This document shows positions 1 through 64,000 of a stretch of 64,000 nucleotides of DNA, piece after piece. The DNA is from Scyliorhinus canicula. Lineage: Eukaryota. The number at the start of each line of letters is the position of its first letter. Position 1 is the stretch's first letter. A model generated the notes under the pieces. That model searched no databases, was not told the origin of the DNA, and saw nothing but the letters and a program-made list of their open reading frames with translations. The position numbers and the translations under genes are program-made. The stretch is taken from contig NC_052152.1 of the NCBI RefSeq assembly GCF_902713615.1, positions 68,668,818 to 68,732,817 of the forward strand, read 5' to 3'.

Positions 1-736
1 AACTGATAAGGATACAACTAAATTGAGGGGTTTAACATGTGGAATAGCCTAGTGAAGTGGAGAATAAGGTGGCATAGAATTGCAGGAGTTAAAGATACAC
101 CAGAGTGCTGGATCAGGCAAGAAAAGCTGCGTGGAACTCATTGGCTTCACAGCCACCTTTTCTCGTCTGACTTAGTGATACTTGGTGCAATTTGAGGATG
201 CTGGCAAGGAGCACACAGTCAGCTGGAGGATAGGTGCCTAAAATGTCAACAGTGCCGGGAATCTGGGATTGGGTTCTAATTTTAAAAGGTGCCCCAATCT
301 TGAAATTATGTTTAATTTCCTTCACCAAAGGACATTGGGGCCCTCGGACAGACATGGGGAATACCCCTCCTCCCAAACCCCGCACACAGAAGGAGACCCC
401 CCATGGGTAAGGCAAACACCCCCCCCCCCACACACAGAATGGGAACCTTCCAATGGAGCAGGGTAATCCCCCTGCCAATGCCCCCAACATTTCCCCTGCC
501 ATGGGCCAGGCATGTTCTCCACCCCAGGACCTACCAACCCTGGTATGGTCATAATTACTGTTTTTTGTGGATGAGTGTTACGGCGTCAAGACATTTTATT
601 TCTCTGGGCATGAAACTCATTACATCACTGGCCACTTGCAATAGTCTTCACGGGAGTTGTGCACATGGCCAGAAGGTAGGAGTTGTAAAGGAGAAATAAG
701 AATGAATGTCACTCCTACATGCTGAAAGGGGGAAAG

Positions 737-1209
737 GGGGCCGGGCCGGAAAATCCCTGCGACCGGCGCGAATCGCACCACATCATCCTGACGCCGGCAT
801 GCGATTCTCCGCAAAGCGGGAAGAGAAGGGTGGTCCGACGCCGGGGGGGTCCTCCGGTGTGGCCTGGGCCATGATCGGGGCCCACAAATCGGCGGACCGG
901 CCTTTCTGGCTGGGGGGGCTCCTTTCTTCCACGCCGGCCCCTGTAGCATATTGCGTCGGGGCCGGTGCGTTGAATGGAGCCACTGTGCATGTGTGCGTTG
1001 GCGCCGGTGCCACTGTGCATGCGCTGATCCTGCGGTGCCCAGTTGACACCGGGATCAGTAGCTGGAGCGGTGTGAACCACTCCAGTGCCGTGCTGGCCCC
1101 CTGTCGGGGCCAGAATTGTTGATCCTGAGGCCATGTTGACGCCGTCGAAAAACACAACAGTGTTTCCGACAGTGTCAACACTTAGCCTCAGGATCACAAA
1201 ATCCCGCCC
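737..1209. mobile_element. Non-autonomous PIF/Harbinger-type MITE, left end damaged
   Basis: GC-rich island ending in AAAATCCCGCCC, the complement of the GGGCGGGATT TIR of the other MITEs. Its internal sequence resembles the 20157-20828 copy. Confidence 0.65.
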
Positions 1210-1322
1210 ATATTGTGGCATATGTAAGACACGTTTGTAAGAGGGACTCCTAAGACAAGTTGTTCAGATAAGACGAGATCAATAGGAATATTAGTGGCAG
1301 AGCTGACAGGCAAAAAAGATTA

Positions 1323-4300
1323 CAGCTGACTTCCAGTGATGGGGATGTGCTGAGCAGTCACACCTCAAGTGGCTGTCCTCCAGAATACAGTAACATAGGC
1401 ATTTTTGGTCAAATTTAGCCCAAACATTCTGACTTATTCAACTCCTAAACAGAAAAGGAATAGAAGAGCAATATGCCAGCAAGCAACAGTTCAAGAAGCT
1501 TCAGGGAAGCCAGAAGCGGTGGAAAAGGGCAGGAGCAGCGAGCGAGTTGGTGTACCCACCAGGCGAGAGGTACGAGGCCATCCCAAGAGAGGGAGACCGG
1601 CGACTCAGACAACGGGCTCCCCCACCCACCTCGAGAGGGTTAGAAGACATTGCTAACCAAGGAATTAACCACGATGAAGGAAGAGATCAACAAGTAGATC
1701 CAGATGATGGTCAAGGTGGCAGAGTCATTGGTTGCCATGCAGACAGCGCTCGATGAAATGGGAAAGAAGCTGGAGGTTCACGGAAAGACAATCCAGGAAC
1801 ACAAAAAGGCATCAACTGACCAGAGCGACAGGATCATCACTCTGGAAGCAGAAATGAAAAGGTTGGTGGTGACCCAAGAGAGCCTGAAGGGGAAGGTTGC
1901 AGAATATTCGAATAGAGGGCCTGCCAGAGGGGATCGAGTGCAGAGATCCGACTGACTATGTGGTCCTGATGCTGGGCAACTTGGTTGGAAAGGACAGCTT
2001 TCCTAAGCCACCGGAGATTGACTGGATCCAGAAGTCACTCCGACCGAAGTCCAACGCCGGGGAGCAGCTGAGGGTGATAATCGGCAAGTTCCACAGGTAC
2101 CAGGATCGGGAGAGGATCCTGCTCTGAGCTTGGCAGATCAAAGCAAGCAGTTGGGAAGGACACAGAATATGGGTGTACCAAGACATTGGGGCAGACTTGG
2201 CAAAGCGCAGGGCTGAGTTTAACCGTGTAAAGTTGGCCCTGTACAAGAATGGTACAAAATTTGGGATAGTATTCCAGCCAGGCTCTGGATGACAATCCAG
2301 AATGAAGAATGCTATTTCACCACCCCAGCAGAGGTGCAGGCGAATGGCCCAGACAAAAGGCAGACAAAGCAGCAATGAGGAAGACACAGGGAGAGAAAAG
2401 GAAAAGAAAGTTACGGATATGAACAATTTTTGCACGGGATAGTAGTGCCTCACTTTGAGCAGGAGCACGAGCTCATTGGAAGAAAGGGGTGAGGGCAGTG
2501 GAGGGCAGGAATGAATGAAGAGGAGACCGAGAGAATGGCAATTTATTGGGCATAAGGAGGGGGAAAGATCACCAGGAGAAGGCTAGCCACCTGCTGGCTC
2601 ACCAGCTGAGAAAGCAGGCAGCCATGAGGGAAATAGCCCAGATAAGTGACAGCAGAGGTGGATTGCGAGCCGAAACAAAAAACGACAACAAAGCATTTGA
2701 GGCCTTCGACTGGGGACTGTACACCTCCGAGCCCTCCAAAACGGACTCGGGGATTAAACGGTTCTTCAATGGACTGGCCATACCAGTTGTGGGGGACGGC
2801 TGACAGGGGGATCTGGAAGCACCAATAGAATTGGGAGAGGTGCATGGAGAGCATCAACTCCATGCAGGCAGGGAAGGCGTCGGGACCAGTCAGATTCCCA
2901 GCGGTCTTCGACAAAATATTTGCACCGGCTCTCACCCTGCACCTGCGGGAGATGTTCACAGACTCACAATCGAGGAGCACCTTGCCTCCAAAGCTAACAC
3001 AGGCCACCATATCGCTGATATCCAAAAAAGACCGGCCAGGAGACTGGAGAACTGCATACCAGAGGTGGTCCAGACAGACGTTGTCAAGGGTAGACAGCTA
3101 ACTGCGAACATCAGACGGCTGATGAATGTGGTACTGACCCCATCCGAGGAGAGAACACCAGAGGCGATCGTCTCCCTGGAGGCAGAAAAGGCCTTCGACA
3201 GAGTCAAGTGGAAGTTTCCACCAGCCATGCTAGATGCCATTTTTAAGAGGTGGAGACAGGACGGGGGGATGCGAGTGGTTAGCGATTTGCACATGGAACA
3301 GACGTGCGGCCTGAGAAGAGCTGACAGAGAGAGTGGAACTACCGAACGGATAGGAACTCCGACATTTACAAATCAAAAACTTTCTCCGCAAGGAGATGAC
3401 AAAGTACGGGCGCCCCGAGAGACACAATGTTGGAGGAGTTAATGGATGCAGCCAATCTGGAAAAAAAGGGAACTGCGGGGACATATATACGGACAACTTT
3501 TCGAAAGGACACACTCTCCACTGGATGGAACAAGGGAGGAAGAATTGGGGACGGAAGTAGGTTGGGGACTCTGGAGTGAAGCATTGAACAGGGCCAACTC
3601 CACCTCCTCCTGCAGCTTAAAGTGGTGCACAGAGCACAACTGACTAGAACCTGGATGAACAGGTTCTTCCTGGAGGTGGAGAACAAATGTGAAAGGTGCC
3701 AGGGAAGCCTGGTTAACTTTGTCCTGGGCCTGCTCCGGTCTTGTTAGGTTTTGGACAGCCTTCTTCGAGGCAATGTCCAAGGTTATGGGGGTGAGGGTGG
3801 AACCATGCGCAAGAGTGGCAGTCTTCAGGGTATTGGACAAGCCAGAACTTCATATGGGGAAGGGGGCCGATGCCCTTGCATTTACTTCCCTTTTCACCCG
3901 TCGGAGAATCCTGCTCGGCTGGCGATCAACAGCACCACCCTCAGCCGCAGACTGGCTGGCAGATCTACTGGAATTTCGCCATCTCGAGAAGATCAAATAC
4001 ACCATCCTAGGGTCAGCAGAAGGATTACGCAAAGCATGGGGCCATTCATCAACCTGTTCCACGACCTGTTTGAAGCCAACAATGGGGTGGGCTGGTGGAG
4101 GACACATGGGAACCACCAGGGGCCACTGAAAGCAGACAGGAATGAGGAGGGGGGCAACAGGGGAGAGGGACCCAAGGAAATGCTAAAGAGTAACACAGCG
4201 ATAGACTGACATGGGAAACAGAGGGCCATCACAAAGCCTTTAGAGTAAAACAAACGCCAGAACAAACCATCTAGGTGAAGGGAAGGGCCTAGGATAGGAT

Positions 4301-4458
4301 GCAGAGATAGCAGAAAAGGGGAGGGGGGATGTGGGGGGGGGGCAAATGGGGGATGGGGAGTGCCAAAAAGGAACTACATGTAAATTGTAAATTATAACTG
4401 TTCCATCCATTTCTTGTACAGTGCAAAAATGCAAACTTTAATAAAAAAAATTATAAAT
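1323..4458 (+). mobile_element. L1-clade LINE, TSD-bounded and internally deleted (3.1 kb)
   Basis: Degraded ORF1 (NIRIEGLPEG...IIGKFHRYQDRERIL, ~1490-2330). ORF2 fragments EKASHLLAHQLRK, LPPKLTQATISLISKK, SLEAEKAFDRVKW and LLGWRSTAPP. AATAAA plus A-rich tail at ~4440. Direct repeat AAAAGATTA at 1314-1322 and 4459-4467. Confidence 0.85.
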
Positions 4459-4684
4459 AAAAGATTATATCCAGACCTAGCTGGAAGCTAAGCTCTCTCC
4501 CAAAACAAGCTGTTGCCTGGAGATTGCTTTTTTAAACCTAGTGCTTGCTACTCTAAACCAGAAGAAAACTTCCTAAAAGAATGTTGCCGGTCATGTGTAG
4601 TAATTATCAATTGATTTGGTTCTTAATGTTAAAGTCTATGGGATGTTGTTTTGGAGAGGTATATTTTCAGAGTTTAGTAAAGTA

Positions 4685-5000
4685 GAATCATAGAATCACT
4701 ACAGTGCAGACTGAGGCCATTCAGCACATTGGGTCTACACCAACCCTCTGAAAGAGCACCCTACCTCAGCAAAGTCCACCACCCTATCCCTGGAACCCCA
4801 CCCAACCTTTGCACACTAAGGGACAATTTAGAATGTTCAATCCATCTAACCTACACATCTTTGGACTGGAGGAGGAAACTGGAGTACCCAAAGGAAACCC
4901 ATGCAGACACAGGGAGATTGTACACAGACAATCACCCAAGGTTGGAACTGAACCGGGTCCCTGGTGCTGTGAGGTAGCAATGCTAACCACTGTGCCACCC
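4685..5000 (-). mobile_element. tRNA-derived V-domain SINE (HE1-like) with (GATTCTAT)n tail
   Basis: On the minus strand: GGTGGCACAGTGGTTAGCA A-box head, V-domain GGGTTTCC...CCAAAGATGTG.AGGTTAG, and a short tandem tail. Confidence 0.8.
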
Positions 5001-5069
5001 GAGCAGAGAGATTTGGAATGAAGTTAATTTCAGTATTCAGTGTGTGTCGCCAATATTATAGTTAAATAC

Positions 5070-5225
5070 TAATAATATATAAAAATTGCTTATTATCACA
5101 AGTAGGCTTCAATGGAGTTACTGTGAAAGCCCCTCGTCGCCATATTCTGGCTCCTGTTCAGGGAGGCCGGTACAGGAATTGACCTTGTTCTGCGTTACAA
5201 GCCAGTTGTTTAGCCCACTGTGCTA
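5070..5225 (-). mobile_element. Short tRNA-like SINE, second family (GCCTACTTGTGACAATAA tail)
   Basis: Shares the TTATTGTCACAAGTAGGCTTCAA...GTTACTGTGAAAAGCC block with the copies at 18184, 30149 and 62042. Confidence 0.7.
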
Positions 5226-5443
5226 TATAATTTTTGTCCTGTATTGTTGCCTTTTTTGTGTGTTTTGTAGTTTAATAAATATGTTTTTATTTGAATTTTA
5301 CAAGACTGGAAATATCATCATTGGATTTCATCTCTTTATTCACATTATACCAAACTGCAAAATAAAAAGTTGAGAACCAGTGTTTCAAGTTTCCCTTCTG
5401 AAATTTGGAATACCCTCGCAATTAACATCAGTGGGTCATAGCA

Positions 5444-6200
5444 ACGGTAAGGAAGTGGGTAGTGGCGGAGGGGTCGATGTGGGAGCGGGTGCAAGTGGCC
5501 TCATGTAGGGGCACAAGTTTAGGGGCACTGGTAACTGGTATATACCAGGGCAATGGCACCTCTGTCATTTTCGCAGGCTCAGTACTCCACAAGCCCGGTA
5601 GTAGTGGCTGCTTTGAGGTGTGGGGACAGTGGCGGAAGCATATGGGAGTGGAGGGGGCGTCGGTATGGACATCAAATTGTGGCAACCACCGCTTTGCACC
5701 GGGGAGGCTGGATGGGGGGTTTCGGCGGCGGCAGTGAGCTGGGATTGAGCAGTTTGTGGACCTGTTTATCGATGGCAAATTTCCGTGCTTGGGTGATTTG
5801 AAGTAGGAGTTTGAACTGCCAGTGGAAATAGGTTCCGCTACCTGCAGGAGAGGGACGTTATGGGGGGCAGGTTTTGACCTTTCCGCTCTTGCCGCCCCAA
5901 GGGATACAGGTCAAGGTAATGGCAAAAACGGAATGGGGGAGGGGAAGGTCTCAGAAATTTATAGAGAGCTCATGGAATGGGAGGGTGGTCCAATGGGGGA
6001 GGTGAAGCAAAAGTGGGAAGAAGAATTGGGCAGGGAATTCGAGGCGGGGTTGTGGGAGGATGCCATGAGTAAAGTCAACGCGTCCTTGTCATATGCCAGG
6101 CTCAGCTTGGTAAAATTTAAGGTGGTCCACAGAGCACATATGACTGTGGCCCGTATGAGCAGATTCCTTGAAGGGGTGGAGGATAGGTGTGGGCAGTGTG

Positions 6201-6233
<33 letters not shown>

Positions 6234-6745
6234 CGCAAATCCACATGTTTTGGGCATGTCCGAGGCTTAGGGGATTTTGGCAGGGATTTGCTGATGTCAT
6301 GTCAAAAGTATTGAAGGCACAGGTGGTTCCGAGTCCAAAGGTGGCAATTTTTGGTGAGTCAGAAGAACGGGCGTCCAGGGGATGAGAGAGGCTGATATTT
6401 TGGCATTTGCCTCCCTGGTAGCCCGGAGATGGATCTTATTGGTGTGGAGGGACTTGGATCCTTCGAAATTGGGGGTATCGGTTAGTGACATGGCCGGGAT
6501 TCTAAGAATTGAAAAGATCAAGTTCGCCTTGAAGGGATCGATGATAGGGTTTGCCGGGAGCTGATAGCCATTTATCGGCTTCTTTAGGGAAAATTAAGCT
6601 GTCAGCAGTAAGTGGGGGGGAAGTAAATGGAAAGAGTGAGGCATGGGGGTGCTGGTTGTTGGTTGGTTGGATGTTATTTGCTTTGTTGTTTTTTTCCTCT
6701 TGAAAATTGTTAAAATTATATATGCCTTAATAAAATATTTTCAAA
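5444..6745 (+). mobile_element. L1-clade LINE 3' fragment
   Basis: ORF2 C-terminus (KQKWEEELG, FKVVHRAHMT, CGQC..HMFWACP zinc-binding motif, LRIEKIKF) followed by AATAAA at ~6729. Confidence 0.8.
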
Positions 6746-6808
6746 TAACTACATCAGCGGGGTTCTTAACAGTGAAGAGCTAGGAATTAATTGTTTTGCA
6801 AATACACA

Positions 6809-7718
6809 GGACACGATCGAAAGACTATGATGCGCATGGAAGGCAGTGTGCTGCAGCACAACACGGCCGAAAGAAGCCTGGAGACGCCGCACCAGGGATC
6901 TACCCTGCTCGCCATGCCTCGCGAGATCTAATGCAATCTCGTGAGACGTAGCGATGTGAATTCCACTCATTGAGGACGGGATCGCCCTTTGGCAAATCTG
7001 CATATTAGAGTGAAGCAATTAGTCTCACTTTAATACGCAGTTTCTCAGGTAACCGAAGCGTTGCGATCTATCTCCTTTGCCTCGTAGACCTTGGCGAGTG
7101 CCGTTCAGTACTGGCCTCCACAATGGCGATCAAATGGAAAGGCACTTGTGGGGTCTCTCAGGGGTTCAGAGGCCCCCAGGTGCTTGTGCTATCGACAGGT
7201 TGGCACCCTGGCACTGCTGGTGCCACCTGGACACCAGCCTTGCAACCTGAAAATACTAGTTAAGAAACTCTTCCATAGACTCAATGATTTTATTCCTGTT
7301 GATTTTCCATATACCTGCCAAGGTGCGCAGGTTGCACTGTCAGCTGGCAGGGGCCCAGCCAGGGTAACCAGGTTGGCACTGACATTTGTCACATGACGGC
7401 AATCAGGTCAGGAGTGCTCTGCATGGGCATGTGTGTGGGGGGGTGCCTGGGGACCTCCTCGTGGTGAATTGGGGCTTCGGGGAGTCAGGGGTTGCGTCGC
7501 TGGCTCCAGAGATTGGGTCACCATTTTTAAATGCCGTCCCGATCTCTCACTACACTGAGGAGTTATGACAAGCAGAGCTGCTCAGTGCAGACAGCAGGGT
7601 GTGCGGCCTTGGCCGTGCGTTCCTCGCTGAGGTCCCCTATCTAACCGGGGACACATTAAATAGCAGGATGTCTTGGCGCTGTGATGGGACTTTGTTCCCA
7701 TTTAGTTAAATTGTGCCC
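6809..7718. mobile_element. Old Harbinger-type non-autonomous element
   Basis: Degenerate TIRs GGACACGATC and AATTGTGCCC; internal GGCACTGCC motifs shared with 8021-8870. Confidence 0.5.
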
Positions 7719-8020
7719 ATCGTTTGTGGTGCCACATCACAGTCACTGCTGTACTGCAGTCATGTGCTGAGTGACTTTCTATGAGTCCACCAGCCAAATG
7801 GAGATTGCCATGAAATACACTCATTAAAGTTCCAGCATTTTGAGTCTTAAAAACTTGCGGAAACGAAAAGACATAACGTGGTTGCAGCAGTTGCCTGTGA
7901 GTAAAAACCCTTACAATTTAAACAAAGATAATGCTGAATTAGATTGAAAAATTAACCTGAATTAGTTTTTTGTGTGAATTGTGTATAAAAAGGAAATGGT
8001 TACGACAGTAATAAACACAT

Positions 8021-8870
8021 GGGGGTAATTTTGCACCCACATCCATCATCAAGTCAACCTGCAACAAAGATGCAAAACCTCGATAGGATCGGCAAAAGGA
8101 GATTTACACCAGCGACGTCTTGTTTCCTAAATTTCCACGGCACTTGCTGGTGATATAATGAAGTTCATGCCCGCAAATCTCATTTTAATAGATTAACATA
8201 TGTTTTAATCTCATTACTGTGCCACCCCCTCGCCACATGTATATTCATATCTCATTGATATGGCACCACATCGTGAGGTTTGCAACGCGTTTGGATAAAT
8301 GAGAATCAGTCTGGGGGACTCCAGAGGTGCAAAAATAAGTATCGTCCCAGGGGAAGAGGGATGTGCGCAGGCAGTGCCTTGGCACTTTCCCTGGTACAGG
8401 TTTTCACTGCCAGGTTGGCACTGCCAGATTGGAAGTGGCAGATTTGCAGTGCCAACCTGGCAGTGCCAACTTATGCCAATCGGTGTCAGGGCAGTGCCAG
8501 GGGTAGGCCCTCTGGGGCACACCATTGGAGGTGGGGTTCATGTTGTTTGTTAGCGGAGGAGCCCCCGATGCTGATGGTGAGGGGGCGGGGGGTGGGGGGT
8601 GGTCGGAAAAGTGCCCAATGCTGATGCTTATGCTGGGGGTGGGAGGAACCGCTGGTGCTGATGCTTGTGGTGGGAGACAGAACCTCTGATGCTGATTGGA
8701 GTGGGGGGGGGGGGGGGGGAGGAGGAGATCCCCTCATGTTTGTAGAGGGAATGGCACCCTATGTCTGGAGGGGGGTGGGGGGTGGGGGAGGGGGGGGGGG
8801 GGATTGGGGAGGGGGAGGAGTTCATTTTCTGTACTGATTGGGACACTGTTTATAAAGAACATCCTGATCT
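8021..8870. mobile_element. Old Harbinger-type non-autonomous element, right end lost
   Basis: Starts CAT|GGGGGTAATTTT, with repeated GGCACTGCC/GGCAGTGCC motifs and G-runs. Truncated by a SINE. Confidence 0.4.
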
Positions 8871-9055
8871 GTGGATTGGCCATGTGAAATTGCCCTTTAG
8901 TGTCCAACGATGTGCAGGTTAGGTTGTTGGCCATAATACATGCATGGGCCTGTAGGGATAGCGTGTGGGGTGGGTCTAGGTAGAGTGCTCTTTCGTTGGG
9001 TCGGTGCAGATTAGATGGGCTGACTGGCCTCCTTCTGCACTTTAGGGACTCTACG
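8871..9055 (+). mobile_element. V-domain SINE 3' half
   Basis: GGATTGGCCATGTGAAATTGCCCTTTAGTGTCC...GGCCTCCTTCTGCAC tail. Lies tail-to-tail with the minus-strand SINE at 9060. Confidence 0.7.
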
Positions 9056-9059
9056 GTGC

Positions 9060-11646
9060 AAAAAATTGCAGAAGTCTGCACCCACCCTCTTAAAAAGCAC
9101 TCTACCTAGGTCCACCCCTTCACTCCCATAAGCCCACCTAACCTTTGCACACTAAGGGACAATCTAGCATGGTCAATCGACCTAACCTGCACGCCTATGG
9201 ATTATAGAACATCTAGAACATAGAACTGTACAGCACAGTACAGGCCCTTCGGCCCACGATGTTTTGCCGAACTAGTCTGAAACTAAGATCAAATCAACCT
9301 ACTCCCAATCATTATAGTGCACTCCATATGTCTATCCAATAACCACTTGAAAGTTCCTAAAGTGTCCGATTCCCCTACCATAGCTGGGAGTGCGTTTTAC
9401 ACCCCAACCACTCTCTGAGTAAAGAACCTACCTTTGACATCCCTCCTATATCTTCCACCATGAACCTTATAGTTATGCCCCCTTGTAACAGCTGCATCCA
9501 CCTGAGGAAAAAGTCGCTGAACGTCCACTCTATCTATCCCTCTCATCATCTTATACTTCCAATGATAAAAGCCCGAGCTCCCTCAACCTTCCCTCATAAG
9601 ACCTACCCTCTAATCCAGGCAGCATCCTGGTAAATCTCCTTTGCACCCTTTCCAATGCTTCCACATCCTTCCCATAATGAGGCGACCAGAACTGCACACA
9701 ATACTCCAAATGTGGTCTAACCAAGGTCTTGTACAGTTGCAGCATAACCTCATGGCTCTTAAACTCAATCCCCCTGTTAATAAATGTGAACACTCTATAG
9801 GCTTTCTTCACGGCTCTATCCACTTGGGTGGCAACTTTCAGAGATCTATGGACATGAACTCCAAGATCTCTCTGATATTGCACATTCTTCAGAACCCTGT
9901 AATCCGCATTCAAATTTGTCCAACCAAAGTAAATCACCTCACACTTATCAGGGTTAAACTCCACTTTTCAGCCCAGCTCTGCATCCTATCAATGTCTCTT
10001 TGCAACCTACAATAGCCTCCGCATTATCCACTACTCCACCAATCTTGGTGTCATCAGTAAATTTACTAACCCAACCTTCAACTCCATCATCCAAGTCATT
10101 AATAATAAAAATCACAAATAGCAGAGGACCCAGCACTGATCCCTGTGGTACATCGCTGGTGACTGGGTTCCAGGATGAAAATTTACCATCTACCACCACC
10201 CTCTGTCTTCTATGTGATAGCCAGTTACTGATCCAATCGGACAAATTTCCCTCTATGCCATGCCTCCTTACTTTCTGCATGAGCCGACCATGGGGAACCT
10301 TATCAAACGCCTTATTAAAATCCATGTATACAACATCAACTGCTCTACCTTCATCTATGTAGTTAGTTACCTCCTCAAAGAATATAATCAAACTTGTGAG
10401 GCAAGACTTACCCCTCACAAATCCGTGCTGCCTATCCTGGATTAAGCTGTATCTTTCCAAATAATCATAAATCCTATCCCTCAGGACACTTTCCAATAAT
10501 TTACCGATGACTGAAGTGAGACTAATCGGCCTATAATTCCCAGGGTTATACCTATTCCCTTTCTTGAACAAGGGGACAACATTCGCCTCTCTCCAGTCTT
10601 CTGGCACTATTCCTGTAGACAGTGAGGACATAAAGATCAAAGCCAAGGCTCTGCAATCCCATACTTCGCCTCCCAAAGAATCCTAGGATATATCCCATCA
10701 GGCCCAGGGGACTTATCTATCCTCAGGCTTCTCAAAATTTCTAACACATCTTCCTTCCGAATATCTACCTCCTCCAGCCTACCAGCCTGTATCGCACTAT
10801 CCTCCTCAACAACATGGGCCCTCTCCTTGTGAACACTGAAGAAAAGTATTCATTTAGGGCCTCTCCCATCTCTTCAGACTCCATGCACACATTCCCATTA
10901 CTGTCCTTGACCAGCCCTAACTTCACCTTGGTCATTCTTTATTCCTCACATAAGTGTAAAAAGTCTTGGGGTTTTCCTTGATCCTATCCGCCAAGGACTT
11001 CTCATGCCCTCTCCCAGCTCTCCTAAGCCTTTTCTTGAGCTCCTTCCTAGCTATCTTGTATCCCTCAAGTGCCCTAACTGAACCTTGTTTTCTCATCCTT
11101 ACACAAGCCCCCTTCTTCTTCTTGACAAGACATTCAACCTCTTTTGTAAACCATGGTTCCCTCACTCGACCATTTCCTCCCTGCCTGACAGGGACATACA
11201 TATCAAGGACACGCTGTATTTGCTCCTTGAACAAGCTCCACATCTCAATTGTGCCTATTCCTGACAGTTCCTGTTTCCATCTTATGCTGCCCAATTTTTG
11301 CCTAATCGCATCGTAATTACCCTTCCTCCAGTTATAAACCTTGCCCTGCCGTATGTTCCTGTCCCTCTGCATTGCTATAGTGAAAGTCACCGAATTGTGG
11401 TCACTATCTCCAAAGTGCTCTCCCACAACCAAGTCTAACACTTCGCCCGGTTCATTACCCAGTACCAAATTCAATGTTGCCCCGCCTCTTGTTGGTCTTG
11501 TGGGAGGAAACCAGAGCACCCAGAGGAAACCCACGCAGACACGGGGAGAATGCACAAACTCCACACGTTACCTAAAGCCGGTATTGAACCCAGGTCCCTG
11601 GCGCTGTGAGGCAGCAGTTCTTACCACTGTGTCACCATGCCGCCCT
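9060..11646 (-). mobile_element. V-domain SINE split by a CR1 insertion (halves 9060-9203 and ~11493-11646)
   Basis: Joining CCTAACCTGCACGCCTATGGA to TGTGGGAGGAAACCAGAGCACCC restores the sequence seen in the intact SINE at 46606-46931. Confidence 0.75.
9204..11492 (-). mobile_element. CR1-clade (HER1-like) LINE, 5'-truncated
   Basis: (GTTCTAT)n tail at 9204-9226. RT ORFs 9954-10676 ([31 protein letters not shown]), 9551-9964 and 10932-11490. Confidence 0.92.
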
Positions 11647-12660
11647 TAAAATTGGGAAGTTTTGAATAAGTATATTATTACTAAGGAACATTCTACTGTA
11701 CATTGATCTAACTGAAAAATAGCTCTATACATTTGTTGAAAAGTGATTTTCAATCATCGAAATTCAAGTATTTGCAGATGGTGTGGATTGACACTGCAAT
11801 CTGAAATGCTAATTGTTTTGTGATAAATCCACTTTTTAGATGAATTAAACAAACTTTACCAAGTTCCCACTTTTAATTAAATGATTATTATGGCTGGTTC
11901 ATCTGGAAAGATTACTAGGACAGCTCGTTTGGTAGCTGAGATTTGGATGAGAATGAGATTGAAGGAGGAGTTTTATGAATAAGGTGAGTTTGTTGACAAC
12001 AGGTGAGGAAATTGATTGAAGTTGCAGAAGGACAAAAATTATGTGTTCGCTGAGTAGAGAGATTACAGGACTAAGGTCTATACAGAAGAGGAAGGGACGA
12101 ATACAACTGATAAATCACTTTTGATGAGCATGAGCTCCTCACACTTAGTTTTTGTGTTGATGCATTCAAGGATTTGGTAGGTCTGAAAAAGCTTGGGTTC
12201 ATTCTTGTTCTCCAAGATGATCCTGGAGCAGGAAATTGTTTAGGTTATGGACATTGGTGCTGGCTAAATCTCACAAAGGTGAGTAATCCTTGTGGTGCTC
12301 ATGTTTTCCTCTTCAGACTTGAGACAGTCAAGTTAGAGCTTGAGTGTACAATATGTACACACCCAGTTGGAAAACATTTATTCTACAACACCTAACCCCC
12401 TCCCCCTCCCGCCTCCCCCCCCCCAACAGTCTCTGATCATTAGTGTACTCTGATCTACACCTCTCAAAGTTGATTAATGCCTTTTAGAAAGCTATTGAAT
12501 ATCGTTCCATGGCTTTGTTTAAATTTTTTGAATGCCTCGATGACATCATCAGCCTCCACTTCATCACGAGTCAGAACTGTAAGTGGAATTTTCCCATATT
12601 TTTCCAGAGTGTCAGGCTCCGACTGAAATCCAGCATGTAGCTCTCCAACTACACAGATTG

Positions 12661-13376
12661 GGGCGCGATTCTCCGCTCCCCACGCCGGGTGGGAGAATCG
12701 CAGGAGGGCCGGGCAACTCACGACATGCCACCCTGGCACCCCCCGCTCGCCGAATCGCCGCTCGCCGTTTTTCATGGAGACCGCCGATTCTCCGGCCCGG
12801 ATGGGCCGAGCGGCCTGCCATTCCCGACCGGTTCACGACGGCGGCAACCACACCTGGTCGCTGCTGTCGTGAACATGGGTGCCAGATGCTCGTCTGTGGC
12901 TTGTGGGGGGCGGAGAGGGGAGTGAGCACCACGGCCGTGCTCGGGAGGGGACTGGCCTGTGATCGGTGCCCACCGATCGTCGGGCCGGCGTCTCAAAGGG
13001 ACGCACTCTTTCCCCTCTGCCGCCCCGCAAGATCAAGCCGCCACATCCTGCAGGGCAGCTGAGGGGAAGACGGCAACCGCGCATGTGCAGGTTCGAGCCA
13101 TCAGTTGTCGTGACGTCATCCGCGCATGCACGGGTTGGAGCCGGCCAACCTGCGCATGCGCGGCTGACGTCACTTAGGCGCCGCCGTCGCATCATTCTCG
13201 GCGCACTGCATTAACGCAAGCGTCAAGGCCCGTCGGCCGAGAATAATGGAGCGCCGCTCCTCGCCCCCCAGATGGGGGTGAATAAGGTGCGAGGAGCGGC
13301 CTCCAAGGCCGTCGTGAAACTCGGCCGAGTTCACGACGGCCTTCCCGATTCATCGCGGGAGCGGAGAATTCCGCCC
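12661..13376. mobile_element. Harbinger MITE with intact TIRs, non-autonomous partner of the 36436-42239 element
   Basis: TIRs GGGCGCGATTCTCCG and CGGAGAATTCCGCCC. Both subterminal regions match the ends of the autonomous-type element in inverted orientation. Nested in an older element (~12583-13680). Confidence 0.85.
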
Positions 13377-14759
13377 GTGATTTTAGTCCAGATTTTGAGT
13401 CGCTGAAAACAAAAATTAGGGAGCGTGGTTTACACCGCAATTGTGGTGGGGCGGGGTCTGGTTGAGGCAGCAAGGCCAGCTCCACAGATGTCTGGGGACC
13501 TATAAAAATGGCGCCTCGATCCATATAGAAAATAACCCCCTCCCCCTCCCGCCTCCCCCCCCCCCCCCCCAGCTCGAGCTCCGATAGTCACAGGGACCCT
13601 CCCTCCACAAACATTGAGGTTGTCCCCCCCCCCCCCCAACCACAAGCATCAGCATCAGGCCCCCCCCGACCCCAAGCACTAGCTTAATTGCACTGAGAAA
13701 ACCAACGCAATCGAACAGAAACTCCAAGCTACTGTTCTTAAACGGTAAGCTTCTTGCGCACCAACCTATCAAGAAAAATCTCAAAATAATCAGCCAGCCA
13801 AAACTGAGCAGGTTTTGAATTCTAAATGGCTTCAGAAACAAGGAACAAGATTAAACCAAAGTAACTATTTACAAAGACATGGGTGCAGAGATGCACCTTG
13901 GGCAGCAACACAATAAAGACAGTATTGCACCGGCCACCTGTTATATTCTCCTCTACATAAATGATTTTGAAAGTGCTGATTTACAGGGAGTGTATGAGAG
14001 GCGGCCAATATAATACCACCTGTTTTGTGCTGCAAGCCAAATTTCTACCCCATTGTTATGAGGAGGAATGCTATTGGACAGATCATTGTTTAAGAACTAT
14101 TTCTCAAATTAGAAGAGATAAGTATGTACCAATTGCCAACATTTATTTGACCTTTTTAAGTTGTGTCAAATTTCTGTAATAATTATTCTTAACTAAAAGG
14201 ACACTTCAGAGTTCCAAACCACTTAACATTAATTTAACCTCCAGTATCTTTGCAGGGCAACCAGGATGTAGGCTCAGTTTGCCACTGAAATAATCCTAGG
14301 GAAATTATTAAAATACATGGCTGTCTAACCAGAAAATATTAGTCAAATAATATTAGTCAAAATAAACTCTTCCATAAATTCAATGATTTTATTCCCATTA
14401 ATTTTCCATCTCCCATTTATCCTGCTTCTCCAAAGACACAGCAAATGGTTTTCACTTAATGACAGATACTGCCTTCCGCAAGCGGGAGGCACAGAGAATA
14501 CTGGATCATTGCTTTCCGCATGTCAAGATTGCTTTTTTGATTGACCAACAAAGCGGTGGACTTGCTGCAAGGGAAAAAATACATCAAAAGATTTTCCTCC
14601 GTCAAGTGGAGTAATCTGCCATCATTCCCAACAGGAAGCAAAGAAAAAAGGAAACAAAGTATTATTTCCAGTTGGCACTTGAACAAGTCTAGCCAGTTAA
14701 AATTTCCACAAAAGGAAATAAAACTTTTCAGTTATTGATTTTTGCAGGAAAGGCCTTAC

Positions 14760-14911
14760 TGTATAGAAATATGCTTGCATTGGTGATCCCAAGCTTGTTG
14801 CCTGCCACGCACGTGTAGTTGCCATAGTGATCCTCCGTAGCATTGGTGACAATGAGACTGGACCGACTGTCCAAGTTCTGGATTTGGATGCCTTGTGAGC
14901 TGTTATATATC
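14760..14911 (-). CDS. lsamp: IgLON-family (LSAMP-like) gene, exon encoding the second half of Ig domain 3
   Basis: 152-bp exon, acceptor ttttcacccttgtcAG, donor GTAAGG, phase 2/1. Encodes (R)IYNSSQGIQIQNLDSRSSLIVTNATEDHYGNYTCVAGNKLGITNASIFLY, which contains the IgLON hallmark YGNYTCVAxNKLGxTNAS. Confidence 0.9.
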
Positions 14912-15984
14912 CTGACAAGGGTGAAAAGAGAAAACAGTCACAAGTTACTCATCCAAAACTATTCTGAAAGTATTTTAGCTCATTGTGGCATTGCATGCAT
15001 TTTATACCCTGGAGTCCCATTTCTAGTTGTCTCCAATATTCAGAATGTTGTCATGTTTTCCTATCTAAATTATGTGTGGAAAAAGTATATTTGCCTGTGA
15101 TGGTATACTCTATAAAAGTGGCTAAGTGTGGAATGCACAATTTGTAGCAATCCTTTTTCAAAAACAGGTTGGTTTTACATATTTCCTTTTAAACAGCTCA
15201 GACCGTTTTGTAGAACTAATTACTTTACAAAATACAGTGACTCTTGCTACATGGACAAATGTTCTCATGTTGTAATTGTTCATCATGTTAAGGCAGAAGG
15301 AAGAGTCAAACAGCTAATTTAAATTTAAAGACTGGCAAAGTCTAAAAGCATATGGAAGGACCAAATGCAATTGTAACCAATGATGTTCAAATACGCAGCA
15401 AGGTTTCATAGATGACAATTCACCTGTCAGGATGATACATAGGGAAATAATGGAAAAATAAAGAAACACATCAGTCGATTGAGTCAGAGAGATTAATGCC
15501 TCAAGGTTCAGTAACTAAGTACTTATCAATAAAATGAAAGACTGGCATGTCCTTGGTGTAGAGTGTGCCTATGATATTATAAGCATCAGGGAAACCTGGT
15601 TGAACAATAGCATAGGTTGGGTAAACATAATGATAAACATATTGCTTTATGGAGATAGTAAATACAAACTGGGGGGCTGATTACTTGTTATGTGAAAGAG
15701 ATTTTGATTATAATGGTTGCAGATCTATTTTGTACATTATGTGGACATAGTATAAATCCTGTGAATGGAGATAAAATATACAGCAAAATTAATTCAAGGC
15801 ATTGACTAGTTTAAAGGTCAGGAGAGACTGGAGCATGAATTTTAGTCAAATTAGGAAATCACATACAGCACCTAATGCAACTGCTGTCAATTATTTAATT
15901 GTGTCAGGAATAGACTGGGAAATTCCTAGCGGGTAGAAGAAGAGCGAAAACATGGTGCTGGGCAGAAGATAGAATCTTTCTGTT

Positions 15985-16140
15985 TAATTTAGAGTAACCA
16001 ATTCCTTTTTTCCAATGAAGGCACAATTTAGTGTGGCCAATCCACCTACCCTACAGACCCACGCAGACACAGGGAGAAGATGCAAACTCCACAAGGACAG
16101 TGACCCAGGGCCATGATCGAACCTGGGTCCTCGGCACTAG
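15985..16140 (-). mobile_element. Short V-domain SINE with A-rich tail
   Basis: AATTTAGAGTAACCAATTC...CAATTTAGTGTGGCCAATCCACCTACC...GCTAACCACTGTGCCACC. Confidence 0.75.
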
Positions 16141-16322
16141 TGCTAACCACTGTGCCACCCTACAATATAGAATGTTACATGGAAAAAATTGGTTAAGCAA
16201 GCATGAGTGTCAGGGAGCAAGTCAAAACAAGCAAAGGTGGAGTGAGTCAGAATATCTTGATAGCACAGAAAGTCCACCACCATTTTCCTCTTGTATTTTT
16301 GAAGTTATTTATGATGAAGATT

Positions 16323-16538
16323 GCATGGTGGCATAGTGGTTAGCATTACTGCCTCATGGCGCCGAGGTTCCAGGTTCGATCCCAGCTCTGGGTCACTATC
16401 CGTGTGGAGTTTGCACATTCACCCCGTATTTGCATGGATTTTGCCTCCACAATTCATAGATCTGCAAGGTAGGTAGGTTGGCCATGCTAAATTGCCTCTT
16501 AATTGGAAAAAATGAATTGGGTACTCTAAATTTAAAAA
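16323..16538 (+). mobile_element. Short V-domain SINE with A-rich tail
   Basis: A box GGTGGCATAGTGG, B box GGTTCGATCCC, V-domain, tail GGGTACTCTAAATTTAAAAA. Confidence 0.8.
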
Positions 16539-16911
16539 GAAAATTGATGAGGAAGATTGTTGACAAACAACACACATTTCTGTCTATCCTCAGGATAGGT
16601 TGTCGATTCAGGACAATTTTCTTAAGCAAACCTTCACTCCCTAATGTTTGCCATTGTTTCTTCAATTCTTGTTCTTGGCAAGTACTATAAAATAATTTCT
16701 AAGTAGGTTTGCACTGTCTGGCCTAATACTTAACTTTAGTGCATTGTATATGGAAGGTTAAGTATCTTCAATTCCATTCACCTTAATTTTAAAAAAAATC
16801 TTTATCAGTGTCACGAGTAGGCTTACATTAACACTGCAATGGAGTTTTAACTAGTCTTCTCCTGTGGAGCTTTTAATCAGGCTTATCTTCAAATTTTATT
16901 TCAACACTCAC

Positions 16912-17032
16912 CGCTTGTCTTCCTTATACCACTCGAAATCTGCTGGTGGGACAGCCGAAACCTCGCAGTGCAGCATCCCAGTACGACCCACTGCAACATC
17001 TGCACTCTGAGCGTACTTAATAGTAGGAGCAT
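16912..17032 (-). CDS. lsamp: IgLON-family (LSAMP-like) gene, exon encoding the first half of Ig domain 3
   Basis: 121-bp exon, acceptor tttgcAG, donor GTGAGT, phase 1/2. Encodes YAPTIKYAQSADVAVGRTGMLHCEVSAVPPADFEWYKEDK(R), with the Ig Cys and FEWY Trp. In frame with both neighbouring exons. Absent from the ORF track. Confidence 0.9.
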
Positions 17033-17754
17033 CTGCAAAGCAATATAAATTCACATATAGAGAGCAGCACTGAAAAAAGGATGATTGTCACATTGTGATG
17101 TAACATTTGCGATATTTTGCAAATGAATACAGCAATTTTAGCCAATTAACAGGTGCTAAAAGCTAAAGCATTCAAGAGTGACCAATGTATGTTTTAATCC
17201 AGAATATTAGCCAGTTTAAGTTAAATGCCTTATTACCTCTAGTAAATTGGCAGAAAGAAGAATACCATATGAATGTTTGAAGTCTTCATCCATTCACATC
17301 ACCAATGATAATTTCTCAGTTTAAGAGGGAGATCTTACATCTGCGTCATTGTTGAATGATCATGATCACCAGCAATATACGTTTGCAAATTGGGTATCCC
17401 TACGGCATGATTTTGTGAACATTTGAATGAAAAAGTCACATGCTGGACGTGGTACAATTACCTCTTGCCAGCTGATGTTCTTGTGGTGAGTGTTGAATTG
17501 GATAGCCTGCCCTGCATCTTCAATGGATATTACAGACACTTGAAAATGCATTGTTTTACAATCTTACAGAATAAATTTCATTGCAATCCCTGGATCTGCC
17601 CTCACTTATATTTGAGTGCCTTGTGTCATGACCACTATCTCGAGACCGCATAGTGGATCTGTACCACCACCTGCTGGCTGGAGGTCGCACCACCACTGTA
17701 TACAACACTGTCTACAGACATATCTCCACAAATCCCACACAGCTGCAGCCACGC

Positions 17755-18530
17755 CTCTGAGAAGACCAGCCCCACAATTCGCGATGTCAACCTAAGCAGA
17801 TTATGGGACTCGGAAGAGGCCAGACAGGATTACCTGTTTCTTAAAGGATCTCAGAGGGACAGCCACAGGGCAGCCATTGCAGCCTGGGGGGAAGTGGCAG
17901 TGGCCACCAGCTCGGGGAACGTGACCAGGAGGACCGGAACCCAGTGCTGTAAGAAGATCAACGACCTTCATCGGGCTGCACGGGTGGTTTGGCACCAGAC
18001 GTTGCCCCCCCACCATGGGATTGTGCCTGGCACTATCCCCACCCCACTCAGCACAGTTCTGTGCCCCAGTCCACCCATGTCCAGCAGCGTTGTCCACGCC
18101 ACCCCTCCCCATTCCCATCCCCCCCATACAGCCTATCTCCCCACCACCACCGAAACACCTCCACACCGAGCCCCTCCCCCACGAAATGAAATGAAATTAA
18201 ATTAAATTAAAATCGCTTATTGTCACAAGTAGGCTTCAAATGAAGTTACTGTGAAAAGCCCCTAGTCACCACATTCCGGCGCCTGTTCGGGAAGGCTTGT
18301 ACGGGAATTGAACCGTGCTGCTGGCCTGCCTTGGTCTGCTTTCAAAGCTAGCGATTTAGCCGAGTGCTAAACCAGCCCCACGATGAATGACAAGGGTTGC
18401 TAACGATGCCCCCTCTGTGCTTCTACAGGAGAAGTTGTCCCACAACAGATGGGAGAGGGCCCAGATGGGCGGTGGGGTGCCGGATATCAGAGTCCTCACT
18501 CTTATGAGGAACAGACATTGGAGCCATGGG
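17755..18530 (+). pseudogene. Degraded Harbinger Myb/SANT-like (trihelix) gene fragment, two exons
   Basis: AWGEVAVATSSGNVTRRTGTQCCKKINDLHRAAR|GT intron (17984-18428) AG|EKLSHNRWERAQMGGG. Homologous to the Myb gene at 36689, with the intron in the same position. Confidence 0.75.
18184..18379 (-). mobile_element. Short tRNA-like SINE, second family, inside the Myb-fragment intron
   Basis: GGGGCTGGTTTAGCAC head and (CATTT)n tail on the minus strand. Possible CCCACGA target duplication. Confidence 0.8.
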
Positions 18531-18589
18531 GGTGGCGGAGCACAGATCTGTCACCATCCAGGTGAACTCTCACACGTGAGTTAATTACA

Positions 18590-19065
18590 TGCTGAATGAC
18601 CCATGTTTGGAACAAGGCTACAATAAAGTCAAGGGCTGAGTGACCCTGACGAGACACAAACTGATTGTCAGTGAGCAGATTATTACTGAGGAAGTGCCAC
18701 CTGATAGAGCTGTCAACAACACCTTTGACCATTTTGCTGATGATTGAGAGTATTCTGATGGAGGGATAATTTACTGGATTGGACTTTTCTTGATTTTATG
18801 TGTACAGGACATGCATGGCCAATTTTCATCATTGTTGGGTTGATATCAGTGCTGTGGTTGCATTGGAACAACTTGGCTATGGTCACAGCTGGTTCTGGAG
18901 CACAAGTCTTCAATATAATTGCTGGGATGTTGTCTGTGCTCATTTGCTTTTATATTATCTAGTGCATTCAGCTGTTTCTTGATATCAAATGGAGTGGCTT
19001 GAAGTAGCTGAAGACTGGAATCAGTGATACTGGGGACCTCAGGAGGCAGCCAAGATAGCTCACCC
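18590..19065 (-). mobile_element. LINE RT fragment, second CR1/L2-group family
   Basis: DNIPAIILKTCAPEPAVTIAKLFQ...KIGHACPVH, an RT-proximal region. Appears to be the same family as 49088-50500. Confidence 0.7.
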
Positions 19066-20156
19066 ACTCGTCCACCTTCACATCCATCAGCTGATCTACC
19101 ATGGAAGGATGTTTGGTCATTGAGTTTAGTAAATGGAGGACTTTGCTTGTCAAGTCACAGGGTGCTGTAGAATAGGTTTACAGGAGTTTTAATATTGTCA
19201 TGGCATCACGTTCTTAATCCCCCACTATAAAAACCATGCCACTATGATACATTACTGCTTATCTGCCAGGAGCAGGACTGGTTATTGTACAGTTAATCTC
19301 CATATCTGGTTGTTGTTGCAGCTATATGCCACCTTGATGAGCTTGGTCGCTGCAGCTCTCCCCAACAACAAGCAGCCACAGCAATTGGAGTTTCAATTTG
19401 GTTCAAAGCATTTCTATTTTTTCATTTATAATAATGTAATATAAACTTACACATATGGATTAGCTGAGTATATAGATAAATATCAGACTGAATTTCCACT
19501 GGCCTGTCCCACAGGGGATTGTTCCACATGTCAGTGATCAATTCTCTGCATGAAGGCCCAGCTGGATTGACAGCAGAGCCTCTAATGGGGCAGAAAGACT
19601 CATTGTAACTGCTAAGTCCATGCTGTGGCAGGTTGGGGGCAGGGCACTGTTAGGGTGACTCGTAATGGGTATGGAGGAATGTGAACCGGAGTGCGGGTGG
19701 GGAAGGATCAGTTTCGGGGTCATGGGGGATGAGGTAATAAAGGATGCTGCGGAGGCTCAGGCCCTAGTACTGTTGTCGGGGAGATAGGAATGTGTTGGCA
19801 TGGTGGTGGGGAGGGATGGTTGCCTGGTTGGGGGATGTTGGGAATGGAAACCTCCAAGGAGGAGGCTATTGGGTGGGAATCCGTTACTCAGTAATTGCGA
19901 AGGTACTTAGCTTCTCAATCCACAATATCCTCTAAATCCTTGGCTGGTGGAATTTATCAACTTCTCCAATGCTCTAGAAACCCAGCAAACAGCACTTAAA
20001 TTCCAAAAGCTGCAATAAAATGAGGCTAGCAGCCTGATTATCATATTTAAAGTTCCAATGTACATCCTTGCATCAGGTTGGTCATCCACTGATGTTCCTG
20101 CCTCAGTAAAAAACGGAAATGGATGGTTTGGAGGTGGGTTCAGGTTGAGAAATCTT

Positions 20157-20828
20157 GGGCGGGATTCTCCAAGCCCGCGCCGGGTCGGAGAATCGGCAGG
20201 GATGCGGGAAATTCCCACTGCACTGCACCAAAGCCGGGCTGTGATTCTCCAGAGACCGGAGAATTGGCGCCAATCGCGCCCACGTGGTCGCCGTGGCGCT
20301 GGTTGGGGACCGCTGAAAGAGGCCCCCGTGGCGATTCTCCGTGAGTGACTGGCCGAACTCCCGCCAAGTTCCGCCAGCATGGCTCCAACCTGGTACCACC
20401 CGGCGGGAGGTCGGATGCGCGGCCGCAGTGGACGTCCTAGTGGGGGCCCTCCACGGGGTCCAAGCCCATGATCGGGGGCTTCCGATGGACGGGTGATCGC
20501 GATCTGGAGTGGGCCAGCCTCCTTCCGCATGGGCCTGCTGTTAGGTCTCCAACATGTTGCTCCGCGCCGGCGTGGAGACGGCAACCATACACATGTGCGG
20601 GCGTCAAGAACACGCATGCGTCAGCGCAGAGACGGCCATCGCATGCATGCACGGAACCCTCACCGGCCGTGCAGGGCCGTCTTCTGGCCCCAGAGCAGCG
20701 CGCAGCACTCCGGTGCCATGCTAGCCCCCTGAAGACCAGTGAATTGCTGAGCCAGGAGGCCCGTTGACGCCACTCCGGTGTTGACGCCGGTGTCAACACT
20801 TGGCTGGGATTTTGGAGAATCTCAGCCC
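20157..20828. mobile_element. Harbinger MITE nested in an older TIR element (~19487-20894)
   Basis: TIRs GGGCGGGATTCTCC and GGAGAATCTCAGCCC. The outer element has GACTGAATTT and AAATTTCGGTC ends. Confidence 0.75.
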
Positions 20829-21424
20829 TTATTCCTAACACGTTAAACCCCACGTGACTCCAACCGCATCTGTTGCTTTCAGTTAAATTTCGGTCCTCTG
20901 TGGCAGACCTGTTCAATAGAAATATTGATTGCTGTTCTTATTTATAAAATTGGGACTGAGCAATATTTTTAACGAAGGTAGGAAATAATATACTCAAGGA
21001 ATTGATATACTTAAGGAAATGATTACTTAATGATTATGATCTGCATCATTCAACAATATCCAATACAACGAACAATTATGTATTACGTTAATAACACATG
21101 TGTGAAAACTAATGCATGACAAGGCAATTTGACTTAATTCATAAGACTAGATTCTATAATTTCAATTTACAAAATAATTTGATTGCCTTTTAATTCATTT
21201 TTTTTGTCAATTGGTGCAATTATCAAAGTATTAAATGGGAATTATTTAAAGCTTCTGTACAAAGATGCCTTGTTAATTCTGATTAAATAAATTCTATATT
21301 TAAAATGTGAATCATATAGAAGTCAACAATGTGTTGAATCATTTGACACCTAATTAACTATAGCACTCATTTTTTCTTTTGGATGACAAGAAGAATGAAA
21401 GGAAGAAAGGTCGTGAAGACTTAC

Positions 21425-21559
21425 AGTTAACGGTAATATGGACCATTTGCTCATCGGCAGAGGAAACCTCATTGGCAGCTTTGCACTGGTAAATGCCTGC
21501 TTGGTATCTGCTGATCATGAAGATTTCCAGGTATTCCTCTTCATCATCAATTTCCCTGG
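21425..21559 (-). CDS. lsamp: IgLON-family (LSAMP-like) cell adhesion gene, internal exon encoding the second half of Ig domain 2
   Basis: 135-bp exon, acceptor ttctatctcAG, donor GTAAGT, phase 1/1. Encodes (A)[44 protein letters not shown](Y); EEEYLEI and [11 protein letters not shown] match LSAMP as I recall it. Family is certain, orthology less so. Confidence 0.9.
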
Positions 21560-21789
21560 CTGAGATAGAAGTTAAAGAATGTACTATTAACAACAATAAT
21601 ACTGCATACTCACTCTTTATCTTTCATGAAACTGAATAAAATTGCAGGGGCAATGGATCACAATTTATATTTGACGAGTTATTTATATGTCAGAATCAAA
21701 TCTGATTCCAGAGATGTTCCACACGATTTAACGCAATATAAATAAACCGTTAGAATTCAGCCATTAGTATCAACATTGGTCGAATACTA

Positions 21790-22255
21790 TAATAATAATA
21801 ATCTTTTTTGTCACAAGTACTTTCAAAGTGCTTTGAAGTTACTGTGAAAAGCCACTGGTCGCCACATTCCAGTGCCTGTTCGGGTACACAGAGGGAGAAT
21901 TCAGAATGTCCAAATTACCTAACAACACGTCTTTCGGGACTTGTGGGAGGAAACTGGAGCACCCAGAGGAAACCCACTCAGACACAGGGAGAACGTGCAG
22001 ACTCAAACCAGGAATCGAACCCCGGACCCTGGCGCTGTGAAGCAACAGTGCTAATTATTGTGCTACCATTTAATTAAAAAAAACAATTTAATGTAAATTT
22101 AGAATTCCCAATTCTTTTTTCCAATTAAGGGGCAATTTAGTGTGGCCAATTCACCTACCCAGCATATCTTTTTGGGTTATGGGGGTGACACCCACGCAGA
22201 CACAGGAAGAACGTGCAAACTCTACATGGACAGTGACCTGGGCTGGGATCGAGAA
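21790..22255 (-). mobile_element. Two adjacent SINEs: a V-domain SINE carrying the second-family tail (21790-22070) and a short A-tailed V-SINE (22095-22255)
   Basis: V-domain GGGAGGAAACTGGAGCACCC joined to the TCACAAGTA...GTTACTGTGAAAAGCC tail. The second copy has AATTTAGAATTCCCAATTC. Confidence 0.7.
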
Positions 22256-23160
22256 TACGATACAATTTTAGCGCACATTAAAAATGTCAAATATTAGACA
22301 GGACAAAATTGAAATACGATTAGAGACTAAACTACATTTACCACACTCCAGTTAGAATCATCACAAGGTTTGCATTCAATGATTACAGTGAAACACAACT
22401 ACAAGAGTAACTTGTGAGTACTCGTCACTTATACAGAAGGAACTGGGAGAAGATGGAAGGAGCCAAGAAGATAAGGAGTTGCAAGACAGTGGAAGAATTT
22501 GATGTAACATTTGAGGGATTTGGTGAAATTAAGGATCTTGAAGCCATCAATAACTGGAACAATGGATAAATTGATTTTGCAAGGTTGGGGACATGATATT
22601 AGTTCAGGAATGTTAATGGGATTGAGACCAATGTTGTAGAGCTGTTTGTGAGAATCATAGAGGATTATGTCAGTTTGCTGATGTTGAGTTGAAGAAAGGT
22701 ATAGATAATTGAGCTCTTAATGTCAAAACAAAACAAACAGATCCAGCAGAGGGCAGCAGAGTGGAGCTACTGATTGCCTGTTCCGGGGAGATTTGCATAC
22801 GTGCAGTGCGGTCAGCCTAATTTGAAGGTGGTTTGTGAAGGGGCTGTTGTCAAGTGACAATTAAACCCGAAACACTTCCTCAGTGTTTCCCTCCCTACCT
22901 ACTCCTCTAACCAAAAAAAAACAAGTGTGGTTGTCGGGAAGGTAAGTTTAACTCTTTAAAAACTTACCTTGAAGGGTGACATCACAGCAAAGCAGTGACC
23001 TGATTGGCTGGCAAGGAAAGTGCTCCAATTAGCAGTTGCTGGGAGAAATTTAACTCTTCGTGTGTTGGTGAGTATTGTGATTGGTAAGTAAAATCTTTAT
23101 TCATTTCACTTAATAATTATTTGATACTATATTTGTAATCAGTTAAGTTAAAGGGTAAAA

Positions 23161-24110
23161 ATGGCAGGAGATCCCAGACCCGTGTTATGCTCCTCGTGCG
23201 CAATGTGGGAGTTCAGGGACACGGCCGATGCCCCTGACTTCTTCATGTGCGGGAAGTGTGTCCAGCTGCAGCTCCTGTTAGACCGCATGACGGCTCTGGA
23301 GCTGCGGATGGACTAACTTTGGAGCATCCGCGATGCTGAGGAGGTTGTAGATAGCATGTTCAGTGAGTTGGTCACACCGCAGATTAGGACTGGCGACGGA
23401 GACAGGGAATGGGTGACCAAAAGGCAGAGAAAGAGCAGGAAGGCAGTGCAGGTGTCCCCTGCAGTCATCTCCCTCCAAAACAGGTATACCGTTTTGGATA
23501 CTGTTGGGGGAGATGACTCACCAGGGGAAGGCAGTAGTAGCCAGGCTCATGGCACCGTGGCTAGCTCTGCTGCATAGAAGGGCGGGAAAAAGACTGGCAG
23601 GGCTATAGTCATAGGGGATTCAATTGTAAGGGGAGTAGACCGGCATTTCTGTGGTCGAAAACGAGACTCCCGAATGGTATGTTGCCTCCCGGGTGCTCGG
23701 GTCAGGGATGTCTCCGATCGGCTGCAGGACATACTGAAGGGGGAGGGTGAACAGCCAGTTGTCGTGGTGCATATAGGCACCAACGATATAGGTAAAAAAA
23801 GGGATGAGGTCCTACAATCAGAATTTAGGGAGTTAGGAGATAAGTTAAAAAGTAGGACCTCAAAGGTAGTAATCTCCGGATTGCTACCAGTGCCACGGGA
23901 CAGTCAGAGTAGAAATTCAAGAATAGTCAGAATGAATACGTGGCTTGAGAGATGGTGCAGGAGGGAGGGGGTTCAGATTTTTGGGACATTGGAACCGGTT
24001 CTGGGGGCAGTGGGACCATTACAAACCGGATGGTCTACACCTGGGCAGGACTGGAACCAATGTCCTAGGGGGTGCTTTTGCTAACACTGTTGGGGAGGTT
24101 TTAAACTAAT
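23161..24110 (+). pseudogene. CR1 ORF1: CxxC..CxxC zinc finger, coiled coil and SGNH-esterase domain (disrupted)
   Basis: MAGDPRPVLCSSCAMW...CGKCVQLQLL, then VIGDSIVRG, HIGTNDI and DGLHL motifs. Stops at ~23314 and ~23575, frameshift ~23970. Confidence 0.85.
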
Positions 24111-24199
24111 GTGGCAGGGGGATGGGGACCTGATTAGGAAGTTAGAGGTCAGTAAAGAAGCAGCAACTAAAGCCACTAAGGGGAAGAGTAGACAGGGAA

Positions 24200-26988
24200 G
24201 AGATGATGAACGCAAAGGTGGTCTGAGGTGCATTTATTTTAATGCAAAAGTGTAGCAGGTAAGGCAGATGAACTTAGGGCTTGGATCAGTACCTGGGAAT
24301 ATGATGTTATTGGTATTACTGAGACTTGGTTGAGGGAAGGGCAGGACTGGCAACTGAATATCCCAGGGTATAGATGCTTCAGGAGGGATAGAGAGGGAGG
24401 TAGAAGGGGTGGAGGAGTTGCATTACTCGTCAGAGATGATATCACAGCTGTGATTAAGGAGGGCACGATGGAGGATTCGAGCACTGAGGCAATATGGGTG
24501 GAGCTGAAAAATAGGAAGGGTGCAGTAACATTGTTGGGACTTTACTACAGGCCTCCCAAAAGCGAGCATGAAGTAGAGGTACAAATATGCAGACAGATTA
24601 TAGAAAAATGTAGGAGAAATAGGGTGGTTGTGATGGGAGATTTTAACTTCCCCAACATTGAATGGGATTTGTGTAGTGTTGGAGGCGTAGATGGAGCAGA
24701 GTTTGTAAGGAGCATCCAGGAGAGTTTTTTAGAGCAGTATGTAAATAGTCCAACTCGGGAAGGGGCCATACTGGACCTGGTATTGGGGAATGATCCCGGC
24801 CAGATGGTTGATGTTTCAGTCGGTGATTACTTTGGGAATAGCGATCACAATTCCGTAAGTTTTAGAATACTCATGGACAAGGACAAGAGTGGTCCGAAAG
24901 GAAGAGTACTAAATTGGGGAAAGGCAGAGTATAACAAAATTTGGCAGGAGCTAGGGAATGTGGATTGGAAGCAGCTGTTTAAGGGTAAATCCACATTTGA
25001 AATGTGGAAGTCTTTTAAGGAAAGGTTGATTAGAGTGCAGGACAGACATGTTCCTGTGAAAATGAAAGATAGAAATGGCAAGATTAGGGAACCATGGATG
25101 ACGGGTGAAATTGTGAGACTAGCTAAGATGAAAAAGGAAGCATACATAGGATCGAGGCAACTCAAAACTGATGAAGCTTTGGAGGAATATCGGAAAAGTA
25201 GGACGAATCTCAAACGCGCAATAAAGAGGGCTAAAAGGGGTCATGAAATATCTTTGGCTAACAGGGTTAAGGAAAATCCCAAAGCATTTTATTCGTATGT
25301 AAGGAGCAAGAGCGTAACTAGAGAAAGGATTGGCCCACTTAAAGACAAAAGAGGGAATTTATGCGTGGACTCAAAGGAAATGGGTGAGATTCACAAAGGA
25401 GAGGGACAAGATGGATGTTGAGGCTAGGGATGGATGTTTAAATACTCTTGGTCAAGTTGTCATACGGAAAGGGGAAGTTTTGGGTATTCTGAAAGACATT
25501 AAGGTGGACAAGTCCCCAGGACCGGATGGGATCTATCCCAGGTTGCTGAGGGAAGCGAGGGTCGAAATAGCTGGGGCCTTAACAGATATCTTTGCAGCAT
25601 CCTTGAGCACGGGTGAGGTCCCGGAGGACTGGAGAATTGCTAATGTTGTCCCTTTGTTTAAGAAGGGTAGCAGGGATAATCCAGGGAATTACAGACCTGT
25701 GAGCTTGACGTCAGTGGTAGGCAAACTGTTGGAGAAGATACTGAGGGATAGGATCTATTCACATCTGGAAGAAAATAGACTCATCAGTGATAGGCAGCAT
25801 GGTTTTGTGCAGGGAAGGTCATGTCTTACAAACCTAATAGAATTCTTTGAGGAAGTGACAAAGTTAATTGATGAGGGAAGGGCTGCAGATGTCGTATACA
25901 TGGACTTTAGTAAGGCGTTTGATATGGTTTCCCACGGCAGGTTGATGGAAAAAGTGAAGTCGTATGGGGTTCAGGGTGTACTAGCTAGATGGATAAAGAA
26001 CTGGCTGGGCAACAGGAGACAGAGAGTAGTGGTGGAAGGGAGTGTCTCAAAATGGAGAAGGGTGACTAGTGGTGTTCCACAGGGATCCGTGCTCGGACCA
26101 CTGATGTTTGTGATCTACATAAATGACCTGGAGGAAGGTATAGGTGGTCTGATTAGCAAGTTTGCAGATGATACTAAGATTGGTGGAGTTGCAGATAGCG
26201 AGGAGGACTGTCAGAGAATACAACAAAATATAGATAGATTGGAGGGTTGGGCAGAGAAATGGCAGATGGAGTTCAATCCAGGCAAATGCGAGGTGATGCA
26301 TTTTGGAAGATCAAATTCAAGAGCGGACTATCTGGTCAATGGAAGGGTCTTGGTGAAAATTGATGTGCAGAGAGATCTGGGAGTTCAGGTCCATTGTACC
26401 CTGAAGGTGGCAACGCAGGTTGATAGAGTGGTCAAGAAGGCATACAGCATGCTTGCCTTCATCGGACGCGGTATTGAGTACAAGAGTTGGCAGGTCATGT
26501 TACAGTTGTATAGGACTTTGGTTCAGCCACATTTGGAATACTGCGTGCAGTTCTGGTCGCCACATTAACAGAAGGATATGGATGCCTTGGAGAGGGTGCA
26601 GAGGAGGTTCACCAGGATGCTGCCTGGTATGGAGGGTGCTAGCTATGAAGAAAGGTTGAGTAGATTAGGATTATTTTCATTGGAAAGACTGAGGTTGAGG
26701 GGGGACCTGATTGAGGTCTACAAAATTATGAGAGGTATGGACAGGGTGAATAGCAACAAGCTTTTCCCAAGAGTGGGGGTGTCAGTTACGAGGGGTCACG
26801 ATTTCAAGGTGAGAGGGGGAAAGTTTAAGGGAGATGTGCGTGGAAAGTTTTTTACGCAGAGGGTGGTGGGTGCCTGGAACGCTTTACCAGCGGAGGTGGT
26901 AGAGGCGGCCACGATAGCATCATTTAAAAATCATCTAGACAGGTATATGAATGGACGGGAACAGAGGGAAGTAGACCTTGGAAAATAG
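24200..26988 (+). pseudogene. CR1 ORF2: APE endonuclease plus reverse transcriptase (disrupted)
   Basis: ITETWL, GGGVAL, YRPP, GDFN and SDHN (endonuclease); [17 protein letters not shown] and KFADDTK (RT). Frameshifts ~24247 and ~25391, stop at 26566-26568. Confidence 0.92.
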
Positions 26989-27482
26989 GAGACAGGTTTA
27001 GATAAAGGATCTGGATCGGCGCAGGCTGGGAGGGCCGAAGGGCCTGTTCCTGTGCTGTAATTTTCTTTGTTCTTTGTTCTTTGATATGGAAAGATAGAGA
27101 TGAGTTCTGCAATCTGAAAGCCAATCTCATCTCGAAGATGTTATCAAGAAACAACAGGTAAATAAAGGTGGAAGGGAATAAGGATGGGGATGACAGGTGA
27201 CGATACTAAAAATGGAATAGAAGCCATTTTAAAAAATAAAGTACTGATTCTTCAAATTTGATGGAGCCAGGAGAGAGCAGTGCCACATGGTGACATCCTC
27301 GAGAGGAATGTTCACAGATGATAACCCCCTCAAAATCATATATACATCTAAAAAGGTGAGTGATATGTAGCATAGAAGAACAGAATACATTTTAATCATT
27401 ACATTATTATTAATCATTATATTACATTATTTTATTACATTACATTTTATTATCATTACATTATTAATCACAGTATTATTGA

Positions 27483-27612
27483 GTGGGGTTTTCTGGTCAC
27501 GCCCTCCCCAAGACCGGAAATTCCCGTTTGAGGTCAATGAACCTTTAAATGGTCTGTCAAATGTTCCCTCCCGCCTATGATGGTTCTTGTGGCAGGACCA
27601 GAAAACTTGCAT
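27483..27612. mobile_element. Small TIR element (MITE)
   Basis: Inverted ends GTTTTCTGGTC and GACCAGAAAAC about 130 bp apart. Confidence 0.5.
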
Positions 27613-29277
27613 CTTTGGGTTTAACTCAAGAATTACAGTATTGCTTGAGTACAACATAAAAACATGACAACATAAGAAAAGCCTTAATAAGAAAATGTAT
27701 TTCAGAGACTCGGAAAGCATCCTCTGGCACCTTAGCTGTCCTAAGCTAGAATGCAACTACATTTTGAATGTCCCTAATGTTGTGATGAAAGATGTATATT
27801 TTGTCTCTCTTGCAGGCCCATTGACTGTACAGCTTATCTTCACAAATACCTAAATGTTCAGTCTATTGATATCATTACTCATATCCTTATTCGCATTTAA
27901 AGAGACATATATACACGTTGTGAATTCTGATTTCAAGATTTGTAGAGTTATCTGCCATTTTAAGATTTGTCTTTAGCCAAGTAGCTTCATCAGGAAATGC
28001 AAGAGAAAGCTGAAAAGAGACCTTTTACAGTACTTCAGAATTTGACAAATCAAAATGTGGGGAGTAAGAACAAGCAATGAACATGTGTTTTTGCTGGGAC
28101 AATGCAACAATAGTTATTAGTTCAGCCCTGTAGCCATGACCCAAAGTCACTTTCTTCCTTTGAGAATAGATATTTTTTTTCAGAATATGTGTTTGTACAA
28201 AGAACACAAATTACAGCAACAATTCCCTTCTCTTTCTTTGCTTGTGTCTAAAATACAAATATTGACTATCTTCCCAGATATTTTCTGCTATCTGCTCTGA
28301 AACAAATTAAAGGAGTTGACTTTTGCTATTATCTAAAAACAAAAATATTATTTGGGAAAATATAAAATGACAAAATACGCTGCATAATATTTCTTGCACT
28401 TGATACCTTGACAGCTTCAGTACATTACGTCAATACATTTAGGACCTCAACAGTACGTATAATTATAACAGTCAGTATATATTATGCATGGTGTGTTACA
28501 CTCAGCCCTTTTTTCCATGGTTTGAAATATTAATATTGACAGGGTAGAACTGGAAATGGAACAGAGATCATCATTTATAGTATATACATTTACAAAATGA
28601 GAATGAAAAGGCAGTGAATCATTCCGTATTTAGAAACTATGCTGTTTTTATATTGCGGTTTAATTTCAATTAGAGAATACCCAAGTAACTACACCCGTGC
28701 CACATAATTACTTCATTAAAAAGAGTGCATTAAAATTTGTGAAATAAATCAAATGCATGCTGCTCAAGATGTGGCAAAAGACTCAGGTTGACCCTGGTAT
28801 TCAAGTCCCACCCCGACCGATGTGGTTTAACTGTGCCCTAATTTGTGTATGATAAGTGAACCCTATGAACCTAATTCCACTATTTTGAAAAAGATAATAA
28901 ATATGTCAACATGAATCAGAGGACAGGATCTCAGATGAGGGAATTCATTTTGTGGGCAATGTGATTCGATCTTTGTTGGAACTTTATTTGGTGTTCGCAG
29001 ATTTTACAGTGGCTACCATTGCAACAAAGGGTTGTTAGCCGAGCAACAATAAATCCAGTTATGAGACATTTTTGATTTTAAAAAATCACCACAGTCCCAG
29101 AGGACCATAGGCTGCTCTCCACTTTGAGAATTCACTGGTGGTGATTTAACCTGAGGATCACCACACGCAAGTGTATAATGTAAGCCCAGTTCCAGACTCT
29201 TCACACACCTGTGTGATACCTGACCTCATGAACACTCTGCCTTAAAGGGGAATGTGGTTTTCTTCTTATACTATAAT

Positions 29278-30120
29278 TATTATTATCCTGGACCAGACCA
29301 CAACAGTTGCTGGGATACCAAACAGAAACCCCAATACTTTATTTAATTTGTAAGTCTGAAGAAAGGATACTTCACTCCAGGAGTGATTCAACACACAAAA
29401 AGGGATATGATGTATTAAAACAAACTTTATTACAAACACAATATTACTAACTTTAACATCATAAAGAAAATAGCTTAAAATCACCAGTTAAACAATGCTT
29501 AACAATGACAATGAAATACTCCTAGCTGCTATCTTTTATCTCAACTCAAGCAAAACCCTTCTCATGTCAAAATCCACTTTTAAATATAGTTGGTCAACCC
29601 AGGAATATTTGCTGTATAGAGATGTCTTGGATAAACTGCTTTGAGAAAGAGATCCCTCAGGAAACCAGCTTGCAAAGCCTTGCCTGTCAAACTAATGGCT
29701 AACCTGCCAGCCTTTTCAGAAACCTCTGTTCTGATCACAGCCAAAATATTTTTAACTGAACTGCATTGAGAGCAGCTGCTAATCTGTACACAGTCAAATC
29801 TTTAACTGAACTGAAACTCAACACCTGACTGTTTCAACCCCTGGCTCGTCCCATTAACTACGTCACCTTACTAAGGCCAGACAAAATGTCTCTAATTATC
29901 TACACCCCAGGCAACCTTTTTCATGTGAACAAAATTCCATTGGCCCAAAACTTTATGATGCATTAATTATCCCTTGTAGCCAAAGTAACTCTCCTTTAAA
30001 CCAGGACTTTAAAAAAAAGATTACTGCAGCAGTCATACACACAGAAACCCAGGCTTTTAACCTTTACTGCCCTGAATATATATAGTACAATATATATCTG
30101 AAATTTCTGCATTTGTCACA
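29278..30120 (-). mobile_element. Probable solo LTR
   Basis: Minus strand starts TGTGACA and ends GGTCTGGTCCAGGATAATAATA (degenerate ...ACA terminus), with an internal AATAAA. Flanks TAAT and TAAG resemble a 4-bp TSD. Confidence 0.55.
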
Positions 30121-30148
30121 TAAGACAGAACCTTGGCTTGTACTTCTG

Positions 30149-30320
30149 AATGAAATGAAATGAAAATTGCTTATTGTCACAAGTAGGCTTCAAATGAAGT
30201 TACCGTGAAAAGCCACTAGTCGCCACATTCTGGCGCCTGTTCGGGGAGGCTAGTACATGCTGCTGGCCTGCCTTGGTCTGCTTTAAAAGCCAGCTCTTTA
30301 GCCCTTTGCTAAACCAGCCC
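30149..30320 (-). mobile_element. Short tRNA-like SINE, second family
   Basis: Closely similar to 18184-18379, with an internal deletion. Confidence 0.8.
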
Positions 30321-32769
30321 CAGGAAGAAGCAGGAATAACATAGTTTGCATGTTTACCAAAGGCTGCATTTGCAGGTATTGACCCAGCTTCTAATTTTTC
30401 CAACCGCCCATTCAATCAGCTTTGTTTGCTACACAGCAAGTGTCTTAAGCTCAAGTCTTTACCTCACATTGGTTGGTGTGTGCTGTCTTGGCAATGAGTC
30501 TCTTATCAGAGTATGGGCTTTTATCTTGACCAGAGTTTTTCCAATCTCTATTGCGTTTTTAAACCATTTGTTGTTTGCATGCATAGCCTAGATTAAGATT
30601 TATTGTTCGAACATATTTTCTGCCCTTTAAATATGTTAACAGAAGGAAAGCTGGGAAATCATCTTAAAACATTCTAACAAGATGTATTTTTAAATATAAA
30701 AATGCGCCGTTTCCTTTTTATAAATAAGGATGCATAGAGTCCAAGCTATTTGTTTGAAGTGGATGTCATCGAGGTAGTTTCACAAACGTAGGACCCAAAG
30801 GTATTTAGATTTATATCACAGGACCCAACAGTACATAGAGTTTGCATATCTGAGCGTCTCTGAATATAATTGTCTAACAGCAAGATTTTAAATGATGGAA
30901 GCTGGCTTGTGAGCAGTGGCCTTAGAGAATCAGCCAAAATTAATGTCAGTACAAAAGCAGCCACACATCCTCTGGTGTTATGCAACAAAATGCTAAGATT
31001 TATCTGAATCCTAGCCAGCATTTATCCCTTAAAGGTCAGGTTAACTGGTCCATCATCTCATTTTGGTACATGAGATGTTGCTGGCTCAAGGTGGCTGCTG
31101 CAAAGAAGTATATGATAATAATTACTGTACTTCAAAGTAATTCATTGTGTAATGTGCTTTTAGCCACAATAAGGCAATGTACAAGCATTATTAATTCAAA
31201 TAGGCAATTTTAGTGATGTCACAAATCATGACAGCAAAAATTGAATATTTTATGAATAACCCCAACAGTTAAATATTTTGTGCATCTTACTGTCACCTAT
31301 TTGTTGTTCTTCTGATTGGCGTGGATTTTGCAGCAGTAATGATGGTGAAATTGTTAAGTGCTCGCCATTCCGAAATCAACAACAACTTCTGGACTCCACT
31401 TTCGCGCAGTAATTTTAGGCTTCCCCGTGGGAAATCATATAGATTTACAGAATAAAAGAAGGTATTTTGGCCCATTGTGTCTGCATCAACTGACAAAAAG
31501 CCATTCAGCCTAATCCCAGGGTGCTTATTAAAGTCCCTACAGATGGCAATCAATTAGGAATTAATGAACATCCGATCTTTTCCTTTTACACTATTACCAT
31601 TGCATATTTTCAGCAAGACCACTTCAGGTTGTTCTAAAATGTTTGCTATGAAGCAAACCTCCTAAATCCTGCAGTATAGATCCTAACTAGATTTTATGGT
31701 TCTTCTGCACCCATTCCACCTACACTATCAACTTTAGAGTCCAAAAACATTTCCCTTATAGTCAGCATGATGGCAGGACCGGACGATTGGGCAGTGCCAG
31801 AAATATCACATTGTATATTTTACGTGATTTTGCTGTTCATTTACACTTTATCTGGAATGTTTATGATTGTTTTTTGTATAGTTTGAGTTTGATTACACTG
31901 GATTTTAATTAGAAGTCAGTTTACATCTAATGATCCCATTACATATTACCATTCAGTACAGAATACTTACTCAGCCTGTGGTTGCTTACTTCCCTACCTG
32001 AAATCTTTGAAAGAATTCTGTACACACCGGTGTTAACTAGCACTTGGGTGTGGTACTCTACGTTCCAAATTTAACTTTTCTTCATCATTTAGCATCTTCT
32101 TGTGATCAAGTGAATCACTTACCTGAAATTAATTCACACAACACTCAAACCACATTAACTGTGAACATTGCTCGGCACAACATCGAGGGCCGAAGGGCCT
32201 GTTCTGTGCTGTACTGTTCTAAATTCTAAATTTATTTGCCTGCAAGCGTTCAATGACATTGGTGTTCAGCCGACATGGGATGAAGCATAATCAGCCATTA
32301 GCTGGCATCAGCTGCACGCACAGCAAAGACCTAAAGCAGTCAAGTAGGTTAAGGGAACTTCTTTAAGTGTTCACAGATAAAATGTAACTAAGTCCCTGCA
32401 GTTGTTTAAGTGCACATTCTTGGAAATTTAACAAAATTGTTGCTGTGTGCTTGAAGTGCACACACGAGCAATTATTATTATGGGTCTGCCTCTTGTGAAC
32501 ATGTCTGCATTTCAGGTGTCACAAAATACATTTCTAGCATTTTCAGCTTTTATTTTCCATATTTTCTCTTTTTATATTTCCAGAATTCTCTGTTATTATA
32601 TTTTCTGTTTGTATTTGCAGCATCCGCAGTATTTTCCTTTTTTCTTCTAGCAGGATCGAGGGTGACAACCAGTCCCGAAAGTGACAGATGTGCACAGCAC
32701 ATTTCAAGTCTATGTGGAACCATGACGTTCTCAATCATGAGCGATTGAGTGAGTGATAGAGAGACAGAG

Positions 32770-32971
32770 ACCGGAACATTCTGGCCATTCACGCTGGTGT
32801 GATCTTCCGGTCCCGCCGATGGCGCACCACTACCGCATGGGCTTCCCAGCAGCGAGGTGTACTCAATATCCCAGTTGATAACAGTGGGACTATAAGATCC
32901 TGCCGCTAGCCAATGGTGGGCCGCCTCTGCCACAGCGAAATATGCAGCAGGTTTTGTGGAATATCCCACCC
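32770..32971. mobile_element. ~200-bp MITE; related copy at ~61970-62372 is split by a SINE
   Basis: TTCTGGCCATTC start, AAGATCC..CC...AGCCAATGG core and ATCCCA(C/T)CC end are shared between the two copies. Confidence 0.55.
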
Positions 32972-34170
32972 TGAGACAGAGACTAACAGAGTGACATTGA
33001 GAGATCGGGGCAGGTGATGGAGAATTTGGTGGGAGGGTTAGAAATTGGTTTTATGCCAGCACGATCTTCCACTGGTGCTCGCCATGGCAGATTGGAAATT
33101 CCATCAGAGACCAGCATGAAACGAATGGGGTCCAAATGGGGCCCGATCAGAATCTTGCCCCCACACCTGATCCTCCACAATGCCCGCAGGACAGCACGTT
33201 GGTGTGAAGCATGTCTGGAACATCTTGGTGTACAGGTGTCAGGACTCACCTGAACAATGCCTGGAGCTGCCTCTGGAGTTCAGGATGGAAGCTGACGTCA
33301 ACCCTGGACCCCAGAACACCACAGCAGTGGGTAGAGGGAGATCTGTCAGCGCAACGTCCAGATCCCCCTCTGGGAGGGGGTCCATCTTCCAGCCCCAGCA
33401 TGTTCCTGGAGATCCATCTTCTTTCTCAGGAGGCCCAGCCTCCACACTCAAGAGTGCGACCAGAAATCCAATTTCATTTTCAGGAGGTCCACCTTCTTTT
33501 ATTCAACAGGAGGTTGGTGATGCAAGATGGTGACCAGATAGGGTAACAGACTATGAATGTGGTGCAAAACACCCAGTTGCATAATTAATTAGGTCAGGGC
33601 CAGAAAAGTCTGCAGTGGGAAACACTCCGCGTTCCTCCCTCACCAAACAGAGGACTTAGTCCCCAAATTTGAAAATTCTGCCCAAGAGAGGCTGAGACAG
33701 ATTGACAGAAATTGAGAGAATGAGAGAGAGAGAGAGAGAAAAAAAATAATATTTGCTGCATTACAGCAAGTCAAACATTTCCGGAACAATATAAAACTGG
33801 AACTCTTATCACACTTAAATAACTGCATAATAGAAGCATGGCAAGCAGGGTCCCAAGTTGGATCCAGTAATGATTCCATATATTTTGGAGATCTATGGCG
33901 ATTTGGAGATCCCATTCTCCATCATTGGAGAAAATTAGATATGGATGTCATCCTGATATTATTCATTCGAAAGGAGCTGACAAAGGGTAGCTCTCCCGAA
34001 CACTACATACATCACTTAGTCCATGCATTCATAGACAGCAATTTAATATTACGCATAACGGATGGAATTTTCCAAAAGTTACAGAGTGCTGCATCAGATG
34101 AGAAAAACAGAGGGACACTCTGTGCAATTTCAAAGTGCTGGTGAGGATTACACAGCTAGCTTTGGGGTGG

Positions 34171-34213
<43 letters not shown>

Positions 34214-34419
34214 TGGGGGGGGTGGCGGGGGGGGGGACTGTGCCTCAACCATGTGAGGCAGGGATTCGGAGATCTGGGTGCCATTTTTATAGGGCGGCCC
34301 AAATTCAAAGTGAAGTTAAAGGCAACCCCCCTTTCCCCCGCACATTGAGACCACCAGCAGACAGGGGGAACATCCCCAACCCTCCAACAAAGAGGACCTA
34401 CCCCCCTCCCCAACCTCTG

Positions 34420-35160
34420 GTAGAACCCTCAAGAGTATTGACAGTCAGAGAGATCTGGGTGTACAGGTCCACAGGTCACTGAAAGGGGCAACACAGGTTA
34501 AGAAGGTAGTCAAGAAGGCATACAGCATGCTTGCCTTCATTGGCCGGGACATTGAGTATAAAAATTGGCGAGTCATGTTGCAGCTGCATAGAACCTTAGT
34601 TAGGCCACATTTGGAGTATAGTGTTCAATTCTGGTTGCCACACTACCAGAAGAATGTGGAGGCTTTCGAGAGGGTGCAGAAGAGATTTACCAGGATGTTG
34701 CCTGGTATGGAGGGCATTAGCTATGAGGAGAGGTTGAATAAACTCGGTTTGTTCACACTGGAATGACGGAGGTTGAGGGGCAATCTCACAGAGGTCTACA
34801 AAATTATAAGGGGCATAGACAGAGTGGATAGTCAGAGGCTTTTCCCCAGGGTAGATGGGTCAATTACTAGGGGGCATAGGTTTAAGGTGCGAGGGGCAAG
34901 GTTTAGAGGAGATGTACAAGGCAAGTTTTTTTACACAGAGGGTAGTGGGTGCCTGGAACTCGCTGCCGGAGGAGGTGGTGGAAGCAGGGACGATAGTGAC
35001 ATTTAAGAGGCATCTTGACAAATACATGAATAGGATGGGAGTAGAGGGATACGGACCCAGGAAGTGTAGAAGATTTTAGTTTAGACAGGCAGCATGGTCG
35101 GCACAAGCTTGGAAGGCCGAAGGGCCTGTTCCTGTGCTGTACTTTTCTTTGTTCTTTGTT
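34420..35160 (+). mobile_element. CR1 LINE 3' fragment inserted in an old MITE (~34060-35543)
   Basis: MLAFIGRDIEYK...RFTRMLPG and FFTQRVVGAWNSLP, then a (GTTCTTT)n tail. Confidence 0.9.
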
Positions 35161-35285
35161 GACAGTGACCCAAAGCTGGGATTGAACCTGGGACCTCGGC
35201 GCCGGGAGGCAGTAATGCCAGCCACTGTGCCATCGTGCAATCTTCACCATAAATAACTTCAAAATACAAGAGAAAAATGGTGGTG
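35161..35285 (-). other. Inverted copy of local intronic sequence 16275-16400, flanked by duplicated CR1 tails
   Basis: About 89% match by eye to the reverse complement of 16275-16400, including ~48 bp of non-SINE flank. CTTTTCTTTGTTCTTTGTT occurs at 35142-35160 and again at 35286-35304. Confidence 0.85.
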
Positions 35286-36688
35286 CTTTTCTTTGTTCTT
35301 TGTTCACTCAGTAGTCAGGTCACCCACGCACCCCCACCAGCATCAGGGTGACCTGACCCCATCCCTATCTTCGCTGGCATTGGGGCAACCCCCATATTGA
35401 AATGAATTTAAATTCATGGTCATCAGGTTCAGACAGGCCATGAACCTGATTATCTTACCAGCAGGGGTTGGGAAAGCTCTCAAAGTGAGATCTCGCCACC
35501 GCAAACCCCATTGTGGCTCTCTCGCGAGAGTTAGCGGCCAGAATCTGTGCCCAAGACGAACGTGTCCACAAAATTGCAGCTAATGTCAATGCTAGACTGC
35601 ATGTAATTGCAGATATAATAGGTGTGAGAGGTGACTTTAACTGATGGCCCTGTTGCTCTGTGCAGAATGCTTTCAGGTGTTCTTCCAAAAAATGTATTGT
35701 TTGACAGTTGCCTCAATGGTGACTCGGGTATACAGAGACCCAGTCCTCTGACACTGCCTTGTAGGTTTGTTGGGGTCTGCAGGTACTGGTGGCGACATGA
35801 TGGTGGTATTCATGCTAATTTCCTGATATGCCTTCTTTCACCTTCCAACACTTTAAGTATTATGTAATAATTCCAGGAGGTGTAGGATAAAAGGCAAAAC
35901 AGGGTTATTCTCCAACACAAATAAAGCAACAGCATAAAAAACAAATGTCCCAACAGAAGACTATTGGGAACTGCCGGTCCGGGTCCCAGGTCGATATTTA
36001 AGGCCCCGCTGGAGAGCTCCTGTTGGGCAAGCCTCTATCCACACAACACTGTAATCTACGATCAATAAGCGATCCCCCGCGATCTTCGTGAGGTTATAAC
36101 ATCCCTCCCATTCCCGTGACAAAAGGGCCTCTTCTGTCTTTTAGCACCAAGCCTCAGATCTCTGGTAAGTGGAGCTGGATTATTGGGTGTGAAGCGTAGT
36201 GGAGACGTCTGCTTCCTCAATGAGCGCCTGAGAGTTACGGAAGCTGGCTCATCCTCAGTGTTGGCTTCTGATCCTGAGTCTTTACACTCGGGCGGGAATA
36301 GGCCTAGGGCCCCCCACGGCTGAGACTTTGTGCCGGAGGTGCCTGAATTTGCGTTGAGGACGTAGTTTCCATTGGACTGGGCTCCATAATCCTCAGATGA
36401 TCCACGTCTTTTTTCACAGATTTTCCTGGGACCATGGGTGGAATTATCCGCTCCCGCGCGGCATCGGGAAGGACGTCGTGAACTTGGCTGAGTTTCACGA
36501 CGGCTCTACACGGCCCGGTTCCCGAATGATTCTGGCCCCGGAAATGGGCTCGGAGCGGGGCCGCGGGAAACATGTGGGGAATGACGGCAAAAGCCCGCGA
36601 CCCCCGTATGACGCCAGAATGGCGCCCGAGTGATGCCGCTCCGCGTCGTAAAAGGGCGCAAGCGACCAAAACAAGTGAGGGCCTGACA

Positions 36689-37207
36689 ATGACGGAGCCA
36701 CGGAGGGCCGCCCCGAGGTTCGGGGAGGCTGGCCTCGAGACCCTCCTCGTTGAGGTGGAGCAACGGAGGGGCATCATCTGCCCTAGAAGAGGTCATCGCC
36801 ACCCTGCCAGCGTTGTGCGACGGACCTGGTGTGAGGTGGGCACGGCAGTGAGTGCTGTGGGGCAGACCCCTCGGTCTGGGGAGCAGTGCCGGAAGAAGCT
36901 CCACGACCTCACCAGGCCTACCAGGCTAAGTGCCAAGAGGGTGCCCCGGGTTACAAAAGTCCCCCCCCCCCAATGTCCCTCATCACCCACCTCCCCCCCC
37001 CCCCGGGCACGAGGAGGAGGGGGAGGGGGGGGCCTGAGTGAGTGGAGGGTGGTTAGCCAAGTTGTCACAATGCAAATGAGCGCTGTGACCCCCTGGAGAG
37101 ATGCCATGGTGTAGCTGCAACTGTCCCCCCAACCTGTGCCAATATCTGAACGCCCTGATGATACCTGCCGAATTGTGATGATCTATCCATGCCCCCCCCC
37201 CCCCCCC

Positions 37208-37244
<37 letters not shown>

Positions 37245-38569
37245 ACAGGACAAGACTGCTCACAACAACCGGGAGCGGAACAGGACCAGAGGGGGTTCAC
37301 CCATTCTGCACCCCCTGACAGTCTTTGAAGAGAGGGCACTGGACCTTGCTGGGGAATCTGGCACCGGGGAGGTCGCGCAATGCGAGGTTGGAGATGCAGA
37401 ACCAAGTGAGACAACCCTGCATGACAAGCCCCCCTAGCCCATCCTCTGTCCCCTCACACTCTACCCACTGGACCCCCCATCCTCTGTCCCCTCACACTCT
37501 ACCCACTGGACCCCCCATCCTCTGTCCCCTCACACTCTACCCACTGGACCCCCCATCCTCTGTACCCTCACACTCTACCCACTGGACCCCCCATCCTCTG
37601 TACCCTCACACTCTACCCACTGGACCCCCCATCCTCTGTCCCCTCACACTCTACCCACTGGACCATCCTACGCCCGGCCGAGCGTGTCTAACTGACCTCG
37701 TATTATTCTGTTCCCTAGGGCGTGGTGACGAACGTCCAGGGCTGTCTGCTGCCACACACAGGCGCCCATCTGCCACGACCACCGCACCCAGGGCCGCACG
37801 CCAGAGGGTGGCAGGAGGTCAGCCAGGAGTGCCATCCTCCCAACCCCGGACCCTCGAGCAGGACGCACAAAGGACGGCGACACACTCAACAGAGTCACCT
37901 GAGGGAGAACCACACTTGGGCCGCATGGCACGGTCCCAGCAGGTCATGACCCAGTCCCAGCACGCCATGGCACAGTCGCGGCAGGCCATGGCACAGTCCC
38001 AGCAGTCAGTCGCGGAGAGCATCAACCGCCTGACGGACGTGCTGGATGGCATCGCGCACTCACGGGTTGAGGTCGCACAGTCCCTGGCGGGAATGTCTCA
38101 CTCCCTGGACTCCGTCTCTGTGAATGTTCGGACCCTGGTCGATACCGTTGCAGGCCTCCAGGACTGGCAGTGCCAGGTGTCGATCGGGTGACGGGGCACC
38201 TCCCCACTCGCACCTCCGTCCCACAGTGAGGTCCAGGGGCCACCGGGCTCCCCGAGGGTGGAGGAGGTTCTGGGGTCCGTCCCATTAACTCCATCACGGG
38301 ACGTCCCTGAATGCTCGGCCTCCCCCCGTCCCATCCCTGGTGCATCGGGTGGGCAGCAGGCAGAGCAGGGTGGCACCACATCATCCAAAACGCCTGCAGA
38401 GCAGCCTTGCACATCAAGGCCGGGTCGCCCCAGGAAACGAGTGCCGACGGAGAGACATGTCGCGGGTGGTAATTCTCAGCAGTCCGCCTCCACTCCTGCT
38501 GTATCATCTGGGGATTCACTTAGACGTAGTGGTAGGGCCCGTAAGGCAATGAAGAGGGACATAGGGTAA
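36689..38569 (+). pseudogene. Harbinger Myb/SANT-like (trihelix) DNA-binding protein gene, 3 exons: 36689-36925, 37249-37405, 37719-38569
   Basis: APRFGEAGLETLL...WCEVGTAVSAVGQTPRSGEQCRKKLHDL. Intron phases 0 and 1 are consistent. The first donor reads CTAAGT rather than GTAAGT, and there is an in-frame TGA at 38189-38191. Coiled-coil-like segment and an AT-hook-like RPGRPRK near the C-terminus; ATTAAA at ~38634. Confidence 0.85.
37438..37664. repeat. Minisatellite, 6 x 38 bp
   Basis: Unit CCCCATCCTCTGT(C/A)CCCTCACACTCTACCCACTGGACC with period 38, in intron 2 of the Myb gene. Confidence 0.95.
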
Positions 38570-39117
38570 GTTGGCACGGGTGAAGGGCACAGTTTAGTTG
38601 TAGGGGCTAGGGCATCTGTACATAATATTCACCATTAAACTCACTGTTGCACCTAACGTGTAAGTGTGATTTTTCCATTGACACGGGGATCATGATGGTG
38701 ACCGAGTGTCGCTGGGGTTGACGAGCGGTGAAACTTCAGTGCTGGGTGTGCAGTCCCTTCCCCCCCACCCCCTCCCACAGCTACCCCACGCAGGCACGTG
38801 ATGGAGTGTCCCTGACGAACTCAGCGACCACCGAGATGGATGGTTCAGCTATTGCCATGACTCAGACTTTGTCTAACGATTCTGAGCTCACAGCTCATCG
38901 CAGATCGGGCTGTCATCATTCAACATGGCACTGATCACACCCGCTGACACAGCCATCAATGTTGTGCTATACTGTCTGGCCACAGTGGTAAGGGTGATTT
39001 AGAACTGGAGCAGTGTACGCAGAGCGGGGATGCGGGGGTGGGGGGGGGTGGGGGTGGGGGTCGGGGTAGGAGTTGTGTGCTGACCGTCTGCACGACTGGC
39101 CATGCAGGTGGTAGTGT

Positions 39118-40438
39118 TCAGCGGTGCCGTCGCACGCAGCGCTTGAATCTTGCTGCCACCAAGGCGTCGCATGCCCGCTGTCCTCGCCGGTGCCGTCGTG
39201 CAGCCTCCTGGACATTACCAGCACCCGGGTCGTGTCTGTGTGCTGCGCCCGACGCACCACCAACTTCCTCCTCCTCCTCCTACGCGTCTCCGTGTTGGCA
39301 CCACTGCCAGTGGCTTCTCCCTCCAACTCCTCCATCAGGGCATCTCCCCTCTGCATCGCGATGTTGTGCAGCGCACAGCAGACCACTACAATACGAGCGA
39401 CCCTGTCGGGCTGGTACTGCAGGGCCTCTCCGGGGCGGTCCAGGCACCTGAATCGCATTTTCAGCAGACCAAAGCAGCGCTCCACCACACCCCTGGTTAC
39501 TGCATGGGCCTCATTGTAAAGGGTCTCTGCGTTGGTCTGAGGCCTCCGTATGGGCGTCATCAGCCAAGACCTCAGTGGATAACCCCTGTCGCCCAGCAAC
39601 CAGCTCCTCAGCCGGGGGGGGGGCGTCCCTCAAACGTAGCAGGGATGAATGACTGCGCATGAATGTACGCATCATGCACACTTCCAGGGAACCTTGCGCA
39701 CACGTGCATGATCTTCATGTGGGGGTCGCATACCACCTGGATATTCATGGAGTGTGTCCCCCTCCTGTTTGTGAACACTTCCCTGTTGCCTGCAGGTGGG
39801 CGCATGGGGACGTGAACACAATCAATGACCCCCTGGACCATCGGTATCCCGGCCACGTTGGCAAATGAACGGGCTTGTGCATCTTGACTTGCTCGGTCCT
39901 CGGGAAATGTAATGTAGAGGTCGGCGATGGCATAGAGGGCGTCGGTCACATCTCGGATGCACCTGTGCACCGATGACTGCGAGATCCCGGATAGGTCCCC
40001 GCTTGGAGACTGGAAGGAAGCGGTCGCCTACAAGTTAAGTGCCACCGTCACCTTGACGGCAACCGAGATCGCGTGTCCTCCTCCCGTTCCACGTGGGGCG
40101 AGGTGCGCCACAAGGTGACAGATATGTGTCACCGTCTCTCTGCTCAACCGGAGTCTCCTCCTGCAGGTGATGTCCGGCATTGTCTCGAAAGAGATCTGGC
40201 CATGGTACACCCTCGGCCTTGCTCGTCACCTCTGGCGCCCTGGCTCCACTATCAATGCCTCCTCCTCCTCCTCCCTGCCATGCTGCTCGGCGACGGGCCA
40301 CTCCGTGGCCATTCTTTCTGCTGCTGCAGCTGCCCCTGCATCCACTGTGGGATGTGGCTGTGGATGCTGCTGGATGTCCAACTGCAGTGCAGCGGCCCCA
40401 ACCACTGCGCTGAACATAGCCGTTCTGTTTGAATACAT
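39118..40438 (-). pseudogene. Harbinger (HARBI1-family) DDE transposase, disrupted
   Basis: [60 protein letters not shown] and CCALHN. Stops at 40226 and 40028; frameshifts at ~39615 and ~39290. Confidence 0.92.
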
Positions 40439-40759
40439 TTTGCTCACCTACAGAAGTGTGGTGGGGGGCAGAGAAACGACATGTTAGATGGAGGTTATTC
40501 GATACCTCGGCAGCCGCCTGCCCTGGGATACCTGTGTGTCCTGGTGGCCTGGTCGCGCTGCTGACACGCAGCCAGCCTAACCCCTGGTCACTTTCTGTGT
40601 CCAAGGGGCAGTTAACAACATGTCCTCCTCACCGGTGCATCAGTGGGCTGTGGCCATCAGCCAAAGGGCAACCAGCGGCCGTGTCCTCGTCACCGTCCTG
40701 CCATGGCAGGGCGGCTGACATGTTGCATCCGGGGGTGGACGACCCACTCCACTCCACTC

Positions 40760-41872
40760 ACTCACTCTCCCCCCTCCCCCCCCACTCGCTCTCCGCCCCC
40801 CTCTCCCACTTCTCCCTACTCTCCCACTTCTCCCTCTCCCCCCCACTTCTCCCTCTCCCCCCCCACTTCTCCCTCTCCCCCCACTTCTCTCTCTCCCCCC
40901 ACTACTCGCTCTCCCCCCCACTTCTCCCTCTCCCCCCCACTTCTCCCTCCCCCCCACTTCTCCCTCTCCCCTCTCACCCCCCACTTCTCCCTCACCCCCC
41001 CACTTCTCCCTCTCCCCTCCCCCTCCTCCCTCTCCCACCCCACTTCTCCCTCTCCCCCCACTACTCCCTCTCTCCCCCCACTACTCCTCTCTCCTCTCCC
41101 CCCCACTACTCCCTCTCTCCCCCCCACTTCTCCCTCTCCCCCCACTTCTCCTTCTCCCCTCTCCCCCCACTTCCCCCTCTCCCCCTCCCACTTCTCCCTC
41201 TCCCCCCACTTCTCCCTCTCTCCCCCCCACTACTCCCTCTCTCCTCTCCCCCCCACTACTCCCTCTCTCTCCCCACCTCTCCCTCTCCCCCCACTTCTCC
41301 TTCCCCCCTCTCCCCCCACTTCCCCCTCTCCCCCCTCCCACTTCTCCCTCTCCCCCCCACTTCTCCCTCTCTCTCCCCCCTCACTACTCCCTCTCCCCCC
41401 CCCACTACTCCCTCTCTCCCCCCACTACTCCCCTCTCTCCCCCCACTTCTTCCTCTCCCCCCCACTTCTCCTTCTCCCCTCTCCCCCACTTCTCCCTCTC
41501 TCCCCCCTTTTCCTCCCTCTCCCCCCCACTTCTCCCTCTCTTCCCCCTCCCACTATCTCCCTCTCCCCTCTTCTCCCCCACTACTCCCTCTCTCCCCCCC
41601 ACTTCTCCCTCCCCGCCCCCACTTCTCTCTCTCTCCCCCCCCACTTCTCCTTCCCCCCACTTCTCCCCCCCACTTCTCCCTCCCCCCCCACACCCCCCAC
41701 TTCTCCCTCCCCCCACTTCTCCCTCCCCGCCCCCACTTCTCCCTCTCTCCCCCCCCCACTTCTCCCTCCCCCCACTTCTCCCCCCCCCACTTCTCCCTCC
41801 CCCCCACTCCCCCCCCCACTTCTCCCTCCCCCCCACTTCTCCCCCCCCCCCACTTCTCCCTCCCCCCCCACT
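40760..41872. repeat. 1.1-kb polypyrimidine/polypurine low-complexity tandem array
   Basis: Degenerate CCCCCACT(T/A)CTCCCTCT units with almost no G on the plus strand. Accounts for the spurious Pro/Ser-rich and Gly/Glu-rich ORFs. Confidence 0.95.
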
Positions 41873-44514
41873 GGCCGCTGCGTTCTCGGGGATGCCTTCC
41901 CCAGTTTGCGGAGACTCCGGGACGGTCCGCTCACCTCCTCACTCCTCGTCAGCCAGCACGACTGGCTGGCGACTTTAAAAAGCAGGTGTGAATGGCGACA
42001 CCGTGACATGGCGTCACGACGTCGGGACTTCGACCCATCCGTCCCGGAGAATAGCGGGGGTGCCGGAGAATCGCCTTTTTAGCTGCATCGGGCGATGCAG
42101 CATGTTTTTGCGCACAAAACACGATTACAAAAATTTGGCCGGTTGGGAGAATAGCGGGAGCGCGTCGGACCGGCGTCACGGGAAAAAACAGCGCGGCCCG
42201 CTATTCTCCCAACCGGCGTGACATCGGAAAATCGCGCCCCATGACTTTATCGGACGCTTCTCCAACATGGGATCCAGCTGGAGTCACCCCCTAAGTTCTG
42301 TACGTATACGGCATCTCCTGTTTTAAAAGTTCTCTTGATCCTTCTGGAGTCATAATTCTTCTTTTGGCTCTCCTGTTTGGCACCACCTTCCCCTCCAAAT
42401 TGGGAAATAGTAGGCCCCGTCTGGTCGCAGTTGTCGTCCCATCACTAATTCAATCCGAGCGACACCCGTCGTGGTGTGAGGCGTGGTTCAGTAATCAAAC
42501 AGGAATCGATCCAATCTTGTATACATGGAACCCGCTGGCTGTTTCTTCATTCCATTCTTGAATGTCTGTACCACCTGCTCTGCCAGACCATTGGATAGCG
42601 GGTGATTCGGCGTGGTTTAGATGTGCTTTATGTTGTTCGACTTCAAGAATGCTTGAAACTCCCCCCATTATCGGATAAGAGGACCTCTGGTATACCATGG
42701 GTATAAATGCTTTGCTGGAGCTTTTCGATTGTTGCGTGAATCATTGTGGAGATCATGTGATCCACTTCCAGCCATTTAGAATAAACGCCAAATATAATGA
42801 GGAGCATTAATCCTAAGGACGGGCCAGCAAAGTCTATCTGCACTCATACCCATGGTCTTCCTGGCCATTCCCATTGGTGTAAGGAGGCCAAAGGAGGCTC
42901 CAACATCTGGTTCTCCTGGCATCTGCATTGAGCCCAGGCCACCGAATGAAGTTACTCATGTGCATCTTCATGTTGGATACCCCAGGGTGCCTGCAGTGTA
43001 ACTCCATCAGAATTGGGTGCCAACGTGGGTGGGGGGTGATTACCAGGGATTCCCACAGGACAATACCATCTTTAACACTTAGTTCTTGTCTTTTTTGGAG
43101 GAAGGGCTTTGTGTCATCCGTGAGATGTTCTCAGATCCCGCCACTAATGATTATATTGCATAACCTAGGCACCGATCCCCAATTAAAAAAATATCTATAC
43201 AGTCCATTCTTCTGGAGCCAATCTCTGCCCATGAGACCAGGTCCTGATCCTCACACGTCAATGAGTGCGAGTCGTGCCAACTGCTGTCCATAAACTACCG
43301 AGATCATGGTGGTCCCCATCATCTTCAAAGTATCTCTCGTGTACGTGGCTAGTCTGACCCTCGTGTCTCTTAGGTTTAAGGGGAATGCCCATTTGGAGAC
43401 CATGGAATATTTATTCCCCAATGACGGAGACAGTAGTTCCCGTATCCACCTCCATCTCGAAGGAATGACCGTTGACATACAGCCTTATCATTATCGGGGC
43501 AACCTTGTTAGTGAAGACGAAGTTTAACTGCATCATATCATCCTCGGAGCGCTGGTATACCTGTAATGTGTGAGTCCGAGGTTACATTGGCTTGCGGCCT
43601 GGGCAATACGTGTACTTCTGTTTCTGGTAGCCTTGCCTGGGTTGTGCCCTTCGACAGCACCCATAGCAGGATGTGGCTGACATTTGTGATCCTCCAGAGA
43701 GGTTTCCCGGGTACTTGTGCTGTCATCCGGGCATCTTTTAAAATGTCAGACTGCCCTATCAGAATTTCGGGTGACAGTGAACGAGGCATGTGACGGCCTT
43801 CCCCGGATATGCTCACTTCTCTATTTGAGGACCCTCCCCCAACCCAAGGACGCTACTATCCATCATTCTTTGAAGTTTGTGTGCCGCTTTCTTGGCATTC
43901 GCCAGGAACAAAGCTATTTCTAAAGCCTTTTTGAGGTCCAGGTTGGGCTCTGCCAGTAATTTTTCCTGGGTTGTAAAGTTGTTAATCCTAAAGACTACCC
44001 TATCGGGTAGCATCTTGGTCAGGGTTCCACTGTTAGAGCACCCTTTCCTATACCAAAAAATTAAGTTTGCCATGAATGTGCAGGGTTATTGGATAGCACC
44101 TTACAGAAAACTCAGAAAATACAGAGTTGTATGTTGGAATACATAACCAGCCAGTTACAGATTCAATACGGATGCAACAAATGCCAGTCGGAAAGAGTTG
44201 CCAGAAAATTCAGCAGTACACAATCAATGCAGACATACTGCAAAGCATCAGAAGACACTGTGCTCATTCCCCATTGATATTTTTGATGTCTGAATAAATA
44301 TACTTCCATGTCAGAAAATCCAGCTTCATATCCCCATATAAAAGGATCTATTTTTCTGAGTGTGACCTCCCAGGATTTACACTCACAGTTACATTTTTGG
44401 AATTAACACGCCCAGCATGGAGCTCAGTGCAGTGAGCTGCATATTGGAAATTCAGATGCAAATGGCAACACATCATCTGTCATTTTTTTTAAGTCCAGGC
44501 TAGAATTTGTGAAA

Positions 44515-44749
44515 TATTTAGAGAACCCAATTCATTTTTTCCAATTAAGGGGCAATTTAACGTGGCCAATACACCCAGCTTGCACATTTTTGGGTTGTGG
44601 GGGCGAAACCCACGCAAACATGTGCAATGTGCAAACTCCACAAAGACAGTGACCCAGCGACAGGATCAAACCTGGGAACTCGGTGCTGTGAGACCGCAGT
44701 GCTAACCCACTGCGCCACCGTGCTAACCCACTGCGCCACCGTGCTGCCC
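44515..44749 (-). mobile_element. Short V-domain SINE with a tandemly duplicated A-box region
   Basis: GTGCTAACCCACTGCGCCACC occurs twice in tandem at 44699-44740. Confidence 0.8.
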
Positions 44750-46605
44750 TAGAAGTATTCGCCTCAGTAACGCAATCGTTGATATTTGAAATTCAAAATG
44801 TTAGTGCAAACTTGAGTGAAAATTCAGGAAATTTTACAAATGTGTTGCTCATCTGCCAGGATGTATTTGGCTGTTCCCCATGGCAGGAGGGCAGCATGAA
44901 GCATGGTAAATTATGCGCAGATTTATTTCTGGTTAGAATTCCAGCCTTCCATTGCACTAAAGAACAAACTAAAGCAAGTCGCATGACTAAGTACTGAGAG
45001 AGTAATTTGACTAACTCACCCTTTGGTATATATTATTTGATATTCTATTTCTCAGTGCTGCTTCAGGAGTCTCATACATCAGCTCACAAGGTGGGTTTGA
45101 TTGAAGAAGGTTATTCAACCTATTTGATCTCATCTTTTCAGGATGAGCAATTCTAATATCTTATATTTTCTTAGATGATATTTGGGTTCACCCAATGTTT
45201 CTGCCAACATTTTCCAGTTGTTGATTAAATAATTTAGATTTCATATTCTTTGAACAGTGCCTTCTGATCAATATGTTTTCGTCTTGGATTCTTTAATCCA
45301 ATCTATTTAGTTTCTAGTAATTTGGATTATTTCTTGGATTTTTAAAAACGAGGTTTGGCACCATTATGTAGCAGAAATACCTGATAAACATACTAAACAA
45401 AGGCTGACATTATTAAGAAGAGCTGCACTATCAATTTTGAAGAAAAGAGCAAAAGATCAAAGCAACCACATCACAGGCATTGTGCATCAAATGACTCTGA
45501 GTGCATCATATTCTATCATAGTTTAATCAGGACCGAAAAGGGAAGAAATGTCACTTATATACCAACTGAAATGGTGAGGTTATAAAAGTACAATAATGAT
45601 GGATATAGCATTGTTCGACACAAAGAGAAAGAGAAATGGCACAATATATTCACTGCTGAACTTTGTCAAGTTGAACAGTGCAACTTGTCAATGGTACCTA
45701 TCGAAAACTTGGCTACCCCGATTGGAGTAGTCATACTGATTACTTGCTATAAATGTTGAATTTCAGTGTTACTTACACACACCAGCTTTGTAGTTCTGCT
45801 GATGGCAGAACAATAACCATTTGTCATCATTACAACTGTGAAACTGCCAGCAATTTTTGGAACTCCCACATGTGCAATTAAACTTGGAAATCCAGACGTT
45901 GCTGTCACTGATTCCTTGCTTCTTCACAGGGTGTGCTGTGGATTTCCCAAAGATGAAAATCTTTAGAAATCATTTAAGTTAATGTGAAATTCCACTTTTA
46001 TACTATTAGCTTTGTTGTAAAAACCCATTAAAAAGTTACATCTTGTTGAATGCGGGATCTTTAACAGCATAGTAACTTACAATTACTGCTCAGCTAACTC
46101 CCCGAAAACCTAATTTTATATTGGTGAAATGTCACATTTTTTCATTATGATAAATGATCAATAGGTTTTCATATAATAACTTCCTCTCAAAGTTTGTTTA
46201 TGATATTCCATCTTTTATCTTAGTCATGTATACATGTCCCAACCTTATTTTACTTTACGGAAAATGATTAAAAAGTGAAAGACGATCAGTACATTTTACT
46301 TTCTGTTTTGTTGGCTGTGGGAATTCTTTAATGTGACTGTCCACTTAGCCTGCTTAATAACAGCACAAATTTTGAATGCCAAAGAAGATTCCCTATGGCT
46401 GCTGGGAAAAATAAATTACCATCAGTATGGGGGGTATGGTGGTACAGTGGTTAGCACTGCTGTGTCTGCATGGGCCTCACCCCCACAAGCCAAATTTGTG
46501 CAAGGTAGGTGGATTAGCCATGTTAAATTGCTCATTAATTGGAAATTCTTTTTGAAAATTTACATCAGTAAAGGTGAAATCCATATCATAAAGATTGCTG
46601 TATCT

Positions 46606-46931
46606 TAGAACATAGAACATAGAACAGTACAGCACAGAACAGGCCCTTCGGCCCTCGATGCTGTGCCGAGAAATGATCACCCCACTTAAACCCACGTAAC
46701 CCGTATACCCGTAACCCAACTAACCCTACACTACGGGCAATTTAGCATGGCCAATCCACCTAACCTGCACATCTTTGGACTGTGGGAGGAAACCGGAGCA
46801 CCCGGAGAAAACCCACGCACACACGGGGAGGACGTGCAGACTCCACACAGACAGTGACCCAGCCGGGAATCGAACCTGGGACCCTGGAGCTGTGAAGCAT
46901 TGATGCTAACCACCATGCTACCATGAGGCCC
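46606..46931 (-). mobile_element. Full-length HE1-like V-domain SINE with CR1-derived 3' tail
   Basis: tRNA head (GGTAGCATGGTGGTTAGC, GGTTCGATTCC), V-domain, and tail GAAGGGCCTGTTCTGTGCTGTACTGTTCTATGTTCTATGTTCTA, which matches the CR1 tail at 9204-9260. Confidence 0.88.
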
Positions 46932-47894
46932 TAATGTGAAGATTAATCTTTACGATTAATGGCAATCATCACCCCTTTGCCACTAATGGAAAATCTTGAC
47001 CAACATACATTAGAAAGATGTTTAATCACTGAACATTGATGAAATAAATATGGTGGCGATAGTGTTTCCTTGTGTATTTCCCCTCTCTTTCCCTCTTGTA
47101 AGAGGCAGCTTATAAACAACTGTTCAATTTCACACTTCAATTATTTTTGGAAAAAAACATTGGTCGGTCCATAGGCCAATATTAGTCAAGGGCCATCTTT
47201 TAAAGCAAACAAGCATTTTGAACCATTTCGATTCCAGGCGACAGAACTGAAACTGGAAGTTGTACATTTTGTGTGAACCTAAGCTGAAAACCTTGATGAA
47301 AATAACTAATTAAGGAATTGTGTAAAATCATGGGATCATATTGGACCTGAAAAGCAGTTGCTGAATCCACACCACTAACCTCACACACCCCCATACACAC
47401 ACACACACACTCCCCTCCCACATCCCCTTCAATCAATGCAACAGCATTTCGAACTAAAAATCAAACGATATTCCTTCTCACATTTTTCAATGCAACACAT
47501 TGGATTAATAAATGTTTCATCAACCTCCATCTTTCTATCATGCAGTATTCATCAATGTAAAATTAAAGACACAATTTTAAGTGATAAAGTTGAAGGAAAC
47601 ATTTGCATGTACTGATATTTGATAAGGCCATTAAGTGTTCACAAGGTTAATTCAGAGACGTCAAGGAAAAACATGATTTCCAGAGAGAGTTGGGGAAAAT
47701 AACTTGTGATTTAAAGTGATTGCAATTTTAAAACTCCTGAGTGTTAACCATCTTGACATACACATTTCCTCCGAATATTGGAATTGTACAAGTGGCCGAG
47801 GCATTAATCAATGTTTGTGTTTGCACTGTGTCCTCCGGTAGGGGTACACTTCAAATGCTCGTTGAGGTCTGATGTGGAATCGGGGAAAAGTGCC

Positions 47895-48395
47895 AATTGA
47901 GGCAGCCTTCTCCGAGGCAATGTCAAGGGTTGTGGGGGTGAGTGTGAAGTCATACACAATAGTGGCAATCTTCGTGGTATCGAAGCAGCCAGAGTTACAC
48001 ATGGGGAAGGGGGCCAACGCCCTCGCTTTCGCTTCCCTAATCGCACGCCGGAGAATGCTGCTCGGCTGGCGATCGACAGCACCACCCACAGCTGCAGACT
48101 GCTCGCTGACCTTTCGGAATTTCTCCACCTGGAGAAGATTAAGTACGCCACCTGAGGGTCAGAGGAAGTTTGTCGGGTTGTTCCAAAACCTGTTCAAGGT
48201 CAGCAACGAGGAGGAAGGGGGCAGAACCATCAACCGATCCAGAGGGCAACAAAACGCACATAGGGTCAGTTAAATGAAGGACAAACTAAACCTCTCTGTA
48301 TAATAAAGGAAATTAGCGCATGCGAGAAAATGTGATTTGTATATACAACTGCTTATAAATATGGAAAATGCCAATAAAAAGATTTAGAAAATAAA
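47895..48395 (+). mobile_element. L1 3' fragment, same family as 1323-4458
   Basis: AAFSEAMSRVVGV...KPELHMGKGANALAFASLIARRRMLLGWRSTAPP region closely matches the 3' ORF2 region of the first L1. AATAAA at ~48373. Confidence 0.8.
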
Positions 48396-48859
48396 AGGAA
48401 AAGAATTTGGTGGTGGGAAGTCCTGCATTAATAACTATTGAATGTAAGTAAAAGGTTCCCTTTGTAACTATGTACACCATTGTAAAGAAGGAAACGTGAT
48501 TATGAAACTATGGTCACAGATGCGGGGACAACTTGTGATATCTATGTGCTGTTGTTCTTGTTCTGTTTTTTAAATTTAAGTGTTATCTAAATTTTGATAT
48601 TGTGTTAAAATTCCAATAAAAATACTTTAATAAAAGTGCCACTTGATTTATTGACTCCTGATTTTCATGGTTTTGAATATCCATTAGTGTGGGTATGGGG
48701 AGTGAGATGGGTGGAATTAAAATGGCCTCTTTGAAGATGAGTTAAGGAAATGTTTCTCCACTCAAGGAAGCTATTTAGACAATGGGGTGCAATGTCAAAG
48801 ATTTTTTGCCAAAAGAATCAACTTTAGAGTGCTGTGTTAAAAAGAGAACTATCCAATTC

Positions 48860-49055
48860 TGTTTTTTCCAATTAAAGGGCAATTTAGCCTGGCCAATTCA
48901 CCTACCCACATCTTTTTGGGTTGCAGAGGTGAGACCCATGCAAACACGGACAGAATGTGCAAATTCCACACAGACAATGACCCGGGCCGGGGTCAAACCC
49001 GTGTTCTCAGAACCGTGAGACAGCAGTGCTAACCACTGCATCACCATTCCGCCCT
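48860..49055 (-). mobile_element. Short V-domain SINE
   Basis: CCAATTAAAGGGCAATTTAGCCTGGCCAATTCACC...GCTAACCACTGC. Confidence 0.75.
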
Positions 49056-49087
49056 AAAGAGAACTATTGGAAGGTATTTTTAAAAAT

Positions 49088-50500
49088 ATATTTATGGGAT
49101 GTGGATGTTGCTGGCTAAGCCAGGATTTAATGTCCCTCCCTAGCTGCCCTTCAGAAGGAGATGGTGTGCTGCCTTCTTGAACCACTGCAGTACCCGAGGT
49201 ATAGGTACACACACAATGCTGTTAAGGAGGGATCCACGACTTTGATCCAGCAACAGCAAAGGAATGGCGAAAGGTTTCCATGTCAGGATGGTGAGTAACT
49301 TGGAGGGAACCTCCCAGGTGATGGGGTTCCGAGATATCTGCTGCTCTTGTCCTTCTAGATGGTAGCGGTCGTGGGTTTGGAAGATGCTTCTGAAGGAACC
49401 TTGGTGAGTTCTTGCAGTGCATCTTGTAGATGGTACACTGCTGCTACTGTGCATGAGTGGTAGAGGGAGTTAATGTTTGTGAAAGGGGTAGCAATCAAGC
49501 TGACTGATTTGTCCTGGATGACATCAAGCCTCTTGAGTGTTGTTGGAGCTGCACTCATCCAAGCAAGTAGAGAGTACTCCATTATACTCCTAACTCTTGC
49601 CTTGTAGATGGTGGACAGGCTTTGGGGGGTCAGGTGGTGAGTTACCACTGGGTTCCTCATTTTTGACTTGCACTGGTAGCCAAAGTGTTTATATGTCCAG
49701 TTTCTGGTCAGTGATAACCCCCAGGATGTTAATAGTGGGGATTCAGTGATGGAAATGCCATTGAATGTCAAGGGGCAATGGTTAGATCCTCTCTTGTTGG
49801 ACATTGAACCATAGAATTTCTACAGTACAGAAGGAGGTAATTAGGCCCATCAAATCTGCACCAGAGCACCCTACATAGGCCCAATCCCCCCACCCTATCC
49901 CCGTAACCATATAATCTGCATACCCCTAGACATTAAGGGGCGATTCAGTATGGCCAATCCACTTAACTTGCACATCTTTGGACTGGTCATTGCCTGGCAC
50001 TCAACATAATGCTGCCTGCCACTTCTCAGCCAATGTGGATATTGTCCACATTTTGCGGCATTTGGGCATGTTTCAATATCTGAGGAGTTGTGAATGGTAC
50101 TGACCATTGTGTAGTCATATGCGAACATCCTTACCTCTGACCTTATGATGGAAGGAAGATCATTGATGAAGCAGCTGAAGATGGTTAGGCCTGGATATTA
50201 CACTGAGGAACTCCTGCAGTAATGTTCTGGAGCTGAAATGATGGACCTCCAACCACCACAACCATCTTCCTTTGTGCCAAGTAAGACACCAACTAGCAGA
50301 GGGTTTTTCCCCCTGATTCCCATCAGTTTTGCTCGGGCTCCTTGATGCCATACTTGGTCAAATGCTGTCTTGATGTCAGGGGCAGTCACTCTCACCTCAC
50401 TTCTGGTTTTCAGCTCTTTTTTCCATGTATGAGCCAGGGCTGTATGAGTTCAGGAACTGAGTTACCTTGGTGGAACCCAAACTGGCTAGGTGTACAGCAA
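49088..50500 (-). mobile_element. LINE 3' fragment, second CR1/L2-group family, interrupted by a SINE fragment (~49807-49985)
   Basis: DIKTAFDQVWHQG, MFAYDYT (degraded FADD) and TIYKARVRSIMEYS. Confidence 0.78.
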
Positions 50501-50514
50501 GTTCTGGTCTACAG

Positions 50515-51182
50515 GGGTGCAATTTAATGGAAATAAAAGAGAGTCCCGTGTCGAGCACGTTTAGCCAGGTGTTTCCCAGCGCTGGGAGCAAAACGGATGG
50601 CCTCGCCACAGGGCGCTGGGGTGGTTCACGCCATTCCAGCCTCCCTTTTCGGCGCCCAGCCAATCCATGCATGTGTAGTGGCGCCGTGCCAACCTGCGCA
50701 TGCGCAGTTGGACCGCTCCAACCCGCAAATGCCCGGGGGACTTCCAAAATACGCCAGCCCTGAGGCAACATGGCATGGGGGTTCAGGGGCCGGCCGCGTA
50801 ATAAAATCAGGCCGGGGCTGGAGAGGCTGACACCATCGGAGGCCCCACCGGTGAAGGAGTGCTTTTCGCCTCCCCACAGGCCGCCCCTGACCCTACGCGC
50901 AGAGTTCCCGCCGGCTGCGAGCAGGTGTGAATGGCGCCGGCGGGACTCTGCAGTTTCCGCGCGGCTGCTCGGCCCATCAAGACCGCAGAATCGGCGGCCC
51001 GGCCGCAGAAAGCGGGCCGCGATTGGCGCGCGCCAAATGCGAAATGCGAAATGCGCCAGCGCAAATGGCGCCGATTCTCCGCTCCTCGGAGAATTGCCTG
51101 CCGGCGTCGGACCGGTGCCACGGGAAAAAAATGGCGTGGATGGCTATTCTCCGATACGGCGCGGCATGGGAGAATCCCACCC
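50515..51182. mobile_element. Harbinger MITE
   Basis: Ends GGGTGCAATT and GGAGAATCCCACCC. The right ~95 bp match the right end of the 36436-42239 element; the core is shared with 51617-52242. Confidence 0.8.
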
Positions 51183-51312
51183 TTTATGTTTTTAATGATT
51201 TTTGTTCACTCAGTCCCTCGGAGCTCACAGAGACTCAGGGACTATTTGCAGGAAGAACAGTGATAGTTCTTAACTTGGTGGAGAATGTTGACTTTTAAAA
51301 ACAAATTCAATG

Positions 51313-51528
51313 ACAGCATGGTGGCGCAGTGGCTAACTCTGCAGCCTCATGGCGCCGAGGTCCTAGGTTCGATCCCAGCCCTGGGTCACTGTGAGGAGTT
51401 TGCACATTCTCCCTGTGTTAGCGTGGGTTTTGCCTCCACAAAGCTGTGCAGGGTAGGTGGACTGGCCACACTAAATTGCCTCTTAGTTGGAAAAAATGAA
51501 TTGGGTACTCTAAATTTATTTTAAAAAA
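51313..51528 (+). mobile_element. Short V-domain SINE with A-rich tail
   Basis: GGTGGCGCAGTGG, GGTTCGATCCC, tail GGGTACTCTAAATTTATTTTAAAAAAA. Confidence 0.8.
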
Positions 51529-51616
51529 ACAAATTCAAAGTCCCAGTTAAACCAATTTTGTGCACAAGTTAAACTAAACTAGTACTCTGAACTTAACACT
51601 AGATCTTGCAAACCTT

Positions 51617-52242
51617 GGGCGCGATTCTCCCAAATGGAGACAGAGTGTTCACGCCGTCGCATTTCATGACGGTGTAAAATGGGCACGGGCACGACCGATT
51701 CTGGCCCCCTGCATGGCACTGGGGCGGTTTATGCCGCTCCAGTCTACCTTCCAGGCGCCAACTGGGTGCCGTGAAAACCCGTGCATGCGCAGTTGGGCCG
51801 TGCCAACAGGCGAATGCGTGAGGGACTTCCTCAATGCGCCGGCTCCGAGGCAACATGGTGTGGGGGTTCAGGGACCGGCCGAGTAAAATAGGTCTGGGGC
51901 TGGAGAGGCTGGCCCGCCGATCGGTTGGCCCCAATCGCGGGCCAGACCCCATCGGAGGCCCCCCCACCCCCGGTGAAGGAGTGCTTTTCCCCACCCCACA
52001 GGTTGCACCCCGACCCTACGCGCAGAGTTCCAACCAGCTGCGAGCAGTTGTGAAAGGTGCCGACGGGACTCTGACGTTTCCCCGCGGCCCTCGGCCCATC
52101 AAGGCCAGAGAATCGGTGGCCCGGCCGCAGACAGCAGCCAGAGAATCTCGTGGGGCGGAGAATTCGGGACTCGGCGGGGGCGGGATTGATGCCGGCCCCG
52201 GGCGATTCTCCGACCCCCCCGGGGGTTCGGAGAATTCCACCC
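51617..52242. mobile_element. Harbinger MITE abutting the truncated LTR
   Basis: TIRs GGGCGCGATTCTCC and GGAGAATTCCACCC. Confidence 0.82.
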
Positions 52243-55200
52243 ATGGTGTTCAACCAACCCCCACCTTTAATGGATTGTTGCTTTTGAAGCACATGGCTTG
52301 TTCCCCAGGTGTAGTATTACAATTATGGTCACATGGTTTTTAAAACAAAACAATGTTTATTCTCTGAACTCACATTAACCTTTTAAATAAACATTGGATC
52401 TCTTAACACCCCTTACTTCAAAGATAACCCCGAAAATAATACAACTCTACCCAATCCTGCAAACTGTTCCTTTACACACCCAAAAGACTTAACAAATCCT
52501 TCAAACAGAAGCGCATTAGATTTATATTCAATACTGAGACCTTTTTACAATTCCGATTTCACCAAAGGATTAAGAGATAGTCCTTCATGGCAGAAATCAC
52601 CAGCAATGCAGCTCACAGCCACACCCAAGCGTTCTTCAAACCTGAAACTAAAATTCCCAAAAAACATAAGTGAGCTCAGTTCCACCCCTGTGACATCACT
52701 TCAGTAATATGATCAGCTTTATTTCTTAAAGGTACATTTCTTAAACAGCCAATTCTTAAAAGCACTCTCATATGACACCTCCCCCCAAGAAAAAATAAAT
52801 AAACCATCAACTTCAAGATGGTTTCATTTTTCACTTTTGCACCATCAATTAAGAAATGCACACAGTAAAAATAATTTTTTGTTTAAAATAAAACACACGC
52901 CAACAGGCATGATAATATAATCCATTTTCCCCGTTCTTCTTCCTCCAACCGAAAACCATCTCGATTGACAGTCTCTTTGAACAAGAAAGTCTCTGCATGA
53001 TCCATCCATTCCTCTGCACCTCAGCATTTCTCTTTAGAATCAGGTACTTTAGTTCAATCTGACCACAGAGCCCCTTGCAATTCTCCAATACAGGAGCATT
53101 GGTGATCACAGCTTTCAGGCAGTCAAATGTCTGTAGAAAGTCCCCTGTCCATTGAAATTTTTAATGTTTCTTCAGCAATTCCATCAGTGGAGCAACCACA
53201 CTACAAATCTTTTACACAAAGGTTCGATCAAATTCATTCAGGCTAAGAGATTGCATTATTTCCCTTCGTCTTGAGGGTATCGGAAACTCCTCAAGGAAAG
53301 TGATTAGGGCTTCTCCAAATTCACTTTCAGCTAGGTTCATCACCAAACCCACCACCTGAAGTCGATCGAAGAACTCCATACGATGTTTAAAATGTTCTTT
53401 CCATGTCTGGAAGTTGGAAATAAAAGCAGATTGTCCCACTTTCTCAATGCAATCCTTCAAATGTGGGATAGGGTAAGAGTCCGTTCTTGTAACTGCATTC
53501 ACCTTTTGACAGTCCACACACAACCGTTGGGTACCATCTGGTTTAGGTACCATCACTATGGGTGAGCTTCATTGGCTGCAACCCACTTAAATTGTGCCAT
53601 TTTAAAACATATTGTCAATCTTTTTGTTAACCTGTGCCAATTTTAAAGGGTTAAGTCTATATGGATGTTGTTTGATCAGAACAGCATTTCTCACATCTAC
53701 ATCATGTATCGCCATTTTAATACTTCCTAATTTATCTCTACAAACTTGCCCATGTGATATCAATAACTCTTTCAGGTCAGTTTGTTTTTCCTCTGGAAGG
53801 TAGCTTAACAATTCATCCCAATTTTTAAGAACATCCTCATTTTGCAATTTAATTTGAGGTATGTCAAATTCACAGTCATCTGGATTTGGTTTGTTACTTT
53901 TAGTTAGAATCATTAAAACCTCCTTTTACTCTCCTTCCCTTTCAAAGTACCTTTTAAGCATATTTACATGACACACTCAGTGTGTCTTCCTTCTATGTGG
54001 CGTTTTTACCACATAATTCACCTCACTTAATTTCCTTTCAATCTGATATGGTCCACAAAATCTAGCTTTTAAAGGCTCACCTATCACTGGTAACAGCACT
54101 AAAACCTTATCTCCACTTGCAAAACTACGAACTGTGGATTTCTTGTCCACTACCCGTTTTATCACATTTTGTGCAACTTTTAAATGTTGTATAGCCAATT
54201 CACCTGCTCTATTTAATCGTTCTTAAAAATTGACACATAATCCAATAGTGTAATTTCCGATTTCTCATCCACCAATTTTTCTTTGATCAATTTAAGTTGT
54301 TCTCTTACCTCATGACCAAAAATTAGTTCAAGAGGACCAAATTCGGTTGACTCATTAGGTGCATCCCTAATTGCAAACAGTACGGATGGAATTCCTTTAT
54401 CCCAATCCGCTGGATAATCTTGACAATAAGCCCTCAACATTGTCTTTAATGCCTGATGCCACTTTTCTAACGCTCCCTGCGATTCTGAATGGTACGCAGT
54501 TGATTTAAATTGTTTTATTCCTAAGCTATCCATAACTTCTTTGAATAACTTTGATGTAAAATTTGATCCTTGATCCAATTGTATTTCTGTGGGTAGTCCA
54601 TATCTAGTAAAGAATTTAAGTAACTCCTCCACAATCTTTTTAGCTGTAATATTACGTACTGGAATGGCCTCTGGAATCCTAGTAGACACATCCATTATAG
54701 TCAAAAGATATTGATTCCCACTTTTGGTTTTAGGAAGCGGTCCTACACAATCAATTAGGGCCCTCGTAAAAGGTTCCTCAAATGCTGGATTGGATATTAT
54801 TGGTTTTATCACTGCTTGAGGTTTCCCTATCACTTGACATGCGTGACATGATTGACAAAATTTAACTACATTTTTATGTAGTCCAGGCCAATAAAAATGT
54901 TTCTGGATTTTAGCTTGAGTTTTCCTTATTCCCAAATGACCTCCCACTGGGTTCCTCATGTGCAACTCGCAACACCTTCTTTCTATACCCTACCGGCAAT
55001 ACTACTTGATGAACTTCTGACCACTGCATATCCGCCTGCATATGTACAGGTCTCCAGTTTCTCATCAAGACATCACTTTTATGGTAATAACACTCTGGTA
55101 TACGCTCAGATTCCTCTTCCGTATATGCTTTCTGATACATCCGTTTTATTTCTACATCTTTCTGCTGTAACTCCGCCAATTTTTCTGAACTAAAAACATC

Positions 55201-57866
55201 CGCCTCAACCTCCACCTGTTCTTGTTCTTTTCCAACCATCTGATCAAAAATCGTTTCTGATAATTGCACTTCAACTTCATCTTCACTCTTTGATTTCTCC
55301 TCTTGTCTTCACCTGTGACTTTCTGACCTTGTTACTACACAATCCGGAAAAATCCCAGGATATTCGTCCTTCAACACTTCAGTTGTCTGAATTTCCACTG
55401 GCTTATCAACCACAGTATGCATCACTCCCACCTGCGATCCAGCTACATCATTTCCCAAGATAAACTGTATTCCTGGACAAGATAGTTTATCTATTACTCC
55501 TACTACCACTTCACCACTCTTCACTGGACTTTCCAACCTTACCTGATATAATGGAACACTACTCCTCTGACCCTGAATTCCACAAATTACCACCGTTTCT
55601 GGCAACATTATTCCCAAACTACATAATTCCTCATCTCTTACCATTAAAGATTGACTAGCCCCTGTATCTCTTAAAATTGTGACTTCTTTACCTGCTCTAC
55701 CTGATACACATCAGTAAACTTTACCCACACAAGTAAGTTCTTTAAAGACATCTGGCATCTTCTTAACAATTACTTGTTGAACAGGCTGTACAATCGTTTG
55801 CACCTCCTTCGCTTCCCTTGGGCTTTCCTTTACCACTCTAACAAATCCCACTGTCTTATCCTGTTTTATCACATCAGCCTTTCCCCTGCTTTTCTTCAAC
55901 CACCTACACTGCGACTTTACATGGCCTAGTTTATTACAGTGAAAACATTTGAAACTTTTCATCTCTTTTCCACTTTCCTGGATTTCTTTTTAAATCTGAG
56001 GTACACTCTCTTTATTGTCTCCCATCAGATCACCTTTACCTTTACCACTTGAGTATTTCCCACCCTTGAGTGATACATACTAGTCCCCAGTTTCTATCCC
56101 TCACCAGCTGAAACTGATGTCGCAAACCAATCTTTGGTCTATGAACTAATTCATAATCATCTGCCATTTCTGCTGCTAATCACGCAGTTTTAACCCTTTG
56201 TTCTTCCACATGAGTTCTCACTACATCAGGAATTGAATTTTTAAACTTCTCCAAAAGTATAATTTCTCTGAGAGCTTCATACATTTGGTCTATTTTTAAA
56301 GCCCTTTTCCACCTATCAAAATGACTCTGTTTGAGCCTTTCAAACTCCAAGTATGCTTGACCAAATTCTTTCCTTAAATTTCTAAACCTTTGTCTGTAAG
56401 CTTCAGGCACTAGCTCATATGCGCTTAAGATGGATTTCTTCACCTTCTCATACGTTCCAGATACCTCCTCCGGTAGTGATGCAAACACTTCACAAGCTCT
56501 ACCTACCAGCATTGTTTGAATTAGTAACACACACATGTCCTGTGGCCATTTCATTTGTTGAGCTACCTTCTCAAATGAAATGAAAAAGGCTTCCACTTCC
56601 TTCTCATCAAATCTTGGCAATGCTTGGACATATTTAAATAGTTCCCCGCCACGCCTTCGACTTTGATGCTCTTTCTCACTATCATCATCACTATCATCCA
56701 ACTGTACATTTCCCTTTACATCTGCCTATCTTAACTGACTGTCTTGTTTCATGGCCATTTTCTGAAGTTCAAACTCTCTCCCTTTATCTTTTTCCCTGAT
56801 CTGTATCTCCCTTTCTCTTTCTTTTTGTTCTGCTAGGGCTATTCTTTCTTTTCTCCTTTCTTCTCTCTCATTTTCTTTTTCCTCTCTCTCTCTTTCTGCT
56901 CTCTCTCTTTCGTATTCAAGCCACTTTAATTCTTTCTCATGTTCCATTTGTTTAATTTGCAACTGAATTTTTGCTATTTCCAATGAGTCAAACTCTATCT
57001 CAGGCAACTTTAAATGCTTAGCCACTGCCATAATTACCTCATCATTTCACATTTTGTCAGGTAATGTTAACTGCAATGTTTTTGCCAAATCTAACAGTCT
57101 GCTTTTAGTCTCTGTCCATAAGGTACTGCGTGTGACAGTCTCCACCCCCAAACACTTCTGAGCCTCTGAAAGAGCCATTGCCCACAAGACACTTCAACTA
57201 AATACCACACCAGAAAAGCAACAATCCTTCACTGTCTTTATGTTCACAAAAGCCAATCCAATAGATAGACTTTTATCCCGGATGAGCCCCCAGTTGTTCT
57301 GGGAGAGGCATTTTCAGAACCCCAAAATGTATCATGGAGTTCAACCAACCCCCACTTTTAATGAAATGTTGTTTTGATGCACACGGCTTGTTCCCCAGGT
57401 CTAGTATTACAATTATGGATACATGGTTTTTAAAAGAAAACAATGTTTATTCCATGAACTCACATTAACCTTTTAAATAAACATTGGATCTCTTACCACT
57501 CCTTACTTCAAAGATAACCCCGAAAATAATACAACACTACCCAATCCTGCAAACTGTTCCTTTACACATCCAAAAGACTAAACAAATCCTTCAAACAGAA
57601 GCGCATTAGATTTATATTCACTGCTGAGACCTTTTACAATTCCGATTTCACCAAAGGATTAAGAGGTAGTCCTTCATGGCAGAGATCACCAGCAATGCAG
57701 CTCACAGCCACACCCAAGCTTTCTTCAAACCTGAAGCTAAAACTCCCAAAAAGCAGAAGTGAGCTCAGCTCCACCCCTGTGACGTCACTTCAGTAATATG
57801 GTCAGGTTTATTTCTTAAAGGTACATTTCTTAAACATCCAATTCTTAAAGGCACTCTCACATGACA
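52243..57866 (-). mobile_element. Gmr1-type Gypsy LTR retrotransposon (gag-PR-INT-RT order), both LTRs present
   Basis: 5' LTR 57295-57866 (TGTCA...AACA) and 3' LTR 52243-52777, about 93% identical by hand count. PPT GGGGGGAGG at 52778-52786. Gag with CFHCNKLGHVKSQC knuckle, protease ILRDTGAS (~55680), integrase 54213-54965 (GHLG..CQSCHAC, DCVGP, DQGSNF), then RT remnant 53212-53556. Confidence 0.93.
57275..57292 (-). promoter_or_regulatory. Primer-binding site complementary to the tRNA-Pro 3' end
   Basis: TGGGGGCTCATCCGGGAT, 2 nt downstream of the 5' LTR; 17/18 match to the PBS-Pro sequence TGGGGGCTCGTCCGGGAT. Confidence 0.88.
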
Positions 57867-59384
57867 TCTGATATCACTGAAAATATACATTAGGTTTTAG
57901 CATACTGGGAATTCACCTTTTTAACTTCAAGGGCTTGATTTATTAGTTCCTTATAGAGATTGGAGGTTAGAGGGTGCGACAAATAGACCCACCAGTTGGC
58001 ATTTAGTGTCCTGACTCCATTCTGGCATAAACAATATTTGTGAAGGCAGGATGGGTAGGGTGCAGCAGCAGGTAGCCAACACAACTCATTAAGGGCCTAT
58101 CGGGATCAATTATAACTAATGAGGTTTGCCAGGTCTCCACAAATGGGAGGGACTAGTTCACCTGCCAGGAAGGACTATATTTATTGACACCATAACTCCG
58201 GGAAGAGCATCTACACATGCTTGGCTGCAGTCAGCCTCATCATAGTCAGAAACTTTATCGGCAACTGCTTGCATCAAAAATGTCCTCTGTCTTCACAGCC
58301 CTCCAGGCCGGCAGACATGAGATGATAGGACTGAGCGGGCACCTCTTAATGCATCCTCTTTAACTGGTGTGTACTGCTTCTAATTCCAAATCCCTGGCAA
58401 CCTTCATACCTTGTGCTAACCATTTCCCTCAAAGCCCCCTCCTTGCCCTGCTCACCGTCCTTTTGCTGCCTCTTGTTTTTTGCCCCTCTCTCGCATCCTC
58501 ACCACCTTCTATGGGACGATCAAGACAGCATGAGTGAGGGGAGGGGTTGGGACCAGAACAGGAGGGGTTTGTTGGGAGTGTGGCATTACTATCCATGAAG
58601 AAAAGGGTTAGGAATAATTTACACAAAGGGTTATCTGGGGCAGTAGAGGTAGAAAAGATTGGATTTTATTAAGGAAAACTGGATAGATATTTCACAAAGT
58701 TGGCAATACAGGCTATGAAAAAAATGTTAGACACAATGGACTGAATGAGCTTTTTCTGAGCTGTAAATTTCAAGTACTACAAAGTTATATATATTTCTGT
58801 ATTTTCTATAGTCGGAATTTTAATTTGTGTGGCTGTAGAGTAACTTTCGTATTGCCAATAATCCTTGGCAAACACTCCCTCCATTACACAGCAGATCCCA
58901 TTGACTTCAAAGCATCTCATTTAAACTGAATTCACTTTCTGTGTCGTTAATTATCACCTGATATCCAAAGCAGGCTTTCCTGAAACTGCATGTGGTGATG
59001 GATGCTGATGCAAGGAAACAGTATGACTTTGACTTGGCTACTTAGCATGAGTTTGGTTCAGATCGTTCTGATTCCCAGTCTTGTTTCAAACAAACAAAGG
59101 GGATTGTTCGCCTTCAATTCTGATCAATCATGTAATTTACATTGACCAGCAGGGATTTCAAGCTGGAACCAGAATACAAGCTCCTGTGTAATTCTGCTAA
59201 GAACAGATGTTAATGGTGTAACACATATCAATCAGCTATACTTTTAATGTTCATTTAGGATATAATTGTAACACATTTATGTTGCATAAATGTGACTTTT
59301 GTGTTCTCAAACCTGTCAAGAGCTTTTCAAAAGTTTGTACAATTCAATGAGATTCATTGAATAAACTGGATGTTTGTCAGCTAT

Positions 59385-59855
59385 GATTTGATTGCACTCA
59401 CCTCTGAGAAAAAGGTTGTGCGTTGAAGATCTACTTTGGCTTAAGCACATAAATCAAGTCTGACAATTCAATGCAATACTGAAGGAGTGCTTCACTATTG
59501 AAAGTGCCGTCTTTCAGATGAGACATTAAAATAAGGATACATCTATCCTCACAGATAGATGTAGGGACATAAGAACAGAATTGGCCATTCAGCCCCTCAA
59601 GCCTGCTCCACTATTCAATAAGATCATACTCCATGTCATGTCACCAATTCCCATCAATGTAATGTAAAGATTCCATCGTACTATTTCAAAGATGGGCAGG
59701 GGAGTTATTCCTGATATCCTGGACTCTAGATATCCCTTGATCAACATTGTTTTTCTGAAGTTAGAACAGTGACTATGCTTCAAAAGCACTTAATTTGCTG
59801 TGAAGCACTTTGAACATCCAGTGGTCATGAAAAGTGCTGTATAAATGCCAGTCAG
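59385..59855 (+). mobile_element. DeuSINE (SacSINE1/AmnSINE1-like), interrupted by a short CR1 3' piece (~59570-59660)
   Basis: Deu-domain-like ACTGAAGGAGTGCT...GTGCCGTCTTTCAGATGAGACATTAAA, and tail CTTCAAAAGCACTT...TGTGAAGCACTTTG...GCTGTATAAATGC. Confidence 0.7.
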
Positions 59856-60954
59856 TATCATCATTAATAATGTTCAAGACCTTCAGAACCTCCCCAACCC
59901 CCCAATAATTTCCAGGCTTTCGAGGTGGGTTAATCTATGGTCATTGTGGAACTAATTGGCCAACAGTAAAACCTGTTTGAGTATTTTCGGATCTTGGTTC
60001 AGTTTTTAAAAACCTTTATCATGCCTATTCAGGAATTCTAATTTGACTTTGATGAAACATTATCTGAACAGCATTTTTGAAATAAGTTAGGTTGAAACAA
60101 AATTCTAGCAGATGGGCAGTGTGTTCCCACAGCTATGAATATCTGCAAAATCTGATGTGGGATCAGAAACCTCTAATGAATACACCATGGGTTGCCAATT
60201 ATGAGGTTTCACTGTCCAATTGTGAAAGACTCCAGTATTAATTAGGGAGTTTGGAAACTCATAAAAAAGTATGAAGACACGCAAGGAGAATAGACGATCT
60301 GGTCCTTCAAATCACGTCTGCCACCTACTGTGTACAACTTAATCTATAATGGACCAACCCACCTGAAAAAACCTCCTGTGTTGAAACACTAAATGATTCC
60401 CTCAACTTAAAAGATAACCAAGACAAACTCCAGAATTTTCATCAATTATTATATATCTAATGTTTAATCCACCTCATTACCTCCTGCAGGCAATACTTCT
60501 CACTGCCTTCTCCCCTACAGTTCAATAAGGAGCTCTGAAGCATTGATCTGGGATAATAATGCAGGTAAATTTGAGTGTTCAGATTTCCAGCATCCGTTGT
60601 ATTATGCTTTGCATTTCTCCTCAATCCATGTAGAAGAACTCATTAATGGTAACAATAAAACATTTGCAAACAATACTGAGCTAATCGGTAAAGTGATCTG
60701 TGAACATAAAAATAGTAATTTCCATAGGAAATGGATGAACAAAATTATGGCTGATGCAGTTTAATGTAACAAAGTGAGAAGCAACTTACTTTAGACAAGA
60801 AATTAACAGATGGGAAACTATTGCTAACATTGAGTGGAGGTGGGACTGTTGACTTTGAACATTGCATCCACACGTGGTGTTGTGAGTTGACATTATTCTA
60901 CAATGAAAGCAAGGTCATTTAACATGACCTTGTGGCACTTTTGTTTTTTATATA

Positions 60955-61165
60955 TAAATGTAAAGTATCCAATTCATTTTTTTTCCAATTAAGGGGCAAT
61001 TTAGTTTGGCCAATCTACCTACCCTGCACATCTTTGGGTTTTGGGGGTTAGACCTACGCAGGGGATAATGTGCAAACTCCACAAGGACAGTGACCCGGGG
61101 CCAGGATCAATCCCGTCCTTGGCGCGTGAGACAGCAGAGCTAACCACTGCGCCACCATACTGCTG
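60955..61165 (-). mobile_element. Short V-domain SINE with A-rich tail
   Basis: CCAATTAAGGGGCAATTTAG...GCTAACCACTGCGCCACC. Confidence 0.78.
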
Positions 61166-62041
61166 CTTGTGGCACTACAGGCACAGATTATATGATGCGC
61201 TGGAAGTACACTGATGTCTGGTGAAAAGCTATCTGCAACCAATAGTTTGTTATGGTCAAGAGGAGGGTTAATCTTTCACCACCCATTTGCAAACAGAAAG
61301 GTGTTTTAATTTGTTTCCCTTTCTATAAGTGTTTCCCAACCCCTGAGTTTTGGTGTGATCCAATTTCTATTGATAACCCCACAGGAAACTCAAGATAGGG
61401 TGAACTCAAAGGGTGTGTTTATTTGTACACACTCAAAATACAAAAAGCATGTCCACAATGCCCTCTTCACATTCAGACAAAGAGAAGGATAGAGAAAATA
61501 TTTTACAGTGGAGAGACCATAGATAAACTAAACATTGGTTCATGTGAGTCCCAACATCCAGCATCAGTCTATTGAGATATTCCTTCACAGAGGTATGCAG
61601 GCTGAAACCAGATGTTGTAGAATTCACTTCCAGTGCAGTGGAACTCACAAGTGATATAGGCACACAGAGAAGAAGAAGAATCAGTCTTGTAGGCAATGGT
61701 GTACAACTTCCAGTAGAAGCAGGGTTGATAGGCCCAAGTACCTAATCTGGGACAGAACTCCTATGGTTGCTGCCTACTAGTCAGATGTTAAACAGCCTAC
61801 TGAGCTTTTTAGTTTAGCATGGTGTAACTGTTCCATAAGCCAGAGGGCCATGTCAAATTACTCCGATGTCACCACCATCTTTGAGAAAGGATGGGTATCC
61901 TTTGCTGGAATTTGGCTTGGTCTTCAGGGCTGTCTTTATGGCTTAAAATCAATGTTTAAGAAGTCATTGTCTGGGATTTTCTGGCCATTCCTGCCAGTGG
62001 GATATTCTAGCCATGGTGACCCCCCCATCTCCCCCTCAGTG

Positions 62042-62240
62042 GGCTAAACAGCTGGTTTGTGATGCAGAACAAGGCCAGCAGTGTGGGTTCAATTCCTCTA
62101 CCAGCTGAGAATACAGAATTTCCCCTCTGTGTACCCGAACAGGCGCTGGAATGTGGCGACTAGGGAATTTTTACAATAACTTCATTGCAGTGTTAATGTA
62201 AACCTACTTGTGACAATAAAGGTTATTTATTTTATTATTT
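62042..62240 (+). mobile_element. Short tRNA-like SINE, second family, inserted in a MITE
   Basis: GGGCTAAACAGCTGG...GGTTCAATTCC...CCTACTTGTGACAATAAA followed by (TTAT)n. Confidence 0.75.
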
Positions 62241-64000
62241 TACAATAGATTCACCGGTGACACGGCCAGTGAGCAATGCAAATAGCCATTGATGTCGGTC
62301 AGACTAGAAGATCCCACCAGCAGCCAATGGCTAGTCACCTCTCTCAGCTGTGGGGGGACCGAAAATCCCATCCACTGTCTGAGAAGACATTCTGTCTCTG
62401 CTGGCAAGCTGCAGTATCAATAATAAAAGGTCCTCGATTAACGCCCTTTGAAGTTAGACCGTGCAGTTCCCAGGTGATCATTAGCAACTCCTCAGAGATA
62501 ACAAGCTCTGATAGTTCTGAAATTGCAGAGTCGTTTCTTTTGTCTTGGGGTCACAGACAGTTAGAGTTTTAGCCATTTTAATGATCTTTGTTCAGTTTTC
62601 ATAATCTTAGAAATAGCCATTAATATATCCATATACATTTATTAAACATATAGTGTAAGGACTGAGTCCCTCACAAGCTCTTAAATACAGAATGATTGTC
62701 CTTCAAAGTATTTTGAAATAGCAGAGGAAAAATAGCTAGAATACGTTGATGAGCAGATGGTACCCGCCACAATGCTGTTTTTGATGTTTTGCTGCAGGAG
62801 ATTTTTGTATAGAAGGATGTTTTTGGTGTTAAATGACAATCTTCCGTGAAGAGCATCACCAGAAAAGACTGGATTAAGTTCAAAGAGTAAATGCAATACT
62901 ACCTGGGAGGAGGTGAGGAAGAAATTTGTTGGTCTCTGAGAAGTTGCTAATGTAAGTGCAAACTTTGCTTGATTTTGCAATCTCGCCCAATACTGCATCG
63001 TGACAATATTTCACTGCGTGCTTCATGTAGCATTACAGACGGTGAATGCACAGTACTCTCAAATGTTTAACCAGACAACACACTCGCATTTATTGTTTCA
63101 GCAGAATACTGTGTTTTGCCCTGTGACACATTATATATGGCAACTAACAAATATCCTGCTGACTGTCAATGCTTAATACCGAAATGCTACATACTGAGGT
63201 CTTGCATGACACACATCTTGTCAATTCCTTGTTCCAACATAATCAATTTGATACTCAGATCAAGTAATGATTATTGATGCCAAAGATAGGTAGGAAAGTA
63301 AGATGTGAGAAAGAAATGAGGCACTTGCAAATGTGTATAGATAGGTTAAGTAAGCGGGCAAAAATTTGGCAGATGGAGTATAATGTGGGAAAATATGAAT
63401 CTCACCCATAGTGGCATATTTGTTCTCAAGCAGGCATTTTAAAGCATGCTGTGCCATTAATTCCTACAGTGGCAAACACCAGTATGTGTATATTTATTGC
63501 AGGGACAGTTCATTAGTTGTAAGAGGAAGCACTTTGTGAAACAAAGTGCACAGGCGAGCAGCAGCAAATGTAGGTGCATTGGAGAATCTGCTGGCAAGAT
63601 GTTCCACTTGAGTAATCTGTGATTTAGACCTTCCTACAAATATTGGGCATTCAGTTTGGAGAGTGCAAAGCAGCATGCAAGCTTGAAAAGCATCCATGGC
63701 AGAAGCCATAAATATGGCGTCTGTGTAGTGTTGCATGACCAAGCTGCAGAACATTGGGGGGGGGGGGGGAGGGAATTTGTATCCGACTTCTCTACATGCT
63801 GAAATCACTATCTTTGTAGGTACATCACAGGGGAAGTGTCAAGAGCAGACAGCAAAGCAGAGAAAATCAATTTCATCACAATAGGATGTATTTGTACATT
63901 ACCTTGTGTAATCACAGAGGTGTACATAGCTTTCAGAGCGGGTAGCATGCATACTCTTCAGGTGGGAATTGCATTTGGCACAGGAGACTAAACTAACCAA

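What the first reader, a model, noticed from the sequence alone, without database searches (positions are those of the whole stretch)
35142..35304. A piece of the host gene's own intron captured inside a CR1 3' tail: candidate template jump onto nascent pre-mRNA
Seen: a plus-strand CR1 ends in CTTTTCTTTGTTCTTTGTT (35142-35160). It is followed by 125 bp matching the reverse complement of 16275-16400 (about 14 differences by eye), then the same 19-nt tail again (35286-35304). The copy includes ~48 bp of non-SINE flank (AATCTTCA.CATAAATAACTTCAAAATACAAGAG.AAAATGGTGGTG) as well as the SINE head, so it appears to come from that locus 19 kb away. Read in the CR1 RNA sense, the insert is in the sense of the minus-strand LSAMP-like pre-mRNA. 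Inference: during target-primed reverse transcription the RT copied the CR1 tail, jumped to the locally transcribed intron RNA, then re-primed on the CR1 3' end. This would be a tail-insert-tail chimera and would imply the gene was transcribed in the germline or early embryo at the time.
Basis: partly seen in the sequence, partly recalled or inferred. Interest (0 to 1): 0.75.

Follow-up and report, generated by a model that had tools for sequence, protein, structure and literature searches.

The report
Host intron piece inside CR1 tail
A shark CR1 jumping-gene copy carries, between two identical copies of its 19-base tail, a 125-base copy of an intron segment from the same nerve-cell adhesion gene 19 kb away; this is most likely a reverse-transcriptase template-switching accident, though a DNA-repair copying error is not excluded.

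Summary
The two 19-nt copies (35142-35160, 35286-35304) are identical. They bracket 125 nt that matches the reverse complement of 16275-16400 with 13 mismatches and 1 indel, and homology stops exactly at both junctions. The donor is locus-specific: it spans the junction between unique intron DNA and a SINE that has its own 12-nt target-site duplication. The host gene is an IgLON (LSAMP-like) gene on the minus strand, and the donor lies in a ~2 kb intron, so the insert is in pre-mRNA sense. The duplicated 19-mer is the whole single-stranded tail, from 2 nt after the conserved CR1 3' hairpin to the element's end. None of eight other CR1 3' ends (four here, four in Scyliorhinus torazame) has an insert. 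This position favours CR1 reverse-transcriptase template switching (about 0.5). No RNA hallmark is present, both junctions are blunt, and a nearby inverted template also fits DNA-level templated repair (about 0.25). Dating fits in the unique flank, but the SINE-head part is unexpectedly diverged. I could not run genome-wide copy number, read support or orthologous sites. The germline-transcription inference is not shown. The scan earlier noted a 28S rRNA-CR1 chimera elsewhere in this genome.

The parts
34418..35141 (+). 5'-truncated CR1-like LINE copy: the C-terminal end of ORF2 (one in-frame stop, one frameshift) plus the 3' UTR
   Evidence: In-window BLAST to CR1 copies at 26359-27078 (77%) and 9215-9892 (65%). 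The 5' boundary comes from a three-copy alignment. It is 87% identical, gaps included (6.2% substitutions), to S. torazame L001:10961-11637.
35099..35139 (+). Conserved 3' hairpin: an outer stem CGGCAC/GTGCTG enclosing GGGCC-GAAG-GGCC. This is the presumed RT-binding site, and it ends 2 nt before the tail.
   Evidence: RNAalifold consensus of five CR1 3' ends gives 13 pairs, all sequence-conserved and without covariation. The hairpin-plus-microsatellite architecture is described for CR1 in bioRxiv 10.1101/081950.
35142..35160 (+). Tail copy 1 (19 nt, about 2.3 units of TTCTTTG)
35161..35285 (+). Insert X: 35161-35238 is antisense to the first ~78 nt of a tRNA-derived SINE, and 35239-35285 is a copy of the unique intron flank upstream of that SINE
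   Evidence: Global alignment to the reverse complement of 16275-16400: 13 mismatches and 1 indel. X shares 7 derived states with the donor SINE against 8 other SINE heads.
35286..35304 (+). Tail copy 2, identical to tail copy 1 and followed by unrelated flank (CACTCAG...)
16275..16400 (-). Donor segment, read in host pre-mRNA sense. It lies in the ~2 kb intron between the two Ig3 half-exons.
16323..16546 (+). Donor-locus SINE (tRNA-derived head, antisense to the host gene), flanked by a 12-nt target-site duplication at 16311-16322 and 16547-16558 (11 of 12 match)
   Evidence: Sequence read. SINE extent from in-window BLAST.
15977..16164 (-). Second SINE in inverted orientation about 160 nt from the donor SINE. 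It could form dsRNA with the donor SINE in the pre-mRNA.
   Evidence: 69.7% identity to the donor SINE over 221 nt
21357..21623 (-). Stop-free stretch containing the host exon for the C-terminal half of Ig domain 2 (IgLON family)
   Evidence: phmmer against PDB finds OPCML, neurotrimin and NEGR1 at chain residues ~146-197.
16911..17087 (-). Stop-free stretch containing the host exon for the N-terminal half of Ig domain 3
   Evidence: PDB hits are IgLON5, neurotrimin, NEGR1 and OPCML at chain residues ~187-237.
14731..14937 (-). Stop-free stretch containing the host exon for the C-terminal half of Ig domain 3
   Evidence: PDB hits are NEGR1 (E = 1e-17), neurotrimin and OPCML at chain residues ~227-286.
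23674..27085 (+). Comparator: a longer CR1-like copy with the same tail type. It has an ORF1 esterase, an AP endonuclease, an RT, the hairpin and a (TTCTTTG)3 tail, and no insert.
   Evidence: Pfam: Lipase_GDSL_2/OSK, Exo_endo_phos_2, RVT_1. 3' end read.

Best explanation
While this 5'-truncated CR1 copy was being integrated by target-primed reverse transcription, the CR1 reverse transcriptase switched templates. It first copied the 19-nt single-stranded tail of a CR1 RNA (now tail copy 2) and stopped 2 nt short of the 3' hairpin. The growing cDNA then moved to a local RNA, the intron of the surrounding IgLON/LSAMP-like gene. The move may have been helped by imperfect similarity between the tail and the sequence just downstream of the donor segment. 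The enzyme copied 125 nt there, jumped end-to-end onto the 3' terminus of a CR1 RNA, recopied the tail (tail copy 1) and continued into the CR1 body. A near-equivalent variant is two successive priming events at the same nick. Shown: the structure, the local and locus-specific donor, the sense orientation, the exact match between the duplicated piece and the CR1 tail, and the absence of the insert in other copies. Inferred: that a reverse transcriptase did it, that the template was RNA, and that it happened at CR1 integration.
For: (1) The tail-X-tail structure is exact. (2) The duplicated 19-mer runs from 2 nt after the conserved hairpin to the element's last base, so it covers the whole tail on which CR1-type enzymes initiate (bioRxiv 10.1101/081950). 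A break or fork collapse unrelated to CR1 would have to hit both boundaries by chance. (3) X is in the CR1 RNA sense and in host pre-mRNA sense. The three IgLON exons are collinear on the minus strand, and the donor is intronic. A Pol III SINE transcript is excluded, because X is antisense to the SINE and includes 48 nt upstream of it. (4) The copy went from 16 kb to 35 kb: X contains the flank/SINE junction of a SINE that has its own 12-nt target-site duplication, and it shares 7 derived states with that SINE copy. (5) Eight other CR1 3' ends have no insert. (6) Blunt junctions fit the homology-independent end-to-end template switching reported for non-LTR and group II intron RTs (abstract of bioRxiv 10.1101/792986). 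The homeology at junction 2 is 8 of 12, with a background frequency of 0.034. (7) Age: CR1_35k has at most 2.1% private substitutions, and the unique-flank part of X has 2 differences where 2.0 are expected. (8) The window holds no other short, high-identity, two-copy duplication of non-repeat DNA, so local DNA copying is not common here. (9) Template switching by CR1 RT onto other RNAs has been proposed before. An earlier scan note reports a 28S rRNA-CR1 chimera in this genome (not checked here).
Against: X shows no RNA hallmark: no splice junction, no processed end, no poly(A). The donor is an unremarkable intron RNA, not an abundant small RNA like the usual partners in LINE chimeras. Its closeness in cis is at least as natural for a DNA template. 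The model needs two switches, including a return to the very 3' end of a CR1 RNA. The two tails have exactly the same length although tails vary from 13 to 25 nt among copies, which a simple DNA duplication gives automatically. The SINE-head part of X differs from the donor far more than the CR1's age predicts (11 against 3.2 expected, p = 5e-4). I found no target-site duplication enclosing the whole CR1-tail-X-tail unit. This is a single case, and I had no genome-wide, read-level or comparative data.
Confidence: 0.5

Rival explanations
1. DNA-level templated insertion after the CR1 was already in place. A stalled fork or broken end at the CR1 3' hairpin/T-rich tail switched to a nearby DNA template 18.8 kb away in inverted orientation, copied 125 nt, and returned 19 nt behind the point of departure (FoSTeS/MMBIR or synthesis-dependent repair). 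That leaves the insert flanked by a 19-bp duplication. No RNA and no germline transcription are needed.
For: The template is nearby in cis and inverted, and the insert is short. These are the described signature of replication-based templated insertions (PMC8421209; PMC7954356 abstract). The two tails are identical in length by construction. X has no RNA hallmark. There is imperfect similarity at junction 2. A hairpin next to a T-rich microsatellite is a plausible stalling site.
Against: Neither junction has exact microhomology (0 nt), whereas microhomology defines MMBIR. Both ends of the 19-bp duplication coincide, within 0-2 nt, with the boundaries of the CR1 tail. That is unexpected for an event unrelated to CR1. 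The templated insertions that PMC8421209's tool was built to detect have templates within 100 bp, not 19 kb. No other such local duplication exists in the 64 kb window. A later event should make X younger than the CR1, which worsens the excess divergence in the SINE head.
Confidence: 0.25
2. A separate, later retro-insertion into the old CR1 tail. A LINE endonuclease nicked the existing tail, and the exposed tail-complementary DNA end primed on the similar stretch of the intron RNA. A 125-nt cDNA was made, and the staggered second nick produced a 19-bp target-site duplication that happens to equal the tail. A sub-variant is an RT in the CR1 integration complex copying local single-stranded DNA instead of RNA.
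For: A 19-bp duplication is within the usual LINE range ('mostly no >20 bp', PMC6007223). The donor SINE itself has a 12-bp duplication, so such machinery was active here. The bottom strand of a CR1 tail would pair with the donor's downstream TTTCTGTG stretch. CR1/L2/RTE 3' ends overlap target sequence by one to several bp.
Against: X ends in GGTGGTG, with no poly(A) and no LINE tail or hairpin. Neither a relaxed L1-type nor a stringent CR1-type enzyme would be expected to select it. Priming on the similar stretch should have kept the donor's two extra bases (GA), which are missing. The right end of the duplication coinciding with the CR1 terminus is unexplained. The age argument is the same as for the DNA rival.
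Confidence: 0.12
3. The true donor is not the 16 kb locus, or the structure is not real. The flank-plus-SINE unit could be part of a larger duplicated or multicopy segment with a closer copy elsewhere, or the tail-X-tail could be an assembly error.
For: I could not test genome-wide copy number. The SINE-head part of X is more diverged from the 16 kb locus than expected. All attempts to reach other data on this locus came back blank.
Against: The flank/SINE junction was made by one SINE insertion with its own target-site duplication. The unique flank is only 4% diverged. X is 11% different from the donor, so it is not a mis-joined read from that locus. A 19-nt repeat is too short to mislead a modern assembler (inference). 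The flank has only two copies in the window.
Confidence: 0.1

Closest known systems
Bipartite LINE chimeras made by RT template switching (U6/L1 and other small-RNA/L1 or mRNA/L1 chimeras; bioRxiv 10.1101/2025.02.02.635956; PMC4476161)
   Same: A LINE reverse transcriptase that began on its own RNA continues on a second cellular RNA. Both parts are in the same sense, and the LINE part is 5'-truncated.
   Different: In those chimeras the foreign RNA lies 5' of the LINE part after a single switch. It is usually an abundant small nuclear RNA or a spliced mRNA, and one target-site duplication encloses the chimera. Here the foreign piece lies 3' of the LINE body between two copies of the tail, so it needs two switches or two primings. 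It is unspliced intron from the same gene, and I found no enclosing duplication.
CR1-RT template switching onto a tRNA (origin of PittSINE; bioRxiv 10.1101/081950 / PMC5729268), and the 28S rRNA-CR1 chimera noted earlier in this genome (s1-278503)
   Same: The same kind of stringent CR1 enzyme, which starts at a hairpin plus short microsatellite tail, and a proposed switch to a 'nearby' RNA during target-primed reverse transcription.
   Different: Those products are tail-proximal CR1 sequence joined to a foreign head after one switch. None has the tail repeated on both sides of the foreign piece or a donor from the surrounding gene.
Replication- or repair-based templated insertions (MMBIR/FoSTeS; PMC8421209; short-range template switching, PMC7954356)
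   Same: A short insert copied from a nearby template in inverted orientation, with duplication of sequence at the insertion point.
   Different: Those are defined by microhomology at the junctions and have no reason to respect the boundaries of a LINE tail. Here both junctions are blunt, and the duplication equals the CR1 tail.
LINE 3' transduction (L1-poly(A)-flank-poly(A))
   Same: The outward look is the same: a LINE end, extra non-LINE sequence, then the LINE-type tail again.
   Different: Transduced sequence is the source element's own downstream flank and is shared by its progeny. Here the donor locus has no CR1 next to it, and eight other copies lack the extension.

Membership tests
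CR1-clade LINE (the element that carries the insert) | ORF2 with an AP-type endonuclease and a reverse transcriptase | tested here: met
   Tested on the longer sister copy with the same tail type (23674-27085): Exo_endo_phos_2 E = 1.5e-11 and RVT_1 E = 6.5e-36, with an esterase-type ORF1 upstream. The 35k copy itself keeps only the C-terminal end of ORF2.
CR1-clade LINE (the element that carries the insert) | 3' end made of a conserved hairpin followed by a short microsatellite-like tail, with no poly(A) | tested here: met
   The hairpin is conserved in 5 of 5 window copies, followed by 2-3 units of a 7-mer. It was also seen in S. torazame copies. The pairs are invariant, so there is no covariation support.
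CR1-clade LINE (the element that carries the insert) | Phylogenetic placement of the RT inside the CR1 clade and not in L2, Rex1 or another clade | tested here: inconclusive
   The nearest proteins are shark and ray RTs (65-74%), then hundreds of bird and turtle RTs (~50%), some named 'mobile element jockey' by NCBI. This is suggestive of CR1, but I built no tree.
LINE-RT template-switch chimera | The foreign segment is in the same sense as the LINE and directly abuts LINE 3' sequence | tested here: met
   X is in the CR1 sense and is joined bluntly to the CR1 tail on both sides.
LINE-RT template-switch chimera | The foreign segment is demonstrably RNA-derived (processed ends, splicing, full-length small RNA) | tested here: not met
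   X is unspliced intron plus an antisense SINE head with arbitrary ends. The A>G excess over G>A (5 against 1) is not significant, and most of it is explained by changes on the donor lineage.
LINE-RT template-switch chimera | One target-site duplication encloses the whole chimera | tested here: inconclusive
   I found no convincing duplication between 34300-34650 and 35305-35340, only chance 7-8-mers. From my own knowledge, CR1 insertions often have short duplications or none.
MMBIR/FoSTeS templated insertion | Template nearby, often in inverted orientation | tested here: met
   The template is 18,761 nt away in cis and inverted.
MMBIR/FoSTeS templated insertion | Microhomology at the switch junctions | tested here: not met
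   Both junctions have 0 nt of exact microhomology. There is only imperfect similarity downstream of junction 2 (8 of 12, background 0.034) and none at junction 1.
TSD-flanked LINE-mediated retrocopy | Direct repeat of typical length at both ends | tested here: met
   A 19-bp perfect direct repeat. The usual range is up to about 20 bp (PMC6007223).
TSD-flanked LINE-mediated retrocopy | The insert ends in the tail the mobilising LINE recognises (poly(A) or a LINE 3' end) | tested here: not met
   X ends in GGTGGTG in one orientation and GGGTCACTGTC in the other.
LINE 3' transduction | The extension is the source element's downstream flank and recurs in related copies | tested here: not met
   There is no CR1 end beside the donor (shuffle p = 0.09-0.65). 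Eight other CR1 3' ends lack it. The sample is small.

The most novel reading that the evidence does not exclude
CR1 reverse transcriptase, while integrating into an intron, used RNA of the surrounding gene as a transient template (nascent pre-mRNA or the excised 2 kb intron). Tail-X-tail chimeras would then be fossil records of which RNAs lay next to integration sites in germline or early-embryo nuclei. Here that would record germline-lineage transcription of a neuronal IgLON gene. If such chimeras recur genome-wide, they would form a natural proximity record of RNA and chromatin in deep time.
Probability: 0.35. Interest if true: 0.6.

Novelty: new variant of a known kind. Interest (0 to 1): 0.4.

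Why it matters
Template switching by LINE reverse transcriptases is well known, but the recorded partners are mostly abundant small RNAs or mRNAs joined 5' of the LINE. A foreign piece held between two copies of a stringent-type LINE tail, taken from the host gene's own intron, would show three things. First, a CR1 enzyme can abort after the tail. Second, it can copy a local RNA. Third, it can re-initiate on a CR1 3' end. That bears on how CR1-type enzymes start synthesis and how new SINE-like chimeras arise. It would also give a way to read past germline transcription from genome sequence. As a single unreplicated case with a live DNA-repair alternative, its main present value is as a search pattern for a genome-wide test.

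Tried and rejected
1. Outside copies or independent assemblies of the junction. Exact-protein look-ups of four ORFs that overlap or adjoin the structure found nothing on record. A word-based protein search with the ORF spanning tail2-X-tail1 gave no hits. The scan index by sequence was blank.

2. Orthologous site through a neighbouring coding anchor. The Harbinger DDE exon found only a 77%-identical S. torazame HARBI1 gene at an unrelated locus. I did not obtain the orthologous site.

3. An old CR1 end beside the donor, which would have suggested transduction or recombination. The local alignments are not better than shuffles.

4. A target-site duplication around the whole CR1 unit. None was found.

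5. An ADAR-type RNA editing signature in X. A>G is the commonest change (5 of 13), but it is not significant, and three of the five sites are better read as donor-lineage G>A changes (two of them CpG decays).

6. ARAGORN does not call the SINE head as a tRNA.

7. Pfam finds nothing in the C-terminal ORF2 fragments of the 35k copy.

8. I searched the host-gene exons one at a time by reference. I did not find the exon for the N-terminal half of Ig2 in the window.

CR1 and SINE copies were only compared column by column.
Full report
**What is there**

On the plus strand a 5'-truncated CR1-like LINE copy runs from about 34418 to 35141 and ends in a 19-nt tail (35142-35160). Then come 125 nt of foreign sequence (X, 35161-35285), then the same 19 nt again (35286-35304), then unrelated flank.
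- The two 19-mers are identical. This 19-mer with up to three mismatches is expected 0.08 times by chance in the window.
- X aligns end to end with the reverse complement of 16275-16400: 13 mismatches and one 1-nt indel, 88.9% identity, E = 5e-36.
- Homology stops exactly at both junctions.

**The donor is that locus**

At 16323-16546 a tRNA-derived SINE lies on the plus strand, flanked by a 12-nt target-site duplication (16311-16322 and 16547-16558, 11 of 12 matching). The junction between the unique upstream DNA and the SINE head was therefore created by one insertion at this place.
- X contains that junction: about 78 nt of SINE head plus about 47 nt of upstream flank.
- X shares seven derived states with this SINE copy against eight other SINE heads. 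Seven changes are private to X and four to the donor.
- In the window the flank occurs only at these two places. The next best SINE head is 80% identical to X.

So the copy went from 16 kb to 35 kb. I could not test whether further copies exist elsewhere in the genome.

**Host gene and strand**

Three stop-free stretches on the minus strand each match IgLON-family proteins in collinear order:
- 21357-21623: C-terminal half of Ig2
- 16911-17087: N-terminal half of Ig3
- 14731-14937: C-terminal half of Ig3

The matching proteins are OPCML, neurotrimin, NEGR1 and IgLON5. I searched the exons one by one by reference and made no joined model. By my recollection of LSAMP the residues look LSAMP-like, but I established only IgLON membership.

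The donor sits in the ~2 kb intron between the two Ig3 half-exons. The CR1 sits 18.8 kb upstream in transcription terms, in a larger intron, and is antisense to the gene. A Pol III transcript of the SINE cannot be the template, because X is antisense to the SINE and includes 48 nt upstream of its start.

**The element**

A longer sister copy with the same tail type (23674-27085) encodes an esterase-type ORF1, an AP endonuclease and an RT. Its RT is closest to shark and ray copies, then to a large set of bird and turtle RTs. I built no tree.

All five CR1 3' ends in the window share a conserved hairpin that ends 2 nt before a tail of two to three 7-mer units. This is the hairpin-plus-microsatellite start site described for CR1 (bioRxiv 10.1101/081950).

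**The key anatomical point**

The duplicated 19-mer is not an arbitrary piece. It begins 2 nt after the hairpin and ends at the last base of the element, so it is the whole single-stranded tail. Among eight other CR1 3' ends, tails are 13-25 nt long and run straight into unrelated flank. Four of these are in the window and four in about 64 kb of Scyliorhinus torazame DNA fetched through RT and transposase proteins. None has an insert. Ordinary 3' transduction is therefore unlikely, and no CR1 end lies beside the donor.

**Junctions**

Both junctions are blunt, with 0 nt of exact microhomology.
- Downstream of the donor segment the intron reads GAC-TTTCTGTG against the tail's CTTTTCTTTG. This is 8 of 12, a level reached at 3.4% of window positions. 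BLAST extends the alignment through it.
- A clean switch there should have kept two donor bases that are missing.
- Junction 1 has no similarity at all.
- The three bases outside each tail copy also match 2 of 3. I treat this as unexplained.

**Dating**

A same-subfamily CR1 copy from S. torazame (L001:10961-11637) differs from the 35k copy by 6.2% substitutions. I polarised the differences with the 27k copy.
- The 35k copy has 14 private changes in 664 columns (2.1%, interval 1.2-3.5%). This is an upper bound on its decay since insertion.
- If X arose with the CR1, X and the donor should differ by about 4%.
- The unique-flank part does: 2 substitutions in 48 nt, with 2.0 expected.
- The SINE-head part does not: 11 in 77 nt, with 3.2 expected (p = 5e-4). 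Only three of these are at CpG.
- A>G in RNA sense is the commonest change (5), which raised the idea of ADAR editing. An inverted SINE partner lies 160 nt away and could form dsRNA. But the A>G excess over G>A is not significant, and most of these sites are better read as donor-lineage changes.

The head excess is unexplained. Candidate causes are a hypermutable GC-rich head, ectopic conversion, error-prone copying and RNA editing. It argues, if anything, against X being younger than the CR1.

**Weighing the mechanisms**

The reverse-transcriptase reading explains why both ends of the duplication coincide with the boundaries of the CR1 tail, why X is in the CR1 sense, and why the junctions are blunt. 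Non-LTR and group II intron RTs switch end-to-end without homology (abstract of bioRxiv 10.1101/792986). The reading also fits the documented habit of LINE RTs, including CR1, of switching to other RNAs. An earlier scan note reports a 28S rRNA-CR1 chimera in this genome, which I did not check.

Its weak points are these:
- It needs two switches, or two primings at one nick.
- The partner is an unremarkable intron RNA.
- X has no RNA hallmark.
- The two tails are exactly the same length.

The DNA-level alternative explains the nearby, inverted template and the identical tails naturally (PMC8421209). It lacks its defining microhomology and leaves the match with the tail boundaries to chance. The window holds no other local duplication of this kind. 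A later retro-insertion with a 19-bp target-site duplication is possible, but X lacks any tail that a LINE enzyme would recognise.

My odds:
- RT template switching at CR1 integration: about 0.5
- DNA-level templated insertion: about 0.25
- later TSD-flanked insertion, or an RT copying local DNA: about 0.12
- other donor or artefact: about 0.1

**What follows and what does not**

The structure is real and locally templated. The claim that the gene was transcribed in the germline or early embryo depends wholly on the template having been RNA, which is not shown. The decisive tests were out of reach here:
- copy number of the flank in the whole genome
- long reads across the junctions
- the state of the orthologous site in S. 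torazame and other sharks
- a genome-wide census of tail-X-tail cases with their orientation relative to transcription

Noticed in passing
window 15977-16164 (-) and 16323-16546 (+): Two tRNA-derived SINEs lie in inverted orientation about 160 nt apart inside the ~2 kb intron that splits the Ig3 domain of the IgLON gene. In the pre-mRNA they could pair into a long imperfect duplex (about 70% complementary).
   Followed up: partly
window 52242-52800 and 57333-57890: A 560-nt direct repeat at 92% identity, 4.5 kb apart, which is most likely the two LTRs of an LTR retrotransposon. A minus-strand ORF between them (55714-55989) carries a CCHC zinc-knuckle-like motif.
   Followed up: no
window 23674-27085 (+): A nearly full-length CR1-like LINE with ORF1 carrying a GDSL/SGNH esterase (OSK-like) domain, an AP endonuclease, an RT, the 3' hairpin and a (TTCTTTG)3 tail. 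The reading frames are broken into several ORFs.
   Followed up: partly
window 34153-34240, also 6173-6237, 8759-8819, 13536-13573, 37187-37247, 41630-41883: Long poly-G / G-rich tracts recur across the window. One lies immediately upstream of the 5'-truncated CR1 copy.
   Followed up: no
window 36572-37114 (+) and 38967-39599 (-): Pfam confirms a Myb/SANT-like ORF and a DDE_Tnp_4 transposase exon. The nearest S. torazame HARBI1-like protein is only 77% identical and sits at an unrelated locus.
   Followed up: partly
L001:11600-11660 (S. torazame, GCA_003427355.1 BFAA01000695.1): The S. torazame CR1 copy of the same subfamily has a disrupted tail. After GTACTTTT it continues with GAGGAAGAAC and a T-rich run instead of the 7-mer repeats.
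   Followed up: no
window 35139-35163 versus 35283-35307: With three bases added on each side, the direct repeat is 25 nt with two mismatches (GT[A/G]...[G/C]AC). The flanking 2-of-3 matches on both sides have a chance probability of roughly 0.02-0.05 and no clear mechanistic role.
   Followed up: partly
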